DNA from: a virus | Lineage: Duplodnaviria > Caudoviricetes | Length of the DNA stretch: 64,000 nt | Virus record (IMG/VR): IMGVR_UViG_3300020576_004326 | Location: 22,919 to 86,918 of that record | Strand: one strand, 5' to 3' | Shown here: positions 1 through 64,000 of the stretch, piece after piece | Layout of the letters: each line of letters begins with the position of its first letter | How positions within the stretch are numbered: position 1 is the first letter of the stretch | Translations under genes and position numbers: made by a program | Notes under the pieces: model-generated | The model's database searches: none | What the model was told of the DNA's origin: nothing | The model's input: only the letters and a program-made list of their open reading frames with translations

Positions 1-72
1 TCTCGCGCATGAAGATGGGCGACCTGCCGGCAGAACTCATGGCGATGGCTACGGCCAAGAAGGGAGGCAAGG

Positions 73-741
73 GTGAAGCCACCAAGAAGGGCGACAAGGG
101 CAGCGGCGGCAAGAGCCGCCCGCCGCGCGGACGCGACGCCGACGCCTCGTTCCAGATGTAAGTCTGTGGCGAAGCGCATACGACTTGGTCCCAAGGACCA
201 ACTGAAGCTGCAAGAGCTGGCCCTGCGCTCACGCCGGGGCCGGGTTCTGCTGCGTGAGAAGCCCGCAGCGGTAGACGCTCGCACCGCTCTCCGCAACAAG
301 AAAGCCCTCGCGAAGTACGAGAAGCACGTCGAGCACGTATACCAAGACGTGCTAGAGTCGGTGCTTCGCGCCGTCGCAACCGCACAGGCCGTGAGCGACG
401 TTAACGCCGCCCTAGAGAACGCGTTCGGCATGTCTGGAGTGTCGGTCGACGCCGGCCGCGTACAGGCCTCCGCACTCGAGGTACTGCAGGTAGAAATCGC
501 CGAGTCGCTCACTCGCAGGTCGACGGCCAGCGCGAAGTCTCGTCGCGAGCTAGTGTCGCGCATCGTCGCCCGCCTCGTACCCACGCGCGACGGCGCTCCC
601 TCTCCCACCTCGCACCCCGTGAAGGTCCCCACACGCGACGACCGCGTGGCAGACCTAGAGCGCGTCATATCGCGTGAGGTGAAGAGGTCTTTCCCGCCGC
701 CGAAGCGCGTAACCGAAACTAGGGTCCGCATCGATGAGTAG
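73..741 (+). CDS. hypothetical protein (basic N-terminus)
   Basis: ORF overlapping the next gene in a translationally coupled run upstream of terL; no recognisable motif. Confidence 0.5.
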   Translation: MKPPRRATRAAAARAARRADATPTPRSRCKSVAKRIRLGPKDQLKLQELALRSRRGRVLLREKPAAVDARTALRNKKALAKYEKHVEHVYQDVLESVLRAVATAQAVSDVNAALENAFGMSGVSVDAGRVQASALEVLQVEIAESLTRRSTASAKSRRELVSRIVARLVPTRDGAPSPTSHPVKVPTRDDRVADLERVISREVKRSFPPPKRVTETRVRIDE

Positions 742-1039
742 AGTTCTTCCTCCGATTCCGTCGGCGCTGCTGATTAGCTGCAAGCGTCCCTACCGCGGCC
801 CGATCGTGCCCGGCAGCATCTTCGCGTGGGAGCCCGACCTCCTGCACGCCCGTACGCTCTGCCTCGTCACCGACGTTCGCGACGGGCTAGTCTACAGCAC
901 CGACCTCGACTACTCGAAGGAGGTGCACAACGACGAGTCTCGTTTCAGGGAAGCGTGCGTCCCCACGCTGTTCCAGCCGTGGCCTACCGAGAAGCCCGCG
1001 GTGGGGTCTATCCCCGACTTCGCTAGGGATTTCGCATGA
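734..1039 (+). CDS. hypothetical protein
   Basis: Start overlaps the upstream stop; stop overlaps the terL start (ATGA). Confidence 0.55.
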   Translation: MSRVLPPIPSALLISCKRPYRGPIVPGSIFAWEPDLLHARTLCLVTDVRDGLVYSTDLDYSKEVHNDESRFREACVPTLFQPWPTEKPAVGSIPDFARDFA

Positions 1040-4000
1040 GCAATCACGAAGGCAGGGGGTCGCCCGTAGACGCGACGGCCGAGACTAACTGCGGCAAGTG
1101 CGAGCTGCGCGACAAGTGCAGAGACTCGCGCAAGAGCAAGCGCTTCGCATGCACGTTCTTCGTGTTCGAAGAAGACTCGAAGAAGCTAGACGCCTCGAGC
1201 CGCGCCTTCCGCAAGATGATGCGCGAGCTAGTATCGTCGGAGACGGTGCTGTCGGACACGTACAACATCGACGACCGCGACCTCCCGCTCGCTCCGAACT
1301 ACTACCAGTGGTGCGTCGGCGAGAAGTACCTCGCCGCCAGCCCGCCGCCCTACCCGTGGCAGCTGGAGGTGGGCCTCCACCTCTTCAACGACGTGTGCCC
1401 TAACCCGAAGTGCACCGACAAGCGGTGGTACACCGAGATACCGCACGATTGCGACGTGCGCGAGATACCCGAGCGCATGTCTCTGCGCCGTCGCGGCGTC
1501 TGTCCGAAGTGCAAGAAGACGCGCCTCGACTACATAAACGAGGGCGTCGAGAAAGATTACAACTCGTATGTGGGTACCGTGGGCCAGCGGTGCGTGACGG
1601 GAGACACGCTGGTAACCACCACGCGCGGCATCACTCGCATATCCGACTGGGCTCGCGGACTTGCTCCGGGGTGGCACGAGGGGCCCTTTTTCCGTCGCGG
1701 TAGGAAGCATTCGCTGTCTGTTATCGGCGAGAACGGCAATACCCTTAGGGTATCGCGCATCTGGGTTTCTAAGCCAGAGCGCGTTCACCGCGTCACCGTA
1801 CGCGGCGGACTAGAGATAACGGGAACGGGCGACCACCCTATCATGATGCACTCCGGCTGGAAGAAGCTGAGAGACGTTCGTGCGGGAGACGTCGTTCCCG
1901 TATACTACGGCCAACGCGTGTGGGGGTCGGATAGGAAGCTGACGCCTGATCGCGCCCGGTTCTTGGGCTTCTGGGTGTCGGAAGGGTCTGGTAGCAAGAA
2001 GTCTGTACACGTCACCAACTACGACGACGAAGTGCGTGCGCTCTGTCGCGCCGAGATGGTCAGCCTGTCTCCGGGTGCAGAGATCGTCGAGCGCGCACGA
2101 GGAGGCGTCGATCCCTCTCTTGGCCTCAAGCGCTGCGTAGGCTCGAAGGACAAGCTGCTCTACGCTAGAGTCGACAAGCTAGTGGACGGGCTGTGGCGCA
2201 AGAGTGCCGACAAGGTTATACCGCGCTCCGTACTAGAGAGCCCGGAGCACGTAGTCGCGGCGTTTCTGCAGGCGCTGTTCGAGGGAGACGGCTACGCGGG
2301 TAAGCGCGGCGTAGGATATGCCTCACTCAGCAAGAAGCTAGTGATGCAGATCAAGGTGGTGCTCGCCAACATGGGCATCGTCACGAACATTCGCAAGCGC
2401 ATGTCGTGGGCCACCAACGGCACGCCCGCTCAAGTCTCCAAGCCCTACTGGTCGCTCGGTATCAGCGGACCCGCACTAGTCGCGTTCGAGGAGAGGGTAG
2501 GTTTCTTCTCGGAGCGCAAACGGGCGGCGCTGCGTCGCGCCGTCGAGCGCTTCGTCAGTCGCGAGAGTGACGTGCCCTACTGGTACGATCGGTACCCGGA
2601 GGAGATAAAGCGCGCGTACCTCGAACTGGTAGCCCGCATAGATGCAGAGTGGTCGAAGTACGAGTCTGTAGGAACCCGCGGCTACACGAACGGCTGGGTG
2701 AGGTTCCGCTACGAGGTAGCAGACTGGCGTCGCCTCGAGTCGGAAAACGTATGCCTGTCCCGCAGCCGTCTACGACGCTACTGGAATAAGCTGCGCGCGT
2801 CTTCTCGCTGGTACGACTTGTCGCCTCCTCTCCGGGCAGACCTGCTAGCGTTCCACGACGTGTACCTGCAGAGCAACTGCTACTGGACGGTAGTTAAGAA
2901 GACTGCCGTCAGCAAGAAGGCACGCAAGACCTACGACTTCTGCGTGCCCGAGCACCACAAGTTCATGGCCAACGGCCTGCTCAATCACAACAGCGGCAAG
3001 TGCATGTCGGGCTCCACGCTCGTCGCCACCGAGCGCGGCCTCGTACCCATACGCGAGGTAGAGGCCGGCGACTTCGTAGTGGTCGAGGGACGCGCGCACC
3101 GCGTGCTCGGTAAGGTGGCGTCGGGCACCAAGCCCGTGATCGAACTACGCACCAAGCGCGGCATCGTGCTCAAGCTGACTCCCGACCACAAGGTACTGGG
3201 GCCCGGAGGGTGGGTCGAGGCGAGAAACGCTAGGTCGGTGATGATCTGCGCGTCTTCTCTGCCCTGGGGCATCGAGACGTCTCTCCCTCCTGTAGACCGC
3301 AAAGAGAAGACGCTGGCCTGTGCGCTCACGCGCCTCACGCAGGAGGCGGCGCGATCCACCGTCCAGTCGATGGTCACCGAGTACTCGGTGTCGGGCACAG
3401 ACCTAGTGCTCAAGACGCGAGACTACCGCGTCGCGTCCGCCCTGCAGCAGTTCCTGCTTACGAAGAACGTGATCGTGCGCCGCGCCGTAGACCGCCTCGT
3501 GCTGTCGTCGCCGTGGGCGGCGCGCTACGCGGACCAGTTCGGCATCCCCGACCCTCGCGTCGAGTACGTGATCCGCAACGCCCCGTCCGACTACGAGTCG
3601 GTGCTGAGCAGGGCCACGTGCGAGTCGCTGTATAACACGCTGCAGACGGTCGAGGTAGTAGACCAGTGGCACGACCCCAGCACGCTGCGCACCGCCTCCG
3701 AGTATCGCAACATCTGCATGGCCGGAGAGCTCACGCGCTCGGACGCAGACGCGTGCGCCGACGCCTACGAGAAGCTGCAGCCGAAGGATGCCTTCCTACG
3801 CTTCTTGGCCGTGCAGCGCCTGCGCGCCTGCGCTCGCGCCGAAGTAGACTACGACGAGGTCGTATCTAAGGCGCCCGCCGGGCGTGAGCAGGTGTACGAC
3901 ATAGAGGTCGAAGACGTGCATCGCTTCGTCGCTAACGGCGCGGTCGTGCACAACTCGTCGGGCCTGGGGTTCATCTGGTCGTACCACACGCACACCCTGA

Positions 4001-4446
4001 TCAAGCTCAAGAACCCCAGCGCGTTCTACGGAATCAAGGCGGGCACGATCCTGCACATGAACATGATCGGCCTCACCTACACGGGCGTCAAGCAGGCCGT
4101 GTGGGACCCGTTCATGACGACGATGTCGGAGGCCCCCTGGTTCAAGTGTATAGCAGAAGGTGAACAAGTTCGCATGGCCGACGGCTCCTTGCGATCTATA
4201 CAGAACGTCCGATGCGGCGAGCGCGTTCGCACACTTGAGGGAGATTCGACAGTGGACGGTGTATTCGATAACGGTCTCAGACGTATAGTGGAGATGGAGC
4301 TGTCTAGCGGACATAAGTTGCGATTAACTGAGGATCATAAAGTTCGCTGTGTAGTTGGAGGCGAGCTTGTATGGCTACCAATTTCTAGTGTAAATGAAGA
4401 TATGATGGTAGTCATCGAAAATGAAACTGACACCGACTCACCGTAG
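1036..4446 (+). CDS. terL: terminase large subunit, N-terminal part (two cis inteins plus a split-intein N-fragment)
   Basis: Removing the inteins gives Walker A VGQR-SGK-SS; the ORF ends in an intein N-domain. Confidence 0.85.
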   Translation: MSNHEGRGSPVDATAETNCGKCELRDKCRDSRKSKRFACTFFVFEEDSKKLDASSRAFRKMMRELVSSETVLSDTYNIDDRDLPLAPNYYQWCVGEKYLAASPPPYPWQLEVGLHLFNDVCPNPKCTDKRWYTEIPHDCDVREIPERMSLRRRGVCPKCKKTRLDYINEGVEKDYNSYVGTVGQRCVTGDTLVTTTRGITRISDWARGLAPGWHEGPFFRRGRKHSLSVIGENGNTLRVSRIWVSKPERVHRVTVRGGLEITGTGDHPIMMHSGWKKLRDVRAGDVVPVYYGQRVWGSDRKLTPDRARFLGFWVSEGSGSKKSVHVTNYDDEVRALCRAEMVSLSPGAEIVERARGGVDPSLGLKRCVGSKDKLLYARVDKLVDGLWRKSADKVIPRSVLESPEHVVAAFLQALFEGDGYAGKRGVGYASLSKKLVMQIKVVLANMGIVTNIRKRMSWATNGTPAQVSKPYWSLGISGPALVAFEERVGFFSERKRAALRRAVERFVSRESDVPYWYDRYPEEIKRAYLELVARIDAEWSKYESVGTRGYTNGWVRFRYEVADWRRLESENVCLSRSRLRRYWNKLRASSRWYDLSPPLRADLLAFHDVYLQSNCYWTVVKKTAVSKKARKTYDFCVPEHHKFMANGLLNHNSGKCMSGSTLVATERGLVPIREVEAGDFVVVEGRAHRVLGKVASGTKPVIELRTKRGIVLKLTPDHKVLGPGGWVEARNARSVMICASSLPWGIETSLPPVDRKEKTLACALTRLTQEAARSTVQSMVTEYSVSGTDLVLKTRDYRVASALQQFLLTKNVIVRRAVDRLVLSSPWAARYADQFGIPDPRVEYVIRNAPSDYESVLSRATCESLYNTLQTVEVVDQWHDPSTLRTASEYRNICMAGELTRSDADACADAYEKLQPKDAFLRFLAVQRLRACARAEVDYDEVVSKAPAGREQVYDIEVEDVHRFVANGAVVHNSSGLGFIWSYHTHTLIKLKNPSAFYGIKAGTILHMNMIGLTYTGVKQAVWDPFMTTMSEAPWFKCIAEGEQVRMADGSLRSIQNVRCGERVRTLEGDSTVDGVFDNGLRRIVEMELSSGHKLRLTEDHKVRCVVGGELVWLPISSVNEDMMVVIENETDTDSP
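1591..2991 (+). mobile_element. intein 1 in terL with LAGLIDADG endonuclease (467 aa)
   Basis: Starts CVTGDT, block B TGDHP, LAGLIDADG-like FLGFWVSEG and FLQALFEGDG, ends YDFCVPEHHKFMANGLLNHN|S. Confidence 0.92.
3001..3954 (+). mobile_element. intein 2 in terL (318 aa, degenerate endonuclease region)
   Basis: Starts CMSGST, block B TPDHKV, ends VYDIEVEDVHRFVANGAVVHN|S. Confidence 0.9.
4147..4443 (+). mobile_element. split intein N-fragment (IntN, 99 aa)
   Basis: CIAEGEQV...LTEDHKV...W, followed by TAG at 4444-4446. Confidence 0.8.
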
Positions 4447-4621
4447 GCAGCGGATACTAGAAACCTTGCGATTAGCCAAAAAACACGGCTGCTAATCGAA
4501 GTCAAGAGTTGGTACACGTACAAGTGTTCCTACGAGCTTAATAGAACAAAGCGGCGCGCGGCAAAGCGCGCCGGTTTTCGCTTCATGTTTCTAGTCATGA
4601 ACAGAGATGGAACGCGCAGAG
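4447..4621 (+). pseudogene. remnant of a PD-(D/E)xK homing endonuclease between IntN and IntC
   Basis: Frame-1 translation LLIEVKSWYT...KRRAAKRAGFRFMFLVMNRDG resembles the C-terminus of ORF 62453-63688 (IYEVKSTWT...KAKACRLAGFRFVCVVLDKKG); no start codon or N-terminal part. Confidence 0.7.
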
Positions 4622-4765
4622 ATGTCTCTAGTAAAATTGAAGGACGGAAGCAGCGTATCCGTCGCCCGTCTATCGAGAAAGACTCTCGTAGGAGAAGCGC
4701 GAGTTTTTGATATAGAGGTTCGAGATCACCATAACTTTTATGCGGGTGGTATCAACGTACACAAC
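4622..4765 (+). mobile_element. split intein C-fragment (IntC, about 48 aa)
   Basis: MSLVKL...VFDIEVRDHHNFYAGGINVHN followed by Cys+1. Confidence 0.8.
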
Positions 4766-6157
4766 TGCTACCACTCGATCCTAGACGACGCCGCTCGGCG
4801 CCTGGGCGAAGATGAGCTGTACCGCATCAAAGACGGCTTCGTCTTCTACAAGCCCCCGGCCCTGTGGCTCTCGCCGTCGTCTCCCTCTCGCCGTAACCTC
4901 CGCGGCCGAACTCGCGTGTTCGCGGGCGTAGACGAAATGGGCCACTTCTCCGAGAGCACCGACAAGGTGAACATATCGGGCCTCGAGGTTTGGCGTGCTC
5001 TCACCCGCTCGCTGTCGACCGTGCGACCCGCCGTGCGCCGCCTGCGCAAGAAGGGCGTCGTCAACGTGCCGCCCGCCATCGCCGTGTCGATCTCGTCCCC
5101 CTGGGAGGTGAGCGATCCGCAGATGCAGCTCTACAACGCCGCGGAGCGCCAGGGCAGCACCTACGCCATGATGCGCCCGACCTGGGAAGCCAACCCCGAC
5201 ATCACGTTCGAAGACTTGGCCGACGAGTTCGCGCTCGATCCGGCTACCGCCTGGCGCGACTACGGCTGCCGCCCGCCCTACTCCGCCGCGTCGTTCGTCA
5301 ACGGCCTAGACCCGTTCAAGCGGTGCATCGATCGCACGCTGCGCAACGCCGTCGCCCAGCGTACCGTAGTCGTTCGACCCAAGTCGAAGAAGGAGGCCAA
5401 GAAGCTGCGCGGCATCTCGGTGTCGGCGAAGCTCAAGTTCAGGTGGGAAGACGACTCGGTCCCGAAGATCATGGCGCTCGACGCCGGCAAGCACAAGAAC
5501 GCCTTCGCGGTGTGCGTCGCGCACATCGACTCGGAGGGGCGCCTGGCCTACGACGCCTTCGTGGAGGTGCGCCCGCGGCACAACAAGCCCGTGTCGTTCA
5601 CCCGCGTGTACGAGAAGGTGCTGCTGCCGCTAGCCAAGCGCATGAACGTAGTCGTCACGATCTCGGATCGGTGGCAGCAGGAGACTATCGTAGAGAAGCT
5701 GTCGGAGGACGCCGACACGGAGCACTTCAACCATCGCCTGACGTACGGAGAGTTTCAGGCGTGGCGCGACGACCTGATCCACGAGCAGCTCGTGCTCCCG
5801 AAGCCCGAGAAGAAGGTGAAAGAGATTCTGCACGTCGAGGGTCCCGAAGAGTCGGCGTTCGACGACTGCCCCGTGTCTCAGTTCATTCGCCAGAGCATAC
5901 GCGTCGTAGACGTTCCCGGCAAGACGGTAGACAAGCCGGCGGTAGGCAACGACGACGTGTTCCGCACGGGCGTGCTGGCTCACGCCGGTGCCCAGCTCCC
6001 CGAGATAATCGAGCTACTCACGCAGGGTGAGGTGGGCCGTAAGGCCGTCGGGGGCATCGGCGCGGTGGCCACCGTAACAGGCGGCGGCAGCTCGCTCACC
6101 GTCGCGAAGGGCATCGGGGTGGCGGCCAAGGGCTCGGTGGGCGCCGTGGCGCGCTGA
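4622..6157 (+). CDS. terL: terminase large subunit, C-terminal part (IntC, Walker B and RNase H-like nuclease)
   Basis: IntC ending HN|C; Walker B FAGVDEMG; nuclease motifs IMALDAG, DRWQ, NDDVFR. Start could be 4607 or 4622. Confidence 0.85.
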   Translation: MSLVKLKDGSSVSVARLSRKTLVGEARVFDIEVRDHHNFYAGGINVHNCYHSILDDAARRLGEDELYRIKDGFVFYKPPALWLSPSSPSRRNLRGRTRVFAGVDEMGHFSESTDKVNISGLEVWRALTRSLSTVRPAVRRLRKKGVVNVPPAIAVSISSPWEVSDPQMQLYNAAERQGSTYAMMRPTWEANPDITFEDLADEFALDPATAWRDYGCRPPYSAASFVNGLDPFKRCIDRTLRNAVAQRTVVVRPKSKKEAKKLRGISVSAKLKFRWEDDSVPKIMALDAGKHKNAFAVCVAHIDSEGRLAYDAFVEVRPRHNKPVSFTRVYEKVLLPLAKRMNVVVTISDRWQQETIVEKLSEDADTEHFNHRLTYGEFQAWRDDLIHEQLVLPKPEKKVKEILHVEGPEESAFDDCPVSQFIRQSIRVVDVPGKTVDKPAVGNDDVFRTGVLAHAGAQLPEIIELLTQGEVGRKAVGGIGAVATVTGGGSSLTVAKGIGVAAKGSVGAVAR

Positions 6158-6277
6158 GGCGCTTCACCCTCGCGGCTATCGCAGAAGACGTCGTGCTCGG
6201 GGCGCTCAACCCCGAGCATTTTCGCGTCTTCTTAGGACGAGTAAATATATTTCGTTCTCTAGCAAGGGCGGTGTCAT

Positions 6278-7018
6278 ATGCGCTTCGAAGTTCAACCCGG
6301 GGATCGCTTTGGTGATATTATAGTCTTGCAAGAACTTTCACACTACGTTTCTCCAAAGGGGTCGATCAAGCGAAGGTTCCGTTGCCGATGTCGATGTGGG
6401 TTTACTGACGAGTACCTTCTACCTCATATAAGAAAAGGAAAAATGCGTGCCCATGCTTGTAGGATCACCGGATCTGACCGAGCGTATAACCGACACGGAC
6501 TGAGTAAGCACCGCCTGTACACCGTATGGAAAGATATGATCCGGCGATGCTATAATGATAAGCATCCTCGGTACGCAGATTACGGCGGCCGCGGAATTAG
6601 GGTCTGCAAGTCGTGGCGAAGATCGGTTGCAGAGTTTATAAACTGGGAAGAATCGCTTCCTCAAAAGACGCGCTGGTCTGCAGGCAAGAGCTTGGATCGT
6701 ATCGACAACGATGGCGACTACTCTCCGAATAATTGTCGGTGGGCTACTGCTCTGGAGCAAGCTAATAACCAGCGACCGAAGCGACCAAGAGATCCTAAAT
6801 CTTTCTCTGGAGGTCGTAGTCCTTATCTCTTGGTTACTTATAAAGGCCGACGCCTGTTGGCCACAGATTTGTACGAGATGTACGAATCTTCGGGTGCTCT
6901 GGGTATGGGAGTTACCTACGACACCTTCCTTCGCCGCATACGGGAAGGCCTCAAGCCCAGAGTTGCGCTTACCCGGCCCAGATACGCTAGAAATACTACA
7001 AAAACGGGGCATTCTTAG
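6278..7018 (+). CDS. free-standing HNH homing endonuclease
   Basis: YGGRGIRVCKSW and LDRIDNDGDYSPNNCRW motifs, CRCRCG N-terminus, AT-richer than flanks. Confidence 0.85.
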   Translation: MRFEVQPGDRFGDIIVLQELSHYVSPKGSIKRRFRCRCRCGFTDEYLLPHIRKGKMRAHACRITGSDRAYNRHGLSKHRLYTVWKDMIRRCYNDKHPRYADYGGRGIRVCKSWRRSVAEFINWEESLPQKTRWSAGKSLDRIDNDGDYSPNNCRWATALEQANNQRPKRPRDPKSFSGGRSPYLLVTYKGRRLLATDLYEMYESSGALGMGVTYDTFLRRIREGLKPRVALTRPRYARNTTKTGHS

Positions 7019-7044
7019 CCGTTCGCCTTTCGTTCTCCCTCGCC

Positions 7045-7073
7045 TTTACAGGGGGCTAGAACGGTGCTATACT
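7045..7073 (+). promoter_or_regulatory. sigma70-type promoter
   Basis: TTTACA-N17-TATACT in intergenic DNA upstream of a run of small genes. Confidence 0.7.
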
Positions 7074-7148
7074 AGAGACGCGAGCGATTCGCTCGCCGGG
7101 GGCGATTCGTCGTCACCGCATTTCGACGGACTTTCAAGGAGCATTTCG

Positions 7149-7364
7149 ATGATCGAAGCGATGAGCAAGACGCAAGTCGGCGTGTGGGACTACGCTCGGC
7201 AGAAGTTTATCGAGTTCGTGCCCTGCCCGGGCGAGAAGCGCGTGCGTATCGACGTGTACGACTCGCTCGACAACTACGGAGTCTTCGCGGGCACCTACCA
7301 GGGCCGCACGTTCGTGCCCACCGACGGCAAGCAGCTGTCCGACTGGCAGATCGACCTCACCTGA
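7149..7364 (+). CDS. small hypothetical protein
   Basis: AAGGAG RBS then ATG; GC3-rich codons. Confidence 0.6.
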   Translation: MIEAMSKTQVGVWDYARQKFIEFVPCPGEKRVRIDVYDSLDNYGVFAGTYQGRTFVPTDGKQLSDWQIDLT

Positions 7365-7375
7365 AGGAGAACGAC

Positions 7376-7639
7376 GTGCGCCAGAAGCAGTACCGCGGCA
7401 GGCAGCAGGCCGGCCGCATCGTGGTGGTCCAGATATCTAGAGAGGTCCACGAGCGCATACGCGAACTCGCGGCCCAGCGGCAAGAGCGCATAGGGGTGCT
7501 GTCTACGCGCCTGATGGACTTCGCCCTCGACAACTACCCCGCCGCCGACCTCGCGGCGAAGGAGAAATCGGGTTCGCAGTTCGACGAACTCGAACGGCGG
7601 GTCGCCGCCCTCGAAGCTCGCTTCGCCGAGCAGCGCTGA
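7376..7639 (+). CDS. putative ribbon-helix-helix DNA-binding protein
   Basis: AAGGAG RBS, GTG start; VVVQISREVHERIRELAAQ pattern. Confidence 0.4.
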   Translation: MRQKQYRGRQQAGRIVVVQISREVHERIRELAAQRQERIGVLSTRLMDFALDNYPAADLAAKEKSGSQFDELERRVAALEARFAEQR

Positions 7640-7716
7640 CTACCAGAGGGCGCACGCGCCCTCTGCATTTCGATCTTTTCACCCGATCGCAGAGCGATCA
7701 CATTCGGAGAAGTACC

Positions 7717-8421
7717 ATGTTCACTTTCGGAAAAGAAGCCGACCTCCACTTCGCTGCCGCCGACGGCTCGCAGCTCGTCGCCGTCACCGAGAACGGCCAC
7801 CTGCGCCTCTGCGTCGGCGACGCCCGCGGAAACTACGCAGAGTTCGTGCTCGCGCCGTCGCGCGAGAAGGCAGACGCGACGGTGGGCACGTCGAACGACC
7901 CGCAGTTCACTCTCCTCCAGTGCCTGTCGGCCGCGGTCGAGCACGCCGCCGCAACCGCTCGCCGTCTGCGGGCCGGCGAGGTCGAGGGCGTTCTCAAGTT
8001 CTCGCCGCCCGCGGCGCCAGGCCTTGACCACATCCGCGAAGATCGGCCGCGCCGGCAGGTCAGCGCGCAGGCATTCGAGATGCAGGCCGCACGCGCGGTG
8101 CGCTACCAGCGCGACAAGCGCATTCGCGAGGGCGGCAAGTTCGTGCTGTTCGCCGACGAGAACGACACGAGCGCTACGGCGGACAGCCTCCGCAGCGACT
8201 TCACGATCCCGATCGCGATGAGCGAGCGCGGCGCTCTGGTGACGGCGGTGCGACGCGCCAATCTCAATCGCGGCAGCCGGCCGAACGAACTCTGGTCGAA
8301 CCGCCCCGACGGCGCGTGGCTGACCGAAGACTTCACCGTCACGGTGAACGAAGCCGGCCACTACGTCGTCGCGGTCGACCCCAATCGTGCGCGTGAGACT
8401 TCGATGGCTCGCAGCGCCTGA
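7717..8421 (+). CDS. hypothetical protein
   Basis: GGAGA RBS; strong GC3 codon bias; followed by a hairpin. Confidence 0.65.
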   Translation: MFTFGKEADLHFAAADGSQLVAVTENGHLRLCVGDARGNYAEFVLAPSREKADATVGTSNDPQFTLLQCLSAAVEHAAATARRLRAGEVEGVLKFSPPAAPGLDHIREDRPRRQVSAQAFEMQAARAVRYQRDKRIREGGKFVLFADENDTSATADSLRSDFTIPIAMSERGALVTAVRRANLNRGSRPNELWSNRPDGAWLTEDFTVTVNEAGHYVVAVDPNRARETSMARSA

Positions 8422-8430
8422 CGCCAACCT

Positions 8431-8459
8431 GCGGTGGCGGGGAGACTCTCCGCCACCGC
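8431..8459 (+). terminator. GC-rich hairpin, terminator-like
   Basis: GCGGTGGCGG/CCGCCACCGC inverted repeat after the 8421 stop. Confidence 0.45.
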
Positions 8460-8480
8460 TCTCTACAGAGAGGTACTTCG

Positions 8481-9146
8481 ATGCCCTACACGAACCACAC
8501 GCTGCTTCTCCGCGACTGCACCACCCGCACTTCGGGTAACGGTATGTGGAGCAACCACGCGCGACCCGTAACGATCACCAAGCTCGAACTCGAAGGAGAC
8601 TTCGAGGCGGGGTTCGATCCGAACTTCGGCCTGTCGGCCGTGTTCCCCCGTCGACAGTGGGACGTCGACAAGCACGGCCTGATCTACGCCGACGTCGCCT
8701 GGCTCGCGCAGTTCCGCGAGCGCCTCGTCGAGGCGGGCTTCTCGGCTGATGCCGTCGCCAGCCTGCAGTTCACGGAACACGGCATGCAGGGACGAGACTA
8801 CGTGTCCCTCGAATGCGGCGAGCAGTTCGCCGTCGAGTTCTACGCCTCTCGCGAGTGCTACGCCAAGCGCGGACGCGGCGAGCTGCCGTTCTTCCTCAAG
8901 GAGAAGATCGCGAAGCTGCGCGCTAACGACGTGACGTTCTCGCCTGCATTCGCGGGCTGGATAAACAACCTCTCCCAGTCGGTCGCGACCGACATGGTTG
9001 AGGGCCGCGACGACGCCGACTGCGTCGCGGAGCAGGTGCTCACCTGCATCGACAAGAGGTTCGCGCGCGAGCACGCGGCTCTCAAGCGCAAGCACGGGTA
9101 CATGGCGGTGAACGCAGCCGCCGCCCGCATCGTAGCCACCTACTGA
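8481..9146 (+). CDS. hypothetical protein
   Basis: GAGG RBS plus TACTTCG-ATG; GC3 bias. Confidence 0.65.
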   Translation: MPYTNHTLLLRDCTTRTSGNGMWSNHARPVTITKLELEGDFEAGFDPNFGLSAVFPRRQWDVDKHGLIYADVAWLAQFRERLVEAGFSADAVASLQFTEHGMQGRDYVSLECGEQFAVEFYASRECYAKRGRGELPFFLKEKIAKLRANDVTFSPAFAGWINNLSQSVATDMVEGRDDADCVAEQVLTCIDKRFAREHAALKRKHGYMAVNAAAARIVATY

Positions 9147-9157
9147 GGAATACTTCG

Positions 9158-9421
9158 ATGACCCAACTCGGAAAAGCAATCTCGATACTCGTGAGCGCCG
9201 AGCGCATCGAGCGCGACATGCACGACGACGTAGACGCGTGGGGCGCGCCCGGCGAGTGCCACGACCTCGTCGCTCGCGGCGAAGGGAAGCGCCTGCGCCA
9301 CGCCCGCCGTCGGGCACTCCACGCCGCCGGCGTGAACAGCATGCGGGTTCTGAGAGCCCGTGTCCGTCGCGTCTGCACCGACGCGTACTTCTACAAGCGT
9401 TACGGCTACGTGCCCTACTGA
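9158..9421 (+). CDS. hypothetical protein
   Basis: GAGG RBS plus TACTTCG-ATG. Confidence 0.6.
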   Translation: MTQLGKAISILVSAERIERDMHDDVDAWGAPGECHDLVARGEGKRLRHARRRALHAAGVNSMRVLRARVRRVCTDAYFYKRYGYVPY

Positions 9422-9433
9422 GGAGAGAAGACT

Positions 9434-9907
9434 ATGGCTACCAAGAGCAAGCAGAAACTTCCGTCGCGCATCCCCGTCGACCCCGTCCGTTCGCTAGACG
9501 GGTTCTCTCTGGGCGACCGGGTCGCCTATCGCGAGGAGAGCGTCTTCCGATTCTCGCAAGAAGACGTCGACACGAAAGCGTGCCCGCCGAACGACTTCGT
9601 GATTCGGTCGTTCGTGTCTCGGGACGGGCAGAGCTCCGCGTACCTCATCGACGCCGACGGCAACAACGCCGGCTGCGAAGAGACGCACAACCTCGACAAG
9701 CTGTCGGGCAAGTTCCGGCTATTCTCGATCCTCGACGACGCCTGCGACGCGAACACATTCGCGGGCCCCGTCAGCGTGTCCGTCTTGCACGACTACGTGC
9801 GCGCCAACCACGGCGAGCGGGACGCGATCTCGCTCGTCAAGTTCGACAGCAGGCAGCTCGACAGGCTGCTCGCCGTCTACGTGTCTTCTCGAATCGAAGG
9901 AGCCTAG
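9434..9907 (+). CDS. hypothetical protein
   Basis: GGAG RBS; GC3 bias. Confidence 0.6.
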   Translation: MATKSKQKLPSRIPVDPVRSLDGFSLGDRVAYREESVFRFSQEDVDTKACPPNDFVIRSFVSRDGQSSAYLIDADGNNAGCEETHNLDKLSGKFRLFSILDDACDANTFAGPVSVSVLHDYVRANHGERDAISLVKFDSRQLDRLLAVYVSSRIEGA

Positions 9908-9909
9908 CC

Positions 9910-10278
9910 GTGGCCGACATTTCCGAATACCAGATCGTGCAGGTCTCGTCTCGTGACGGCATCACCCCGCGCGAGTATCTCATCCACCGCGACGAGGTCG
10001 ACCGCTTCGTCGCGGCTACGGTGCAGCTCCACGGACCAGGGTGCGTAAATCCCTATAGCGGCAACGCGACGACTCCCGTCGACCTCATCGCCGTCGGCGA
10101 CGTCGTGCCCGCAGGGCCCTACTGGTGGACCACCCCGGGTCTGCTTAACAACTACGACCCCACCGGCGCCCGCATCTTCCGCGCCGAGGTCTTCAAGCAG
10201 ATCTGGATAAGCCCCGCGTACAAGGCGCGGCTAGAAGCCCATCGCCAGTCCGAACTCGATGCGGAGGCGAGTCCATGA
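9910..10278 (+). CDS. hypothetical protein
   Basis: GGAG RBS and GTG start inside the longer ORF 9238-10278. Confidence 0.55.
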   Translation: MADISEYQIVQVSSRDGITPREYLIHRDEVDRFVAATVQLHGPGCVNPYSGNATTPVDLIAVGDVVPAGPYWWTTPGLLNNYDPTGARIFRAEVFKQIWISPAYKARLEAHRQSELDAEASP

Positions 10279-10550
10279 CGCCCCTGCAGGAGGCCGCGCT
10301 GCGCATCTCCGAACTCAAGGCGGCTGTAGACGACGAACAGCGTTTCGAGGAGGAGACGAGCCAGCGCTCGGAGAACCTGGCCCTGCTCAAGGAGCTGCTC
10401 CGCGTAGACCGCGCGCTGTTCGTGCAGGGCACCACGTCGGAGGAGCGCATCGCCGCGATGAAGTGGGTGTCGTCGTACCTCGACGCCGAGCACTCGTCGA
10501 GCGTGCCCGCCGACCGCATCCTCTTCCAGCTGATGAGGAGGTCGAAGTGA
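10275..10550 (+). CDS. hypothetical coiled-coil protein
   Basis: GGAGG RBS, ATGA overlap. Confidence 0.55.
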   Translation: MTPLQEAALRISELKAAVDDEQRFEEETSQRSENLALLKELLRVDRALFVQGTTSEERIAAMKWVSSYLDAEHSSSVPADRILFQLMRRSK

Positions 10551-11240
10551 CCAACCACCGCGGGCCAGAAAGCGTGGCGCCCGGCGACGCTCGGTGCGAA
10601 GCCCTCGTGAAGGGAAAGCCATACTACGTGTTCGAGTGGATGAAAGTAGACCACCGCTGCCCCAAGCGAGCGTGCCAGATGCGCGGGCCTATAGCCGTGT
10701 GCCACCTGCACGCTCGGTCGAAGGCGGTCGAGAAGTTTGAGGGAGTAGCGAGGTGAAGCAGTCGATCAAGTTGGGTCGGGTAGCGACCGACAGGCACGAA
10801 GTGGGAGACCTCGTCGTGTGGCGAGACGACAATTTTGCAACGATCACGGGCGGTCGCCGTCGCTACGGCGACGGGCCTTTCCGCGTTCTCGAAGTGCGCG
10901 ACGCGCCGCTGTACGTCACCGGGGCGGGGTGGTCGAACCACAAGAGCATGGGACACACGCAGCACGTCACGGTGCGCATGTCTACGAGCGAGAAAGAGGT
11001 GTTCTCGGGAGCCTTCTTTCGCAAATCTTCGTAAGAGGAGGTACTTCGATGCTAGAAGTGTACGAGGTCACGACCGCCAACGGAGGCAACGTCCGCGTGC
11101 TCGTCGACCCAAAGGACGTTGCGATAAGCGGCGACGCGCGGAGCCTGCAGCGGCGACCTCGCCGAGCGCCAGCAGTACGAGAAGGCCGAGAGCAAGCTTC
11201 GCGCCGAGATCGTGCTCCGCATGGGCAAGGAGAAGTCGTG

Positions 11241-11621
11241 ATGCGCGAGCAGCTAGACTGCCAGTCATGCGGCGCCTGCTGCGTAGAGGCGGGCCCCGTC
11301 TCGGTTAACGTGTACGACTCGACGCCGCGGTGGCGCACGCGCTCTATCCGCTACTCGATGCCGTACACGGAGCAAGACGTGCGGGACGGCGTGCGCCAGA
11401 TGGACAAGTACCTGGGCGGCCGATGCAAGGCGCTCGCCGGCGTCGTATGCAAGTCGGTGTCGTGCAGGATATACGACACTCGCCCCGCAGTGTGTCGCAC
11501 GTTCGAGCCGGGTAGCGCGGGGTGCCTAGAGAGCCGCGCTACCGCGCTCCGCAAGGCTGCTGCGCCAGAAGACGACGGGTATCGAGGCTACGGAACCAAC
11601 TGGAAACGGACGGTTACCTAG
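11241..11621 (+). CDS. YkgJ-family CxxCxxCC cysteine-cluster protein
   Basis: CQSCGACC and CRIYDTRPAVCRTF motifs. Confidence 0.75.
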   Translation: MREQLDCQSCGACCVEAGPVSVNVYDSTPRWRTRSIRYSMPYTEQDVRDGVRQMDKYLGGRCKALAGVVCKSVSCRIYDTRPAVCRTFEPGSAGCLESRATALRKAAAPEDDGYRGYGTNWKRTVT

Positions 11622-11756
11622 CGCATCGCATGCGTGCGGCGGGCAATACGACGCTCCGCCGCACGAGTAAAGGTGAGAAGACGAAGGTTGTTCAGCGAGC
11701 TGCGACCGTAGTTGGTCGAAGCTCGGTGCGCATCCCGCGCCAAGAGGAGAGAACCT

Positions 11757-12098
11757 ATGAAAGCCGCAAAGAAGTACCGCGAGGCGATGAACCTGCTCAA
11801 CCACTTCCAGGCGCCGTTCCGCGAGCTGATCCCCACCCTCGGCCGCGACCAGCTGGCCTCGATCATCGCCGCCGCGAAGGCACGCGACCGCATCCTCGCC
11901 AAGGCCGAGAAGAAGCAGGCCGACGCGATCACCAAGGCCGGGAGCATGGGCGCTCGCGCCCACAAGTTCTTGACGAAGCATCGGGTGGACACCGAACTCG
12001 TCATGGGGTCGAAGCCCGTCGCCAAGGCCGCCAAGGCGTTCGGCAAGAAGGCGAGCAAGTCGGAGACGTCGCCCTTCCCCGTCCGCCAGGCGAGCTGA
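11757..12098 (+). CDS. hypothetical Ala/Lys-rich protein
   Basis: GAGGAG RBS; followed by a hairpin at 12106-12130. Confidence 0.6.
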   Translation: MKAAKKYREAMNLLNHFQAPFRELIPTLGRDQLASIIAAAKARDRILAKAEKKQADAITKAGSMGARAHKFLTKHRVDTELVMGSKPVAKAAKAFGKKASKSETSPFPVRQAS

Positions 12099-12485
12099 TC
12101 CGCACCGGGGCGGAGAAGTTATCCGCCCCGCCCTCTAAGCCAAGGAGACTTCGGTGGCTACCAACCCGTACGCGAAGGTACCGCGCCTGCCGTTCTCGCG
12201 TCACGACGAGCAGACGGTAGAGGTGGTGGGCTACGTTCCCGACCACGACGTGAAGCCTACGCACCTAGACGTGAAGAACGACGCCGGCGAGGTGTATCGC
12301 CTGCCCGTTACCCACGCGCTGCTCTACAAGCTAGTCGAGCTGATCTGCACCTACAACCGCGAAGACCCGATCGGCGCGCGTATCGTCGTATCTTCGTCGG
12401 CCAACAAGAACGCCTACCTCGTCTGCAAGGGAGCAGACTGGTAGGACGAGTTACTTCGATCACACTTCGACAGGAGAACACTGCG

Positions 12486-12827
12486 ATGGTAAAGAAAAAG
12501 CGCAAGACGGTGCAGGAGGAGGTAGACGAGAGTCCGCGGCGCGTAGCCAAGAAGGCGCTGCGCGCGTCTGCCGACGCGGGCACCAAGAGCCGCCCTGAGG
12601 GGCTCCTCGTGCTGAAGCTGAGCGACGTGCAGCACCTGCGCGCCGAGATTTCCGACTTCACTGGCACTGAGCAGTTCGTGCTGCAGCGGTGGATGAAGAC
12701 GAAGAAGGTCGGGTGGGTGCGGACGAAGGCCCGTCTCGGATTCGACCTGAAGGTCGCACGCGACCTGCCCGAAGCCGTCGGCGCCGCGATCGCGGAGCTC
12801 CTTCCCAGAAAAAAGAAGAAGACGTAG
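12486..12827 (+). CDS. hypothetical basic protein
   Basis: AGGAG RBS; GC3 bias. Confidence 0.55.
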   Translation: MVKKKRKTVQEEVDESPRRVAKKALRASADAGTKSRPEGLLVLKLSDVQHLRAEISDFTGTEQFVLQRWMKTKKVGWVRTKARLGFDLKVARDLPEAVGAAIAELLPRKKKKT

Positions 12828-13288
12828 GCCATGCACATCCACCTCACCGAGAAGCGTAAGTTCCTTATCGTCCCCAGATTTCCGGAGGGTGTAGCCAAAG
12901 ACTGGCGCATCCCGCTGGGAGACCTGAATCTCGAGGTTACGACCGACTTGGTCGTGCGTAAGCTGCAGTCGGCGTCTCGCGGCAGATTTAGCAATCTCAA
13001 CCTGTCGTGGCACGAAGCCATTCTGCTGCCGTACGGCTTCTACGACAACTGCCGAATCAGCAACGCGATTCTGGTCGGAGGAGAGTACTCTAAGTGCAAC
13101 ATGAAATATACGAGGCTGGTAGTAGAAGGCCGCCGAGAATCGCGAAAAGCGCCAGCGCCTGCTCAAGGAGCTGGAGGCCCGCCGCGACGCCAAGATCGGC
13201 ACGATGTCGGAAGAAGACATCCTCAAGGAACTGGAGGGCCTCGACGGCCCGTCGCTCGCCGCGGCCGAGTAAAGATCGGCGACGCTTC

Positions 13289-13364
13289 GGCCCCGTAGCT
13301 CAGCGGTACGAGCGGCTCGTTTACACCGAGAAGGTCGCAGGTTCGATTCCTGCCGGGGCCACCA
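13289..13364 (+). tRNA. tRNA-Val (anticodon UAC)
   Basis: Acceptor stem GGCCCCG/CGGGGCC, D arm GCTC/GAGC, loop TT-TAC-AC, T arm GCAGG-TTCGATT-CCTGC, encoded CCA. Confidence 0.92.
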
Positions 13365-13369
13365 ACAAC

Positions 13370-13407
13370 TTGGGGAGGAGAGCCGTTCGCGCGACTCTCC
13401 TCCCCAA
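13370..13407 (+). terminator. hairpin after tRNA
   Basis: 13-bp inverted repeat TTGGGGAGGAGAG/CTCTCCTCCCCAA. Confidence 0.55.
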
Positions 13408-13563
13408 CTCGCATGCTAGAGACGGAGCGACGCAGTGAACTACGAACTCTTGATGCTGAACGACGCGGTCGTGATGGTAGAACGGGGCTGGACACAGCAG
13501 ATACTCGCCCGCGGCACCGCGGGCGCCACGTCTCTATCTCCCAAAGCCGAAGGAGGGTAGCCC

Positions 13564-13950
13564 ATGAAGTGCTGCTTCTGCCCCGAGTCCGTTGAGCACG
13601 CGCGGGAGCGTGCCGGCCTCTCATGCTGCAAGGCGTGCGGAGACGCGGCCGCGAAGTTCGACCTGGCTTACAAGCACTCGCAGGTAGGTCCCGCGTACAA
13701 CAAGGGCTCGCTCCAGTTTCTAGGCGGCGACAAGTTCCGCAGCAACGCACTAGACGCCGGGCGCAAGACGAGCGCGGTGGTGCCCGACGCTATACCCGAC
13801 GCCGCTCCCGCGAAGCGCACCGCGCCCAGCGCACGACGCCGGCGAGTGGGCACGATGTGGACCGCAGACGGCGACTGCTTCGTGCTGTACGCCGGTGACG
13901 ACCCCAAGAAGCGCGGTGCGGTGCGCTTCGTCTTCTCTCAGGAGAACTAA
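13564..13950 (+). CDS. hypothetical protein with N-terminal Cys cluster
   Basis: CCFC...CCKAC; GGAGG RBS. Confidence 0.55.
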   Translation: MKCCFCPESVEHARERAGLSCCKACGDAAAKFDLAYKHSQVGPAYNKGSLQFLGGDKFRSNALDAGRKTSAVVPDAIPDAAPAKRTAPSARRRRVGTMWTADGDCFVLYAGDDPKKRGAVRFVFSQEN

Positions 13951-13951
13951 G

Positions 13952-14317
13952 ATGGCTAAGCACAGCTGGACGAAATCTACACTGGGTCACGGGGAGCAGA
14001 TGTGCTCCAAGTGCGGAATCACGAACAGGGAAGCGTCGATCTTGGGCAAGCTAGAGTCGTGCAGCGTCGCCGACCCTCCTGCCGTGTACGCTGCCCCGTC
14101 GGAGGAAGGATACTACTGGGCGAAGCTGGTGACGCCCTCCGAGATGCCGGCCACCGAAGACTGGGTATCTGAGCAGTGGGAGATCGTCGAGGTATTCGAC
14201 AACAACGGCGAAGGCGACGAGAGTCTCGGCGTGGCGGTTCCTGGCGTTCCTCCCACGCAGTGGGTAAAGAACTTCACCTGGGGTCCTCGCATAGAGAAGC
14301 CCGACAACTTAGAGTAA
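13952..14317 (+). CDS. hypothetical protein
   Basis: AGGAG RBS; CSKC motif. Confidence 0.55.
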   Translation: MAKHSWTKSTLGHGEQMCSKCGITNREASILGKLESCSVADPPAVYAAPSEEGYYWAKLVTPSEMPATEDWVSEQWEIVEVFDNNGEGDESLGVAVPGVPPTQWVKNFTWGPRIEKPDNLE

Positions 14318-14330
14318 AGGAAGAGAAGCA

Positions 14331-14711
14331 ATGAGCATCGGTATATACTGCATCACCGAAGAGGCGTTAGAGATAATTCGCGCCTCCCTCAGAGTAGCAG
14401 CCGTGCGCGGCGGGGTGGTAACCGAAGCGGGCCGCACGATATCCGACGCAGAGTTCTCGCACGTACTGAGCGACGTGCTCCGGGCCGCGCCGCCGTCTAG
14501 GTGGGCCGCGAGGAACGAACCCGACCCCCACGACTCTCGCTACGACTGCGAGAGGAGCGAGCTGATCGGCGGCAACCTGTCCGACGACGAGGTCGCCAAC
14601 GCAGTGTTCATGGCTCCAGACATACACACAACCACAATCGCCAAGGATCGCATCAGATGGCTATCGAGGAAGCTGGCCGAGAAGCAGAAGACTTCGCCCG
14701 CCAGCTCCTAG
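14331..14711 (+). CDS. hypothetical protein
   Basis: Purine-rich RBS region; its 3' end overlaps the sigma factor start. Confidence 0.5.
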
Positions 14712-15178
14712 CGCAGCGCAAGTTTCTGAAGCGCCTCGCGATCAAGCTGTCTGGCGGACGCGACGCGGAGGACCTGGTTCAAGAGACGCTGCTCAAGGCG
14801 CTTACGAAGCGGCACCTGTTCGACGGCACCAACTTGCCGGCGTGGCTCTCTACGGTGCTGCGCAACACTTTCCTGTCGCGGTATCGCAAGTACCACCGCG
14901 AGATAGAAGACGTAGACGAGGCGGCCGCCCTGTCGCTCGTGCAGCACCCCAGCCAGCACCACACGGCCGAGCTGTCGGAGCTGTACGACGCACTTGCGCA
15001 GCTACCCTACGACCATCGCGAGACGCTGCTGATGATCGCCGTAGATCGTCTCAGCTACGCGGAGGTATCCGAACTGGCCGGCGTACCCGAAGGAACGGTA
15101 AAGAGCCGCGTATTTCGGGCGCGCGAGGCACTGGCACGCATACTGGGGGTGGAGCCGCCCCCGCGCGAAGATGAGTAA
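14657..15178 (+). CDS. ECF sigma factor, EcfG/SigT-like
   Basis: Region 2 [14 protein letters not shown] and [16 protein letters not shown]; region 4 [25 protein letters not shown]. Confidence 0.88.
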
Positions 15179-15232
15179 AATCACAGCAGAGGCTGCTACC
15201 GCACCTCTGCTTTTTTCTGGCGGAGAAACCCG

Positions 15233-16372
15233 ATGAATAACGACGGTACGCGAATCGAGGCTCCCTACTGCCTGTTCCTGGCAGACGCCACCGACCCCAA
15301 GGCGATCAAGACGGCGTCGGGCCTCGTAGAGTGGGCTCCGGATCGCGTGGCGTGCGAGTACGGCCTGCCGGGCTGCACCGTGTCCGCGGGAGTCCCGCGC
15401 GCCGAGACGCTCAACGAGGCGGTCGAGAAGTACGGCGCCAAGACACTCGTGGTCGGCGTCGTCACCAACACGGGAGACACGCTGCCCGCTCCCTGGAAGA
15501 AGGCCTTCCGCCTGGCCATGACCGCCGGCCTCGACGTCGCGAGCGGGATGCACGACAGGCTGTCCGACGACGCCACCCTCGTCCACTATTCGATGAACAC
15601 GGGCACCCAGCTTCACGACTTTAGGTACACGCCCAAAGAGTACAAGATCGGCAAGGGCGTCCCGCGCCCCGGCATCCGCGTCATGGTCGTCGGCCAAGAC
15701 TGCAACATCGGCAAGAAGTACACGTCCGTCGCGCTCACTCGCGCGCTCGTCAACGCCGGCGTAGACGCCTCGTTCCGGCCCACCGGCCAGACTGGCGCGC
15801 TTATCGCGGAGGGCGAGCGCAGCGTCGTGGTGGACACCGTCGTGTCCGACTTTCTGACGGGAGCCGTCGAGTGGCTGTGCCCGGCCGCGGCGCCCGACCA
15901 CGTCGACGTGGTGGAAGGGCAGGGCTGCCTGTGGAGTCCCGGCAGTGGGCAGCTAGTCGTCTCGCTCATCTACGGCAGCCAGCCCGATTTCTTGGTGATG
16001 TGCGTCGATCCCCCGCGCACGAAGCTGCGCGGCCTCGACTACGAGGTTGTCGACCCCGTGTTCGATATAGAGTCGAATCTGCAGTTCGCGCGGCGCGTCA
16101 ACCCGCACGCGAGGCTCCTCGGCATTTCGGTGAACCTCTCCCACGTTCCGCTCCACGAGACTGCCGCCGTCATGGCAAAGTACGACGTCGTAGCCGGCTG
16201 CTTTCGCGGAAGCATCGGCAGTAAAGATTTCGTGCCGCGAGCGTTCGACCCCAACGACGCCGTCTCTATGTCGCGCGCCGTGTCGGCCGTGAAGCTGCTG
16301 GCGGAGCAGAACGCCGCGGGCAACCACCGCAACGTCTCCGACACGAAGTTCATGTCGGCGAAGACTTTCTGA
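15233..16372 (+). CDS. DUF1611 (DgcN-like) protein, paralogue A
   Basis: DVASGMH, VGQDCNIGKKYT, PTGQTG, VEGQG, GSQPD motifs typical of DUF1611. Confidence 0.85.
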   Translation: MNNDGTRIEAPYCLFLADATDPKAIKTASGLVEWAPDRVACEYGLPGCTVSAGVPRAETLNEAVEKYGAKTLVVGVVTNTGDTLPAPWKKAFRLAMTAGLDVASGMHDRLSDDATLVHYSMNTGTQLHDFRYTPKEYKIGKGVPRPGIRVMVVGQDCNIGKKYTSVALTRALVNAGVDASFRPTGQTGALIAEGERSVVVDTVVSDFLTGAVEWLCPAAAPDHVDVVEGQGCLWSPGSGQLVVSLIYGSQPDFLVMCVDPPRTKLRGLDYEVVDPVFDIESNLQFARRVNPHARLLGISVNLSHVPLHETAAVMAKYDVVAGCFRGSIGSKDFVPRAFDPNDAVSMSRAVSAVKLLAEQNAAGNHRNVSDTKFMSAKTF

Positions 16373-16384
16373 GAGGACGATACT

Positions 16385-17485
16385 ATGATGCTCCCGCACG
16401 AGTGCACCCCTCCCTACATCCTGTACCTGGGAGACTCGACCACGCTCGACGAGATAAAGACGGCGACCGGCCTGCTCAAGTGGCGCCCCGAGTGGTGCAC
16501 GGGGTTCTACGCGGAACCCGAGTGCACCGTGACGCACGCGATGGGCAACCTCCCCCGCATATCTACCGTGCAGGAAGGCGTCATACTGGGAGCCAAGACG
16601 TTCGTGATCTGCTGCGTCGCGCGCGGCAGCAAGCTATCGCCGGCGTGGTACGAGACGGTGGCCAACTGGATCAGTTCGGGCAGCGGCATCGACGTAGCCA
16701 CCGGAACGCACGAGCGCATCAAGTCTCACCCCCAGTACGCCAAGCTGGCGGAGGCATCGGGCTGTCGCCTCGTAGACTATCGCCACCACGACACGCAGTA
16801 CCCCCTGTGTCGCGGCGAGAAGCGCTCGGGTCTGCGCCTGCTCACTATCGGTCACGACGGCTGCGTCGGTAAGAAGTACACGTCGCTCGCCCTGTGTGCC
16901 GAGCTAAAGCGGCGCGGCATCGCTCACAAGTTCGCACCCACCGGACAGACGGGCGCGCTTATCGCAGGCGCCGAAGACAGGTCGATCGTGATCGACTCTA
17001 CCGAGGCCGACTTCGCCTCGGGCGCCGCGGCGTGGCTCACGCCTCCCGCCGAAGACGCGGGCTTCTGGTACGTGATCGAGGGGCAGGCCAGCCTCTTCCA
17101 CCCCGGCTGGGCTCCCCCGAGCCTCGCTCTACTCTACGGCAGCCAGCCCGACGCCCTCGTGTACTGCATCGACCCGACCCGTCGGCTGCAGCTAGGCACC
17201 GCCCTCCGAGTCGTCCCGATGGCTGCAGAGATCGACCTGAACCTGCAGCTGGCGCGGCGCGTCAATCGCGGCGTCGCTCCCTACGCCGTGAGCGTGAACA
17301 TGGCGAACGTGCCTCCCGAAGACTACGACCTCGTCATGGCCGGGGTGCGCGACGAGGTATCGCAGCTCAGCTACGACGTGTCGGTGATCGACCCCAATCG
17401 ACCCGACACGTTCTACCACCTCATCGAGCGCATGGTGAGCCGCTCGGTAGAGGTGCGAACGCGCGCGGCGGAGGTGCCCGAATAA
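16385..17485 (+). CDS. DUF1611 (DgcN-like) protein, paralogue B
   Basis: IGHDGCVGKKYT, PTGQTG, IEGQASLFHP, GSQPD motifs. Confidence 0.85.
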   Translation: MMLPHECTPPYILYLGDSTTLDEIKTATGLLKWRPEWCTGFYAEPECTVTHAMGNLPRISTVQEGVILGAKTFVICCVARGSKLSPAWYETVANWISSGSGIDVATGTHERIKSHPQYAKLAEASGCRLVDYRHHDTQYPLCRGEKRSGLRLLTIGHDGCVGKKYTSLALCAELKRRGIAHKFAPTGQTGALIAGAEDRSIVIDSTEADFASGAAAWLTPPAEDAGFWYVIEGQASLFHPGWAPPSLALLYGSQPDALVYCIDPTRRLQLGTALRVVPMAAEIDLNLQLARRVNRGVAPYAVSVNMANVPPEDYDLVMAGVRDEVSQLSYDVSVIDPNRPDTFYHLIERMVSRSVEVRTRAAEVPE

Positions 17486-18456
17486 TGGCGTCGATGGACC
17501 TCAAGCTGTGCAAGTCTTCGCTCTCTGTCGGAGCCAAGATACGCGACCTGTTCGAGCGCCACATGCGCGAGAAGCTGGGCAAGAAGAGCAAGCGCGTCGC
17601 TCTCTTGCTGTCGGGGGGCATCGACTCGGCGCTGGCGGGCATAGCGGCCACGCGCGCGGGTCACGAGGTGCACGCGTACACCTTCCGAATGGCAGGGCAG
17701 CCCGGCTTCGACGACAAGTGGGCCGAGCACACCGCCAAGGTGATGGGGTGGAAGTGGGAGCTGATAGAGCTTCCCACCGACCTCTACGCCGTGGCGGGCC
17801 TCGTGCCGATGATGCACGACGAGTTCGCCTGTCGCCTCAAGCGCAACTACGAGTGCCTCTGGCCTCTCCTGTTCTCCTACGCGAGCATCGAAGAGAAGTT
17901 CGTCGTGTCGGGCCTCGCGGCAGACAACCACTACATGCCGAACCGCAAAGCCCAGAAGCTGGGGGCGCGCGACGACAAGGGCGTATTCGACGAGCTCCGA
18001 TCGGGGTCGTTCGCCAAGCTGCACGAGGGCGGCATAGACGCGCTGTCGCGAGACTACAACCCCGCTAACCTGTGGATGAACCTGCAGGCCGAGCGGCACT
18101 TCGGGAAGGTAGGAGTAAATCCCTACCTAGAGCGCGAGCTGTACGACCTGCTCCTCCCGTTCGACTGGAACCAGCTGCACAAGCCTCGGCAGAAGCACCA
18201 CCTCGTGGGTGCGTACCCCGAGGTGATGAAGTACGTGGGGCACCGTAATCATCGTAACTACCAAAACGCCGGGATAGACACGCACTTCGAGAAGCTCCTC
18301 GAGACGCCTCTCAACATCAAGAACTCGCGCCGCGCGCTAGACATGTACGCGTCGTGGCGACACCACCCCAAAGATTTCGCGAAGGCGCTGTCTAAGGTGC
18401 GCGACAAGTACGCGGCGAAGGCCGAGAAGCTGCTTACGCGCAAGAGCAAGAGGTAG
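17485..18456 (+). CDS. Asn-synthetase-like PP-loop ATP-dependent amide ligase lacking a glutaminase domain (CmoY-like candidate)
   Basis: LLLSGGIDS PP-loop, VVSGLAAD (cf. AsnB VLSGEGAD), NPYL (cf. VPFL); ATG overlaps the upstream TAA. Confidence 0.75.
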   Translation: MASMDLKLCKSSLSVGAKIRDLFERHMREKLGKKSKRVALLLSGGIDSALAGIAATRAGHEVHAYTFRMAGQPGFDDKWAEHTAKVMGWKWELIELPTDLYAVAGLVPMMHDEFACRLKRNYECLWPLLFSYASIEEKFVVSGLAADNHYMPNRKAQKLGARDDKGVFDELRSGSFAKLHEGGIDALSRDYNPANLWMNLQAERHFGKVGVNPYLERELYDLLLPFDWNQLHKPRQKHHLVGAYPEVMKYVGHRNHRNYQNAGIDTHFEKLLETPLNIKNSRRALDMYASWRHHPKDFAKALSKVRDKYAAKAEKLLTRKSKR

Positions 18457-18460
18457 CAAA

Positions 18461-19552
18461 GTGAAAGCGATAGACTGGAGAGACTCTGCGTCGCACAAGC
18501 TGGTTCGCTTCGTGTGCGAGCGCTACGGCGCAGTGGCCGCCGAGCTTGCGTTCGGGCTCACGCGCGGTACCGTTCGCGGCTTCGTGCACAGAGAGCGCGT
18601 AGTGATCGTTCCTTCTAGCCACGCCGACCAGTTCTCGGCTCACGCACTGGTAGAGTTCTGCATCAAGGAGGGCATCACGCACGGCGGACTGCCCGCCACC
18701 GAAGGCGGGCACTTCGGGAACCCCGTCCTCGAAGAAGTCGCCGCCGTAGACTGCTCTAAGGTGCAGACGCGGTACCTCGCTCGTCTCACCGAGAAGACGC
18801 TGTACGCTACGTCTCCGCGTCCTAGAGCCGCTCCGAATCCTCCCGCTCCGAAGAAGGTCGCGGTGAAGCCGAAGGCGCTTCCAGTTCCCGCACCATCTAC
18901 TGAACCCGTTGCGGAGAAAGAACCCGAGCCGAAGCCTGCGGTGGTTGAAGCGTCTGAGCCCGTCGAGGTCAAGGCGCCCGAGCCCGTAGCGAAAGCACCG
19001 GAGAATGCCGAGGCCTCCGCGCCCTCGGTTCCTAAGCACTCTTCTGCGCCTCATCCTCTTGCCCCCGCTCGCAGCGTAAGCGCGGCCTCGGCTCGGGTAG
19101 ACGCACACCGCCCCGTTCGAGATCGCGTCCCTTCCGCAGCGGAGGTGCGCGCCCTAGAGTTCGACTCGACCGAAGACGTAGAGTACTTGGTCGAGGTTCC
19201 CGGAGAAGACGCGGCGCGACTCGCTCGTCTCCGCAAGAAGTTCCCGAACGCCGTCAACTTCTTCAAGGCCAAGGCGATAATGCAGGCGGGGGTGCGCACG
19301 AACGTGTGCCGTACCCCGCTGTGGGACCTCGACCCCGAGTGCCTGTCTACCGAGTCGCCGTATCGCGTCAAGTACAGCAACTATCTCCGAGATCGCTCGC
19401 GCTACGTCTGCGGCAACCCGACAGAATCTACCGACTCGTTCACGTGCCGAGCCTGCGCCCGCGCACTGGGTGATCCCGTTCGCGGCAAGAGCTACGTGCG
19501 GTTTACAGGCAAGGGCGACGGGTCTGCGTCGCGCTTCGTTAAGAGGAGCTGA
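18461..19552 (+). CDS. hypothetical protein with Pro/Glu/Lys linker and C-terminal Cys cluster
   Basis: PEPK-rich middle region; YVCG...CRAC near the end. Confidence 0.6.
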   Translation: MKAIDWRDSASHKLVRFVCERYGAVAAELAFGLTRGTVRGFVHRERVVIVPSSHADQFSAHALVEFCIKEGITHGGLPATEGGHFGNPVLEEVAAVDCSKVQTRYLARLTEKTLYATSPRPRAAPNPPAPKKVAVKPKALPVPAPSTEPVAEKEPEPKPAVVEASEPVEVKAPEPVAKAPENAEASAPSVPKHSSAPHPLAPARSVSAASARVDAHRPVRDRVPSAAEVRALEFDSTEDVEYLVEVPGEDAARLARLRKKFPNAVNFFKAKAIMQAGVRTNVCRTPLWDLDPECLSTESPYRVKYSNYLRDRSRYVCGNPTESTDSFTCRACARALGDPVRGKSYVRFTGKGDGSASRFVKRS

Positions 19553-19555
19553 CTC

Positions 19556-20119
19556 GTGCTGCTATCCGACGTAGACTTGTGCCGACTAGGCGAGTCGTTC
19601 ATATCTCCCTTCACCCCGGAGCAGGTAAAGGTCTGCGACGCCGAGAGGCTCGTGTCCTACGGCGCCTCCAGCTACGGATACGACGCGCGGCTGGCTCGCG
19701 AGTTCAAGGTGTTCACCGACCTCAAGTGCGCGGTCATGGACCCGAAGAACCCGCCCGACGACGCGTTCGTCTCGATGGAGGCTACGGCAGGTAAGCCGTT
19801 CGTGATCCCGCCGCGCGGTTACGTGCTCGGGCGCACCGTGGAGCACTTCTCGATGCCGCCCGACGTGCTCGGGCTCTGCGTCGGCAAGTCTACCTACGCG
19901 CGCTCGGGGCTCATCGTCAACGTGACGCCGCTAGAGCCTGCGTGGCGCGACTTCGTCACGCTAGAGTTTACGAACGCGCTGCCGATCCCCATGCTCGTCT
20001 ACCCTGACGAGGGCATCTGTCAGTTCCTCTTCTTCCGCGGACCGCCCTGCCGCACGAACTACGCCGACCGCGGAGGTAAGTATCAGGACCAGGTGGGCGT
20101 CGTTCTTCCCAAGATGTAG
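19556..20119 (+). CDS. dcd: dCTP deaminase
   Basis: SYGYDARL, GKSTYARSG, TPLEP, EGICQFLF, YADRGGKYQDQ. Confidence 0.93.
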   Translation: MLLSDVDLCRLGESFISPFTPEQVKVCDAERLVSYGASSYGYDARLAREFKVFTDLKCAVMDPKNPPDDAFVSMEATAGKPFVIPPRGYVLGRTVEHFSMPPDVLGLCVGKSTYARSGLIVNVTPLEPAWRDFVTLEFTNALPIPMLVYPDEGICQFLFFRGPPCRTNYADRGGKYQDQVGVVLPKM

Positions 20120-20402
20120 GAGCAGCCGTGCTTAGGAACCTGAGAAGGACGCTACGCCTAGCGAAGAAGCTGCGCGACCCGCACTTCTGCAGCAAGGCGG
20201 ATCAGTGGCAGGGATCGTCGTGGGCACGCGAGCAGATATTCGCTGGCCGCGTGCACCACGTCGAGTTCGTGCTCGACGCTTCTGCCTACGACCGCGACGC
20301 GCACGACGATAATTTCTTGCGCGGCGCCCGTGACACTCTAATCTCGATGCTGATGGAGCCCGAGGTGGCTGCATACGTCATCGCCAACACCAGGAGAGAC
20401 TG

Positions 20403-21575
20403 ATGGCGAAATATCGCGGGGTAGCGTTCGCGGGGTTCGGCGGCGTAGGCAAGAGCGAGGCTACGTCTTACGCCTGCGCTCTGCTCGACGCTCAGCGCGT
20501 GCACGTCAAAGACGTGCTGGGGGAGTGCATCGCACCCATGCTGCTGCGGCTGGGCGTGTCGGTACCCGAGCTGCACGACTACGTGTACGGGGCGAAGAAA
20601 GACGCTCCGTTGCCTCTCGCGCCAGAGCTATCTGCGGTCAAGCTACTGCAGGCGCAAGGCAACGGATTCCTCCTAGACTGCGGAGACCCCATGCTCGCGC
20701 AGCGCCTCGTTCTCGATAAGTTCCCCGAGACGATACCCGTCGTAAACGAGAGCCTGCGCTACCCGCGCGAAGCCGCCTACCTCAAGAGTCGCGGCCTGTT
20801 CATCGTTCGCATCACGCGTCCAGGCTACGACGGAAAGCGCACCCTAGACGGCGCCCTGCACGAGAGCGAGCGCGGGGCGCTAGAGATCGACGCCGACGCC
20901 GAGATACTTAACGACGGCGACCTGTCGAAGCTGTTCGCAGGAGTGCGCGAGGTTCTAGACTACGCAGGTTTCTACATCACGCGCGAGCAGCGAACTGTAG
21001 GCCACGTAGTCGTGGTGAACGGCAAGCCGCGCGCCGGCAAAGACGAGTTCTGCGCGCTCGTCGCCAAGTACTGCGAGGCGCGGTGGATGATCCCTGTGGG
21101 CACGTTCTCCACCATCGACCCCGTGCGCGAGCTGCTCGCGCACGTAGACGTAGACGTTACGCAGAAGCGCCCGGAGGATCGGCGCCTCCTGTCGGTGCTC
21201 GGAGAGGAGCTGGAGCGTCACTCCGACTTCAAGACGAAGACGACGCTGCGGCGCACGGGGGATCACGCTACTCGCGGCATCGCCTTCGTGCACGCTCGCG
21301 AGGGGCACACCATCGAGAAGCTGCGCTCGCAGGTCGAGTGTATGCTCCCGCGTTCGACGTTCTCTACGCTGTGGCTGTCTCGCCCCGGCTACGACCACCC
21401 CGAGCCGTCGAACGACTCGGATCGCATCGACGGCTCCGAAGTCTGCTACGACTGGAGCGTCGCTAACTCGGGGTCGCTGCTAGACTTAGAGTTCGCCGCG
21501 GCGCGCTTCGCCGACCTGCTGCTGTCGGGCGCCGCGACGGCTCACGTAAACGCCCTGGGCATGTCTGCCCGATAG
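20403..21575 (+). CDS. tandem two-domain deoxynucleoside monophosphate kinase
   Basis: Two P-loops, GFGGVGKS and GKPRAGKD, each followed by dNMP-kinase-like motifs (SLRYPRE, HESE, ILNDG; SVANSG). Confidence 0.7.
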   Translation: MAKYRGVAFAGFGGVGKSEATSYACALLDAQRVHVKDVLGECIAPMLLRLGVSVPELHDYVYGAKKDAPLPLAPELSAVKLLQAQGNGFLLDCGDPMLAQRLVLDKFPETIPVVNESLRYPREAAYLKSRGLFIVRITRPGYDGKRTLDGALHESERGALEIDADAEILNDGDLSKLFAGVREVLDYAGFYITREQRTVGHVVVVNGKPRAGKDEFCALVAKYCEARWMIPVGTFSTIDPVRELLAHVDVDVTQKRPEDRRLLSVLGEELERHSDFKTKTTLRRTGDHATRGIAFVHAREGHTIEKLRSQVECMLPRSTFSTLWLSRPGYDHPEPSNDSDRIDGSEVCYDWSVANSGSLLDLEFAAARFADLLLSGAATAHVNALGMSAR

Positions 21576-21586
21576 GAGAGAGAACC

Positions 21587-22279
21587 ATGACCAACATCAA
21601 GATCACGGTAGAGAGCTCCGACGACAAACTGCGTGCGACTACTCTCGCCTTCGTCTCGCAGCAGCTTCACTTCGTCGGGGTAAAATTCACCGCTCCCGCT
21701 GGATCGAGCAGCTCTACATCCGTAGCCGACATGAACGTGTTCCGCAACAGCTTCGTAACGCTCGCAGAAGAGAAGACGCTGCCCCAGCGAGGTGTCCGGC
21801 AGCATCCGTCCACCGCGCCGATCTCGGCGCACCCGAAGTTCGTAGACATGATTCGAGCGCGCGAATACGCCGCAGACATTGCGCGCCTCGTGAAGCCGCG
21901 GTTGGCTCATAACGTGGTCCTGTACTACACGGTATTCGTCGACTGCGCCAGTCACCGAGACGAGCTGGTCGCCTATTTCCTGAACAATCCCAAGACCAGT
22001 ATAAAGGATCAAGTGCTAGTCGCCGCTTCGAGCTCCGAGCTACGCGGGTTCACCCGCATCGGCTACTTCGTGTTCGGCAAGCAGCCTCCGCTGCACGCTA
22101 GGGAGGCGCTGCGGCGCTCCACTTCGACCGTACTCGGCATCGTCAACAAGGCCGTGATGCCCTACTCCGAGAGCGACCCCGACGAAGATGACGCCGACTT
22201 CGACCTCGACGACGATGACGACGATGACGACGTGCCGAGGAAAAAGTCTAAGGTTAAGAAGTCGTCGGTAGAAGACTGA
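21587..22279 (+). CDS. hypothetical protein with acidic tail
   Basis: GGAG RBS; poly-Asp C-terminus. Confidence 0.55.
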   Translation: MTNIKITVESSDDKLRATTLAFVSQQLHFVGVKFTAPAGSSSSTSVADMNVFRNSFVTLAEEKTLPQRGVRQHPSTAPISAHPKFVDMIRAREYAADIARLVKPRLAHNVVLYYTVFVDCASHRDELVAYFLNNPKTSIKDQVLVAASSSELRGFTRIGYFVFGKQPPLHAREALRRSTSTVLGIVNKAVMPYSESDPDEDDADFDLDDDDDDDDVPRKKSKVKKSSVED

Positions 22280-22291
22280 GGAGGACGCGTC

Positions 22292-24392
22292 ATGGCAAAC
22301 GGATACGAGCAGCAGTACCTCGATCTCCTCGAGACGATCATGACGAAGGGAGTTCGCAAGCGCGACCGGACGGGAGTCGGAACGACGTCTCTGTTCGGCG
22401 CCCAGCTTCGGTTCGACGTCGGCAGAGAGTTCCCTCTCCTGACGACGAAGAAGCTGTTCACGCACGCCATCATGGTGGAGCTTGAGTGGATGCTTCGCGG
22501 CCACACGAACGTCCAGTACCTGCAAGAGCGCAGATGCACCATCTGGGACGAGTGGGCAGACGAGAAGGGCGATCTGGGTCCCGTCTACGGCAAGCAGTGG
22601 CGTGAGTGGGCGCACGAAGTATGTGAAGAAGACCCACGCGGTGTCGTTAGTTCAATTTGCAGGGATGAACCCATCGACCAGATCGCGCTGGCGCTCGACC
22701 TCCTCAAGAACGACCCCTACTCTCGTCGCAACGTCGTCACGGCGTGGAACCCCGCCGACAACCCAAAGATGGCGCTGACGCCCTGCCACTGCCTGTTTCA
22801 GTTTAACTGCAGGCCTCTTTCGGTACAAGAGAAGATAACCTTACTACGCGCTCGGGGTCGAGTCTTACCCGACGCGGGCGACGCGGTATCGGGGCCGCAG
22901 TCGTCTACGGAATACCCGGCTGACCTAGGAGATGCTCCGCAGTTCTACATCGATCTGCATCTCTACCAGCGTTCGAATAATGAGCGCCTCCACTGAGTAA
23001 TCGGTGAAGCAAACTCTGCTAAACGGGGAACGGTCACCGACCCAATCCCGTGCTAAACTTCGTCCAGACGTGCTTTTAGGATTCGCGTTCAAAGTAAACT
23101 TCTCCTATAGGGGAGAAGCACGATGGCCGTGACTTACATAATAGAACACGTCGGTAGTGGCAAATTCTACGTCGGCAGCACAGGTAAACCGCATCTTAGG
23201 TTTGACCGTCATTGGCGAGCACTTAGAAGTGGTGCACACCACTGCATACGCCTTCAACGTCTGTGGAATAGATGCGCTGGTGAAGGGTTCAAGATAAAAG
23301 TCTTGCGCCGTGATTCGCTAGAACGCTGTCGTGCGTTAGAGGGGCGATACCTTTCATCGTCGAAAATACGCAATAGGTTGCTTAACAGCAGCTTATCAAT
23401 CGCGTACGGAGACACGACGGGTAATCATCCCGAGAAGCAGAAAATCATCGCGAAGCGCAGCGCTGCTGCTCGCGCCGTTAACGCCAAACTTTCACCAGAA
23501 GAGCGTGCAGCAATGCATAGACGTCCTGGTGCACAGAACGGAATGTACGGCAAGAAGCACTCTCGTAAATCTCTTGCGATGATGAGTAGAGCAAACAAAG
23601 GTAACTCGTATGCTGCGGGATCGGTACGGTCTGCAGAAACTCGCGCCAGACTATCTAAGGTCGCGCAAGAGCGAGTCGGGAAACTAAACGGGTTCTTCGG
23701 TAAGCATCATAGTGCAGAAACCAAAGAGCGCATACGTCAGAAGAAAATTGGGCACCGCCCCACCAATCTTCGTCCCGTCAAAGTAGGTAAGCAGCGCTTT
23801 GATAGCGTCGCCGATGCCGCTAGATACCTCAATGTTGTCTCCGCCACGGTACTTTACCGTATAAAGGCGCGTAGCGCCAAGTATGCTTCTTACCGCTATC
23901 TGGACGAATAAATGCCTAACGACTATCGAAACCGTTCCTATCAGGAACAGGGAGTAGAGTAGGGCCAAGCGGCTCGAAATGCAGAGGGTCCCTTCGGGAT
24001 CGTGATATAGTCTGATCTGTGCGGCAACGTACAGCAGTTCTCGAAAGAGAACGGAGACGGCTTAGCGAACCGTCTTGAACATATTGTCAGCCGACGTGTT
24101 CCTGGGCGTCCCCTTCAACATCGCCAGCTACGCCATGCTACTGATGATAATGGCGCGGTGCGCGGGGCCGAAGTACGCCGTGGGCGAGTTCGTGCACTCT
24201 TTCGGAGACGTGCACGTGTACACGAATCACGAAGAGCAGGTGCGAACCCAGCTCTCGCGCGCGCCCCGGCGCGGCCCTCGCGTGTCGCTGGCGCTCTCGG
24301 AGAACGCCAAGCCCTGGGACTTCACGCACGAGAAGGTACTAGTCGCAGACTACGCTCCGTGGCCCACTATTGCTGCACCCGTAGCAATTTAG
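22292..24392 (+). CDS. thyA: thymidylate synthase (exons 22292-22972 and 24087-24392)
   Basis: [26 protein letters not shown]|[24 protein letters not shown]. Confidence 0.95.
22973..24086 (+). ncRNA. group I intron in thyA
   Basis: 5' exon ends in U with P1 pairing GCGU|UC:GAGCGC; intron ends in G; core-like ACGACTA and GATATAGTCTG segments; splicing restores QR-SAD. Confidence 0.88.
23123..23911 (+). CDS. intron-encoded GIY-YIG homing endonuclease with NUMOD3-like repeats
   Basis: TYII...FYVGST...RF..H; GMYGKKHS and [12 protein letters not shown] repeats. Confidence 0.9.
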   Translation: MAVTYIIEHVGSGKFYVGSTGKPHLRFDRHWRALRSGAHHCIRLQRLWNRCAGEGFKIKVLRRDSLERCRALEGRYLSSSKIRNRLLNSSLSIAYGDTTGNHPEKQKIIAKRSAAARAVNAKLSPEERAAMHRRPGAQNGMYGKKHSRKSLAMMSRANKGNSYAAGSVRSAETRARLSKVAQERVGKLNGFFGKHHSAETKERIRQKKIGHRPTNLRPVKVGKQRFDSVADAARYLNVVSATVLYRIKARSAKYASYRYLDE

Positions 24393-24557
24393 CTACCTCT
24401 CGTCGATCTTTAGTATACCAACGACTAGGGAGACGGTATCTCACGCCTTGTGCGTTGAACACCAAGGTAAGCAGTCGGTAACCTGCATGCTTAACAGCTT
24501 TAGCCTTTGCTGACGTTCTAGCATAAATCGCATCGTCCGTCAACCCCAAAAACTCGT
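24393..24557 (-). pseudogene. C-terminal remnant of a PD-(D/E)xK homing endonuclease
   Basis: AKAKAVKHAGYRLLTLVFNAQG matches the tail of ORF 62453-63688; AT-rich. Confidence 0.6.
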
Positions 24558-24593
24558 CCGTGGCCGGCGATCAAGGCGGACGTTGCGGTATGA
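24558..24593 (+). pseudogene. displaced original 3' end of thyA
   Basis: Encodes PWPAIKADVAV*, a second copy of the ThyA C-terminus [11 protein letters not shown]. Confidence 0.75.
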
Positions 24594-24612
24594 CTTACAG
24601 GGGAGAAGAAGC

Positions 24613-24924
24613 ATGAAGTGCCCGAAGTGCGGCGCAGACGTCTCCGAGTCGCTGGAGGAAGACGACCCTTCCTGCGGCATCGTCGGCGGATACTACTGCG
24701 ACGCTTGCGACCTGCCGATACCCTACGAGTACGAGCCGCACGACGACGACGTAGACGTGTTCTTCGTCGACAGGGAGTGGCGGGATAAGATCGCGACCGA
24801 CCCCGACGCCGCCTACGCACGCGACCGCCCGCTCGGGACGCCTATCTCCGAGATTTCTACGCGGCCCGGTGAACCGGGCTACGAGGAGTGGATTCGCATA
24901 TCCAAGTCGTGGGGTTACGACTAG
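24613..24924 (+). CDS. zinc-ribbon hypothetical protein
   Basis: CPKC...CDAC; GGGAG RBS. Confidence 0.55.
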   Translation: MKCPKCGADVSESLEEDDPSCGIVGGYYCDACDLPIPYEYEPHDDDVDVFFVDREWRDKIATDPDAAYARDRPLGTPISEISTRPGEPGYEEWIRISKSWGYD

Positions 24925-24940
24925 AAGAAACGAGAGGCAC

Positions 24941-25345
24941 ATGATCATCAGCCTGATAGCCGCCGTGGGCAAGCACGGACAGATAGGCCTGAAAGGCGAG
25001 TTGCCCTGGCGCGACGAGGCCGACATGGAGTGGTTCTCGAACTGCACCGAGAACGGCCTCGTAGTCGTCGGTAAGCGCACGGCTCCCTCGATGGGCAGAG
25101 TTCACGGCTCTCGCGGCAGGTTCCTCTACGTGCCGACGCGCGACGACACCCGCACCTCGCTTATCGCCCTCGCCGAGAGCGTCTACTGCAAGTCGGTATG
25201 GATCGCTGGCGGGGCGATGCTGTACGACTCGTGGATGCACCGCGTCGACCGCGTGCTCGTGTCGCGCGTGAACTACGACGGACCTGCAGACGCCTGGATG
25301 CCCGACCTGTCGTGGTCCCCGTTCGCCGTGGCACGAGGAACTTGA
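24941..25345 (+). CDS. folA: dihydrofolate reductase
   Basis: IAAVGKHGQIGLKGELPW, DMEWF, VVVGKRT, IAGGAMLY. Confidence 0.88.
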   Translation: MIISLIAAVGKHGQIGLKGELPWRDEADMEWFSNCTENGLVVVGKRTAPSMGRVHGSRGRFLYVPTRDDTRTSLIALAESVYCKSVWIAGGAMLYDSWMHRVDRVLVSRVNYDGPADAWMPDLSWSPFAVARGT

Positions 25346-26055
25346 CCAATTATGTCGCAGTCGCCCGCTGAGGCGTCAGAGTAAAAGAGAGAACGACGAT
25401 GAACGACGTAAAGTTCGCCGACATGTCTGTAGGCGACGCGGTGATCTTCCAGAAGCCCCCGATGCGCGGAGCCCCCGTATCGGGGCGCGTCACCGAGCTA
25501 ACCCGCATGCAGGTTACGTATCGCGACGACTGGGGTACTACTACGACGCTCCGCCGCGCCAGCCTCGTGTGCGACTCGCGAGTGCGCATCGAGGGCGGCA
25601 AGTGGAGCTGGACCTTCGTTTAAGGAGAGAGAGCATGGACGTAGCAGCGAAGAGCAAGCGGGTAGAACTCGGCGACGAGGTGCGCGACACGATCTCTGGT
25701 TTCAGAGGAGTGTGCTCGGGCATGTTCCGGTACATCAACGGCTGCACCCGCTGCATGGTCGAGCCTCGCAAGCTGCACGACGGAAAGGTGATCGACGCGG
25801 TCACGTTCGACGTCTCTCAGCTAGTCGTCGTGAAGAAGGCCGTCGTGCCCGTCTTCTCGGGAGCGGAGCAGGGACCCGGCGGACCGCGCGCCAACCCGCC
25901 GACGCGCGCCACGCCGAGCCGCAGCCGCTGATGGAGACGGCCTGCAGCGAACTGCCTGCAGCGGTGCGCATCGTCATGAGAAGCACCGCCGTTACGTCGG
26001 TGCATTTCTACGATACGCACCCCGAGCCGCACAAAGCGTCGCACCGTCGCTCGAC

Positions 26056-26562
26056 GTGGCGACCGTGGCCGCTAGACTGCACGAAGCGGCAGGCTCGGAG
26101 GCGAGGGCTGCTTCGGTGCCCGTAGCCTTCGTCGGCGAAGCACCCGGCCCGCGCGACACGACGTCAAGGACCCCGCTATGGAGCCTCAGGAAGAGCTCGG
26201 CGGGGTATCGTCTGAGAGCCATGACGGGGCTAGACCGCGCGTCGTGGATACGCCGCGTGCCCAAGTTCAACCTCGTGCCCTACCGCGTTACGCGCTGGCC
26301 GCGAGAGTTCGCGGAGCAGCAGGCTCAGAACCTCTGCTCGTCGCTGCTTCGCGACTACGACTTGATCCTCTGCGGGCGCAAGGTAGCGCGGGCGTTCGGC
26401 GTACCCGCGAAGCAGCCGTGGCTTACGTGGACGAAGTCGCCCTGGGGACCGCACGTAGTCGTGATACCTCACCCCTCCGGCCTGTGCCGCGAGTACAACG
26501 ACCCCGCGTTCGTCAGGCGCGCGTCTCGCTTCTTAAAGCGGGTCCTGAGAGAATACAGGTAA
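26056..26562 (+). CDS. uracil-DNA glycosylase superfamily protein (family 4/5-like motifs)
   Basis: FVGEAPG motif A and PHPSG motif B; start uncertain. Confidence 0.7.
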   Translation: MATVAARLHEAAGSEARAASVPVAFVGEAPGPRDTTSRTPLWSLRKSSAGYRLRAMTGLDRASWIRRVPKFNLVPYRVTRWPREFAEQQAQNLCSSLLRDYDLILCGRKVARAFGVPAKQPWLTWTKSPWGPHVVVIPHPSGLCREYNDPAFVRRASRFLKRVLREYR

Positions 26563-26573
26563 GGGCAGCTCCT

Positions 26574-27404
26574 ATGAGTAAGAAGATAGCAGGAGTTTAC
26601 CTTATCAAGTGGGCCCAAAGCGATAGTTTCTACATAGGGTCTTCAATTAACGTCGTCCGTAGAATAAGCGAACACTTTCACGCGCTGCGCCGAGGAAAGC
26701 ACTATAATATCGCGCTAACTGCCGCCTACAGAAAGTATGGCGACACCATGACGTACTACGTCTTACAGACTATAACCAGCAGAAGGGCTTACCATAAGCC
26801 GTACGTTCTGCACGATCTAGAACAAGATTGGATAGACGACCTCGATCCAAAATACAATAGAACTAATGAAGTTAGAGCCCCATCCAGAGACCCTAGAGTT
26901 GCGCTGCGAATCTCTAGATCGCTTAAGGGTCGCCCGCTATCTACCGAAGCGCGAGAGAACTTGAGCAGAGCCTTAGTAGGGCGTAAATTATCTGCAGATC
27001 ACAAGAGAGCCATATCTAGAGGTCTTATCGGAAGAGAAATGTCTGCAGATACTCGCAGATCTATAGGAAATGCCAATAGAGGAAGAACAGTATTTCCAGA
27101 GCACCGCGATAAGATTAGAGCAGCGCTTACTGGCTACAAGCATACGCCAGAAGCGCGAGCAAATATGAGCTCGGGCCAACGCGGTAAAGTGCTGTCCCCG
27201 GAGCACGTAGAGAAGATACGCAAACGAAATACAGGATCTTACAAACTGTCTTCAGATCAATTGGTCAAGGCACGATCTCTATTCGCAAGATTGAGAGGGT
27301 CTGAGCGCAGCAGACTTTTACGGATAGCAGACGACTTCGGCGTTTCTTTTTCTACCGCAAGAAACGTAGTTCGCATGGTAGGACCATACAGGAGAATAAA
27401 ATGA
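26574..27404 (+). CDS. GIY-YIG homing endonuclease with NUMOD3-like repeats
   Basis: GVYLI...FYIGSSINVVRRISEH; repeated ..H..KIS..L.G units; AT-rich. Confidence 0.88.
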   Translation: MSKKIAGVYLIKWAQSDSFYIGSSINVVRRISEHFHALRRGKHYNIALTAAYRKYGDTMTYYVLQTITSRRAYHKPYVLHDLEQDWIDDLDPKYNRTNEVRAPSRDPRVALRISRSLKGRPLSTEARENLSRALVGRKLSADHKRAISRGLIGREMSADTRRSIGNANRGRTVFPEHRDKIRAALTGYKHTPEARANMSSGQRGKVLSPEHVEKIRKRNTGSYKLSSDQLVKARSLFARLRGSERSRLLRIADDFGVSFSTARNVVRMVGPYRRIK

Positions 27405-28219
27405 AAATTAAAATAAGCCCTAAGACCATGGCGGACTTGAAAGCCGCGAGTTACAACCCTAGGTCGATAACGGATCGACAGCTAGACGCTATGGTCAAGT
27501 CGTACATGAAGTTCGGCGATCTTTCCGGTATTACGATGAACGTCCGTACCGGGAATCTAGTCGGCGGGCACCAGCGCACGACGATCTTCAAGAAGCACGG
27601 CAAGAAGTCGAGCATCGTCAAGAAGCCCTACTCCGACAAGTACGGCACCGTCAGCGTCGGCTACGTAGACGTGGTCGTGAAGAGAGACGGCAACTCGTCG
27701 GTGATCCGCATCCCCTACCGCGAGGTGAAGTGGGACGCAGACACGGAGAAGGCGGCGAACATCGCGGCCAACGCGGCGGGCGGCGACTTCGACCTCGTCA
27801 AGCTCGGCAAGGTGCTCAAGGAGCTGGAGGACCGCAAGTTCTCTATCGAAGACGTCCCGATCGACCCGTGGATGCACCGCAAGTCTATCGCCATGTTCGA
27901 GTCGAACAATCGCCGCGCCGCCGAGGGCGTAGACCAGGACGGCGAGTTCGCCGTAATTAGCCCTGACGCCGTCGAGGCGAGCCTGGAGCACTGCTGCCCC
28001 AAGTGCGGGCACCGCTGGTCGGGCTCTACGAAGGTGTCGAAGGCGTCGGCGGGCAGCGGCCGCACGCGCGCCAAGGGGCCCGCGAAGCGCGTCTCGGTCG
28101 ACAAAGACGCGAAGGTCGTCGGCAAGAAGGGCAAGGTCAGCAAGACGAAGTCGCAGGCCAAGCCCGACCCGAAGCGCAAGCCGAAGGCTGCGACCAAGGG
28201 TAAGAAGGGCAAGAAGTGA
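27401..28219 (+). CDS. ParB/Srx-like N-terminal domain protein with CPKC ribbon and Lys-rich tail
   Basis: YNPRSI, LVGGHQR, CPKCG. Confidence 0.75.
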   Translation: MKIKISPKTMADLKAASYNPRSITDRQLDAMVKSYMKFGDLSGITMNVRTGNLVGGHQRTTIFKKHGKKSSIVKKPYSDKYGTVSVGYVDVVVKRDGNSSVIRIPYREVKWDADTEKAANIAANAAGGDFDLVKLGKVLKELEDRKFSIEDVPIDPWMHRKSIAMFESNNRRAAEGVDQDGEFAVISPDAVEASLEHCCPKCGHRWSGSTKVSKASAGSGRTRAKGPAKRVSVDKDAKVVGKKGKVSKTKSQAKPDPKRKPKAATKGKKGKK

Positions 28220-28246
28220 CCACCACCTAACTCGCGGGGTTTCGAC

Positions 28247-28954
28247 GTGGACGACTCTGAAATCGACTTCTCTAGCATCGAGTGGGGCGACGAGCTAGAG
28301 CGCGCCGTCCGCTCCGCGTCCAGGGCAGACGTGTCTGCCGCGCGGTCGCTGTGGGGGCGCACGGGCGGCAACAGCCCCCGCGTCCGCACCAGCGTCGTGT
28401 TCCGCAACGACTTCGCCCGGTGGCTCATCGAGCGCGGTCCTCGCTACTCGGTCAACCTCGATCCCACCGGGCTGCACATGCGCGTGACGCCCAACAACGA
28501 GGGCGGCAAGTTCGAGGTCACCGAGTTCAAGTCGGTAGCCATACTGCGCCTGGGGTTCATCGAGCGCCTTCCCAACACGACGTTCGAGTCGGCCGACTTC
28601 TCGGTGCGCGTTGTGGAGAGCGACTCTCCGTTCCTCGTCGTGTCGTTCGACAAGGAGTGGCTCAACGGCAAGCAGCTGCTGCTCCCGCCGCCGAAGCGCG
28701 AGACGAAGGTCGAGGACGGCATACCCGCGGGCATTCGCAAGGTGCTCAACGTGCTCACCACCAACGACTCGATCTCTCACGGCTACCTCCCCACTCTGCT
28801 AGAGATGCAGCGCGAAGACGTGCGCAAGTGGGTAGACGCTACGGAGCAGTGGCTCGCTGGCCTCAAGCCGCCGATCAAGCTCAACAACCAGAAGTACTCG
28901 TACTTCTTAGCGCGCGGGGACGCCGAGCGCGTGCGCAAGTTGCTGGAGGGCTGA
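28247..28954 (+). CDS. hypothetical protein
   Basis: GC3-biased ORF in operon context. Confidence 0.55.
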   Translation: MDDSEIDFSSIEWGDELERAVRSASRADVSAARSLWGRTGGNSPRVRTSVVFRNDFARWLIERGPRYSVNLDPTGLHMRVTPNNEGGKFEVTEFKSVAILRLGFIERLPNTTFESADFSVRVVESDSPFLVVSFDKEWLNGKQLLLPPPKRETKVEDGIPAGIRKVLNVLTTNDSISHGYLPTLLEMQREDVRKWVDATEQWLAGLKPPIKLNNQKYSYFLARGDAERVRKLLEG

Positions 28955-29201
28955 GCGATGGCGAGAGACGACTTGTACGAGGCCCGGTATGGGGTTCGCC
29001 GCTGCTGGTGCGGGAGGAAAGATTGCTCCCGCTGGTGCGTAGGTGACTTCGTGCAGGGCACCATCGAGGCCTCGCTTACCGAGCGCCAGGCCAGAGCCGT
29101 CTCCTTCGTTCTCAACGCCATGTCGGGCGACGACCCCTGCGCGCTCACCGTCACCACCGCAGGCACCACCAAGACCACCACCCTGTAGGAGAGAGCGAGC
29201 G

Positions 29202-29690
29202 ATGTACAAGCCCAAGGCGATATTCACCGTCGGCGCCCCGCGTAGCGGAAAGACTACGTGGGCCAGGCTGTACCAGCAGACTCACGAGCGCACCGCCCTC
29301 CTGTCGCTCGACGATCTGCGTGTAACGCTCTGCGGCTCCAAGCGCGCCTACCACGACGAAGTGGGCGACGATCCCGGACACCCGCTGCGGACTGCACTCA
29401 ACGAGCTGCACGATCACGCGCTATCGTACCTCCTCGCGCGCTGCATGACCGTAGTCGTGCACAACACGCACCTCACGCGCTGGAACATAGATCGGAGCCT
29501 GTGCACGAGCTACGTGCTGCGCGCGGAGACCGAGTTCGTAGTGTTCGACAGGACGATAGAAGAACTTCGCAGTCGCAACGCGTCTTGCCCTCCAGAAGAC
29601 GCCGTACCCGACGGTGTGCTGATGAGAATGCACGACCAGATGCAGAGCGCCGACGCGTGGTGGAGGAGCGTTACTCACCGCACAGCGTAG
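29202..29690 (+). CDS. polynucleotide kinase-like P-loop kinase (AAA_33)
   Basis: VGAPRSGKTTWA, SLDDLR, VHNTHL. Confidence 0.8.
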   Translation: MYKPKAIFTVGAPRSGKTTWARLYQQTHERTALLSLDDLRVTLCGSKRAYHDEVGDDPGHPLRTALNELHDHALSYLLARCMTVVVHNTHLTRWNIDRSLCTSYVLRAETEFVVFDRTIEELRSRNASCPPEDAVPDGVLMRMHDQMQSADAWWRSVTHRTA

Positions 29691-29715
29691 CGCAGCAGAC
29701 AGAGAGGCGAGAGCC

Positions 29716-30129
29716 GTGCGCTACCGAGAAGATACGAACCGCGTTCAGAAGCGCCTCGCCGCTGGCCAGAAGTGCCCGTACTGCAAGCGTGAGATGCGGC
29801 TAGAGCCCGACCCTGCGTGCGAGCTGTCGCCTACGATCGACCACGTCGTGACGCAGGGCCGCGGAGGAAAGAGCAACCCCGAGAACCTGCTGTGGTCGTG
29901 CAGGCGCTGCAACAACCTTCGCGGTTCTGTTCCCTACGATGTGTTCGTCGCGTTCTCGCGCTACGTGCTGATACAGTTCCCCAACCACCCCGCCGCCTTC
30001 CTCCGAAACGCCCTCCGAGAGTTCGTCTACTGGCTGGCGTTCGCCGCGCTGGGAAAGAAGGACGGCGTGAACCACGCGGTGCGCATGAGCCTGCTGCAGC
30101 TGGCCGGAGACATGGAGAACGCGAAGTGA
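29716..30129 (+). CDS. HNH nuclease (McrA-like)
   Basis: CPYC...TIDHVV..GRGG.SNPENL..SCRRCN. Confidence 0.8.
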   Translation: MRYREDTNRVQKRLAAGQKCPYCKREMRLEPDPACELSPTIDHVVTQGRGGKSNPENLLWSCRRCNNLRGSVPYDVFVAFSRYVLIQFPNHPAAFLRNALREFVYWLAFAALGKKDGVNHAVRMSLLQLAGDMENAK

Positions 30130-31285
30130 GTATGCAGACGACGCTCGACACCACACCTGAGATAGAGAGGCTGTTCGCCGACTGGCGGAGAGCAGTCGAG
30201 AGAGTGACAGAGAACGTATCGGCGCAGAACGTCACTCTTCTGTGCATTCCTCCCAAGTACGCGAAGCACAGTCGCGGGTGGAGGATACACGGTATGACGA
30301 AGCGCCAGTGGCGCCGCGTCCGACACCTCGCTACTATGCATACGTTCGACGACGTGTACCTCGAGAGGTGTCCCGAGTTCACAGAGTCGGGTATGGTAAA
30401 CGTCGAGTTCTCCTGCGAGAATATGACGTCACGGCGTGTGCGGCCGTGAAGAACACCGCCGTACTTGCGGGACTAGACATAGACTTCGCTGCGGTAGAGC
30501 GCGTCGCACAATCTTGGAGAACCGCTATGTGGTTGACGATCGGTGAACTGGTAACGAAATTCGAGAAGGCAGCGGAGCCCGACCGAGAGCTAGACGTGCT
30601 GGCACACGTCGCGCTGTTCGGCGGGTTCGACTTCAACCTGGGTCAGGCCAGCGGCAACGTGGGAGGTATCAAATACTCGACGCGCGGCCTGAACCTCAAG
30701 CAGTTCGTAGAGAAGCACCCCAAGCTGTTTATCGAGGGAGCCATCTTCTACAACGTACCCCAGCTGTCGTCTTCGCTAGAGGCGTGCCACAAGCTACAGA
30801 CGGCTATGTTCCCCTCGTGCATGGTGAGCGGACACTTCGCTCCGACGGGCGGAATATCCCGAGCGCAGCTGGTTCACGTTCGCGGCGTAGCGATCGGTCG
30901 AGAGTGCGCCGCAAGATCGCCCACTCTCGCGTGGGCAGCAGCTATCCTAGCGGCGGCCTCGATAGACGAGAAGGCTGCCCACGACAGGTTCAAGGAGAAG
31001 ATCGATGAAGCGGAGAACGCCCTCAAGGCTCACGGTGGATCGCAGGTCGTTCTTGGCGGGAACCGAGGCGTCGACCCTACTGTCTAGCGTAGCTCTTCCC
31101 GCTACAGCTATACGGCCCGGCCCCCTCAGCGTAACGCTGCCGTCATCAGCTGCAGTACCGCTGGGTACGTCGTTCACGATCAAGTCGCTGGCGGACTCTA
31201 CGTTCGTGCTATACGCAGGAGACAGAAAGATCGAGCTGGGCAAGGCTCAGGCGATCACCGTCCAGAACAGAGAAGGAAACTGGAG

Positions 31286-32152
31286 ATGACCGAAGACGCT
31301 AAGGGCCTGAGCTGCGCGGCTCGTGCCGAACTCCTTAGAGAGACTGTCGATGCCTACCTCGACGCCCACGATCTAGGCACCAGCCTCTCACTGAGAATAG
31401 ACGAATGCTCTTTCGGTCGAGAGGCACTTGCCGCGTGCCTCGAAGAGGCCAAGAGTGCGGGAGACCTCTTCGGCGTCGCCATCGCGACCGAGCTGCTTTC
31501 CCTCCCCGACGATGTTCTGACGGTGGCCTCCGACTGCGGCCTCAGCGCTGCACTTGATCGCTGGGTGGAGGCTACGGAGCCGCAATCTGCGTCGCCGAGT
31601 TTCTCTCTACCGCCGACTAACGGTCTCACGTGGCTTCCGCCCATCCTGCGCTATCACGAGATAGTAGACTCGTTCGAGAGGGAACCCCTTTTCGTAGGCG
31701 ACGAGCTGATAGTAGGCAAGGGGCTGGAGGTAAGCGAGATAATACACCCCGCCGACGACCAGCGCCACCCTGCGTTTGCAATCATAGATTGGTTCGCAGT
31801 CGGTCTGTCGAAGTTCGCAGTTCTCCGTCAGCCTGTCGGCATCGTGCTCCCCTTGCCGAGGAACCATCCCGGAGTAGCCGTCCAAGAATTCTGCGCGACG
31901 ATTCGATACGAGTCGAACCCTATGCTCGGAAAATATCGTCATAAGTTTGCGGCCGTGTACGGGATACTACAGGAGGCTGTTCTACCCTCGAAGTCTACGG
32001 TGGCGACCAAGCCCGTGGCTTTCCTGACTCACCTCGGGTGGTACGACGGCTACGTGCAGTCGATAGGCTGGGACGGAGAGACTAACACGTTCACCGTCAT
32101 CGGCGGAGTACGCAAGCGCGCCAAGACAGAACAGCTGGAGACCGCGCGGTGA
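31286..32152 (+). CDS. hypothetical protein
   Basis: ORF coupled to the downstream transferase (GTGA overlap). Confidence 0.5.
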   Translation: MTEDAKGLSCAARAELLRETVDAYLDAHDLGTSLSLRIDECSFGREALAACLEEAKSAGDLFGVAIATELLSLPDDVLTVASDCGLSAALDRWVEATEPQSASPSFSLPPTNGLTWLPPILRYHEIVDSFEREPLFVGDELIVGKGLEVSEIIHPADDQRHPAFAIIDWFAVGLSKFAVLRQPVGIVLPLPRNHPGVAVQEFCATIRYESNPMLGKYRHKFAAVYGILQEAVLPSKSTVATKPVAFLTHLGWYDGYVQSIGWDGETNTFTVIGGVRKRAKTEQLETAR

Positions 32153-34377
32153 AGCGATATACTGCACTAACGATACCCTCGATACGCAAGATCAACAAGC
32201 TCCCGAAGGCGCTGGTCGGAGCCAGCCTCTTCGCCGGCGGGGGAGGCGCGTCTACGGGAATGAAGCTGGCTGGCATCGACGTGCGCTACGCCAACGAATT
32301 TATCCCCGGCGCCATCGCAACTTACCGCGCCAACGCCAGCAAGTCGACGTTCGTAGACGAGCGCGACATACGCACCGTGCAGCCGTCCGAGATACTGAAG
32401 CACTGCCGCGTGGCGAAGGGCGAACTCGACTACCTCGACGCTTCACCCCCCTGCTTCCCGGCAGGAACTCTCGTTCGCACCAACACGGGGCTAAAGCCTA
32501 TACAGCTTGTGGAGTGCGGAGACTTAGTTCTTACCCACAAGGCGAGGTTTCGCCGTGTAAATAATACTATGTCTCGGCTATACGCCGGCGACATGGTAAA
32601 GATTGCCTGCGTAGGAACTCAAGATACATCTTCGACTCCTGAGCACCCCTTCTTCGTGAAGAAGCGATTGTCACCTACGGCACTGGCAGACCCCGCGTGG
32701 ATAGAAGCTAAGGATGTCTGCAAAGGAGACTACGTCGGCATCGTAGTCGATAAGAAGGCAGAGGTACCCGCATACGACGGATACGTCGAACGATCTGGCT
32801 TTGATCGTGTCACTCGGCAGTTTACGACTGCGACGACTATAAATACTCTGCCTCTGTCAAACCCTAATTTTTGGTACCTCATAGGGAGGTGGCTAGGTGA
32901 TGGTTGGCTTCGATACACCGAAGACTACGCTTCCAAGTTCATAAATCAAGAACTGAAACGCCGAAAGAACCGTTATGGGTTCATAATTTGCTGCAAGGAC
33001 CCAAGCCTAGACGGCGGTATTGAGCTGAAGCAGATCACCAAAAGATTCGATGCTCTAGGGTGGAACTACGGCGTTAAGCGTTACGGTAGCGTAGTTCGCG
33101 TAGTTCTTAAGGGACAAGGCGCAGGTGCGCAGAGCGCGGCTTCTGGAATTACTTCTCCTAAAGAGTTGGTTCTGTGGTGTCTCCGATTTGGCAGAGGAGC
33201 TGCAAACAAGCGTCTTACGGGAGACATTCTTAATCTACCGATACCCCTGTTGAAGGAGGTGGTACGCGGCTACCTTGCCGCTGACGGGCGCAAAAGGGGC
33301 AAAGGGATTTGGGGCTTTAGAGGAACAAGTAACCAACTCATACAGGGGATAGCGTTCGCTGTTGCCAAGATAAGGAAAGTTCCTACCAACAGAGTCGCGC
33401 GTGTTAGGCCTACGAGAAGACCTTCGGTAATAGAAGGTCGGGTAGTATCGTCTAATCCTCAGTGGTACACTGTAACCTGCCCCAAGATTTCTCGTATGAA
33501 AGCATTCGAGTACGACTCGAAATCTCGCATATTATGGGTCCGCGTTCGTGCCGTTTCCTCATCGCCCGTTGCAACTACGGTGTATAACATATCTGTAGGC
33601 GGAGACGATACTTACACCGCAAACACTCTAGCTGTTCACAACTGCAAGATGTATAGTGGAGCCGCGAAGTTCTCGCGCGTAGGTAAGCGTGCAGACGCAC
33701 CGGTGCTGTACAGCGAGAACGTGAAGCAGCGCGTAGACGACCTGTTCGACGAGTTTCTGCGCATCCTCAAGGGCGTGAGGCCCAAGGTATTCGCCACCGA
33801 GAACGTGACGGGCCTCGCCGAGGGAGTGAGCAAGGGCTTCTTCCTCGAGATACTGCAGAAGATGAAAGACTGCGGCTACGCAGTCGAGGCGCGCATGGTG
33901 GACGCCTCGAAGCTCGGCGTACCCCAGCGGCGCATACGCATCGTGTTCGTAGGCGTCCGCACCGACGTGTCTAAGGCAGTCTGCGGGCCCGTGTTCCCCA
34001 AGCCGGGCAAGAAGGTGCTGGCGCTGCGCGACGTGATCCCCGACGCCGCGTTCGTGCAGGAGGGAGCGCGCGGGTGGGGCGACGCGCGGCGCCCCGCGCC
34101 CACCATCGTCGCGGGCGGGCACTCGTTCAACGAGTACTCGCAGCTCTCGGCGGGCGGCTACTACAAAGACGACTCGGGAGACGTGATCAAGTTCACCATC
34201 CCGCAGCTGATCAAGATATTCGGGTACCCCGAAGACTACGTGCTCACGGGCGACTTCAAGATGCAGTGGGAACGGCTCGGTCGATCGCACGTCCCGCTGG
34301 CCGTCTACGCCATCGCGTCTACCATCAAGGACGAGGTGCTCGACCCCTATAATCGAATGAAGAGGAAGAAGAAATGA
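32149..34377 (+). CDS. C5-cytosine transferase, CmoX-like (putative carboxymethyltransferase), intein-containing
   Basis: Motif I FAGGGG, IV SPP|C, VI ENV, VIII QRRIR; motif X ERLGRSH has Arg in place of the usual Asn. Confidence 0.88.
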   Translation: MKRYTALTIPSIRKINKLPKALVGASLFAGGGGASTGMKLAGIDVRYANEFIPGAIATYRANASKSTFVDERDIRTVQPSEILKHCRVAKGELDYLDASPPCFPAGTLVRTNTGLKPIQLVECGDLVLTHKARFRRVNNTMSRLYAGDMVKIACVGTQDTSSTPEHPFFVKKRLSPTALADPAWIEAKDVCKGDYVGIVVDKKAEVPAYDGYVERSGFDRVTRQFTTATTINTLPLSNPNFWYLIGRWLGDGWLRYTEDYASKFINQELKRRKNRYGFIICCKDPSLDGGIELKQITKRFDALGWNYGVKRYGSVVRVVLKGQGAGAQSAASGITSPKELVLWCLRFGRGAANKRLTGDILNLPIPLLKEVVRGYLAADGRKRGKGIWGFRGTSNQLIQGIAFAVAKIRKVPTNRVARVRPTRRPSVIEGRVVSSNPQWYTVTCPKISRMKAFEYDSKSRILWVRVRAVSSSPVATTVYNISVGGDDTYTANTLAVHNCKMYSGAAKFSRVGKRADAPVLYSENVKQRVDDLFDEFLRILKGVRPKVFATENVTGLAEGVSKGFFLEILQKMKDCGYAVEARMVDASKLGVPQRRIRIVFVGVRTDVSKAVCGPVFPKPGKKVLALRDVIPDAAFVQEGARGWGDARRPAPTIVAGGHSFNEYSQLSAGGYYKDDSGDVIKFTIPQLIKIFGYPEDYVLTGDFKMQWERLGRSHVPLAVYAIASTIKDEVLDPYNRMKRKKK
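32452..33642 (+). mobile_element. intein with LAGLIDADG endonuclease (397 aa) at the catalytic PC motif
   Basis: CFPAGT...TPEHPF...LIGRWLGDG...GYLAADG...VYNISV...HN|C; AT-richer codons. Confidence 0.92.
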
Positions 34378-35714
34378 TCGTCGTCAGACTACTGATCATC
34401 TGGGTGATCGTCGGCGTCGTCGTAGTCGCCGGCATCAGCGCCACGCATCCCACCCTGCAGTTCAACGGCCCCGGTCAGGCAGCCAAGGCTGTGATGTTCT
34501 GGCCCATTACGGTGTACGCCGTAATCGCGGGCGACTTAGTCCGCAACCCCGTAGACTGAGAGGTGCACCGTGAAGTTCTTATCGTGCGCGCTTCCTCCCG
34601 TTCGCATCAAGGCCGACTGGACGTACCAGAACGAGCCCGTCGCCGTGAGCGTAGTGCAGGGGCTAAGGCGCTCTCGCGTCAACCACTACTTCGATGAGGA
34701 GGGGTATCCCGCAATAGAGTTCGTGGGGACTGGGGCGAAGTGGGTGTTCGCCGACCTGGCCCAGCGCGAAGCGGCGCTACTCCTACTCATGCGCGGCTCG
34801 GAGCAGCTAACCTCCGAAGACGTCACCTCCGAGGCCACGAAGTGGTCTAAGTTAAACCTAGTAGCTCCTGCGTGCAGTAGCTCTAGCAAGATGCGCGACT
34901 ACCGCGCTTCTCCCGTTCCTCTTACTTCGAGGCCAACATGGTAAACACGTGCCCTGCGTGCGGCAAGCAACTCGTGGTGAACTCGCAGGCTGGCATCGCG
35001 CTGTGCCCCGACTGGCATCACTGGACCAGCAAGCCCACTGCGAAAATCGACGCAGGCGACGACTTGATGATGGCGGAAGCCGGCACGCTCAGCGCGCGGC
35101 TAGCGCTGGAGGCCGACCGCAGCTTCGCGTTCATGCGAGACGCCTGCGCGTTCGCGGGCAAGCCCCCGCAGTCTCTGTTCGCCGCCATCGCCCTAGCGTT
35201 CATCGACTCGCTGGTGCAGCAGTACGAGGGTCGAATGGCCGGCGCGGTACCCGAGGCGGAGAGGCGCGCGTGGATCATGCAGCAGATCGTTTCTACCACG
35301 ACTATGGTGGTCGACATGCGCGTAGGCAAGCTCGAAGAGTCTGGTCTACCCAAGGCCACCGTCAACTAGGAGAAGCGTCATGGCAGATCGCGTCGCATAC
35401 GAGTTCGACCGCTACCTCTACGGATCGAAGGTGGCGGAGGGCGTCACGGTGCACCGGGCCGACTCTTTCGAGGAGGCCACCGTCGTAGCTGCCCGCCTGT
35501 GCGGAGGCCAGCGCGGTACCGTACTCGTCCCCCGCTTCGACACGCTGATGCTCCTGTTCACTAAGCGCGTCGGTCCGTACGCCGCGGTGAAGCCCAAGAA
35601 GGGCGACCAGTGGATGCACCCGATCACGGGGACCGTCTACGTGTTCGACGGCGAGAACTACGTGAGTACGAGCGAGAAGCCTTACGGCACCGACCCCATG
35701 GGCGTGCTGAGCTG

Positions 35715-36326
35715 ATGAGCAAGCGCGCCCTGAACAAGTCGTGGGCCAAGCGGACGGTGGGGTCGGGTCGCAGCAAGCAGTCTCGCGCCAAGATACTCGA
35801 CGGCTACGGGTCTCCTCGCGAGTCGTTCGACGCCCTGGTGCGCGACGGCAGAGAAGAGTTCCCGCTACGCATATGGGAGCCGGCCGCGGGCCGTCACCAC
35901 ATGGTGCGCGCGATGGAGCGCCACGGGCACCGCGTGTACACCAGCGACGTGTACCGCTGGAGCAAGCGCACGCGCACGATCATCGACTTCTTCGCGGCGA
36001 AGCGCGTACCCAAGAGGCACAGGTGCATCGTCACCAACCCACCTTTCTACCTCGCCCAGCAGTTCGCCCAGCACGCAATGACGCTGCTCCCTCCTGGAGG
36101 CCGCCTCTACCTGCTGCTGCGCGTTCAGTGGCTAGAGGGAGTAAAGAGGAAGCGAGAGCTGTTCGACGGGTGCCCGCCCAAGTACGTGTACGTGTTCTCG
36201 TATCGCCTTCCCATGATGCACGCGTTCGACCACGCGGGCAAGAAGATGAAGGGCGGCATGATGGCGATGGCGTGGTTCGTGTTTGTGAAAAATTTTAAGG
36301 GGGAGCCCACGATAAGATGGCTCTGA
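35715..36326 (+). CDS. DNA amino-methyltransferase (N6-adenine or N4-cytosine)
   Basis: WEPAAG motif I and IVTNPPF motif IV. Confidence 0.85.
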   Translation: MSKRALNKSWAKRTVGSGRSKQSRAKILDGYGSPRESFDALVRDGREEFPLRIWEPAAGRHHMVRAMERHGHRVYTSDVYRWSKRTRTIIDFFAAKRVPKRHRCIVTNPPFYLAQQFAQHAMTLLPPGGRLYLLLRVQWLEGVKRKRELFDGCPPKYVYVFSYRLPMMHAFDHAGKKMKGGMMAMAWFVFVKNFKGEPTIRWL

Positions 36327-37012
36327 AACTAGAAGTAAACACGGGTGCTCGTTTTGGCAGATTGCGAGTAGTGCAAGAGATTTCCCGGTCTTCCCCTGGT
36401 CGCCACTTCCTTTGTCGATGTGACTGTGGCAATAAAACGGTTACAACTCTAGCCCGAATGCGGTCAGGCAAGACTCGGTCTTGCGGATGCATTCGCTTAG
36501 AGACTACACGAGCCTTGGGTAAAAAATATGGAGGCAGTGCTCAAAAGCACGGTCTTGCAGGTACTGCTTTATATACGTGTCACAGGTTGATGATGAAACG
36601 TTGCTACGATGTAAGTTATCTTCGGTACGATTCTTGGGGAGGACGCGGCATTCGCGTATGCAGAAAGTGGCACGATCTTCGCGCGTTCGTAGACTGGAAT
36701 AATTCTCTTCCTAAAGAAGAACGATACCGAACCGGCCTCACCATAGAGAGAAGGGACAACGCGAGAGGATATTCTCCGAATAATTGCTATTGGGCAACAA
36801 GACGACAGCAGCAACGAAATCGGAGAGGAAATGTTAGGATAATGTACAGAGGGAAGTTGAGCAGCTTTATGTACGTGTACGAGGACTTGATAGAGCGTAA
36901 GCTGGTTCCTAAAAAGTCGGCGGAGAAGATACGGCGTAGGTTGCGCCAGGGATATAAATTATCCGATATAGTCAAGGGGTTCACCGGCGAGCCGAAGATT
37001 CGGTGGCTGTAG
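36317..37012 (+). CDS. HNH homing endonuclease fused to the displaced MTase C-terminus
   Basis: CRCDCG, WGGRGIRVC, IERRDNARGYSPNNCYW; ends VKGFTGEPKIRWL. Confidence 0.85.
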   Translation: MALKLEVNTGARFGRLRVVQEISRSSPGRHFLCRCDCGNKTVTTLARMRSGKTRSCGCIRLETTRALGKKYGGSAQKHGLAGTALYTCHRLMMKRCYDVSYLRYDSWGGRGIRVCRKWHDLRAFVDWNNSLPKEERYRTGLTIERRDNARGYSPNNCYWATRRQQQRNRRGNVRIMYRGKLSSFMYVYEDLIERKLVPKKSAEKIRRRLRQGYKLSDIVKGFTGEPKIRWL

Positions 37013-37471
37013 GAGATCGCGATGAAGCACGATGAAGAGCTGCGCGCACGCGTGCGCGCCAAGATCGTAGAGTCTCTGCAGAAGATGAGAGACGACACGG
37101 GCCTATACGTCGGCGGCCCCGCGTCGGGCGAAGTTCGGCCCGACGACGACGAGGTAGTGGTCGACGGCCTAGTCGACCTTCAAGAACTCGTGAGCGCCGT
37201 GATCTCGGCGGTGACCGATAAAGACTAGGTGATCCGTGAGCGGGGCGACGTTCATCACGGTACGGCGCAGGGTGGCAGACGTCAGGTTCTTCGAGAACGA
37301 CGTGCTCGTTGCCGTGCTGGGCAGAGACAGGCGCGGCCTGCACCGCCTGCACCACACGCGGGAGTCGTGCCCCGACCTCATCGCTCAGGTAGAGAAGTTC
37401 GTCAAAGACTACACCGACTCTGCCGGTTTCTTTACGGCCCGCGAGGGCGTCCACGTGATTAGGATGAGAGA

Positions 37472-37621
37472 ATGAAGCTCTACACCGCGCTAGACATACC
37501 GACGATGGCCGAGATAAACGCGAAGCGCAAGAAGTTCGTCGGCGCCAGCCTGTTCTCGGGCTGCGGAGGAGCCTCGGTCGGCATGAAGCTGGCCGGCATC
37601 GACGTGAGGTGCGTCGGATGA
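37472..37621 (+). pseudogene. orphaned original 5' end of the second CmoX-like gene (49 aa)
   Basis: MKLYTALDIPTMAEINAKRKKFVGASLFSGCGGASVGMKLAGIDVR; a second copy starts at 38077. Confidence 0.85.
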
Positions 37622-38076
37622 TCTATAGATTACCTGAGATACGAAACAAAGGCGATCATCCATTATATCGCACATGGTACGGAATGCTGCGACGGTGCAG
37701 AGATCACCCTCGCTACATGGGTAGAGTAAGCGTGTGCAAATCCTGGGCCCACCCCGAGAAGGGTTTCTCTGCCTTTGTTACATGGGCTCGAAAGGGTTAT
37801 CGCCCGGGGTTAGAGCTGGATCGTAGGAATAACGACGGCGACTACTCTCCCGATAATTGTCGGTGGGTTACGCACAAGATTAACGCCCAAAACAGAGGTG
37901 ATATAATTTGGGTAGAAGTCGGCGGAAGTCGACAAGAGCTGTTTCGTCTATGGGAAAACAGCTCACGCGTAGTATCCTACAACACAGTAAAACTGCGCTA
38001 TTACAGGGGCTGGGATGTAAAGCGTGCTCTGTCCACTCCCGCAAAACACCCAGGTGCTCCTAAGAGGGTTTCGAAC
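37618..38076 (+). CDS. HNH homing endonuclease, in frame with the downstream transferase
   Basis: LDRRNNDGDYSPDNCRW; ATG overlaps the remnant's TGA; no stop before 38077. Confidence 0.82.
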
Positions 38077-39090
38077 ATGAAGCTATACACGGCTCTCGAT
38101 ATTCCTACAATGCGCGAGATAAATGCGTTACCTAAAACCTTCGTTGCAGCGAGTTTGTTCTCTGGATGTGGAGGCTCATCCGTTGGTATTAAATTAGCTG
38201 GCGGAGACGTGCGCTACGCGTCAGAGTTCGTGCCCATCGCGGCCGACACGTACGCGGCGAACGCACCCGGCACGTACGTAGACCGCAGAGACATTCGCGA
38301 AGTGAAGCCCGAGTTCGTACTCAAGAAGTGCCGCGTGGCGAAGGGCGAACTCGACTACCTAGACGGCTCCCCGCCGTGCAAGATTTTCTCGAAGGCTTCG
38401 CTGCACACGAAGGGCAAGCGAGACGAGACGAACGTCGTGCTGTACTCGGAGGGCATCAAGCAGCGCGTAGACGACCTGTTCTTCCAGTTCGCCCGCCTGC
38501 TCAAGGGCACGCAGCCCAAAGTCTTCGTCGCCGAGAACGTCGAGGGCCTGACGGCTCAGGCCAACCGCCCCTACCTCAACGAGATATTCTCGTCGCTCCG
38601 TAAGTGCGGGTACGAGGTCGAGGCGCGCGTGCTCGACGCCTCCAAGCTGGGCGTGCCGCAGGCTCGCAAGCGCCTCATCTTCGTGGGCGTCCGCAGAGAC
38701 TTGGTGAAGCGCGGGTTCAAGCCCGCGTTCCCGAAGCCCCTCAACCGCTACATCACCGTGCAAGACGTCGTGCCCCACGCCGTTAAGATGAAGTTCGGCG
38801 GCGGTCGCGGCTACATGTCTGCGGCTCAGCCCAGCCAGACGATCACGGCGTCCGACGCCACGACCTACGAGACTGCCGACTTCTCGTGCGGAGCGTACAT
38901 CGAGCTGCCCGACGGGACGCGCCGCAAGTACAAGATCAGCGAGGCGAAGCGCGTCTTCGGCATGCCAGAAGACTTCAAGCTGCTGGGCGACTACGAGCAG
39001 CGCTTCGAGCGCCTCGGTCGCATACACGTGCCCCTATCCGTCTACTACGTCGCCAGCGCCCTGCGCGAGAACGTGCTGAGCAAGCTGTGA
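38077..39090 (+). CDS. second C5-cytosine transferase, CmoX-like
   Basis: FSGCGG, DGSPPC, ENV, QARKR; motif X ERLGRIH; AGAGG upstream of ATG. Confidence 0.88.
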   Translation: MKLYTALDIPTMREINALPKTFVAASLFSGCGGSSVGIKLAGGDVRYASEFVPIAADTYAANAPGTYVDRRDIREVKPEFVLKKCRVAKGELDYLDGSPPCKIFSKASLHTKGKRDETNVVLYSEGIKQRVDDLFFQFARLLKGTQPKVFVAENVEGLTAQANRPYLNEIFSSLRKCGYEVEARVLDASKLGVPQARKRLIFVGVRRDLVKRGFKPAFPKPLNRYITVQDVVPHAVKMKFGGGRGYMSAAQPSQTITASDATTYETADFSCGAYIELPDGTRRKYKISEAKRVFGMPEDFKLLGDYEQRFERLGRIHVPLSVYYVASALRENVLSKL

Positions 39091-39813
39091 AGAAGGCGAG
39101 CAAGACGTTCTACGCCTACTCCGAATACGGAAGATGGGTCGTGTCGGTGTACCACGACGGCGCGCTGTACATGCGCTGCGACCACTCTAGTCGGCAGCTG
39201 TGGGAGAAGCAGGTGCTAGAGCTGCTGGCGGCTGGCTACGAGGAGGAAGAGCGATGACGCTGTACCAGCGATGCATCTCGGGTGAGTGGTACGACGGGCC
39301 GAGCCTACTCGCTTCTATGCTGGCCTTCGTAGACGCGTACGGCATACGCGTAACGGGGTTTCGCGGAACCACGATGACGATCGGGATACCGATCCCGCGA
39401 CTAGTAAGCAGTAAAGTATCCATAGACCTATTCGTTCCTCAACGGCTGCTCGAAGACTTCTACTACGCCAACGGGAGCGCAGTTCTAGGCAGGCGCCCTG
39501 ACATAGAAGAGCTGTCGAAGTTCGTGTCGTTCGCCAACGACGCCTTCACCGCCAATCTCGTCAACGACCACCTACGACAGCGGGAGCAGACGCGTGTGAT
39601 GAACGGTGGACCGTCTCTGCGCAGCTCTCTGCTATTCGCTTACACTGGAGCCTACTCAGAAGTGCTGAGCGAACCCATGTTCGAACTGCACGAACTCGAA
39701 CTGGCGGAGCTTACGCGATGAACAGGAGGTCGCCCTTGAAAATTTTTCTGGCGGAGGTGCCGTAGTAAATTCATAGTAGTCTCCAGCATAGAATCGAAAA
39801 AGGAGTAGCTATC

Positions 39814-40614
39814 ATGAGCAAATTGGTACAAGACGAAAAGCCGCAGAATACGAACGGCGATAGCCACATAGCAGATCCTAACAGAAAATGGGAGTTCGAT
39901 AAAGACGTCACAGACGCATTTTCCATGATGATATCCTCGTCAATACCCGACTGCCGGAACATGCGCAAGTGGGTGCAGTCGCTGGCCTCGAATCACCTGC
40001 GCACCCGGGTAGACCCAGAACACATGCGCGGCGTCACCTACGCGCGCACTGGGAGCGCGCTAGACATCGGCGCCAGCCGCGGAGACGCCGTTGCCGACCT
40101 CGTCGCCGACTACCCGATGTGCCGGTTCCACCTCGTCGAGATAAGCAAGCCGATGGTGACCGTGCTGCACCAGCGCTTCGCCGACTCGAACAACGTGAGG
40201 GTCGTTGAGGGCGACATGTCGGAGGAACCCACGCTCGTCAACTCGTCGCGCCGAGGGCACGACCTGGCGATGTCGATCCTGACGCTCATGTTCGTCCCGA
40301 TCGAGTGCCGCCAGCGCGTGGTCCAGGCCGTGTACGACTCGCTGCTGCCGGGTGGCATGTTCATCGTGGTGGAGAAGACTATGGGCGAGACTGTCGTGGG
40401 GCAGGAGCTCCTCGTCGCCCAGTACCACGCGTTCAAGATGGCCTCGGGATACACGGCAGAGAACGTCGAGCGCAAGCGCCTCTCGCTCAAGGGGTCGCTC
40501 GTTCCTACGAAGCCTTCGTGGGTGGAAGAGATGCTGCGAGACGCGGGCTTCGTTCACGTAACGCGCTTCTGGCAGGCCCTGCAGTTCGTAGGGTGGGTTG
40601 CTTTCAAGCAGTAA
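39814..40614 (+). CDS. cmoA: carboxy-S-adenosylmethionine synthase, CmoA-like
   Basis: WEFDKDVTDAFSMMI..SIP, LDIGAS.G, LTLMFV, LLPGGMFIVVEK, FKMASGY..ENVERKR, AGF...FWQ.LQF; colinear with E. coli CmoA as recalled. Confidence 0.85.
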   Translation: MSKLVQDEKPQNTNGDSHIADPNRKWEFDKDVTDAFSMMISSSIPDCRNMRKWVQSLASNHLRTRVDPEHMRGVTYARTGSALDIGASRGDAVADLVADYPMCRFHLVEISKPMVTVLHQRFADSNNVRVVEGDMSEEPTLVNSSRRGHDLAMSILTLMFVPIECRQRVVQAVYDSLLPGGMFIVVEKTMGETVVGQELLVAQYHAFKMASGYTAENVERKRLSLKGSLVPTKPSWVEEMLRDAGFVHVTRFWQALQFVGWVAFKQ

Positions 40615-40625
40615 GGAGAAACGAC

Positions 40626-40913
40626 ATGAACTTCGGACAAGCTCAAGAGGTACTAGAGAGTGGCGGCCGCGTCGCTCGCGCCGGCTGGAACGGCAAGGGC
40701 ATGTGGCTCTCTCGCGTAAGCGAGAACTGGAGCGGGTCGCTGAGGTGCAGAGAGAATCTGCCGCCCAACTTCGCGGGGTACCTCCCGTTCTACGTGATGT
40801 ACACGGCCGACGGCAAGCTCGTGCCGTGGCTCGCCAGCCAGACCGACCTGGCCGCCACCGACTGGGTGGTGCTAGTCGACGGAACAGTCGCGCACGAGGC
40901 AGTCTCGTCATGA
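40626..40913 (+). CDS. DUF2829-family protein
   Basis: MNFGQA...GGRVARAGWNGKGMW...PWLASQTDL.ATDW. Confidence 0.85.
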   Translation: MNFGQAQEVLESGGRVARAGWNGKGMWLSRVSENWSGSLRCRENLPPNFAGYLPFYVMYTADGKLVPWLASQTDLAATDWVVLVDGTVAHEAVSS

Positions 40914-41707
40914 GTGCCGCCGCAGAAACGGCGCAGCCGTCCCTCGACGATACCCACCTCGTAACGAAGCTCAGCGAGGCGGCTCTGCTGATGAAACCCG
41001 TGGTAGAAGCGGCCGGCGTAGCCGAGACGCCGCTGTTCTCTCCGTGGAGCCGGATGGTGCACGGCACGTCGCCGCTAGTAACGAACGTCGAGCGCTGGTA
41101 CCACGGGCCGCGACACCCCGCGCGCATGTGGCAGGCGTACCTCGACCTCTTCCAGCCGCGAGCGTTGGCGGAGCAGAGCCAAGACGTCGCCCGCTTCTGC
41201 ATCTTCCACGACATCGTCTACGGCGTGGGGCGACCGGGGGAGGTCGAGGCGTACTCTGCTAACGAGTATGCGGTGTACTGCGCCGGAGAGAGTGATCCTC
41301 CCTCCCCCCGTCGCCTGGCCCGCGTCTACGAGGCGATACTGCGCACTGCAGACTACGCGAAGCACACCCCGTACATCGACCACTTCGTCGCGGTGTGCCT
41401 CGACCTCGACCTGTACGAACTGGCTACGGATCGCTACTGGGTGAACTCGGTGCTGATCCGCCGCGAGATGAGCGCGTTCTCCGACGATCAGTTCTTGGCG
41501 GGCCGCGTCGCGTTCCTCAAGTCGATGCTCCTTCGCCCCCAGCTGTTCTACCTGTTGCCTCAGGATCACGAAGACGCCGCTCGTCGCAATCTGGCGGCCG
41601 AGCACGACGCGCTCGTGGCGTACGGAGAGAAGCGGCTCCCCTGGGAGAACTGGCCGCACAACCTACCCGACTTCGTAGACCGCGCTTCGGTTCCCGATAG
41701 CGTCTAA
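40910..41707 (+). CDS. HD-superfamily phosphohydrolase (COG4339-like)
   Basis: RWYHGPRH, FHDIVY, LDLDL, IRRE...F.AGRVAFL. Confidence 0.75.
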   Translation: MSAAAETAQPSLDDTHLVTKLSEAALLMKPVVEAAGVAETPLFSPWSRMVHGTSPLVTNVERWYHGPRHPARMWQAYLDLFQPRALAEQSQDVARFCIFHDIVYGVGRPGEVEAYSANEYAVYCAGESDPPSPRRLARVYEAILRTADYAKHTPYIDHFVAVCLDLDLYELATDRYWVNSVLIRREMSAFSDDQFLAGRVAFLKSMLLRPQLFYLLPQDHEDAARRNLAAEHDALVAYGEKRLPWENWPHNLPDFVDRASVPDSV

Positions 41708-42186
41708 CCCGAGGGTCTGCCGTGACCGTGACTAAGATACCCCAGTACAACCCCTACGGCCAGGTGGCGCGCCAGATACGCGCGCTGCTTCGCCTCGAGG
41801 TACAGTACCCGCCCGAAATCCGCGAGAAGTTCGAGTGGATGCTGCGCGTCGACGTGCTGGGCAAGCCCTTGGTGGTGGGGCGCGGCGGCGCCAACACCAT
41901 CTTCTGGGCGTTCGGGGACCGCGAGCGCGAGCTTGCGTTCCCCGACCCCGCCCTGTCGTACTTCGACAGGCTCGCTCGACAGGCGTTCGTCGCATACGAC
42001 GTTCACTCTGAGGGCAAGCGTCGTCGGCGGTACGACAGGGAGAAAGCGCTCGCGCTGCCGCCGATAAAGGGGGGCGAGATATACGGACGCGGGATCGACG
42101 GCTCAAGGGTGCTCGCCTACAGGGCGCGACGCACCATGTCGAAGACGATGAAGTGGATGCCCTGCAAGAACTGAAAGACTACTACC

Positions 42187-42783
42187 ATGAAGCTGTTTCC
42201 TAAGCTGCAAGAAATCAAGGACGAGATCGCACTGTCGTGGGCTCGCGGCAGACCCTTCCTCCTACAAGGAGGGCAGCGCGGCGGCAAGACTACGATGGCG
42301 ACGTCGTTAGTGGCCGAGGTCGTGCTCTGCGAGGCCCCCAGCCCCCGCGTGTACTTCGTCGCTCCTACCGTCAAGTTCGGCAAGGCCGTCGTCGGCGGGT
42401 TCCTTGAGGATCGAGGAATCAAGGTGCTGTACAAGACTCCCGATCAGCTGCTGATCAGCATCGAGGCGGCTCGTCGCAACCGCAAGCCGCACCCCATTCA
42501 GGACGGCGACGTCGTGATCCTCGACGAGGCGTTCTGGCTAGGAGAAAGGGCGCAGCGCCTGTTCTGGCTGGCCTCGCGCCAGACGGCTCGCGTTCTGGCC
42601 ATCGGGTCGGCGGGCACTCAGCCGTGGAGCTGCGACTCGCTCATCCACAAGTACGCCACGTGGGAACTGAACCCCAGCATATCGCGCCAAGACTTGACCG
42701 ACGAGTTCGCACGCGACCCCGTCCGCGCAGAGCGCGACTACGGCATCCCCGACGTCCGCAAGTCGAAGGTCTTCGAGCTTTAG
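42187..42783 (+). CDS. stand-alone terminase-like ATPase (TerL paralogue with no nuclease domain)
   Basis: GGQRGGKT, VILDEA, ATWELNP...DEFARDP..AERDYG similar to TerL PTWEANP...DEFALDP..AWRDYG. Confidence 0.7.
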   Translation: MKLFPKLQEIKDEIALSWARGRPFLLQGGQRGGKTTMATSLVAEVVLCEAPSPRVYFVAPTVKFGKAVVGGFLEDRGIKVLYKTPDQLLISIEAARRNRKPHPIQDGDVVILDEAFWLGERAQRLFWLASRQTARVLAIGSAGTQPWSCDSLIHKYATWELNPSISRQDLTDEFARDPVRAERDYGIPDVRKSKVFEL

Positions 42784-43556
42784 TGATAGAAGGGAGAACA
42801 GAAATCATGAAGCTCTTAGCTTTCGTGCCTGTGGCGCTGAGGAAGTAGGAGGTGCACTTCGCGTTCTCTACGTCGGTCGGCGGCGGGTACATCTCGCTGG
42901 CGGCCAAGTGCACCCTAGCGATCACGGCGCGCGTCGGCAAGACGCCGTCGGTTCGCAAGCGCAACGGGTCTGTGGTGGGTACCCTGCCGCAGGCCGAAGA
43001 ACTCGTGCGCCAGGGCCTGGTGGTTCGACGCCGCATCTTCCTAGAGCTGACGCCCGCAGGAATCGAGGCATGCGACGCGCTGGGCATCGCGCGCAACTAC
43101 TACCCCTCGACGGGGCCAGGAGCAGCGCCCTACACCGGGTCGGGGCCGATAGACCCCGTCGGGTACGAACTAGACGCGGCGGGCCGCATTCCCGCAGGGC
43201 CGCCGCTAGACTTGAGGAGGGGCTGATGAAGATCACCGACCGCGTAGCTTTCTGGATGCACAGCGACCCGCTAGGAGTGGGTCTCCTCGTGATAACGATC
43301 CTCGTGGGAGCCTACACGCTGGGGTGCTGGCTATGGTGAGCGTGCTAGACGGCGTTCGCCTGTTCGTGGGGTTCGTGATCGGCAAGGCCGTCGTGGTTGC
43401 CCTGCTCCTCCTAGCGCTGGTGACGGCGCTGGGGCTGTATATGCTGTGGACGCACCTCGCGGTGAAGTACCTCGGCTACGAGTGGCAGAGGAGTTTCGGC
43501 TACTCGAAACTAGTGTCTCCGAGCGACAGGAGACACTCGCGAAACGAGAGAAAGTG

Positions 43557-44081
43557 ATGGGCGCTACTCGCTACGCCACCCAACAGTGGCTCACCGACTA
43601 CACCGTCGCCTCGAACTTTATCGAGGGCATCGACCGCGACCCCGTGGCCCTAGAGCGCGAGGTGAACGCGCTCGACGAGCTGATCGGCACCCCCTCCCTG
43701 GGCTCGGTAGAGATGCTGCGCTTCCTGTCGGTCGTGGAGCCCACGGCTCGTATCCGCGCCGGCGCGAAAGACGGCGTAGCGGTTGGGAGCCACGTGGCTC
43801 CGGCCGGTGGTCCCCACATGTACCGCGAGGTCGCCGACCTGCTCATCGACATATCGCGCAGCGACACGAACCCCGTCTTCACGTACGCTGCCTGGCAGCA
43901 CCTGCACCCGCTAACCGACGGCAACGGACGCACGGGCCGCGCGCTGTACGCCTGGCAGAACATCAATCGCCGCAATCGCATCCCGCTACCCAGCTTCGTG
44001 CACGACTACCACTACGAAGTGCTGTCGAGCCTAGATCGCGCCGTCGTCGGCAAGGGCTGGCGAGGCCTAGTCGTTCGATGA
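43557..44081 (+). CDS. Fic-domain protein
   Basis: HPLTDGNGRTGR matches the Fic motif. Confidence 0.85.
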   Translation: MGATRYATQQWLTDYTVASNFIEGIDRDPVALEREVNALDELIGTPSLGSVEMLRFLSVVEPTARIRAGAKDGVAVGSHVAPAGGPHMYREVADLLIDISRSDTNPVFTYAAWQHLHPLTDGNGRTGRALYAWQNINRRNRIPLPSFVHDYHYEVLSSLDRAVVGKGWRGLVVR

Positions 44082-45046
44082 AGAAGCTGCTAGCGTTCGA
44101 CGGGACGGCCATACTGCGCAGGAGCATCGCGGGCGCACCAGACCTATCGCGCCCGTCAGACGGCACGGTTACAGGCTCCGCCGTCTCCTTCGCCAACACC
44201 GTGATAACGGCGATACAGCGCTTTCGCCCCACGCACGTCGTCTTCGCCTTCGACGGCCCTGGCCCCAGCTTCCGCACGCTAGTCGACCCGCGCTACAAGG
44301 CCATGCGCGAGAAGGCCGAGTTCGACGACTCTCAGCTGGCGCAGATGCGCATGATGCGAGACTTCGCCGCCTGCGTAGGAACCTGCGTAGACTCTGCACC
44401 CTACGAGGCCGACGACGTGCTCGCGTCGTGCGCGGCGCAGTTCGACGGCAGCGTGGTGCTGGTGGCCGCCGACAAAGACTCGCACCAGTGCGTCACCGAA
44501 GACGGGCGCGTCACCGTCTACGACTGGACGTACAAGAAAGACAAGGTTCGAGGCGTAGTCATAGACGCCGCGTTCGTCACGGCGCGCTGGGGGGTGCCTC
44601 CCCACCTAGTCGCCGACGTTCAGTCTATAGCGGGCGACGGCACAGACGGCGTGGGCGGCGCCAGGGGTGTGGGCGTCAAGACCGCTGCTCCCCTAGTCGC
44701 GCAGGCCGGCTCCGTCGAAGAGTTTCTGTGCCGAGCGTCCGACTTCTCTAAGAGCGGCTCGGTGCTGCGCAAGCACGCGACGCAGGCCTTCTCCGTGTTC
44801 TACGCGGCCCGCCTGGTGCGCATGGTCACCGACGCACCGCTGCCCAACTTCGAAGACTGCCGACTGCGCGGTAACTGGGTGACGCGCGCCGCCTCCCTCG
44901 CCCACGCACTGGAGGCAGACCGCCTAGTATCTCGACTGTCGACGGCGTTCCGCGTGCCGCTGCGCAACCTCACTCCTGATCCGCGGTGGGCTGCGCGCAG
45001 AGCTCCTGTCGCCAAGAGCAAGAAGCTGTTTGGAGGAAGAAGATGA
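44078..45046 (+). CDS. 5'-3' exonuclease / flap endonuclease
   Basis: LAFDG, FAFDG, YEADD, DKD, GDGTDGVGGARGVGVKTA (H3TH). Confidence 0.9.
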   Translation: MKKLLAFDGTAILRRSIAGAPDLSRPSDGTVTGSAVSFANTVITAIQRFRPTHVVFAFDGPGPSFRTLVDPRYKAMREKAEFDDSQLAQMRMMRDFAACVGTCVDSAPYEADDVLASCAAQFDGSVVLVAADKDSHQCVTEDGRVTVYDWTYKKDKVRGVVIDAAFVTARWGVPPHLVADVQSIAGDGTDGVGGARGVGVKTAAPLVAQAGSVEEFLCRASDFSKSGSVLRKHATQAFSVFYAARLVRMVTDAPLPNFEDCRLRGNWVTRAASLAHALEADRLVSRLSTAFRVPLRNLTPDPRWAARRAPVAKSKKLFGGRR

Positions 45047-45580
45047 GCCTGCGACGAAACGCGAGGCGCCTGCACCGCAAGACGGCGGAGGTGACTCCCA
45101 AAGAGATTCTGTACGACGTGGGAGATCACCGCGTGCAGCTTCTTCTCAACGACGTCACCCTAGTGTTCACGCGGTCGGTGCCGCTGTCGCGTGCGTGGCT
45201 AGAGCGCACCAACCGCGCTCTGGAGGTGTTCAAGCTGGGTGCGATCCTCATGAGCCCGATCAAAGACCGCACCGACCTCGTCGCTCTCACGTGGGGCATG
45301 ACGCTGCGCGCGAAGGAAGCGGCAGACATCAAGTGGGGTGTGGGGCTCCCGCCGACGCCCACGGCGTCTCGCAAAGAGATCGAGGAGAAAGACCCAACCA
45401 ACGCCGTCTCTCCTTTCTCGCAAGTGTGCACCGTCGTAGTTGAGGTGCCTCCAGAGCCCGAGGGCGACTACCCCTAGAAACCACGGGGAGGGGTGCTAAA
45501 AATCGTTAAAAGTCTCTAAAAATGGCGCAGAAATGCGCCATTTTCGCGTTTTGAGCGTTCTCTTTTCGTTCTAGGGCCTC

Positions 45581-45609
45581 TTTACAGCTCCGCTAGCGCC
45601 GAGTAAAAT
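45581..45609 (+). promoter_or_regulatory. sigma70-type promoter
   Basis: TTTACA-N17-TAAAAT downstream of an AT-rich intergenic patch. Confidence 0.7.
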
Positions 45610-45688
45610 AGAGCTAAGGGAGAAGCGCGACCGATTCGGGGCGCACCCTAGCGGCTCCAAATAGTCCGCGCATTTCAGGAGAAAAACG

Positions 45689-46225
45689 ATGGCTCGCAAT
45701 ACGACGAAGACGACGAAGACGACTGCTCGCAAGGCGAAGGAAGAGCGCAAGGTTGCCGCTATCGGCGAAGTGCTGTCGAAGACGGCCACCTTCGACGCCG
45801 TCGCCGAGATGGCGAACGAGGCGCTCGGCGAGAACCTCGCGCTCAATCGCAAGCAGGTCGCCGCCGCCATCGCCGCCTACCACGACGTCGTGGTCGGTCA
45901 GGTGATGCCCGGCGGCGCCGGCAAGGCCAAGATGCCCGGCTTCGCCGTCTTGGTGGCTCGCAAGATCAAGGCCAAGAAGGGCGGCCAGAAGGTCGTGTCC
46001 TTCGGCGTCGAGCGGGTGACGAAGGACAAGCCGGCGACCGTGCGCCTGCGCATCAAGCCGACCACCGCCCTCAAGCGTTCGGTGATTCCGAGCAAGCTGC
46101 TCGCCGTCCTCGACGACATGAAGGCCAAGGCGCGGCGCGCCTCCGCCAAGAAGCGCGAAGCCGGCGCCGCCAAGTCGACCAAGTCGGCGAAGGCGAAGAA
46201 GACGACGAAGCGCCGCGCGGCCTGA
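45689..46225 (+). CDS. HU/IHF-like DNA-binding protein with Lys-rich tails
   Basis: PGFAVL.ARKIKAKKG...KPATVRLRIKP..ALK; histone-like termini. Confidence 0.75.
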   Translation: MARNTTKTTKTTARKAKEERKVAAIGEVLSKTATFDAVAEMANEALGENLALNRKQVAAAIAAYHDVVVGQVMPGGAGKAKMPGFAVLVARKIKAKKGGQKVVSFGVERVTKDKPATVRLRIKPTTALKRSVIPSKLLAVLDDMKAKARRASAKKREAGAAKSTKSAKAKKTTKRRAA

Positions 46226-46309
46226 CCGCCTCGACTGCAACGACCTACCGAGGCGGGACGATTTCGTCCCGCCTCGTTTCGTATTTCGATCTAACTGGAG
46301 AACACGAAC

Positions 46310-46891
46310 ATGGCCAAGACCCGCAAGACTTCTGCCGCTGATGCCCCTTCGCCCTTCACCCTCGAAGGCGCCAAGTTCTACAGACCGATCATCGAGGCGG
46401 CGGTCAAAGACGCTCTCGCGCAGTACGGCGTCCGCATGGTTCATTGCAAGATGCACTACGGGGACACGTCGAAGGCCACCATCGAACTCGCAGGCAGCGG
46501 CTCGCTCGACACGAGCGACGCTGCGGCCTACAAGAAGTTCGCCGGCCTCCTGGACATGCCCGCCGACGCGCTCGGCAAGACGTTCGTGAGCGAGGGTAAG
46601 ACGTACAAGATCGTGGGGCTGAACCCGCGCAAGAAGCGCAAGCCCGTGGTCATGACTCTGATCGGCGACGTTCACGCGAATCGCCGCTGGTACGGCACGG
46701 TCGAGAGCGTGCTCCTGCGCCTAAACGCCGCGAAGGCCGCGACCGGCCTCGCCAAGAAGTTCAAGGAGGACGGCAAGAAGACGAAGGCGCCCAAGGTCAA
46801 GACGCCGCCCGCCAAGACTTCTGCCCGCACCGGCAAGCGCCTGTCGCCCAAGGCGAAGGCGAAGGCCGGTCGCCGCATCTCGTCGTTCTAA
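46310..46891 (+). CDS. hypothetical protein
   Basis: GGAG RBS; strong GC3 bias. Confidence 0.6.
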   Translation: MAKTRKTSAADAPSPFTLEGAKFYRPIIEAAVKDALAQYGVRMVHCKMHYGDTSKATIELAGSGSLDTSDAAAYKKFAGLLDMPADALGKTFVSEGKTYKIVGLNPRKKRKPVVMTLIGDVHANRRWYGTVESVLLRLNAAKAATGLAKKFKEDGKKTKAPKVKTPPAKTSARTGKRLSPKAKAKAGRRISSF

Positions 46892-47586
46892 GAAGGAGAA
46901 GTAAGATGCCCTGCCAGACATACTCTACCCAAGAGCTGCTCGAACAGTCTGCAGATCAGATCCAGATTTTCCAGCGCCGCCTCTGCGCGATCCTCACCAT
47001 CCTCGACGCCGACAAGCTGACGAAGCGCGTGCTCGCGAACCTGGGAAACAAGTCTAGGTACCCGCGCGCACGGCAGGCACTGCTGCAGTGGGCGCACTCA
47101 CCGTTCTAGCAACGAAGGGAAAAAGAATGAAAGAGAGCCACTACGACCTGCTCGCGACTGCGATACCGCGACGCAAGCTGTCTACCGCCATCGACCTGCT
47201 GGCCGAACTCGGCGTCAGCGACTTCAAGGTGCTCGCGCAAGCCCGCAAGTCGGGAGCCGCGCCAGACGCCGCGGCCAAGAAGGAGCCCGCCAAGAAAGAC
47301 GGCGCCCCCACTGCGTTGCAGCTCCGCAACGCGATCCTCGACGCGCCGAATCCGAAAGACATTCGCTCGGCGTCGCTCTCGGAGCAGTTCCCGCAGGCGA
47401 AGCCGTCTGCGGTATACGGTGCGTTCGCCGACCTCGTCAAGGCGAAGCTCATTCGACGCAAGGAGCGCGGCGTGTACGCCGTGACCTCCCGCGTCGCCAA
47501 GGACGCGGACGGGTGATCGCCCGCGCCGCGTTAGACCGCTGTAAGCGTACTTCGACAAACTTCGACACGTAGAAAGAGACTGACAC

Positions 47587-47958
47587 ATGGCTACCAAGGC
47601 AAAAGTCGAAATCCTCGGCTCCATCGGCTACCGCTCCATCTGGACGCTCAACGACCTCGTCAACGACAAAGAGACGGGAAAGAAGAAGCTGAAGGTGCGC
47701 TACTACGCCTTCTGCATCGTCCACGGCCGCAACCCGATCTGGACCGTCTACACGATCGACGGGCGCATCGTGCGCCACGCCTCGAGCAAGGACATGATCC
47801 AGAGCTTCTTCCCGAAGCTGTCGATGCGCCGCACGATGGCTAGCTGGAGCCTCATGAGCCCCGAGAACCACTCTATCGACAAGCGCGTCGTCGAGGTCTC
47901 CGAGGCAACCGGCAAGCGCATCCCGCGCAACATGCTGTCTCCGCCCGAAGGCGAATGA
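47587..47958 (+). CDS. hypothetical protein
   Basis: GC3 bias; followed by a hairpin at 47969-47996. Confidence 0.6.
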   Translation: MATKAKVEILGSIGYRSIWTLNDLVNDKETGKKKLKVRYYAFCIVHGRNPIWTVYTIDGRIVRHASSKDMIQSFFPKLSMRRTMASWSLMSPENHSIDKRVVEVSEATGKRIPRNMLSPPEGE

Positions 47959-49231
47959 GGCAAACGCAGCGGGGCGGGCTACAGAGCCCGCCCCGCGCAC
48001 GCAGGCTCGAGGAGACAGCGAAGTGAAGAACCGAAGAGGATGGATCGTATACCGCACGGTCCCCGACACGAACCCGCCGATGATCGCAGACGTGGTCAGA
48101 GTGTTCGTGGGAACGAGAGCCGAAGCGAGCGCGCGGTTCTACGTCAAGGACCAGAAGCAGCCCGGCCGCTACGCCGTCTGCTACGCACCCGTAGTCGAAC
48201 ACGGGCCCCTCGCCAAGGAGGTGTACAAGGTGCGCCGCCTCCCGATGGGACAGTCGTTCGACGACCTCGAGATAGTCGCCAGCTCGTGCGTCATGGGGAC
48301 GCTCACGAGCATACGCGTGCAGACGCCCGACGGCGTCGTGTACCGCACGCCGCTAACGTCGTCGCTGCGATCGGAGCTCAATCGCCTCCGCAGCGTAAAG
48401 GGCACTCGCCTACGCGCCGTGTCGCACGGCTACAAGCGAGTGATCCACGAGTTCGAGATAACGCGCGCCGCTTCGTCGGCGCTTGCACAGCAGACAGAAG
48501 ATCGCTGAGGAGAGATACTATGGACTTACAGGACATGCTGCCCGGCATTCGGGTTCAGGTAACCGCACTCGCTCGCAACGGAACCGACGGCATGATCGTT
48601 CCAGATCGCGTTAAGTATGCGCGACGCGTGCACGCGCTGGGTCTTCTGTACAGGGCCGTGCCCGGTCACGGAGGTGACGTGTGGTTCGTATCGCACGAAG
48701 ACGGAACGGTGGCGGCCTACAGCTACACCGAGCTGTCGCGCGCTACAGAGTCTTCGGTAGACTTGCTAGCAGAGTTTCGCAGCAGCGTCGCACTTGCACG
48801 CGACGCCGCGCTAGTCGCTAAGTCGGAAAGCGTGCGCAGCACGTTCCTTACTATAGCCGAGGTGTGGTCTACCGCGGAGAAGCGGCTGCTCGCGAGCGGC
48901 CTGCTCGACGCGGGAGAGCAGCGGTGAAGCGCCTCAATCGCGAGGGGTTCTGGCACAGCAAGCACGAACCTCACCTACCGAAGCCGCGAGTCTGCGTAGA
49001 CGCGTGGCCGTCCGAAAATTTCGTCGCTAACCTCAAGGAGATAGAGAAGAAGGCGGTTTCCAAGTCGTATCGCGGATTCAGCACCTGTCGCGTGTGCGGC
49101 ACGTCTAACGGCTCGCGCGAGTTCGTACACTCTGGGTGGACGTGGCCCTCGGGCTTCCGGCACTACGTCGAAGAGCACGGCGTTCGCCCGTCCCTCGCAT
49201 TCGAAGAGATGATCAACCAGGAGCAGCAGCA

Positions 49232-49498
49232 ATGATCAACGAAGAAGGCGTACCCACCAAAAAGCCCCGCGGCTTCGCCGCCATGTCCCCCGAGAAGCGG
49301 CGAGAGATCGCCTCGAAGGGAGGCAAGGCGGTACCCGCGAGCAAGCGGTCGTTCTCGAACCCCGAAGTCGCCGCCGCTGCTGGGCGCAAGGGTGGCTCCC
49401 GCGTTCCCGCTCACAAGCGGGCGTTCGCCGCCAACCCCGAACTCGCTCAGCGCGCCGGAATCCTCGGCGGGCTCGCTCCCCACAAGAACGGAAAGTAG
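49232..49498 (+). CDS. KGG-repeat stress-induced protein
   Basis: RGFAAMSPEKRREIASKGGK plus repeated GRKGG. Confidence 0.85.
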   Translation: MINEEGVPTKKPRGFAAMSPEKRREIASKGGKAVPASKRSFSNPEVAAAAGRKGGSRVPAHKRAFAANPELAQRAGILGGLAPHKNGK

Positions 49499-50174
49499 GA
49501 GGCTGCATTGACCAAGGTCGTAAGATACACGAAGGCGATGTCCGAAAACGGCATCACCGAAGAAGACTTCGCCGAGATGCGCAAGCGCGGCTGGTCGTAC
49601 CTGAAGGAAGAAGACGGGCTCGTCTACCTACAGAGGCCCGCTCGCCACGACGAGGCGGGTTGGTACGGCGCCGACGTCGGCGCCGACAGCGTCGAGCACG
49701 CGCGGCACATCGACAGCGCCAAAGACTTCTCTCTGAGATCGTACATAGGAGGAGTGAGCAAGAGCAGGCGGTCGCCCGACCACCCCGGACTGTCGTTTCT
49801 TCTGCTGGGCACCGACGGAGACCAGGCCGTCGGGATGAACGTGAATGCCGACGGCCGCGTCTCTCAGTACTTTCACCGCAAGGTGAAGCAGAACAATCGC
49901 GGCGCCCACTTCGACCTCGACGGGCTGGGACGAATCTATCTCGCAGAGTGCTCGGCTCCTATCACTCGTGAGCAGGCGGCGCCGATGTTCGCGGTACGGC
50001 GCATGCTGAACGAGTGCACCGGCGACGACCCCTACGCGCAGGGGATGCGAGCGGGCCTGCAGGCCGCCCTGTCGGTGATCAACGGGGAGGCCGGAAAACC
50101 CCTCGGGGAAGGCGCTACCTCCCTGGGCGCGTGACTCGCTCGAAAACGGCTATATTCCTCTAGGGGTTTCGCCC

Positions 50175-50203
50175 TAGACTATGCGCCCGAATCGGCGTAC
50201 AAT
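50175..50203 (+). promoter_or_regulatory. sigma70-type promoter
   Basis: TAGACT-N17-TACAAT followed by AGAGACGCGAG, the same 11-mer that follows the 7045 promoter. Confidence 0.6.
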
Positions 50204-50424
50204 AGAGACGCGAGAGAAGGCGCTCGCGTTAACGACAAATTAACGGGGTGCTTAGGCGGAAAGGCTCTCAGTAATTCTCTGGCGCTACTGTCCGCCTGTG
50301 CCAGAGAAGGCGGGGAGAGGAGTTCCCAATCCTCTCCCCGCTACCCTCGCAGAGTTCAGCTGCGAGCCGAGACGTCTCGGCTCGCAGGTGCACTCCTGCA
50401 CCGCAAAGAGAAGAGAGTACTTCG

Positions 50425-51135
50425 ATGACCAAGTTCACGCTCGACGCCTTCCTCACCGGCCTGACCAAAGAAGTTCGGGCCCTCGACGACGCCGCCCTCG
50501 ACCGCGCGGTGAAGCTCTGCGGCAAGTGGTTCGAAGCCGAGAAGGACGAAATTCGCGGCGCGCTCGCCGGCAAGCGCTCGGCCAAGGTCGCGTTCATCAT
50601 GGGCAGCGACCCCGTGATGACCGACGACGGCCTCGCCGGCTTCGCCGAGAGCCTCCGCACTCGCGGAATCCTCGAGGCGCACGAAGAGGCCGAAGAGAAG
50701 CCGGCCAAGAAAGCGGAGAAGGTCGACGCGGCTCCGGCCAAGAAGTCGAAGGCCAAGAAGGCCGCCCCCGCCAAGAAAGCCAAGTCCAAGAAGGCCGACG
50801 ACGCCCCGGTCGCCGCGACCGGCAAGTCGGCGACCGTGAGCATCTCGGGCAACCCGCAGAAGGTGGTCGAGATGCTCGGCATCAACCGCGAAGTCGGCGA
50901 CTCGAAGGTCGTCGTCGTGAAGCGCGCCGCCTACACGGCGACGGCGGTGCCGAACGAGGGCGTCGTCTTCAAGTTCAAGACGGGCGCCGTGCCGAAAGTC
51001 GTCAAGTACTTTCGCAATCGCCTCGAGGACAAAGACCTGCGTCGCATCCGCATCGAGACATCGGCCGAACTCCCCGAGAAGATCGTGGAGCGCCTCGAGC
51101 TGCGCTCGACCTCGAAGGGCTACGCCATCGCGTGA
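50425..51135 (+). CDS. hypothetical protein with Ala/Lys-rich linker
   Basis: Very strong GC3 bias; TACTTCG-ATG start. Confidence 0.7.
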   Translation: MTKFTLDAFLTGLTKEVRALDDAALDRAVKLCGKWFEAEKDEIRGALAGKRSAKVAFIMGSDPVMTDDGLAGFAESLRTRGILEAHEEAEEKPAKKAEKVDAAPAKKSKAKKAAPAKKAKSKKADDAPVAATGKSATVSISGNPQKVVEMLGINREVGDSKVVVVKRAAYTATAVPNEGVVFKFKTGAVPKVVKYFRNRLEDKDLRRIRIETSAELPEKIVERLELRSTSKGYAIA

Positions 51136-51871
51136 CCGTTCGATGAACTCCTAGTACCCGGGTCGGAACGTCCGACCCGGCCTCCCTGCAACTTCGATAA
51201 CTTCAAGGAGCTTCGCATGAACGCGAAACTGGTAGACACCCTCGCCGCCCAGGCCATTTCCACCAGCGAGGGAGTGGCCCTCATGGCCGCGCCCTTCGCC
51301 GTGATCTTCGTCGTGCTCGTCGCCATGGCCTACGCTCACGCCGTCGAAGTGACGGGGCGTGACCCCGTGCGCGCCGCCCTTGCCTCCCTCCGCTCGCGCG
51401 TGGGAGGAAAGTGATGCCCCGGCTGCTCTGCATCGAGCACGAGACGCAGGAGGTCTTGTGCGACTTCGAAGCTAAGGTTCCAGAGGTCGGCGCCGAGGTG
51501 TTCGTGCCCGACGAACGCGAACCGAGATACTCGTCGGTTCGCAACGTGCTGCACGTAGTTCGGCGGCCCGACGTGCCCTACTACGAGGTGCGCCTGGGCA
51601 GGCCGCTGTCTGTGCCCTACGCACTCGTCGACCTGACGGCTGCGCAGCTGTCTGCGATCACGAAGCGCGTGCAGGTACTCGTCAGGCACGACGACCGCAA
51701 GCCCTTCGAGTACGAGGACCTGATGGTCCAGACGCTGGTGAACGCCGTGTTCACCGCTTGGCGGCTGTCGCTCATGGGCGGCGGCCAACCCGTCGATGCT
51801 ATCGACGGCGTTACGGTACCGACCAAGACGCTGCTCGACGCCGTCGGCGACCTGATCAGGAGGATAGACCG

Positions 51872-52372
51872 GTGACAGAAGACGCGCCCAAGCCCGTCCT
51901 CGTAGTGATCGACGGACCCGACCTCTATCGGCAGGAGCGCGACTCGGGCACGCGCTTCTCCTACCACGGCGTGAGACCCTGGGTGGGAGAGTGCGGCATG
52001 GTGGCGCGCGAGGTGCGCTACTACGCCTCGCCGGTGAACCGCAACGGGTTCATTCGCGTGCGCCCGCTGCTCGACTTCTTGCTCGCGCAGGAGGTAGTCG
52101 TGGTGGAGAGTACTAACGCCCTGTACTCGCACCTGCTCCTCGACTGCGCGTCGGCTGCAGACGATGTCGGCGCGGTCCTCGTCGTGTCCTCGTCCCCCGC
52201 TCTGGCCCCCCTCGGCGCGTTCATGCGCCGACGGGGCAAGAAGATGTACGTAGCGTGCGTCGATCGGTACCTGTCGACCGACTTGAGGTCGGCGTCAGAC
52301 TACGTGTTCCCCCTCGAAAGCAGCGGCCTGCTAGAGAAGTTCTCGCGGCCCGCACACGGAGACAGACAATGA
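51872..52372 (+). CDS. degenerate NYN/LabA-like (PIN-fold) protein
   Basis: VVIDGPD, ..RRRGKK.YV, S.DLR.ASDYVF.LE; lacks the SGDGDF acidic motif. Confidence 0.5.
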   Translation: MTEDAPKPVLVVIDGPDLYRQERDSGTRFSYHGVRPWVGECGMVAREVRYYASPVNRNGFIRVRPLLDFLLAQEVVVVESTNALYSHLLLDCASAADDVGAVLVVSSSPALAPLGAFMRRRGKKMYVACVDRYLSTDLRSASDYVFPLESSGLLEKFSRPAHGDRQ

Positions 52373-53248
52373 ACAGCGATCACCTGACCATGGCGGCCAT
52401 GTCGTGCCTGCTGGGAATCACCCACCCGGCGAGCCGGTCATACGTAGACCCGAACAGGCTGTTCGCCTACGAGGCTTCCTCGAAGCTCCGCATCCTGCAC
52501 CTGTCTATGCCCGAGCACGTTCGCATCGAGCAGACGCTCGAAACGATGGCGGCGTGGCAGGAGTGCGTCGTAGCAGCGCGCGGCTTCGTGCAGGGCTCTA
52601 CTCACACGGAGCAGTCTGTCGAGATTTGGGCGCGAGCAGCCCTGGCTACGCTGTCTGCCCCGCCGAAGATCGGCAGCTCCTGGGCCGAGCGCGGCTTCTC
52701 GGATCGCGCCATCGAGGTGGTTCGACAGATGGCTCCGGAGGTCCCGAAGGCGGAGCCCAAGCTGTCGCGCGAAGACGAGGATCGCCTCGCGCGCCTTCGC
52801 TACGATGCCCGGTTCGCCACCGGCGAAGACCTGGCCGAGATTCGCGAGCAGATCGCGTCTCTGACGGGAGAGGACTGACGTGCTATCCGACGAGGAGTTG
52901 AAGCTGGTCCTGGCGCTGCTAACCATCTTAGCTGTGCTCGTTTTAACGGCCGTGCGGTAGGCACCGCATAGAGTAAAGGAGAGAAGACTATGATTGCATT
53001 CCCTGCGATGCTCGTTGATGCCGCGGAGAGGGCAGGCATGAAGGTGCCTCCCGACCCCGACGCCTTCGACAAGAGCGAGTTCCCGCACTTCGCGTGCTTC
53101 TGCACTCTGCAGCTGTGCCGCCCCACTCAGCACGGAGAGCACTGGGAGAACGCAAAGGTTATAGCCCGCGTGCCCGACGCCGAGATAACGAAGCTGTCTC
53201 TCGAAGACTTCTTGGCGCGCGGTCTCCGCTACCAACAGTGACGAACAC

Positions 53249-53276
53249 GAGCGGGGCACGACGTCGTGCCCCGCTC
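53249..53276. repeat. perfect 28-bp palindrome
   Basis: GAGCGGGGCACGACGTCGTGCCCCGCTC is its own reverse complement; lies upstream of the ligase. Confidence 0.8.
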
Positions 53277-53313
53277 TTCCGTATTTCTACTGCTCACGCC
53301 CAGGAGAATTTCG

Positions 53314-53997
53314 ATGGTGAGTAAGCCTGCACCCCTCCTCAAGGTCACCACGCGCGGCTTCACGAAAGAAGACGGCGCCCGCATCGCGGCCAAGCTCTCT
53401 GCTTGGGACGTCGCCTACCACGCGGGCAAGCCCGTCGTGTCGGACGCCAAGTGGGACAAGTACCGCGACATGCTCGCGCGCGGCATGCCCGACCACCCCT
53501 ACCTCAAGAAGATCGGCGCCCCCGTCGCCAAGACGGCGAAGGGCGAACGGGCACGCTCGCGCAAAGAAGCGCTGCCCTTCACCGTCGGCTCTCTCGACAA
53601 GGTACGCCCGGCCGACCTGCCGCGCTGGATGGAGAAGCTCGCCGCCAAGTCTCCGCAGAAGTGCTGGCTCGTCTCTCCCAAGTTCGACGGCGCCAGCCTC
53701 TCGATCCGCTACGTGGACGGTCGCTTCGACCGCGCCTGGACGCGCGGAGACGGCACCGAGGGCCAAGTCGTCACCGAGGCCGCGCGCCACGTTCAGGGCG
53801 TCCTGAAGACGATGGTTCCCTGCAAGGCCTTCTCCGCCAAGGGCACGTTCGTCGTTCGCGGCGAGGTGGTCATGCACCGCAGCATCTTCGACAAGTTCTA
53901 CGCTCTAATACCAGACGATAAAATACAAGACAAGCGAGAAGAAGTAGCCCGATTAGAAAAGCTATTAGCAAAACTTAGGAAAGAAGATGAAAAATAA
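53314..53997 (+). CDS. ligA: NAD-dependent DNA ligase, N-terminal half
   Basis: GSLDK, SPKFDG (KxDG), TRGDG.EG, VRGEVVM. Confidence 0.88.
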   Translation: MVSKPAPLLKVTTRGFTKEDGARIAAKLSAWDVAYHAGKPVVSDAKWDKYRDMLARGMPDHPYLKKIGAPVAKTAKGERARSRKEALPFTVGSLDKVRPADLPRWMEKLAAKSPQKCWLVSPKFDGASLSIRYVDGRFDRAWTRGDGTEGQVVTEAARHVQGVLKTMVPCKAFSAKGTFVVRGEVVMHRSIFDKFYALIPDDKIQDKREEVARLEKLLAKLRKEDEK

Positions 53998-54493
53998 AAA
54001 AGAATTTGTAGAATACGCCATCCGCAAGGCCATAAAAGCCAAGCGCCCTGCACGTAAGTGCTTGATTTGGCCTTTCTTCCGCGACAATAACGGTCGTGCT
54101 AAGATTTGGCCCCTGAAAGGTAGTGCGGTTGAGCAGTTGGTTCATAGAACTGTATGCACAGCCCTACACGGTAAACCACCTAGAGCTAAGCCCTTAGCCC
54201 TTCACTCTTGCGGTAACGGTCACCTAGGCTGCATAGAAGGCACCCACCTTTATTGGGGCAATCATAAAGATAATTCAAGAGACATGGTAGCTCACGGTAC
54301 TACAAATACCCCGCATAATCAAGCGCGCGGCACGCGAGTTCCTCAAGCAGTTCTTACCGATCGCGAAGTTATATCTATAAGAAAACGCTCGGCTAGAGGA
54401 GAAAAGGGCTATGTTCTTGCCGCAGAATTTGGCGTAAAGAAATCCACAGTATCTCGCATCATAAATAGACGATCTTGGACACATCTGGAGTAA
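53987..54493 (+). CDS. HNH homing endonuclease splitting ligA
   Basis: CLIWP, HRTVC, LHSCGN..C...HL.WG..KDN..D, C-terminal HTH; AT-rich. Confidence 0.88.
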   Translation: MKNKKEFVEYAIRKAIKAKRPARKCLIWPFFRDNNGRAKIWPLKGSAVEQLVHRTVCTALHGKPPRAKPLALHSCGNGHLGCIEGTHLYWGNHKDNSRDMVAHGTTNTPHNQARGTRVPQAVLTDREVISIRKRSARGEKGYVLAAEFGVKKSTVSRIINRRSWTHLE

Positions 54494-54498
54494 CTTCG

Positions 54499-56217
54499 AT
54501 GACTTCAATAGTGGAGGTAGAGCGCAAGCTAGCTATCGCGCGTGCAGAACTTTCTGCAATGGAAAATCGCAGCAAATTATCTGCATATCGTACGCCGCGC
54601 AACATGGTCACCGGCCTGCTCAACCGCATCGACGCGTCGGAGGTCAAGGTAGACCTCGAGCGGTGCACGTTCATCGCGCTGTCGATCTTCCACGAAGACC
54701 GCAAGCTCGGCTGGGTCCGCCCGTTCGACGCCCACGCCGAGTGGGTGCACCTCCTGCTGTCGGGCTTCACGACCTCGACCCACCCGCAGCGCTACTCGCC
54801 CGCGCACGACAAGATCGTCGCGCTCGTGCGCGCGGGTCACGGCGGTCTCCGCCGAATGCTGCCCGTGCTGCCCGTCGAGGGTCGCCTCGGCGACCTCACG
54901 GTGCTCGACCACGTGCCGACCGCCGAGGAGGCGACGTCGATCATGCGCGCCATCTACAAGGCGGTAGACGTGCCGTGCGACGGCGTCGTCGTGCAGCCCG
55001 TCTCGAACAAGTACTGGCAGCGGCGCGGCGCTCAGCTAGAAGATCGTCCGCCGTTCATGGTAGCCGTCAAGCTCGACGCGCACGAGCAGGCCAACGCCGT
55101 CGGCAAGATCGGCTCCGTCGAGTGGAACGTGTCGAAGCGCGGGCTCCTCAAGCCGCGCCTGATCCTCGAGAAGCCGCTCAACTTCGACGGCGTCGAGGTT
55201 ACCTACGCCACCGCAAACAACGCGTCGTTCGTTCGCAAGTGGGGGCTGCGCGCGGGCCGCTCCATCAAGATGGTTCGGTCGGGAGACGTTATCCCGCGCG
55301 TCGTGGCGGTCAAGGCCGACGGCGAGTGGCACCCGCTGTCGCTTCGCAAGAAGGTCAAGGTCGGCAAGGAGGTTCGCGTCAAGCTGGTGGACGGTCCGGG
55401 CATCAAAGACGCCCGCGCCGAGCGCTCGCTCCCCACCAAGTGCCCCGCCTGCTCCAGCAAGCTGCGCTGGACGCCGAAGGGCACAGACCTCGAGTGCATG
55501 AACGGCGACTGCGAGTCGCGACGCGACAGGTCGGTTGCGTCGTTCTTCCGCACGCTAGGCGTAGACGACGTGGCGTCTGGCACGATCGGGCACCTCATCG
55601 AGGCCGGCATGGACACGGTGCCGAAGATTCTGCGCGGCGCCACCGTCAAGGCGCTGCGTCGCCTTGAGAACTACGGAGACAAGAAGGCGGCGCTCGTGTC
55701 GTCGGCCATCGCGGGCGCGCTCAAGGACAAGCCGCTCGCGACGGTGATGCACGCCAGCGGCGTATTCTCTAGCTCCGAGTTCGCGCTCGGCAGTACCCGC
55801 CTGCAGGCGATAGTCGACCACGTGGGCGCCGGCGGCGTAGCTCGCGGCGGCGACGCGGCACTTCGCCGCAAGCTGGCGACGCTGTCGGGTCTGGGCAAGG
55901 CGGGCCTCGACCTCTTCCTCAAGCGGCTGCCGGCTTGGCGCAAGTTCTACGCCGACGTATCCGACATGCACGAAGAGTCGAGCGGCCCCAAGACGCTCAA
56001 GGGCGTGCGCGTAGCCTTCACGGGTTTCCGCGATGCCGAAGCCGAGAAGTACGTGCTCCAGCACGGAGGCTCTACGGGCGGCGTGAGTAAGAACACGACG
56101 GTGCTGTTCGCAGCGGCGCTGTCGTCGGGGAAGGCTAAGAAGGCCGACGCCCTCGACATACCCGTAGTCGCCAAGGACAAGATGTGGGCTTGGCTCAAGA
56201 AGCGCGGAGAGAAGTGA
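54499..56217 (+). CDS. ligA: NAD-dependent DNA ligase, C-terminal half
   Basis: GGAG RBS plus ATG; TPRN..TG.L, DGVVV, VAVK, SGDVIPRV, CPAC...C Zn finger, HhH repeats, BRCT (VAFTG). Confidence 0.88.
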   Translation: MTSIVEVERKLAIARAELSAMENRSKLSAYRTPRNMVTGLLNRIDASEVKVDLERCTFIALSIFHEDRKLGWVRPFDAHAEWVHLLLSGFTTSTHPQRYSPAHDKIVALVRAGHGGLRRMLPVLPVEGRLGDLTVLDHVPTAEEATSIMRAIYKAVDVPCDGVVVQPVSNKYWQRRGAQLEDRPPFMVAVKLDAHEQANAVGKIGSVEWNVSKRGLLKPRLILEKPLNFDGVEVTYATANNASFVRKWGLRAGRSIKMVRSGDVIPRVVAVKADGEWHPLSLRKKVKVGKEVRVKLVDGPGIKDARAERSLPTKCPACSSKLRWTPKGTDLECMNGDCESRRDRSVASFFRTLGVDDVASGTIGHLIEAGMDTVPKILRGATVKALRRLENYGDKKAALVSSAIAGALKDKPLATVMHASGVFSSSEFALGSTRLQAIVDHVGAGGVARGGDAALRRKLATLSGLGKAGLDLFLKRLPAWRKFYADVSDMHEESSGPKTLKGVRVAFTGFRDAEAEKYVLQHGGSTGGVSKNTTVLFAAALSSGKAKKADALDIPVVAKDKMWAWLKKRGEK

Positions 56218-57351
56218 CGACTAAGCCAAAAGTACGCTACCTGGTAAGGCGAAGAGCGACTTGCGGCGACTGCTAGATTTTACAGCGCAGAGGAGCAAAC
56301 CATGAAGATAGTAGATGCAATTCGCCGCCACTTCTCGTCGGCCTGCCAGACGATAGACGAACTAGGCTACTACGTTATCGGCCAGTCGCCCACCTACACT
56401 CAGTGCACGTTCTTTAACGACCGAGCGCTGAAGCATCTCTCGATAGACGCGATAGCCGAGCTGCTCAGCTACCAGCGCAGGTTAGGCAGCTCTACCTGCG
56501 TCGTACTAGAGGGCGAATTTCCCATACTGGGCAGCCGAATAATCTTGGCGTACTTCGACTCTGCTATCAAGGCCACGGGCGTGGTCGGTGAATTTAAGTT
56601 CGTGAAGAGCAGGCATCGACAAGTCGGAGAGGTCGTCCGCGTTACACCCGAGCTGTACGGCCGCCTCTTGAACAGGAAGCAGAACGATGAACCTAGGGTA
56701 CTGTCGCCGCTGGCGATTCGCATGCTGCTCACGTATAGCTACGCCTCCGATCCGGAGGCTTCGCTAGGAATCATCTCGCGCACCGTCCCCGCGCACGAGG
56801 CTCGCAAGTTCTTCGAGGAGGAGGGACTGGTAACCCGTGACGGCGACGCGCTCGCCGTCACGGCGCGAGGCAAGGCGTACATCGAAGCGCTCTGCCGCGT
56901 TCCTTTTCCTCCTAAGGAGGGCGCGTGATGGTCAGCCCCACTAAGGAGCAGCTCGCGGCGCTTCACGGCGAGTTCGAGAAGCTGGCGAGGCTGACGCCTG
57001 AGTCCTTCGAGGCCCGCGAGGCCAGGCGAGGAGAGGCATGGCGCGCCGCCTTCCACAAGTGGATCGATGCAGTGACGCCAGACGTGCTCAACGGCGTATT
57101 CGTCTCGCTGCGGGGAGGCGAGGCCATAGGCCTGCTACTTGTGGAGGCGGACATCGCCGAAACGTCGTTGAACGACGATAGAGAAGACTTCGACGATCTC
57201 TGGGACGAGCTGCCAGTCGACACTAAGGGTCTCCTGGTCGGCAAGACGATTCACGACGGCGGTCTCGTCGCTGGAACTACGGTAGAAGACGTCGAGGAGA
57301 TCAAGAGGTTGTTCCTTTCTGCGCTCAGAAAAGATGAGGGGGAATCGAACG

Positions 57352-57897
57352 ATGACTAAGCTCCGCAAGCTGCTGCACACGGCGACGCACAACACGGGGA
57401 CGCGCTCGCTCAAGCAGTCGATACTGGTACCCGAGGTCGAGGCGGCCCTGCTCGACTGGGTGGCCGGCGCACCCGGCGGCGTGCTGATCGGCGGGCTCGC
57501 GTTCTCGTTCTACGGGAAGCCGCGTACGACGCAAGACGTCGACGTGCTGTTCGTCCATCGCAGTATACCCGACGTCGTTCCGAAGTTCAAGCGAACGCGC
57601 CCCCACGCGTTCTTGCACCTCAGGACTCACGTCGAGATCGAGACGCTGGAGCCCAGCACCGTAGGGATGTCCCACGCACTGGCGGTGTGGATCGCGCACA
57701 CCGCGCACGAAGACTCGTCTCTCGGGGTGGTAACGCAGGTGGCGTCGCCCTCGGGCATAGTGGCGTCGAAGCTGGGGCGCTGGAACAAGCGCGACCAGGC
57801 AGACGCCGAAGAGCTTATGCAGCACTTCACTATAGACTTGGAAGCGGCGCCGCTCACCGCAGAGCAGCGCAAGCGATGGAGGGAGGCACAGACGTGA
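57352..57897 (+). CDS. nucleotidyltransferase-fold protein
   Basis: IGGLAFSFYGKPRTTQDVDVL (G-G...R.T.D.D) motif. Confidence 0.7.
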   Translation: MTKLRKLLHTATHNTGTRSLKQSILVPEVEAALLDWVAGAPGGVLIGGLAFSFYGKPRTTQDVDVLFVHRSIPDVVPKFKRTRPHAFLHLRTHVEIETLEPSTVGMSHALAVWIAHTAHEDSSLGVVTQVASPSGIVASKLGRWNKRDQADAEELMQHFTIDLEAAPLTAEQRKRWREAQT

Positions 57898-58029
57898 AGA
57901 GAAGAAGACGCAACCGGCTGCAGCTAGCGGATCGCGCCGCAGACATAGTCACAGCGTATGCGGGCTATCCGACCCCGAGCTGTGGTTAACCATCTACAAC
58001 CCGGTCGTAAGAGAGCTAGGAGCAAGACC

Positions 58030-58824
58030 ATGAATTTCGACATACACAGCGTACCGCTCGCTTCGCTAAATTCGATGACGAAGTACCCGTCCATCCCCAC
58101 CTACCACGCGCTTGATCCCAGCAACGGGTCGCTCATCGAGAGCCAGGTCACAGACTTCGGCCAAGACGAGGTGATCATGACCGAGAAGGTCGACGGCACC
58201 AACAGCCGCATCATTCTCTGCCCCGACGGGCCGTTCTTGATCGGCAGCCGCGAGGAGCTGCTGCACGCGGGAGGAGACGTCGTTGCGAACCCCTCCATGG
58301 GCATCGTCGACGCCCTGCGCGACGTCGCCAAGTCGGTCGCGGCGGGGTGGAATCCCAACCGCATCGTCGTTTTCTACCTCGAGACGTTCGGCGGCAAGAC
58401 GAGCAGCGGCTCCAAGAACTACGGCAGAGAAGTGACGGGCTACCGGCTGTTCGACATGTGCGATATCGAAGACTACGGCGAAGTGCTCTACTGGTCGCCA
58501 GAGCGCATCTCGTCGTGGCGAGAATCGGGCGGTCAGAAGTTCCGCGCCGAGGGCTGGCTGACGAATACGGCTAACCAGCTGGAGATTCCGGTCGCTCCGC
58601 GCATTCTCTTTCCGGGAGAGCTCCCCACGACGCTGAGCGGCATGAGCGACTTCTTGTCCGAACACCTGCCGAAGACGAAGTGCCTGCTGTCGCCTTCGGG
58701 CCTCGGCGTCCCAGAGGGAATAGTGCTACGCAACTACGACCGCAGCAAGATAGCCAAGGCGCGCTTCGAAGACTACGCGCGCACGCTACGTCGCATCATG
58801 CAGGGAGGGCGCGGCCGTGGCTAG
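58030..58824 (+). CDS. RNA ligase (Rnl2-like)
   Basis: KYPSI, TEKVDGTN, YRLFD, EGIVLR, IAK motifs. Confidence 0.8.
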   Translation: MNFDIHSVPLASLNSMTKYPSIPTYHALDPSNGSLIESQVTDFGQDEVIMTEKVDGTNSRIILCPDGPFLIGSREELLHAGGDVVANPSMGIVDALRDVAKSVAAGWNPNRIVVFYLETFGGKTSSGSKNYGREVTGYRLFDMCDIEDYGEVLYWSPERISSWRESGGQKFRAEGWLTNTANQLEIPVAPRILFPGELPTTLSGMSDFLSEHLPKTKCLLSPSGLGVPEGIVLRNYDRSKIAKARFEDYARTLRRIMQGGRGRG

Positions 58825-59411
58825 AGTTCGGAGAAGCACCGCCCCGCGCGCGAAGCCGCGGTACCGCGTAGGAGTCGTGATTCGACCCGTCGAGCTGCGC
58901 ATCGCAGACGAGTGGGCCGCAGAGTCGCTGCTACGGCTGCAGTGCGCCGTACACTGGCGCGCCTCCGCTGGCGACCCGCCGTCTACCGTGACGTGGGTCG
59001 TGTTCGTTCGGTCTGACACCGACTCGGATTGGCGCGTAGTAAATACTACCGAGTCGAGCATGATCGATGCCGTAAGCGGCGTGATACGCGAGGCGATCAA
59101 GTTCGCCAACAAGAGCCAGGTCGCCGCCCTCCACCCCGCCGCTCGGGTCACCTACTACGACCGCGAAGAGTACGGCAGGCTAGACTAGGAGCACGCCATG
59201 AAGGCCAAGAAGGTAACTAAGCAGCGCCGCCGAACGCTCGCGCGCAAGGCGGCGCAGAAGGAAGATCGCAAGAAGGAGCTGGCGCTAAGGCAGGAGCATA
59301 TGCATCGGCACCGCGCCGCGTTCGGTCGAAGCAGTGCGACTACGCTGACTGCAGTGGCAGCAGGGCTGTCGCTCTTAGCAGGACACCGCCGGCAGATAGA
59401 GGGGTACGAGT

Positions 59412-59897
59412 ATGACGAATAGGTTCTGCGACGTAGAGGTGGGGTTCTATCACCCGAAGCCCGAGTTTCGTCCCGTGCAGATGACCGCGGGCTCGTCGGG
59501 ATTCGACCTGCGTGTGTGGCACCCCACGCAGACTGCGTTCTCGGTAGAGGCCGGGAAAACGCTGCTGGTCCCCACCGGCCTTCGCATCGTTATTCCTCGC
59601 GGCTTCGAGGCCCAGATACGAATGCGCTCGGGCCTGGCGCGGCGGGGCGCGTTCTTCATCCCCAACTCGCCCTCGACCGTAGACTCGGACTACAGGGGCG
59701 AAGTGTTCGTCCTAGTCTACGCCCTGCGCGACGTGTCGTTCTACGAGGGCGACCGCATCGCGCAGCTCGTCGTAGCGCCGGTGGTAGTGCCGGGGTCGGG
59801 GCAATACAACGCCGTGATAAAGTACCTGGCGTCGATAGAGGACGCCCCCGAGACTGAGCGCGGGAACGCGGGATTCGGTAGCACTGGAACAAGGTAA
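59412..59897 (+). CDS. dut: dUTPase
   Basis: SSGFDL, RSGLA, TVDSDYRGE, RIAQLV, RGNAGFGSTG. Confidence 0.93.
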   Translation: MTNRFCDVEVGFYHPKPEFRPVQMTAGSSGFDLRVWHPTQTAFSVEAGKTLLVPTGLRIVIPRGFEAQIRMRSGLARRGAFFIPNSPSTVDSDYRGEVFVLVYALRDVSFYEGDRIAQLVVAPVVVPGSGQYNAVIKYLASIEDAPETERGNAGFGSTGTR

Positions 59898-59907
59898 GGA
59901 GAGAAGC

Positions 59908-60624
59908 ATGGCACAGAGTAGAGCAGACAACATGAAGCTGGTCGGTACGATCAAGCAGATGGCCCGCGCCGTAATCAAGAAGACGCTCACTGCGACGGCG
60001 GTGAACGTGATCGACCCTTCAGACATCGACGCGAAGCTGGAACCGATCGGCCTCGACGCCGACACGCTGGCGGCGGCCAACCACCTCGAGGCCGTACTCG
60101 CGAGCGTGGTCGACCTCTCCGCCGCCGAGCCCTCAGTCGTGCTCGTCGCGGCGGGCAAGCTGCTGGCTAGGTTCGGTACAATGTACAGCGAAGACCCCGC
60201 CGACGACGCCGGCGACGAAGCAGGTCCTGTCAACGCCGTCTTCACGGCAGCGGCAGGCCTCGTGCTCGGCATCGACTCTTTCGTCGCCGACGTAGCTTCG
60301 GAGCAGGAAGAAGACGGAGAGGAGGACGATGCCGACTTCGAAGACGACGACTCTGAAGGAGAGGAGGTCGACAACACCGACGACGAAGACGAAGACGATG
60401 CCGACCTCGCCGACGACGAAGACGACGAAGAAGAAGTCGGTCACGTCTCGCGACCGATCCGCACCGCGGCGTCCGACTCGGACGAGGAGCCCACCAGTTT
60501 TGTAGACTTCGAGTCGAGCAAGAGCACGTCGGAGCCGGAGGCTCCCGCCGAAGAAGAGCTGCCAGCACCGAGGCCCGCAGAGCGCGAGAAGCGCATCTCT
60601 GACCCCGAAGGGCCGGCGAAGTAA
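59908..60624 (+). CDS. hypothetical protein with acidic C-terminal half
   Basis: GGAG RBS; D/E-rich low-complexity region. Confidence 0.6.
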   Translation: MAQSRADNMKLVGTIKQMARAVIKKTLTATAVNVIDPSDIDAKLEPIGLDADTLAAANHLEAVLASVVDLSAAEPSVVLVAAGKLLARFGTMYSEDPADDAGDEAGPVNAVFTAAAGLVLGIDSFVADVASEQEEDGEEDDADFEDDDSEGEEVDNTDDEDEDDADLADDEDDEEEVGHVSRPIRTAASDSDEEPTSFVDFESSKSTSEPEAPAEEELPAPRPAEREKRISDPEGPAK

Positions 60625-60674
60625 ACTACACGAGAGCGGGCCCTCCAGCCCGCTCTTTCTCGCGGAGGTACGCA

Positions 60675-61685
60675 GTGAAGATGCGATTCGTGGGCGACCC
60701 CCACATCGGAAAGATGTCTACCATCATGGGCGACGACGTGGGCCTGCGCAGGCAGACGCGCCTGCTGCGCGGCCTGCTCAAGAGCGCCAAGCGCGACGGC
60801 TGCACCCACGCCTGCATACTCGGCGACCTATTCCACGGCCCGCACCCCGTTCAGGAGGAGCTGGTGGCCGTGATCAAGACGCTAGCCGCCACCGAACTCG
60901 AGGTGATCGTATACCTGGGCAACCACGACGTAGACGACAACGAGAGTAACTCGTTTCGCCTGCTGCGAGAGCTGCCAGAGGCCGGCGCGCTCAAGCACGT
61001 CACGTTCGTCGAGGAGACGACTACGCTGCGCATCGACGGCGCGCGCGTCAAGGTAGTGCCCTGGAAGAAGCGGTACTCGGCAGAAGACTTCTCGGGTCGC
61101 TACGACCTGCTCCTGTTCCACGACGGCGTAGTCGGCGCGAAGGGAGACAACGGCCGACCGTTCACAGAGGGCCACGGCATCCCGCGAGCCTCGATCGGAG
61201 ACTCGATTGCCGTCTCGGGCCACCTGCACACGCCGCAGCGCGTCGGCACCATCCACTACCCCGGCACCCCAGTGCAGACGTCGTTCGGCGAGAAGCTGCC
61301 CAAGCGCGTTAGTACGGCTACCTGGTCGGGCGGCGTAATGAAGATACGCGAAGAAGACTTCGATCCGCCTTGGGTGCTGGAGCACGTAGTCTTCGATCCC
61401 GCGTCTCCGCCTAAGTGCGACGCGGCGGGTACGCTCTACACGCTAGACGTGTCGAAGGGTGCGCCCGGCAGCAGGTGGCTGCTAGATCACCCCAAAGTCG
61501 TGCGCGTGAACACGGGCACCAAGCGCAAGTCGGCCGAAGTGTCTAAGGTGGTAGAGCTGACGCAGAAGTCGGAGGGCGCAGACGACTCGGAGCTGCTCAC
61601 GCGGTTTCTGCGTAGTCACACGTCGCTGTCCCAGCTGCAGCGCGCGCGAGCCGTCAAGATAGATCGCAAGCTGGGTACGGAGTGA
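60675..61685 (+). CDS. Mre11/SbcD-like metallophosphoesterase nuclease
   Basis: GDPH, GDLF, GNHD, FHD, SGHLH, YPGTP..SFGE. Confidence 0.88.
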   Translation: MKMRFVGDPHIGKMSTIMGDDVGLRRQTRLLRGLLKSAKRDGCTHACILGDLFHGPHPVQEELVAVIKTLAATELEVIVYLGNHDVDDNESNSFRLLRELPEAGALKHVTFVEETTTLRIDGARVKVVPWKKRYSAEDFSGRYDLLLFHDGVVGAKGDNGRPFTEGHGIPRASIGDSIAVSGHLHTPQRVGTIHYPGTPVQTSFGEKLPKRVSTATWSGGVMKIREEDFDPPWVLEHVVFDPASPPKCDAAGTLYTLDVSKGAPGSRWLLDHPKVVRVNTGTKRKSAEVSKVVELTQKSEGADDSELLTRFLRSHTSLSQLQRARAVKIDRKLGTE

Positions 61686-62284
61686 GGAGAGAAGCCATGC
61701 AGACGTCGCGTAGAACGATAATCACGGGGCTCGTGTCGCTTATCGCGGCTCCTGCGGTCGTGAGAGCCGACAGCATCATGCCCGTCAAGGCGTGGAAGCC
61801 CTATCGCGTGGCTCCCGGCCTGTACATCTACAACGACGAGGGATTCCTGACGCGGTTCATCCCTCGCGCAGAGGTAGTCGGATCGTGGGCCGGCTACATG
61901 GCGTCCACCAACAAGATGGTTCTGGCGATGCCTGACGGGGAGTGCGCCACGTTCTACGGCAGCCCTCTCCGCGACGAAGTTCGCATAGAGATTGCTGGAC
62001 CGCCCGCGACGTTCTCGCACCTCGATGCGGCGCGAGGCAAAGAGTCGCCGATATGGAGGCGATGATGACGAAATCACCCGACGCTAAGTACCGAGTTCGC
62101 TTCGAGCCCGCAGAGTGCTCTCGCGAGGCCTGCCGCGACCCCGAGTGCCCCTACACGCACCGCGACTTGTACACGGTGCGCGTTATCGAAGGCGTAGGAG
62201 ATAAGCAGCGCGAGACGTTCTACGACGGACCCTTCGCCTCGCAGCAAGAAGCTACCGACGTGGCGCGCAGGCTAGAGCGGGATC

Positions 62285-62452
62285 ATGCGTGAGCAGATCA
62301 TAGCGCTCCTCGAGTCGCTGCCGCCAGACAGGAAGCTGTCGGTAGGAGACAGGGAGGCCAAGATAGTCTGCCCGAACCCGGAGCACGCGGGGGGCAACGA
62401 GGCGAACCCCTCGTTCGGCATCTGCATCGAGGAGGGGCCCAAGCTGGGCTAG
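62285..62452 (+). pseudogene. orphaned original 5' end of primase (55 aa)
   Basis: MREQIIALLESLP...CPNPEHAGGNEANPSF; a second copy starts at 63738. Confidence 0.8.
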
Positions 62453-63688
62453 TTATGCACGTTCTAGTATCAATCTTTTATAGTACGATAGACTCTTACG
62501 AAGTCCTGCGCACAGCAATATCTTTCCTTTCTTATCTAGTACGACGCACACGAATCTAAAACCGGCAAGGCGACACGCCTTCGCCTTCGCTAGCGTTTTC
62601 GACCACATATAAGGGAATGTCCATGTAGATTTTACCTCATAGATCGTCTTGTCCACAACGGCATCAGGGAAGTAGCGCCGTTTGCGCCCTCGATACTTGT
62701 ACGATACGGGTCGCACCCTATCACCAGATAGAACACGTTTAGGTCCGTGACGCCTAACGAGTTTTCGCAGAAGCGGCAGCTCGTATCCTTGATAGACGAA
62801 TGTTACACCCGCAATCACGGCGATCTTTGATGACTTCATCGATTTTTGCTGTCGCGTTAGTATCTCGACACTGTGCATAGGCGTGTCTACGCCGTAATTC
62901 TTCTGTAACGTCTTTACATACCTACTACGTATGGTTTTAGATTGGTGCGGGTAATCTACACCATAATTCTTCTTCAGCGTAGCTTTCGCTTTGCGCTGTA
63001 CGATTTCCGACTTTCTTGGATGGTCAACGCCTAACCTAGCAACGCAAGTGTCGCGATAGCGCTGCTTCACTTTTGGAACGCACATCACAGATTTGAAGCC
63101 GTATCGCTCCAAGCACGTCTTCTTCGTCTTTTCTGCGATGCTCTCATTGGCGCATGTTGCGCAGCAAAATCTACGGTATCCCCTTTCGAGCGTTCCAAAG
63201 TTAGTAACATCTTCGCATTTCTCGCACCGACCCACTCGGCGGTCAACGTACATGTGATAGATCACTTGCTTCGGACGAACCCTGAGACGTTCTGCTATAC
63301 GAACGATCTTTTTCCACCGATCGCGTCGGCCAACTTTCTGGTTTAGACCGCGTGGGTCGACTCGTCTGATGAACAATTTTTCAAGCTCTTCGATGAAAGG
63401 CAGATGAGGCCGGGACCGATTTGGTTTTCTACGCGAGACGCCCCTGTTCGCACATTTATTTGAGCAGAACTTCTTGAATCCTTTCTTATATCCTAAGAAT
63501 CGCGTATCTTGTCCGCAGATCAGACATACACCGTGTTTATTTCCCATAGCCAAGTAAAGATTCTTAGAAAGACTCGGACCTTGGATTTTATCAAATAGCC
63601 GGGGTTCCAATCTTTTTACGACCGCAGTCAAGTTTCTGCCACGGATGTCCCCTACGTTTAGAACCTTCTGTAACTCGGCGTAGCGCAT
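62453..63688 (-). CDS. putative homing endonuclease (K..YG repeats plus PD-(D/E)xK domain)
   Basis: GGAGGA RBS; Cys clusters; KTCLERYG/KKNYGVD repeats; YFPD...IYEVKST; AT-rich. Confidence 0.8.
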   Translation of the reverse strand: MRYAELQKVLNVGDIRGRNLTAVVKRLEPRLFDKIQGPSLSKNLYLAMGNKHGVCLICGQDTRFLGYKKGFKKFCSNKCANRGVSRRKPNRSRPHLPFIEELEKLFIRRVDPRGLNQKVGRRDRWKKIVRIAERLRVRPKQVIYHMYVDRRVGRCEKCEDVTNFGTLERGYRRFCCATCANESIAEKTKKTCLERYGFKSVMCVPKVKQRYRDTCVARLGVDHPRKSEIVQRKAKATLKKNYGVDYPHQSKTIRSRYVKTLQKNYGVDTPMHSVEILTRQQKSMKSSKIAVIAGVTFVYQGYELPLLRKLVRRHGPKRVLSGDRVRPVSYKYRGRKRRYFPDAVVDKTIYEVKSTWTFPYMWSKTLAKAKACRLAGFRFVCVVLDKKGKILLCAGLRKSLSYYKRLILERA

Positions 63689-63737
63689 CAAATCCTCCAC
63701 TTGCCTTCTAAACCCTATACAAATTGGTTGGAGTCGA

Positions 63738-64000
63738 ATGAGAGAAAGAATACTTGCCCTCCTAGAATCTCTACCTGCTGATCGCCGCGTTGATGTACGG
63801 GGAGATTCGGTCTGGCTCGTATGCCCAAATCCAGAGCATGCCGGCGGCAACGAAAACACACCATCATTTAGCATTTCACTGAGCGATTCTAAGATGGGGA
63901 TGTCTCATTGCCACGGATGCGGCGCCGGTGGCGGCTGGAAGACTACGTGCAAGCTGCTGGGCTTCACGGGCGGCGCCAAGTCGCTGCAGGTTAAGCGGCC
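63738..64000 (+). CDS. DNA primase, N-terminal zinc-binding domain (runs off the window)
   Basis: CPNPEH...PSF...CHGCGAGG CHC2-type Zn motif; GGAG RBS. Confidence 0.7.
   Translation, partial: MRERILALLESLPADRRVDVRGDSVWLVCPNPEHAGGNENTPSFSISLSDSKMGMSHCHGCGAGGGWKTTCKLLGFTGGAKSLQVKR

Follow-up and report, generated by a model that had tools for sequence, protein, structure and literature searches.

The window analysed here, a 64,000-nt stretch of a Caudoviricetes genome (positions 22,919 to 86,918 of IMG/VR record IMGVR_UViG_3300020576_004326), harbored a cassette of two DUF1611 genes and an amide ligase gene. A link between this cassette and 5cxmC hypermodification is well supported, because one ligase subclade and DUF1611 were linked in about 11 lineages and because the cassette was swapped within Alexandravirus. 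We hold it somewhat likelier than its negation that the cassette is a 5cxmC accessory in which the DgcN-like proteins tailor the amine used by the ligase, giving an N-acyl-aminoacyl amide and not 5cxmC-glycine, and the phage DNA probably carries a base so far undescribed.

Publication of the 5cxmC pathway dates from December 2025, with glycine as the only attached amine identified; ligase clusters with unidentified amines were also reported, DUF1611 being unmentioned (PMC12783734). The DUF1611 family is known for amino-acid N-acyltransferases, namely DgcN, which N-acetylates D-glutamate in the DgcN-DgcA pathway (Yu et al., ISME J 2023, as cited in PMC12363236), and for a distant family member the predicted function was that of an N-succinyl-L-glutamate synthase (PMC13759103). 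In our literature search, no paper tied DUF1611 to DNA modification or reported the pairing of DUF1611 with a ligase. The link is not particular to this genome, being present also among cultured phages of Erwinia and Dickeya.

The two DUF1611 genes were full length and encoded on the plus strand, like all features below, at 15233..16372 (DUF1611-A, 379 aa) and 16385..17485 (DUF1611-B, 366 aa). The sequence-only reading had described a tandem pair with a 12-nt gap, and the spacer between the stop codon of the first gene (TGA, 16370-16372) and the ATG of the second (16385) was exactly of that length. Superfamily membership was defined by PF17396 and PF07755 both exceeding their Pfam gathering scores, and both proteins displayed the two domains, DUF1611_N and DUF1611, above those scores (E 2e-44 for DUF1611-A, 2.5e-40 for DUF1611-B). 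The NCBIfam DgcN model (NF041892) gave 312 bits for DUF1611-A and 274 bits for DUF1611-B, both below the 480-bit equivalog cut-off. The best PDB match of DUF1611-A was 7XRJ (E 3e-69), which we take to be the DgcN structure, although its annotation says no more than putative NAD-dependent epimerase/dehydratase family protein. The two copies shared 38% identity and fell in two old subclades of the tree, referred to as A-type and B-type.

A terminator-like hairpin followed by a U-run (15185..15217; RNA fold -19.8 kcal/mol, z = -3.36 against shuffles) lay between an ECF sigma-factor gene and DUF1611-A, marking where the transcription unit starts. Chance does not account for this arrangement, since the block was retained in relatives whose DUF1611-A proteins were 73% and 56% identical to that of the window, with dN/dS values of 0.14 to 0.28. 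Compared with lineage L097, these values were 0.28 for DUF1611-A, 0.14 for DUF1611-B and 0.15 for the ligase; a decaying pseudo-enzyme, considered for DUF1611-B, was ruled out by its value. With the block as query, Megablast gave no match among cultured phages. The DUF1611 proteins had DgcN-like isoelectric points of 5.5-6.1 and the linked ligases had a pI of 9.4, which provides a weak argument about the substrate.

The third gene of the cassette encoded a CmoY-type, AMP-forming PP-loop amide ligase of 323 aa (17485..18456; phrog_26038). Its ATG shared its A with the TAA stop of DUF1611-B (TAATG at 17485), and the Pfam match was restricted to Asn_synthase positions 1-136, the synthetase part only, while a profile search revealed no glutaminase domain in the protein; the overlap and the missing domain were both as first read from the letters. 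Kinship with CmoY, the glycine-attaching phage ligase cited in that reading, was borne out by 30% identity to SpCmoY over 258 aa (E 3e-34). The AlphaFold model (pLDDT 93.8) had its best Foldseek matches among beta-lactam synthetase and AsnB/ASNS chains of about 500 residues. In the ligase tree, the protein nested within CmoY-like sequences and retained every residue invariant in the CmoY family. The ligases linked to DUF1611 formed a single CmoY subclade (SH-aLRT 99), with its own positions R120, R154, H253, R254 and R257 and an insertion of 13-19 residues (about 19 aa in the window ligase). These subclade-specific residues and the insertion suggest, at the level of sequence, that the attached amine is other than glycine.

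The DUF1611 proteins of the phages retained the P-loop, the TGQTG and EGQ motifs and eleven residues invariant across all groups compared, and they departed from DgcN at defined positions. Four residues invariant in DgcN (R44, H247, Q42 and H258) were replaced in both window copies, with additional losses of R35 in DUF1611-A and of D225 and E213 in DUF1611-B. Phage types generally lacked R44 and H247, and some of them also R35, H258 or D225, which suggests that they may use a different acceptor. Position 213 (A numbering) was Ala in DUF1611-B and Glu in almost all other family members compared, among which the loss of this Glu was limited to tandem B copies. In the tree, a supported branch set the DgcN-like proteins sampled from bacteria apart from those of Alexandravirus and from both window copies. 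The racemase DgcA had been noted as missing from the window, and this extended to the entire 86.9-kb contig (about 33% of the genome), in which neither a DgcA-type (MR_MLE) match nor an alanine-racemase gene was found; further ligases or partner genes may be encoded outside it.

Downstream of the cassette, the genes for dcd, dNMP kinase, thyA and DHFR named in the sequence-only reading were all recovered, with thyA split in two. A 363-aa conserved protein (18461..19552), in which a Pro-rich linker joins an N-terminal domain to a Cys-rich C-terminal one, directly preceded them; it had orthologues in L097, L100 and L122, displayed its position downstream of the ligase in the window lineage only, and matched nothing in Pfam, PHROG, NCBIfam, Atlas or PDB profiles. 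A resemblance of this protein to GcrA-type regulators was considered and dropped, with nothing supporting it in these resources. The dCTP deaminase-like gene dcd (19556..20119; Pfam DCD, E 6e-28; phrog_1663) was followed by a gene whose product was dNMP-kinase-like in its N-terminal half (20403..21575; phrog_139, E 2e-23, residues 7-187), and the syntenic gene of a relative displayed Pfam DNMK. The two parts of thyA (22292..22996 and 24075..24392) covered positions 1-154 and 169-266 of the thymidylate synthase profile, and a dihydrofolate reductase gene lay at 24869..25345 (Pfam DHFR_1, E 3e-19).

The genome had been read as encoding CmoA and CmoX, and candidates for both were present in the contig, 20 kb away from the cassette, which adjoins the nucleotide-precursor genes instead. 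Published criteria for CmoX are an SPPC catalytic motif and an Arg equivalent to SpCmoX R350 (PMC12783734). Two CmoX-type C5 transferase candidates carried SPPC and the Cx-SAM Arg aligned to R350, within ERLGR-I/S-HVP in the window proteins against ERVGRMVPP in SpCmoX. One (32149..34377; Pfam DNA_methylase and Intein_splicing/Hint) contained an intein directly after SPPC; the other (37609..39090), whose catalytic part started at about residue 157 of the ORF, was 34% identical to SpCmoX (E 7e-52). The candidate CmoA-like carboxy-SAM synthase (39814..40614) was 29% identical to SpCmoA and 33% identical to AD1_016, and had TIGR00740 as its top hit, with 83 bits across the full model against a cut-off of 193, the validated SpCmoA itself scoring 116 bits.

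Linkage of DUF1611 to this ligase subclade was recurrent in other phages. A tblastn search with DUF1611-A against 50,697 phage records retrieved 34, all of them cultured Alexandravirus, and DUF1611 lay between CmoA and the ligase in each of the four Alexandravirus loci that were read (L017 and L022 included); the 34 hits as a whole were taken to be placed between these two genes or one gene from each. Among 80 IMG/VR loci with CmoY-like ligases, DUF1611 was found only in the nine belonging to Alexandravirus. A pattern-based IMG/VR scan with DUF1611 yielded Alexandravirus alone, and the remaining lineages were obtained from protein searches: DUF1611 stood immediately before the ligase in L097, L100, L122, L120/L121, L125, L126, L127 and a P0142 contig, and one gene ahead of it in L128. 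It was upstream of a subclade ligase in every lineage read (about 11), and directly so in all except L128. The metagenomic L120 and L127 displayed contiguous four-gene clusters of CmoX, CmoA, DUF1611 and ligase. Together with the 34 Alexandravirus records, these clusters provide the association of phage DUF1611 with CmoA, CmoX and the ligase on which the sequence-only reading had made its proposal depend. The tandem arrangement is not required for the system: the pair exists in the window, but most lineages carried a single DUF1611 gene, of A-type or B-type.

Within Alexandravirus, the DUF1611 and ligase pair took the place of a 25%-identical ligase between conserved flanks, as displayed by phB78, a phage without DUF1611, whose flanking genes were 73-91% identical to those of Dickeya phage AD1. 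The lineages are not fully independent, since Alexandravirus is distantly related to the window phage, the two sharing collinear TerL, portal, thyA and CmoX genes (roughly 29-44% identity). In the neighbourhood of the PaBG ligase, no arginase was annotated and the small adjoining ORFs had no Pfam match. Some of the cassettes, that of pEa_SNUABM_1 among them, comprised an extra alanine/serine-racemase-like gene and a glycosyltransferase-like gene; Atlas features of a 420-aa Alexandravirus gene led to GT-B glycosyltransferases, which we regard as a lead (AF2 model pLDDT 54).

In the pathway that we propose, CmoA would produce carboxy-SAM, from which the two CmoX-type transferases would write 5cxmC into the DNA. 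The ligase of the distinct CmoY subclade would then adenylate the 5cxmC carboxylate and couple an amine, its action on 5cxmC in DNA being predicted from sequence. This amine would be tailored by the two DgcN-like proteins, presumably soluble, acidic N-acyltransferases of the acyl-CoA type. The most likely chemistry would be the N-acylation of one amino group of an amino acid with a second amine, maybe a D-isomer, so that the product would be an N-acyl-aminoacyl amide of 5cxmC instead of 5cxmC-glycine. An acylated alpha-amine is blocked for ligation, and the model therefore requires a substrate with two amines, to which no pointer was found within the window. DUF1611-A and DUF1611-B may provide two specificities, or may form a heteromer with an altered active site in B. 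What we observed is the homology, the motifs of the writer enzymes, the conservation of the gene linkage, the swap of the cassette and selection of the purifying kind; acyl transfer by the DUF1611 proteins, the donor and acceptor involved and the sequence of steps are what we infer from them. In its widest form, which we hold tentatively and at slightly less than an even chance, phage-type DUF1611 proteins would be a new class of DNA-hypermodification tailoring enzymes that, with their own CmoY subclade, build an undescribed adduct, namely an aminoacyl amide of 5cxmC that is N-acylated and perhaps of D configuration; in some Erwinia phages the adduct would also be glycosylated, and the anciently diverged window copies would act as a heteromer or install two different groups.

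The DUF1611 proteins could instead take part in amide formation itself, the ligase only adenylating 5cxmC and the DgcN-like protein presenting a D-amino acid (D-Glu or D-Ala from the cell-wall pool of the host) to the acyl-adenylate. The product would be an N-(cytosin-5-ylacetyl)-D-amino acid, a formal analogue of N-acetyl-D-glutamate, and an amide of 5cxmC with an amino acid would indeed, as an N-(substituted acetyl) amino acid, belong to the product class of DgcN. The translational coupling or adjacency of DUF1611 and the ligase in most lineages read, the joint exchange of DUF1611 and ligase type, and the racemase-like genes of some cassettes are also in line with such a role. We consider it unlikely, however, as the ligases linked to DUF1611 keep all CmoY-invariant residues and SpCmoY performs both ligation steps alone (PMC12783734), while acidic DUF1611 proteins appear ill-suited to DNA contact and the phage types have lost R44 and H247 of DgcN.

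The genomic setting bears on two other explanations. Throughout the window lineage, the cassette kept its synteny with dcd and the dNMP-kinase-like gene and lay well away from CmoX and CmoA, as would be expected if it acted within a precursor operon on a free deoxynucleotide, RNA or another non-DNA target and not on 5cxmC-DNA. This we regard as improbable: in other lineages DUF1611 and the ligase were contiguous with CmoA and CmoX and nucleotide-metabolism genes were absent nearby, the characterised homologue CmoY uses duplex DNA (PMC12783734), and the window ligase was the sole Asn-synthase-like gene in a contig bearing two CmoX genes and CmoA. Very improbable, in our view, is that the DUF1611 genes have no bearing on DNA modification and serve as auxiliary metabolic genes, acetylating for example D-glutamate against host peptidoglycan pools, with their place beside the ligase due to chance or shared timing. 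DgcN was their best database match and its core motifs were intact, but both bit scores fell short of the equivalog level, the sampled bacterial proteins lay across a supported branch, DgcN-invariant residues were lost, the contig lacked DgcA, and adjacency to one ligase clade in so many lineages, together with the cassette swap, is hard to ascribe to chance.

On the preferred reading of DUF1611 as an amine-tailoring partner, a cluster of CmoY-type ligases gains a fixed partner whose family has otherwise been associated solely with D-glutamate catabolism. If true, this would add a new DNA base, a second biochemical role for DUF1611 and an acylating step usable with CmoX/CmoY DNA-labelling chemistry. 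Cultured phages are at hand for checking the predicted base, namely Dickeya AD1 and Erwinia Alexandra, along with the DUF1611-free relatives phB78 and Y3.

Three known systems resemble parts of the cassette. With bacterial DgcN, the window proteins share the two-domain architecture (DUF1611_N and a P-loop DUF1611 domain), 40-46% identity to DgcN-like proteins and the conserved motifs and invariant residues listed above; they differ by their sub-cut-off scores and separate grouping in trees, by the replacement of R44 and H247 (and, in some phage types, of R35, H258 or D225), and by linkage to a DNA-modification ligase in place of a DgcA partner in the 86.9-kb contig.

The CmoA/CmoX/CmoY genes of Synechococcus phage S-B43 account for 5cxmC and 5-glycylcarboxymethylcytosine (Yang et al., Nat Commun 2025, PMC12783734). 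The window encodes the same kinds of enzyme, a candidate CmoA-like Cx-SAM synthase, C5-transferases with SPPC and the carboxylate-binding Arg, and an Asn-synthetase-like AMP-forming ligase devoid of a glutaminase domain and 30% identical to CmoY. Unlike in S-B43, this ligase falls in a subclade of its own, distinguished by Arg/His-rich positions and an insertion, a DgcN-like gene always precedes the ligases of that subclade (two in the window), 20 kb separate the ligase cassette from CmoX and CmoA, and CmoX is present as two paralogues, one of them intein-bearing.

The third system is the CmoA-DUF1611-ligase cassette of cultured Alexandravirus phages (Dickeya phage AD1 genes 016-018, also in Erwinia phages Alexandra and the pEa_SNUABM series), whose genes carry no annotation beyond DUF1611 and asparagine synthase and no proposed function (PMC6143709). 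Here too, a phage-type DUF1611 lies directly upstream of a ligase of the same clade, with 35-36% identity to the window ligase, the CmoX intein occupies the same site and the backbone is collinear with that of the window phage. Alexandravirus differs in having one DUF1611, of a third subclade, in CmoA adjoining the cassette, and in the racemase-like and glycosyltransferase-like genes added in some members.

The sequence-only reading had described two tandem DUF1611 genes coupled to a PP-loop Asn-synthetase-like ligase, and this arrangement was recovered in full. DUF1611-A (15233-16372, 379 aa, E 2e-44) and DUF1611-B (16385-17485, 366 aa, E 2.5e-40) both harbored the DUF1611_N and DUF1611 domains, shared 38% identity and were separated by 12 nt. 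Their scores against the NCBIfam DgcN model (312 and 274 bits, respectively) were both below its 480-bit cut-off. The ligase gene (17485-18456, 323 aa, phrog_26038) overlapped the stop of DUF1611-B in a TAATG, and was the sole Asn-synthase-like gene of the contig. Its product showed 30% identity (E 3e-34) to SpCmoY, the amide ligase of the 5-carboxymethylcytosine (5cxmC) system of Synechococcus phage S-B43. The Pfam Asn_synthase match was confined to the first 136 model positions, and the nearest structures to the AlphaFold model (pLDDT 93.8) were ~500-residue chains, namely beta-lactam synthetase, AsnB, human ASNS and carbapenam synthetase. Because of this partial match and these nearest structures, the protein is classed as a carboxylate-amine ligase of the AMP-forming type; it lacks a glutaminase domain, as the sequence-only reading had stated.

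A hairpin followed by a U-run (sequence and RNA fold) lay between DUF1611-A and an ECF-type sigma-factor gene (14501-15178, phrog_1740). The latter, directly 5' of the cassette, was kept there in the loci L097, L098, L099 and L122, with weak PhyR_sigma2 matches in L097 and L099. A tRNA gene was detected at 13289-13361 (Rfam, 66 bits), and in a related phage, L100, the DUF1611 pair was preceded at a distance of a few kb by genes for a seryl-tRNA synthetase and an RNA ligase (L100:5445-7381). The ligase was followed by a conserved 363-aa gene without assigned function and by the expected dcd, dNMP-kinase-like, thyA and DHFR genes, thyA being split into two ORFs within 22292-24392 (profile positions 1-154 and 169-266). 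The intervening ~1.1 kb contained a GIY-YIG/NUMOD3 homing-endonuclease gene (23123-23911), and Rfam gave a weak group I intron match at 23820-24034 (19 bits, under the 50-bit gathering score). L097 showed this split too; L100 possessed a single 383-aa thyA. A second GIY-YIG/NUMOD3 endonuclease ORF (408 aa) was located at 26178-27404. In L097, an inserted antisense DUF7487 gene (L097:13198-14208, minus strand) separated the ligase from the next gene downstream (353 aa); this family was also present in the P0142 contig.

Candidates for CmoA and CmoX were both present in the same genome, as claimed. The candidate for the carboxy-SAM synthase CmoA (39814-40614) matched the entire CmoA model with 83 bits, below the 193-bit cut-off, as was the experimentally validated SpCmoA (116 bits). 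Two CmoX-type C5-transferase genes, at 37609-39090 and, for an intein-bearing paralogue, at 32149-34377, displayed SPPC together with an Arg that aligned to SpCmoX R350, the two features by which Yang et al. called CmoX (PMC12783734). The former carried an N-terminal extension of ~156 residues (37609-38080), which neither SpCmoX nor the paralogue possesses. The intein of the latter sat directly after the catalytic SPPC motif; CmoX of Dickeya phage AD1 (L102, gene 048), also intein-bearing with SPPC and Arg, was interrupted by a large insertion at this position.

The window corresponds to bases 22919-86918 of an 86.9-kb IMG/VR contig (GC ~62%), which accounted for ~33% of the genome (CheckV estimate). 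TerL, portal, DUF1611, ligase, thyA and CmoX were collinear with phage AD1 at roughly 29-44% amino acid identity, and the virus is a jumbo phage and a distant relative of the Erwinia/Dickeya Alexandravirus group. A tblastn search with DUF1611-A across 50,697 cultured phage records matched 34, all Alexandravirus. AD1 displayed the order CmoA-like (016), DUF1611 (017) and ligase (018), and the corresponding cluster of pEa_SNUABM_1 had two further genes interleaved, one encoding 420 aa and the other alanine/serine-racemase-like. DUF1611 occurred in only nine of the 80 IMG/VR loci with CmoY-like ligases, all Alexandravirus; loci outside this group were mostly plain ligase/CmoX/CmoA clusters. Protein searches recovered lineages beyond Alexandravirus. 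The relatives L097 and L100 shared the A-B-ligase order of the window (DUF1611-A 73% and 56% identical, respectively), L122 harbored a single A-type copy, and in the P0142 contig one B-type copy stood ahead of ligase, dcd and DNMK. DUF1611 preceded the ligase in L125 and L126 as well. The order was CmoX, 100-aa ORF, CmoA, DUF1611, ligase in L120/L121 and CmoX, DUF1611, ligase, CmoA in L127. L128 encoded a six-gene cassette of CmoA, a GT-like gene, DUF1611, a racemase-like gene, the ligase and, directly 3' of it, a DAHP-synthase-family gene (L128:9943-10806), which could feed the shikimate pathway towards prephenate, the CmoA co-substrate. Wherever the DNA 3' of a phage-type DUF1611 could be read, the ligase followed directly or after one intervening gene.

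DUF1611 was missing from one Alexandravirus, Erwinia phage phB78. Because its flanking genes were 73-91% identical to those of AD1 and its ligase only 25% identical to AD1_018, DUF1611 and ligase were swapped as one unit. In closely related Erwinia jumbo phages, this locus (~13-17 kb in their genomes, beside CmoA) was occupied by at least five different types of CmoY-like ligase, 25-36% identical to the window ligase. It thus resembles a hot spot at which hypermodification chemistry is exchanged.

The DUF1611-linked ligases of the window lineage and Alexandravirus grouped in a single clade (SH-aLRT 99) inside the CmoY-like family, with conserved residues of their own (R120, R154, G252-H253-R254, R257) and an insertion at ~173-191. 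A branch with support of 99 parted the 58 bacterial DgcN-like proteins in the sample from the phage copies (A, B and Alexandravirus). In a wider, unrooted tree with a weakly resolved backbone, A-type and B-type formed two distinct, old clades that both included single-copy relatives, and the Alexandravirus type a third group. H107, R131, R145, D156, K161, Q186, D201, D206, E228, Q230 and R262 (A numbering) were kept in all groups. R44 and H247, which did not vary among the 26 bacterial DgcN-like sequences of the comparison, were replaced in phage types, and the equally invariant R35, Q42, D225 or H258 in some of them. E213 was replaced by Ala in the three tandem B copies (window, L097, L100), but kept in all 26 bacterial sequences, tandem A copies, the Alexandravirus type and the single-copy B-type P0142 and P0159; one single-copy A-type representative also displayed Ala. 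This residue may mark a changed role of B after pairing. Compared with L097, DUF1611-A had a dN/dS ratio of 0.28, DUF1611-B one of 0.14 and the ligase one of 0.15.

DgcN was reportedly described by Yu et al. in 2023 as an acetyl-CoA-dependent N-acetyltransferase of D-glutamate. We infer the biochemical role of phage-type DUF1611 by analogy with its family: it would acylate a soluble amine, leaving a second amino group for ligation. Such a role fits the acidic pI of the phage proteins (5.5-6.1, against 5.7 for DgcN), the loss of basic residues specific to DgcN and the additional basic residues of the linked ligases (pI 9.4, against 8.5 for other CmoY-like ligases), none of these being decisive. 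A and B may together form a heteromer in which the B subunit is altered, or may act as two enzymes differing in specificity. Racemase-like genes of some cassettes point to D-amino-acid chemistry, and the glycosyltransferase-like gene, an Atlas lead only, to further decoration. A passage of PMC12363236 names DgcN as the key gene in a pathway of D-Glu racemisation, and a distant DUF1611 homologue was predicted to be an N-succinyl-L-glutamate synthase (PMC13759103). Full-text literature searches located DUF1611 in just two papers, neither of which dealt with DNA modification, and the CmoX paper does not mention DUF1611 (PMC12783734).

The gene arrangement is thus confirmed, while its interpretation as a hypermodification branch on 5cxmC is partly supported: the survey, the trees and the phB78 swap make the tie of phage-type DUF1611 to one CmoY subclade inside the CmoA/CmoX system well supported. 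The chemistry of DUF1611-bearing systems is directly testable in cultured phages, and the cassette of the window is a variant of the CmoA/CmoX/CmoY kind of system.

Follow-up and report, generated by a model that had tools for sequence, protein, structure and literature searches.

The window, a 64,000-nucleotide stretch of an 87-kb contig from a giant wastewater phage, is best read as a piece of a PaBG-like jumbo phage that carries the published CmoA–CmoX pathway of DNA modification, a reading to which we assign a probability of roughly 80%. The contig represents approximately 33% of the phage genome (CheckV). A study published in December 2025 (Yang et al., Nat Commun 2025, PMC12783734), which also reported 5,615 candidate CmoX, proved the CmoA–CmoX system in a different phage, and the present phage would add one more member to this known kind; new here are the two cmoX copies, the selfish elements inserted in them, the distant ligase and DUF1611 genes, and a ParB-like gene (Table 1). 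The reading draws directly on gene context, on homology with conserved residues, on purifying selection and on alleles free of the intein and of the HNH elements; what it says of the chemistry, of target motifs and of an amide step is predicted from these. Independent assemblies from other studies cover positions 32406–38358 with the gene order unchanged.

Table 1 Features of the modification locus and of associated genes (positions in the window)
Feature	Position	Strand	Details
Two DUF1611 (DgcN-like, P-loop) paralogues	15233..17485	+	PF07755, PF17396; directly upstream of ligase
CmoY-like AsnB-type PP-loop amide ligase	17485..18456	+	323 aa, without glutaminase domain; PF00733 1.2e-9; SGGIDS
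ParB-like protein	27401..28219	+	tblastn PaBG gp176 1.7e-32, AD1 gp047 9e-27
cmoX-1 precursor (ORF of first transferase)	32149..34377	+	742 aa; PF00145 3.8e-33; phrog_36001 5e-125
cmoX-1 exteins	N 32149–32451, C 33643–34377	+	spliced product 345 aa
cmoX-1 intein	32452..33642	+	397 aa; LAGLIDADG-like motifs
Small NPPF amino-methyltransferase	35715..36326	+	203 aa; phrog_799 6.7e-49
HNH homing-endonuclease element 1	36317..37012	+	phrog_374, phrog_3377; GC 0.48
Orphan native 5' fragment of cmoX-2	37472..37621	+	46 codons; upstream of HNH element 2; from reading of the sequence
ORF of HNH and second transferase	37609–39090	+	493 aa
HNH element 2	37618..38076	+	phrog_3377 2.7e-33
cmoX-2	38077..39090	+	337 aa; PF00145 1e-45 (ORF); predicted CmoX-type cytosine-C5 carboxymethyltransferase
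cmoA	39814..40614	+	266 aa; carboxy-SAM synthase homologue

The two transferases retain motifs I, IV (SPPC), VI (ENV) and VIII (QxRxR), copy 1 (cmoX-1, with SPPC, ENV, QRRIR and ERLGRS) being aligned without the intein that splits the PC of its motif IV. The first-pass annotation had described these motifs as intact, and motif X as ERLGRSH in copy 1 and ERLGRIH in copy 2; alignment and inspection of both ORFs agree, although the annotation had passed over the split motif IV of copy 1 and the HNH part of the second ORF. It had also placed the motif-X Arg at the position of an Asn in ordinary methyltransferases that, in M.MpeI N374K, is replaced by a basic residue, turning cofactor use to carboxy-SAM (Cx-SAM), an effect that the literature confirms. 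In a pairwise HMMER alignment with 8yf3 (E 9.3e-47) this Arg falls on R350 of SpCmoX, a crystallised carboxymethyltransferase (PDB 8YF3) in which R350 touches the carboxyl group of the cofactor (PMC12783734), and it does so again in a MAFFT alignment with SpCmoX and the proteins of PaBG and AD1. A profile of the 115 nearest homologues, at least 90% of which keep the Arg, aligns over its full length to M.HhaI and M.HaeIII and sets the Arg on the Asn of their GN, so that R315 of cmoX-2 (domain numbering) corresponds to both SpCmoX R350 and HhaI N304. The C-terminal part of M.MpeI gave no alignment to the profile, and the equivalence to N374 is taken from published work.

The remaining named cofactor contacts of SpCmoX (F25, E47, F48 and D69) are identical in both copies, and SpCmoX is also the best match in the PDB, with E-values of 9.3e-47 for the single sequence and 6.3e-84 with the profile, compared with 4.6e-17 and 2.8e-39 for HaeIII. 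All available sequence comparisons (best solved relative, position of the Arg, other cofactor contacts, Arg199 of CmoA, and absence of CmoB from the contig) thus support the assignment of both enzymes as CmoX-type, carboxy-SAM-dependent cytosine-C5 carboxymethyltransferases fed by the phage CmoA. The earlier proposal of cytosine carboxymethylation stands in so far as it concerns the class of the enzymes, with bare 5-carboxymethylcytosine (5cxmC) an improbable end product, as discussed below.

The cmoA gene starts 723 nt past the second transferase. Its product can be aligned over the whole length with E. coli CmoA (4gek, 2.8e-14), and its R222 corresponds to chain R213 of 4gek, which is R199 of E. 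coli CmoA, the residue that binds the Cx-SAM carboxylate (PMC3663124); a CmoA-like ORF approximately 0.7 kb downstream with the carboxylate-binding Arg, as first proposed, is thereby confirmed. The product matches phrog_4752 (5.8e-53) and, over its full length, TIGR00740 (2.3e-23; 83.1 bits, below the cut-off of 193.3), and it scores 61.8 bits with NF011995, below the cut-off of 285. The proven phage enzyme SpCmoA is just as divergent, with 28% identity to the CmoA described here, in which the E. coli SAM-contact residues at the N90 and N132 positions are missing. The dN/dS of cmoA is 0.152. The 87-kb contig yielded no CmoB gene; because the contig covers only about a third of the genome, CmoB or other ligases may sit elsewhere.

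Copies 1 and 2 are 51% identical overall, with 60% identity in the catalytic core and 32% in the recognition domain, a divergence that suggests different short target motifs for the two enzymes. Purifying selection acts on both, with dN/dS values of 0.105 for cmoX-1 (measured against its intein-free counterpart in a related contig, L012) and 0.131 for cmoX-2, and L012 keeps both copies together with cmoA. PaBG, AD1 and S-B43 have one CmoX gene each. It is possible, if doubtful, that the two copies share one specificity and are redundant, copy 2 serving as insurance against inactivation by selfish elements or the two being expressed at different times. In the family tree both copies do fall in a single clade of 11 rows (SH-aLRT 86), a different mobile element has invaded each, and both have a short recognition domain, in keeping with very short target motifs like the GC of SpCmoX (PMC12783734). 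However, proteins of other phages sit closer to copy 1, so the copies are not sister sequences; the recognition domains have diverged much further than the core; and purifying selection on both copies, with retention of both in L012, is less expected of purely redundant genes. Two paralogues with divergent recognition domains in one genome offer natural material for the study of specificity in CmoX enzymes.

Genes that bear on the final base lie further upstream. The CmoY-like ligase, 22 kb upstream of cmoA, matches S-B43 CmoY (SpCmoY) in tblastn at 3e-27 with 29% identity, and AD1 gp018 with 37% identity. Its homologues occur in 58 of 50,697 phage records, all belonging to genera that are also among the CmoA matches, and include the proven SpCmoY. 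Homologues of the DUF1611 paralogues are found in 34 of the same 50,697 records, all of them Erwinia or Dickeya jumbo phages; in AD1 the DUF1611 gene is flanked by cmoA and the ligase gene, a placement with which the coordinates of the remaining matches agree. We infer a role for the DUF1611 proteins in tailoring purely from this gene context; the CmoX paper makes no mention of them (PMC12783734). The ParB-like gene lies approximately 4 kb upstream of cmoX-1, its homologues directly precede cmoX in PaBG and AD1, and ParBc is associated with CmoX contigs (PMC12783734).

The first-pass annotation had predicted 5cxmC itself as the DNA base. That claim is weakened by the CmoY-like ligase on the contig and by the S-B43 virions, in which the amide was found and 5cxmC was not (PMC12783734); together these make an amide of 5cxmC, rather than bare 5cxmC, the probable base of the virion. 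It is fairly unlikely that bare 5cxmC is final and that the ligase and DUF1611 proteins serve, for example, nucleotide or amino-acid metabolism. The ligase adjoins neither cmoA nor cmoX here and its neighbours form a nucleotide-metabolism block (dCTP deaminase-like, kinase-like and thyA genes), but the narrow distribution of its homologues within the genera of the CmoA matches, and the position of the AD1 ligase directly after cmoA–DUF1611, argue for the amide. Going beyond the amide, the DUF1611–ligase link may point to extra tailoring steps. We put forward only tentatively that the two CmoX copies write two motifs on which the ligase and both DUF1611 proteins then build an undescribed cytosine hypermodification; if true, this would add a third and a fourth tailoring step past the published amide, a glycine amide (PMC12783734).

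Selfish elements have entered both cmoX copies. In copy 1, the intein separates the Pro of motif IV from its catalytic Cys, and because of this position the +1 Cys of the splice junction is the catalytic nucleophile. The intein has the class 1 splicing residues, with Cys1 (CFPAG), a block B TPEH (TxxH), and a terminal HN (VHN) followed by the +1 Cys, and it matches Intein_splicing, Hint_2 and TIGR01443, the C-terminal region of TIGR01443 scoring above cut-off. Its GC content is 0.46–0.56, compared with approximately 0.63 in the flanks. In L012 the gene encodes 345 aa and has precisely the empty junction, where the alignment breaks (32454/33643). In Dickeya phage AD1, too, an intein interrupts CmoX at this Pro|Cys site.

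Two HNH elements lie further downstream. Element 1 is inserted 13 codons short of the end of the amino-methyltransferase gene, to which it gives a recoded, AT-rich 3' end while its own end consists of the native 3' codons; L012 is without the element, and there the gene ends in sequence that corresponds to the tail of the HNH ORF. This amino-methyltransferase (dN/dS 0.20) has homologues in CmoA-less Listeria, Staphylococcus and Rhizobium phages and is probably an ordinary orphan N6-adenine DNA methylase. Element 2 (GC 0.48–0.51 until about 38200), present in L012 and absent from the relative L014, where the site is empty, brings a recoded 5' end to cmoX-2: the orphan native fragment upstream matches the 5' end of the L014 allele, which lacks the element, at 83% identity, compared with 71% for the recoded copy. 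Residues 1–156 of the second ORF are the HNH endonuclease, which runs in frame and without a stop into cmoX-2; the transferase proper begins at ATG 38077, with a Shine–Dalgarno-like AGAGGG 8 nt ahead of it.

Such insertions raise the question of whether one copy is an inactive relic, either because copy 1 no longer splices or because copy 2, fused to HNH, yields no active protein. Pfam detects no endonuclease domain in the intein and scores its splicing domain below the gathering cut-offs, and the uninterrupted HNH ORF could be taken in the same sense. Yet the splicing residues are complete, the dN/dS values of the exteins and of copy 2 are those of constrained genes, the intein-bearing allele recurs across independent metagenomes, and copy 2 has its own Shine–Dalgarno-like sequence and ATG, all of which makes a relic highly unlikely. 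With both copies regarded as functional, the locus provides matched intein-plus and intein-minus alleles of one enzyme whose splice-junction Cys is its catalytic nucleophile, a useful combination for work on splicing and catalysis.

The chance that both enzymes are ordinary 5-methylcytosine methyltransferases, with CmoA serving tRNA cmo5U via host CmoB, is very small: PF00145 and TIGR00675 match both as they would any Dcm, the window holds a tRNA gene and CmoA scores under its equivalog cut-off, but the Asn is replaced by Arg at the exact cofactor position with the other SpCmoX contacts kept, the closest solved relative, SpCmoX, in its wild-type form takes Cx-SAM only and rejects SAM (PMC12783734), the contig has no CmoB gene, and most CmoX contigs in the published survey also hold CmoA (PMC12783734).

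In the proposed carboxymethylation pathway, CmoA would convert SAM and host prephenate into carboxy-SAM. The two CmoX paralogues would flip cytosines out of double-stranded phage DNA; in each, the motif-IV Cys would attack C6 while the motif-X Arg grips the cofactor carboxylate, and the carboxymethyl group would pass to C5 to give 5-carboxymethylcytosine. Copy 1 would be active only once its intein is spliced out, because the +1 Cys is the nucleophile, and copy 2 would be translated either as an HNH fusion or independently, starting at ATG 38077 with a ribosome-binding site of its own. The copies may cover different short motifs, as their recognition domains suggest. The ATP-dependent CmoY-like ligase would most likely turn 5cxmC into the amide, with further tailoring possible by the two DUF1611 proteins, and the presumed benefit is that phage DNA is shielded from host nucleases. 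The newly described carboxymethylcytosine systems would thus gain a high-GC, PaBG-like jumbo phage lineage from wastewater. The DNA of such phages may resist restriction digestion and may distort nanopore base calling, and annotations such as 'DNA cytosine methylase' and 'tRNA methyltransferase' hide the chemistry of their genes.

The locus shares with the CmoA–CmoX–CmoY system of S-B43 a carboxy-SAM synthase, an Arg-type C5 transferase and an AsnB-like ligase, as well as SPPC and the named Cx-SAM contacts, 8YF3 being the best solved relative; identities are 33–37% for CmoX, 28% for CmoA and 29% for CmoY. Whereas S-B43 has one CmoX in a tight cmoA–cmoY–cmoX operon, here there are two, which have shorter recognition domains and harbour an intein and an HNH element, the ligase lies 22 kb off beside two DUF1611 genes, and there is a ParB-like gene in addition. 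The closest cultured relative is the jumbo Pseudomonas phage PaBG, with identities of 49.5% for CmoX (gp177 against cmoX-2), 37–42% for CmoA (gp178) and 43% for the ParB-like protein. Its unstudied gp176–gp180 are annotated as ParB-like, DNA cytosine methylase, 'tRNA cmo5U34 methyltransferase' and asparagine synthase; PaBG differs in its single CmoX and in the lack of an intein, an HNH element and DUF1611, and its genes all lie side by side.

Dickeya phage AD1 and the Erwinia Alexandravirus-like jumbo phages (gp016–018 and gp047–048; 43–47% identity) share the intein at Pro|Cys of CmoX, although the inteins themselves show no more than distant similarity (32% across the entire precursor). Their gene order is cmoA–DUF1611–AsnB-like ligase, with ParB directly before cmoX, and they have a single CmoX and a single DUF1611. 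M.MpeI N374K has a basic residue at the same motif-X Asn by published equivalence, but it is engineered, carries Lys rather than Arg and is CpG-specific. M.HhaI and M.HaeIII share the fold and motifs I, IV, VI and VIII (full-length profile alignments, E 4e-32 and 3e-39, respectively), and differ in having Asn (GN) where the present family has Arg (GR).

In phage S-B43, carboxy-SAM (Cx-SAM) made by CmoA is the sole cofactor accepted by CmoX, which targets GC sites and forms 5-carboxymethylcytosine (5cxmC) there. The CmoX product is ligated to glycine by CmoY; free 5cxmC was absent from virion DNA, which carried the amide (Yang et al., Nat Commun, Dec 2025, PMC12783734). The three ORFs in which the first-pass annotation saw a 5cxmC pathway, two C5 transferases (cmoX-1 and cmoX-2) and a CmoA homologue, are present as it described. 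Both transferases match PF00145, with motif X reading ERLGRSH in cmoX-1 and ERLGRIH in cmoX-2. The best solved relative of cmoX-2 is the crystallized carboxymethyltransferase of S-B43, SpCmoX (PDB 8YF3, E = 9.3e-47; M.HaeIII, 4.6e-17), and in the HMMER alignment its motif-X Arg falls on SpCmoX R350, which touches the carboxyl group (PMC12783734). A MAFFT alignment of both copies with SpCmoX, gp177 of the Pseudomonas jumbo phage PaBG and gp048 of the Dickeya jumbo phage AD1 showed that F25, E47, F48, D69, S95-P96-P97-C98, R350, ENV and QxRxR are common to both copies; these SpCmoX residues are named as cofactor or catalytic contacts (PMC12783734). A profile built from the 115 nearest homologues aligns over its full length with M.HhaI (E = 4e-32) and M.HaeIII (E = 3e-39); the Arg, kept in at least 90% of its rows, coincides with the GN Asn, HhaI N304, bearing out the proposed Asn-to-Arg substitution. 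M.MpeI (4dkj) aligned at positions 67–238 only, a stretch that does not include N374.

Features of the locus and its surroundings (window coordinates)
Feature	Coordinates	Basis or remark
Two DUF1611 (DgcN-like) paralogues + ligase	15233–18456	DUF1611 genes directly upstream of ligase
CmoY-like PP-loop ligase	17485–18456	Homology to SpCmoY
Split thymidylate synthase gene	22292–24392	
GIY-YIG endonuclease	23123–23911	Encoded by insert in thymidylate synthase gene
ParB-like gene	27401–28219	Homologue of genes preceding cmoX in PaBG and AD1
AAA_33 kinase-like gene	29043–29690	Adjoins free-standing HNH gene
Free-standing HNH endonuclease gene	29716–30129	PF01844, 3.6e-8; 2 kb upstream of cmoX-1
Insert of 1.06 kb	31040–32100	
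ORF of the insert	31286–32152	No family match
cmoX-1	32149–34377	
Intein in cmoX-1	32452–33642	397 aa
Second HNH element	36280–37012	
HNH element of cmoX-2, with both 5′ copies	37472–38220	Absent from L014
Orphan 5′ end of cmoX-2	37472–37609	GC-rich
cmoX-2, transferase proper	38077–39090	Recoded, AT-rich 5′ end from 38077
cmoX-2/cmoA spacer	39395–39721	Variable
cmoA homologue	39814–40614	
ORF after cmoA	40598–41707	Weak ‘phosphohydrolase’ PHROG match, HD-like motif
DUF2829/Tad2-like gene	40622–40874	Directly after cmoA
Vsr/MutH-like endonuclease	62522–62809 (− strand)	PaBG gp174 homologue

Of 50,697 phage records, only 58 have a homologue of the ligase, the proven SpCmoY among them, and their genera are also among the CmoA matches; only 34 contain a DUF1611 homologue, each an Erwinia or Dickeya jumbo phage. 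In AD1, cmoA and the ligase gene flank a DUF1611 gene, a placement that the match coordinates of the other records also fit. On the basis of this distribution and the AD1 gene order, an amide of 5cxmC is the more likely end product. The carboxymethyltransferase signature behind the original 5cxmC prediction stands, but with a ligase present bare 5cxmC is less expected as the final base than its amide, for which we estimate a probability of roughly 0.6. That this amide is tailored further is conceivable, if rather doubtful.

Overall identity between the two CmoX copies is 51%; it rises to 60% in the core and falls to 32% in the recognition domain. A tree of 120 sequences puts them in one 11-row clade (SH-aLRT 86), though not as sisters. 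This divergence would fit different target motifs, as first suggested. Redundancy of the copies, or the death of one, is possible but disfavoured, as selection data speak against it: dN/dS against the relatives is 0.105 for the cmoX-1 exteins and 0.131 for cmoX-2, with 0.152 for cmoA. Both copies and cmoA are retained in L012, a related ENA contig.

Escherichia coli CmoA and the third ORF align over their whole lengths (4gek, E = 2.8e-14), and, as anticipated, the carboxylate-binding Arg is kept, R222 lying on E. coli R199, which forms a salt bridge with the carboxylate of Cx-SAM (PMC3663124). The ORF product scores under the NCBIfam equivalog cut-off (83 against 193 bits); it shares 37–42% identity with its PaBG counterpart and 28% with SpCmoA, which is experimentally active (PMC12783734). 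The residue pattern makes it very unlikely that both transferases are ordinary 5mC enzymes beside a CmoA serving tRNA, as does the absence of a CmoB gene (PF08003) from the contig, which covers about a third of the genome.

Carboxymethylation by cmoX-1 would involve a gene interrupted by an intein of low GC content, which separates the motif-IV Pro from the catalytic Cys. Cys1, a TPEH block B and two LAGLIDADG-like motifs are recognizable in the intein, and its terminal HN precedes a Cys; Pfam detected no LAGLIDADG domain. L012, which is 85–92% identical in the flanks, has a counterpart of 345 aa, the alignment breaking exactly at 32454/33643; it is an intein-free allele, equal in length to the predicted spliced product. 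An intein occupies this site in AD1 too, and long forms of this kind make up the family PHROG 36001. A literature search found no description of an intein within a C5 transferase; inteins are on record in N6/N4 methylases of mycobacteriophages. Upstream of cmoX-1, the 1.06-kb insert, missing in L012 and in a contig of run X14, splits a gene, and its ORF is fused in frame to the native last ~14 codons of that gene.

The transferase reported for cmoX-2 is present, as part of a 493-aa ORF whose residues 1–156, unmentioned in the first-pass annotation, are an HNH endonuclease running in frame into it. The first 46 transferase codons are duplicated as the orphan and the recoded copy. L014, a related Logan contig, has an HNH-free gene, representing the empty site, whose 5′ end matches the orphan at 83% identity and the recoded copy at 71%, which indicates that the HNH element arrived with a replacement 5′ end of its own. 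L012 shares this insertion, with an orphan copy that has lost its ATG; between the window and L012 the HNH part is 92–94% identical and the flanks 77–87%. The second HNH element, missing in L012, lies in the small amino-methyltransferase gene, 13 codons upstream of its stop codon; it supplies that gene with a recoded end (...GEPTIRWL) and itself terminates in the native codons (...GEPKIRWL). Pfam found no HNH domain in either HNH-like ORF; these, like the LAGLIDADG part of the intein, were recognized only from PHROGs and motifs. Three Vsr/MutH-like homologues of PaBG gp174, two of them upstream of the window in the parent contig, add to an unusually high burden of mobile genes of the nuclease type. 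About 1.1 kb interrupts the thymidylate synthase gene, separating ...LYQRS from [13 protein letters not shown] and resembling the T4 td intron with I-TevI; an Rfam scan at gathering threshold detected no group I intron there.

Two neighbouring genes were rejected as pathway members. The small NPPF methyltransferase between the cmoX genes was considered as an N6-carboxymethyltransferase, an activity of which no example is known (PMC12783734); its family is spread in CmoA-less Listeria, Staphylococcus and Rhizobium phages. The ORF after cmoA, considered as a tailoring enzyme, has no pathway link, and about 100 residues at its N terminus seem to be out of frame. The DUF2829/Tad2-like gene, possibly encoding an anti-defence protein, has a PF11195 match on its L012 homologue and 44% identity to PaBG gp184; one base at 40622 is missing in all four runs compared, which points to a possible indel in the window where this gene starts. 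In the cmoX-2/cmoA spacer, the run X14 contig has 507 other letters replacing 325 nt, and L012 has five small genes.

The window covers bases 22919–86918 of the parent IMG/VR contig (86.9 kb), which is 33% complete according to CheckV, implying a genome of roughly 260 kb; GC is about 0.63, with nearly all genes on the + strand. For the genes studied, the closest cultured relatives are PaBG and the Erwinia/Dickeya Alexandravirus-like jumbo phages. About ten studies of wastewater, activated sludge and freshwater yielded metagenomes with near-identical DNA, and gene order across 32406–38358 is identical in independent assemblies from two other studies. The region also occurs in three metatranscriptome runs, as contigs only, which may derive from DNA and are not evidence of transcription. 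Megablast of 32149–40614 against the 50,697 phage records gave no match, and an IMG/VR pattern scan gave only three distant loci, at 41–45%; close relatives were obtained only through the protein database.

Because the S-B43 system and 5,615 candidate CmoX sequences from phage databases including IMG/VR are already published (PMC12783734), the core finding is a further member of a known system. DUF1611, inteins and paralogues are not mentioned in that paper, and PaBG, AD1, S-B43 and a complete 43-kb IMG/VR phage have a single CmoX copy, in contrast to the two found here. The locus adds to the known systems this pair of paralogues, matched alleles with and without the intein and the HNH elements, and the link to DUF1611.

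What the first reader, a model, noticed from the sequence alone, without database searches (positions are those of the whole stretch)
53905..54590. DNA ligase split by an HNH gene, with a heptad-repeat helix added to each half (possible zipper reassembly)
Seen: ligA is cut between VRGEVVM...FDKFYA and YRTPRN by an AT-rich insert of about 0.69 kb. The insert adds a tail to the N-half (KIQDKREEVARLEKLLAKLRKE; a/d positions I,K,V,L,L,L). It also gives the C-half a new RBS, an ATG and a head (SIVEVERKLAIARAELSAMENR; a/d positions I,V,L,A,L,M). Both additions use the insert's AT-rich codons. No intein termini or group I core sequences are visible. Inference: the element carries a two-part antiparallel coiled coil that rejoins the host enzyme non-covalently, a way to stay neutral other than RNA or protein splicing. 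Endonuclease-split genes are known (Aeh1 nrdA/mobE, T4 genes 39/60), but I know of no element-borne dimerisation helices.
Basis: partly seen in the sequence, partly recalled or inferred. Interest (0 to 1): 0.85.

Follow-up and report, generated by a model that had tools for sequence, protein, structure and literature searches.

The report
Endonuclease-split phage ligase with helical tails
A selfish HNH endonuclease gene has cut a phage NAD-dependent DNA ligase gene into two separately translated halves, and it carries two short helix-forming extensions that probably help the halves re-join without splicing; a phage ribonucleotide reductase is a tested precedent, so this is a new example, not a new principle.

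Summary
ligA is split into an N-half (53314-53997) and a C-half (54499-56217) by a 168-aa HNH gene (53987-54493). The three ORFs are tightly packed, with only 5 nt non-coding. Ten uninterrupted relatives have 12-17 residues where the window has 59.

New here: a second phage (L015) has ligase exons only about 80% identical in DNA (dS 0.56-0.80), yet carries a 727-nt block (53882-54608) that is 100% identical. The tails therefore travel with the endonuclease.

One correction: only 12 residues of the C-half head are new. The rest of that helix is the ligase's own linker, recoded in AT-rich codons.

An intron is unlikely. There is no Rfam hit and no excess RNA structure, whereas the thyA intron in the same genome scores on both. 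An intein is excluded by in-frame stops.

AlphaFold2 predicts both extensions as confident helices, and a mini-construct folds as an antiparallel hairpin. The heptad statistics alone are weak (p 0.02-0.24).

Crona et al. 2011 (PMC3045599) showed that element-derived tails are essential for the mobE-split Aeh1 NrdA. Two-subunit phage LigA is also known (T5, PR1), split elsewhere. Activity of the halves is untested.

Verdict: a new variant of a known kind, of moderate interest.

The parts
53314..53904 (+). ligA N-half, native GC-rich part: domain Ia plus the first half of the nucleotidyltransferase domain (motif I lysine, motif III). Gene callers use the start at 53314; a GTG at 53266 is also open.
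   Evidence: Pfam PF01653 2e-17 and phrog_3869 2e-37. The invariant K/D/G and R/E columns are present. Called as 227 aa in other assemblies.
53905..53997 (+). Element-borne C-terminal tail of the N-half: 30 codons plus TAA, A-rich. It starts with a proline turn followed by a predicted 27-residue helix. Its last codons hold the HNH ribosome-binding site and overlap the HNH start.
   Evidence: Absent from uninterrupted relatives. 100% identical in L015. AF2 helix 201-228 with pLDDT 84-95.
53987..54493 (+). Free-standing HNH (HNH_3-type) homing endonuclease gene with a C-terminal helix-turn-helix, 168 aa, in a different frame from the ligase.
   Evidence: phrog_59 1e-20 plus weak HTH Pfam hits. 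Relatives carry PF13392 and sit between genes in other phages.
54486..54534 (+). Restart module for the C-half: GGAG (54486-54489) inside the end of the HNH ORF, ATG at 54499 five bases after the HNH stop, and 12 new codons that extend the ligase linker helix towards the N-terminus.
   Evidence: Sequence, alignment with the intact allele, AF2 helix 399-422.
54535..54590 (+). Ligase linker (the second half of the helix after motif III, plus a loop) written in AT-rich codons. It is part of the mobile block.
   Evidence: Aligns to the linker of P0002 and of E. coli LigA. Third codon positions are AT-rich. Identical in L015.
54591..56217 (+). ligA C-half, native GC-rich part: the rest of the nucleotidyltransferase domain (motifs IV and V), the OB fold, the Cys4 zinc finger, HhH and BRCT.
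   Evidence: Pfam PF03120 and PF00533. Model matches LigA structures at Z 25-26.5. Invariant columns are kept.
53882..54608 (+). Block 100% identical between this phage and L015, while the flanking ligase DNA is about 80% identical. This is the mobile cassette plus short co-converted flanks.
   Evidence: Sliding identity and list of mismatches. Flank dS is 0.56-0.80 against 0 differences in 727 nt.

Best explanation
A free-standing HNH homing endonuclease cassette sits in frame inside the helix that follows motif III of the ligase nucleotidyltransferase domain. The cassette carries everything needed to turn one gene into three translationally coupled ORFs:
- a 30-residue tail and a stop for the N-half;
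- the endonuclease gene;
- a ribosome-binding site, an ATG and 12 new residues for the C-half;
- a recoded copy of the ligase linker, which probably also protects the occupied allele from cleavage.

The cassette moves between related phages by homing (shown). There is no splicing (well supported). The two half-proteins each contribute part of the active site. I infer that they reassemble non-covalently, and that the tail and the head form an antiparallel helix pair at the break that stabilises or orients the reassembled domain.
For: - Anatomy and packing.
- Extensions absent from 10 intact relatives.
- Cassette identical in a phage whose ligase exons are about 80% identical, with dN/dS about 0.23 in the exons.
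- Same arrangement in at least 4 further assemblies.
- All invariant ligase residues present in both halves.
- The read-through model reproduces the LigA adenylation and OB fold (Z 25-26.5, rmsd 2.5-2.7 A over about 245 residues).
- Both extensions are helices with pLDDT 82-95 although the alignment does not cover them.
- In a 241-residue mini-construct they keep pLDDT above 90. The best structural matches are antiparallel two-helix coiled coils, with rmsd 2.5-3.2 A over 62-73 residues.
- No group I signal, against a positive control in the same genome.
- Experimental precedent for essential element-derived tails: PMC3045599.
Against: - There are no activity, RNA or protein data.
- The cassette arrived very recently (0 differences in 727 nt), so intact half-genes do not prove function.
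- The heptad and amphipathicity statistics are weak.
- Both extensions have a net charge near zero, unlike the oppositely charged Aeh1 tails.
- In the AF2 models the two helices were joined by a 165-residue junk linker in one chain, which favours packing. I could not inspect coordinates or PAE.
- The new part of the C-head has only 12 residues against a 27-residue partner helix.
- In Aeh1 the tails were not needed for the two fragments to bind each other.
- The phage also encodes an RNA-ligase-family protein (PF09414), and hosts have LigA. The ligase may therefore be dispensable.
Confidence: 0.55

Rival explanations
1. Recent inactivation. The endonuclease drove itself into a dispensable ligase gene, the halves are inactive, and the tails are fortuitous read-through of the endonuclease leader plus a chance restart.
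For: - The cassette is identical in two diverged phages, so it arrived too recently for decay to show.
- A 30-codon open frame is not rare at this composition (p=0.11).
- The heptad statistics are weak.
- Another ligase-family gene lies nearby.
- A relative's ligase carries an in-frame stop.
Against: - The restart is precise: GGAG, then ATG in the ligase frame 5 nt after the HNH stop.
- The recoded linker keeps the ligase frame and ligase-like residues.
- Other endonuclease insertions in this genome come with a way of keeping the target gene readable: an intron in thyA, inteins, and a duplicated 5' end in the methylase.
- The arrangement persists in at least 6 assemblies of two lineages.
Confidence: 0.25
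2. The split ligase works, but by simple fragment complementation of the large intradomain interface. The tails are passive leftovers, or serve solubility or HNH expression.
For: - In Aeh1 the tails were not needed for heterodimer formation.
- The break lies within one compact domain with a large buried interface.
- The tail codons double as the HNH ribosome-binding region.
Against: AF2 gives high confidence to both helices and packs them together. A proline turn sits exactly at the break, and the C-head extends an existing helix.
Confidence: 0.15
3. The insert is removed by splicing: a group I intron carrying the HNH ORF, or a split intein.
For: [quoted passage not shown] This genome has an intron and inteins elsewhere.
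Against: - Only 5 nt are non-coding.
- There is no Intron_gpI hit at E<=10. The thyA intron gives E=0.036 with the conserved core.
- Folding z-scores are +0.14 and +0.22, against -2.3 for the thyA intron flanks.
- No boundary that restores the native junction has U before the 5' site and G at the 3' end.
- The ligase frame has many stops across the insert.
- The extensions, 30 and 12 residues, are far too short for intein halves and lack the terminal nucleophile and Asn.
Confidence: 0.04

Closest known systems
Aeromonas phage Aeh1 nrdA-a / mobE / nrdA-b (Friedrich 2007; Crona 2011, PMC3045599)
   Same: - A free-standing homing endonuclease splits an enzyme gene into two ORFs.
- AT-rich, element-derived C- and N-terminal tails are absent from intact homologues.
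- The active site is composite.
- There is no splicing.
   Different: - The target is the NAD-ligase nucleotidyltransferase domain, not RNR.
- The endonuclease is an HNH_3 type with an HTH.
- The tails here are predicted helices that pair antiparallel and are near neutral. They are not oppositely charged.
- Here the tails are shown to travel with the cassette between two phages.
- Nothing has been tested biochemically here.
T4 topoisomerase gp39/gp60 split by mobA
   Same: A gene is split at an endonuclease insertion, with tail-like extensions that Crona et al. proposed to aid assembly.
   Different: Gene 60 also needs ribosomal bypassing. No such gap exists here.
Two-subunit NAD ligase of T5-like phages (T5 ligA/ligB; PR1 heterodimeric ligase, PDB 9HU3/9I5I)
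   Same: A phage LigA made from two polypeptides.
   Different: The T5 break lies between domains, after the OB fold, and no endonuclease is present today. Here the break is inside the catalytic domain. A relative (L014) has a GIY-YIG gene exactly at the T5-type break.
Group I intron with a homing endonuclease ORF (T4 td type; thyA of this same genome)
   Same: An endonuclease gene sits inside a conserved enzyme gene and spreads by homing.
   Different: The thyA element has about 290 nt of structured non-coding RNA with a recognisable core. The ligase cassette has none.
Fractured genes with split inteins (Dassa 2009, PMC2677866)
   Same: The gene halves are separated by an endonuclease gene, and their products reassociate through element-borne peptides.
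   Different: There the peptides are intein halves that ligate the exteins covalently. Here they are too short and lack the intein motifs.

Membership tests
NAD-dependent DNA ligase (LigA) | Adenylation-domain motifs I, III, IV and V, an OB fold, a Cys4 zinc finger and BRCT | tested here: met
   Pfam hits. Invariant K, D, G, R, E, D/G and K columns are kept across 64 sequences. Fold match to LigA structures at Z 25-26.5. The motifs are divided between the two ORFs.
Free-standing homing endonuclease cassette | Endonuclease ORF of a known homing family | tested here: met
   phrog_59 HNH 1e-20. Homologues carry PF13392. Pfam itself gave only HTH hits at E<0.01.
Free-standing homing endonuclease cassette | Presence/absence polymorphism at one site among related genes, with foreign composition | tested here: met
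   Absent in P0002-P0011 and present in the window and L015. GC is 42-50% against 66%.
Free-standing homing endonuclease cassette | Recent lateral movement: the cassette is far more similar than its flanks | tested here: met
   727 nt at 100% identity against about 80% in the flanks. Flank dS is 0.56-0.80.
Free-standing homing endonuclease cassette | Cleaves the empty allele near the insertion site | not testable with these tools
   Needs an enzyme assay on an HNH-free ligase allele.
Genes-in-pieces with element-derived assembly tails (Aeh1 NrdA type) | Target gene split into two translated ORFs with no splicing | tested here: inconclusive
   Sequence evidence argues against an intron or intein. 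RNA and protein data are lacking.
Genes-in-pieces with element-derived assembly tails (Aeh1 NrdA type) | Unique tails at the break that are absent from intact homologues and have the element's composition | tested here: met
Genes-in-pieces with element-derived assembly tails (Aeh1 NrdA type) | Tails required for activity or assembly | not testable with these tools
   Only an AF2 indication of helix pairing is available.
Group I intron | Conserved catalytic core (P3-P9, P7) | tested here: inconclusive
   No Rfam hit at E<=10. The thyA intron in the same genome scores E=0.036. Rfam does not cover all subgroups.
Group I intron | Structured non-coding RNA flanking the ORF, with U before the 5' site and G at the 3' end | tested here: not met
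   Only 5 nt are non-coding. Folding z is +0.14 and +0.22, against -2.3 in the control. The junction bases are incompatible.
Intein / split intein | In-frame HINT domain, or halves of about 100 and 35 residues, with a nucleophile at +1 and a terminal Asn | tested here: not met
   The ligase frame has many stops across the insert. The extensions are 30 and 12 residues, begin with Leu, end with Ala, and the next residue is Ile.
T5-type heterodimeric LigA | Break between the OB fold and the HhH/BRCT module | tested here: not met
   The break here lies in the helix after motif III. T5 ligA has 323 aa and ligB 259 aa.

The most novel reading that the evidence does not exclude
The cassette is a self-contained, portable 'split-and-zip' module: an endonuclease gene, a pair of antiparallel heterodimerising helices, a translational restart and a recoded target segment. 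It evolved so that a free-standing endonuclease can colonise the interior of a catalytic domain without a ribozyme or an intein. On this reading the helices are necessary for reassembly of the ligase, and perhaps sufficient for reassembly of other split proteins.
Probability: 0.3. Interest if true: 0.75.

Novelty: new variant of a known kind. Interest (0 to 1): 0.55.

Why it matters
Only one endonuclease-split gene (Aeh1 nrdA) has been shown to rely on element-derived tails. A 2023 survey still cites it as the sole case of a split gene that works as two peptides.

This locus adds four things:
- a second target enzyme;
- a break inside a catalytic domain;
- tails with a simple, predictable structure, namely an antiparallel helix pair;
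- direct sequence evidence that the tails are cargo of the mobile cassette, not of the host gene.

If the helices prove necessary, assembly tails would look like a general third route, besides introns and inteins, by which endonuclease genes stay harmless. The locus would also offer a small natural split-enzyme tag. The same 87-kb genome uses an intron, inteins, duplicated gene starts and tails side by side, which makes it a compact system for comparing these strategies.

Tried and rejected
- Rfam in E-value mode over the insert found nothing relevant. The whole window at gathering threshold gave only a tRNA.
- Megablast against phage records found no match.
- Phage ligases whose hits were annotated 'ligase | hypothetical protein' (phiXF1, BRkr, Goslar) turned out to be intact genes overlapping a neighbour, not split.
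- The closest HNH relatives are at most 45% identical, lie between genes next to capsid or tail genes, and none is in a ligase.
- Scans of IMG/VR with the HNH protein and with the C-half, and exact-pattern scans of IMG/VR and JGI metagenomes with 40 nt of the tail, found no further copies.
- Hydrophobic-moment and heptad permutation tests did not give strong support.
- Charge complementarity of the Aeh1 type is absent, by my own count.
- I considered that the 12 new C-head residues are a degenerate recoded copy of the last residues of the N-half helix. The resemblance is too slight to claim.
- Model coordinates and PAE are not exposed by the tools. Helix contacts could only be read indirectly, from structural matches of the mini-model.
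Full report
**1. What is there**

The window is the 3' 64 kb of an 86.9-kb IMG/VR viral record with 61% GC. Three ORFs lie head to tail on the + strand at 53266-56217:
- An N-terminal ligase fragment. It is open from 53266, and gene callers in other assemblies start it at 53314, giving 227 aa.
- A 168-aa ORF in another frame (53987-54493).
- A 572-aa C-terminal ligase fragment that starts at ATG 54499.

The stop of the first ORF (53995-53997) overlaps the start of the second. The stop of the second is followed after 5 nt by the ATG of the third, and GGAG lies 9 nt upstream of that ATG. GC falls from about 66% to 42-50% between 53900 and 54590.

Pfam and PHROGs assign ORF 1 to the NAD-ligase adenylation domain and ORF 3 to the OB and BRCT parts of the same enzyme. 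ORF 2 matches HNH endonucleases (phrog_59, 1e-20) and has a weak C-terminal helix-turn-helix. The basic observation is therefore correct.

**2. Where exactly the gene is broken**

A search with the C-half found ten full-length, uninterrupted relatives (P0002-P0011, 41-67% identical). In the alignment they have 12-17 residues between the conserved helix after motif III and the conserved Pro-Arg-Asn motif. The window has 30 + 29 residues there.

I aligned the DNA to the locus of the closest intact relative (L002). Native sequence stops after the Ala codon at 53902-53904, and ligase-homologous sequence resumes at 54535. The insert proper is therefore 53905-54534, which is 630 nt or 210 codons, in frame.

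The next 56 nt (54535-54590) still encode the ligase linker, but with A or T at most third codon positions. An alignment of P0002 to E. coli LigA places the break in the middle of the short helix that follows motif III. From memory of the published R200/R208 numbering, this is between E186 and D187.

The N-half keeps the motif I lysine and motif III. The C-half keeps the Arg residues after the break, motifs IV and V, and all downstream domains. All columns that are invariant across 64 ligases are present. As in the Aeh1 reductase, the active site is composite.

Consequently the new residues are the 30-residue tail of the N-half and only 12 residues at the head of the C-half.

**3. The extensions belong to the mobile element**

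The same arrangement occurs at 99.9% identity in at least four other assemblies (L003-L006).

More telling, a search with the N-half found P0197, from a different phage (L015). Its ligase body has diverged, but its 30-residue tail is identical. At the DNA level the ligase exons of the two phages are about 80% identical, with dS 0.56-0.80 and dN/dS about 0.23. In contrast, 53882-54608 shows no difference in 727 nt.

The identical block contains the tail, the HNH gene, the restart, the new head, the recoded linker and about 20 nt of each flank. The cassette therefore moved recently between diverged genomes, as expected for homing with short co-conversion tracts. The tails and the recoded linker are its cargo.

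The recoded linker probably also makes the occupied allele a poor substrate for the endonuclease; that is an inference.

**4. Not an intron, not an intein**

*Intron.*
- Only 5 nt of the insert are non-coding.
- Rfam in permissive mode finds no group I signal.
- The genome supplies a positive control. thyA (22292-22996 and 24075-24392) is interrupted by an I-TevI-like GIY-YIG ORF flanked by about 290 nt of non-coding RNA.
  - This control gives an Intron_gpI hit at E=0.036 with the conserved core.
  - Its flanks fold significantly better than shuffles (z -2.33 and -2.30). The ligase insert flanks give z +0.14 and +0.22.
- No sliding of the junction that restores the native protein puts U before the 5' site and G at the 3' end.

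*Intein.* The ligase frame has many stops across the insert. The two extensions are far too short for split-intein halves and lack the terminal residues such halves need.

I put splicing at about 4%. ICP1 phages show that HNH-containing introns can be missed without RNA data.

**5. Do the helices pair?**

Sequence statistics are lukewarm:
- The best heptad register puts 5 of 7 a/d positions of the tail on large hydrophobic residues (p=0.02). The head gives p=0.14-0.24.
- Hydrophobic moments are not significant.
- A 30-codon open frame at this A-rich composition has p=0.11.
- Both extensions are close to neutral, by my count, unlike the Aeh1 tails.

Because the two halves share a frame, I could fold a read-through of 53314-55338 with the stops read as Gly or Ser, using a 64-sequence alignment. 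In that model:
- The ligase parts reproduce LigA adenylation and OB structures (Z 25-26.5, rmsd 2.5-2.7 A over about 245 residues).
- The out-of-frame HNH stretch is disordered (pLDDT below 50).
- The tail (helix 201-228) and the head plus linker (helix 399-422) have pLDDT 82-95, although only the query has residues in the new parts.

A 241-residue mini-construct (53881-54603, single sequence) keeps both helices above pLDDT 90. Its best matches among 48,161 PDB chains are antiparallel two-helix coiled coils and designed hairpins, with rmsd 2.5-3.2 A over 62-73 residues and Z 7.2-8.0. Examples are 8yq5_E, 3tkl_B, 6dlc_A, 2ic9_A and 1cxz_B. I use these matches only as a readout of geometry: the model packs the two helices antiparallel.

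Caveats:
- The helices were in one chain, joined by a junk linker.
- AF2 tends to pack amphipathic helices.
- I could not see coordinates or PAE.
- The pairing register in the full enzyme is unresolved. The new head has 12 residues and the tail helix 27.

**6. What is known**

Crona et al. 2011 (PMC3045599) described them:
- In phage Aeh1, mobE splits nrdA, and AT-rich tails that arose with the insertion are present on the mature fragments.
- Deleting the tails lowers activity about 2000-fold.
- The tails are not needed for the two fragments to bind each other, but they are needed for the dimer of heterodimers.
- The authors predicted similar tails on T4 gp39/gp60 and on other fragmented genes.

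Two-polypeptide phage LigA is also known. T5 has ligA (323 aa) and ligB (259 aa), and PDB 9HU3/9I5I is titled 'PR1 phage heterodimeric DNA ligase'. That break lies after the OB fold, between domains.

I found no report of a ligase split within the adenylation domain, or of helical tails on an endonuclease-split gene. The paper library is incomplete.

**7. Verdict**

*Shown:* a mobile HNH cassette that carries both extensions, a restart and a recoded linker has split ligA inside its catalytic domain and has moved between two phages.

*Well supported:* there is no splicing.

*Inferred:* the halves reassemble, and the extensions form an antiparallel helix pair that helps.

The main rival is that the ligase was simply knocked out very recently, because the cassette is too young for decay to be visible. 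Against this stand three points: the precise restart, the frame-preserving recoded linker, and the fact that other endonuclease insertions I examined in this genome keep their target genes readable.

This is a new variant of a known kind. Interest is moderate (0.55).

Noticed in passing
window 22292-24392: thyA is interrupted after the conserved Tyr-Gln-Arg-Ser motif by a group I intron (about 22997-24074) that carries an I-TevI-like GIY-YIG/NUMOD3 ORF (23123-23911). There is a sub-threshold Intron_gpI hit (E=0.036) with a canonical P7 region, and the flanks are significantly structured.
   Followed up: partly
window 37472-39090: In a C5 DNA methylase gene, a 49-aa GC-rich orphan start (37472-37621) is followed by a 493-aa ORF. 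In that ORF an endonuclease-like domain runs without a stop into an AT-rich second copy of the same gene start and then the rest of the methylase. This is a different way of keeping a target gene whole.
   Followed up: partly
window 1036-4446: An 1136-aa ORF has intein splicing-domain, LAGLIDADG and Hint hits. A low-GC island at 4143-4862 separates it from the next ORF.
   Followed up: no
whole record G000 (86.9 kb): At least 14 low-GC islands (GC 42-53% against 61% overall). Most hold endonuclease-like ORFs, so the genome is unusually crowded with homing elements.
   Followed up: partly
L014:2-2001: In a roughly 50%-identical relative the ligase is split right after the OB fold by a GIY-YIG gene. 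That gene's ORF is fused in frame to the zinc-finger/HhH/BRCT part (P0014). The breakpoint is the same as in the T5 ligA/ligB pair, which hints that the T5-type two-subunit ligase began as an endonuclease insertion.
   Followed up: partly
L013:2-1348: Another relative's ligase has a single in-frame stop inside the adenylation/OB boundary region. The gene caller restarts at a Met 27 codons later (P0012). This may be a pseudogene, a sequencing error or a read-through stop.
   Followed up: no
L003, equivalent to window 54406: One assembly of the same phage has a 1-nt deletion in a G run of the HNH ORF. It would frameshift the helix-turn-helix end, while both ligase halves are unchanged. This may be the start of endonuclease decay or an assembly error.
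   Followed up: no
window 62285-63874: A 55-aa orphan ORF abuts a minus-strand 472-aa ORF with a DUF7487 hit (1e-35) in a low-GC island.
   Followed up: no
window 13289-13361: A single tRNA gene, the only Rfam hit at gathering threshold in the window.
   Followed up: no
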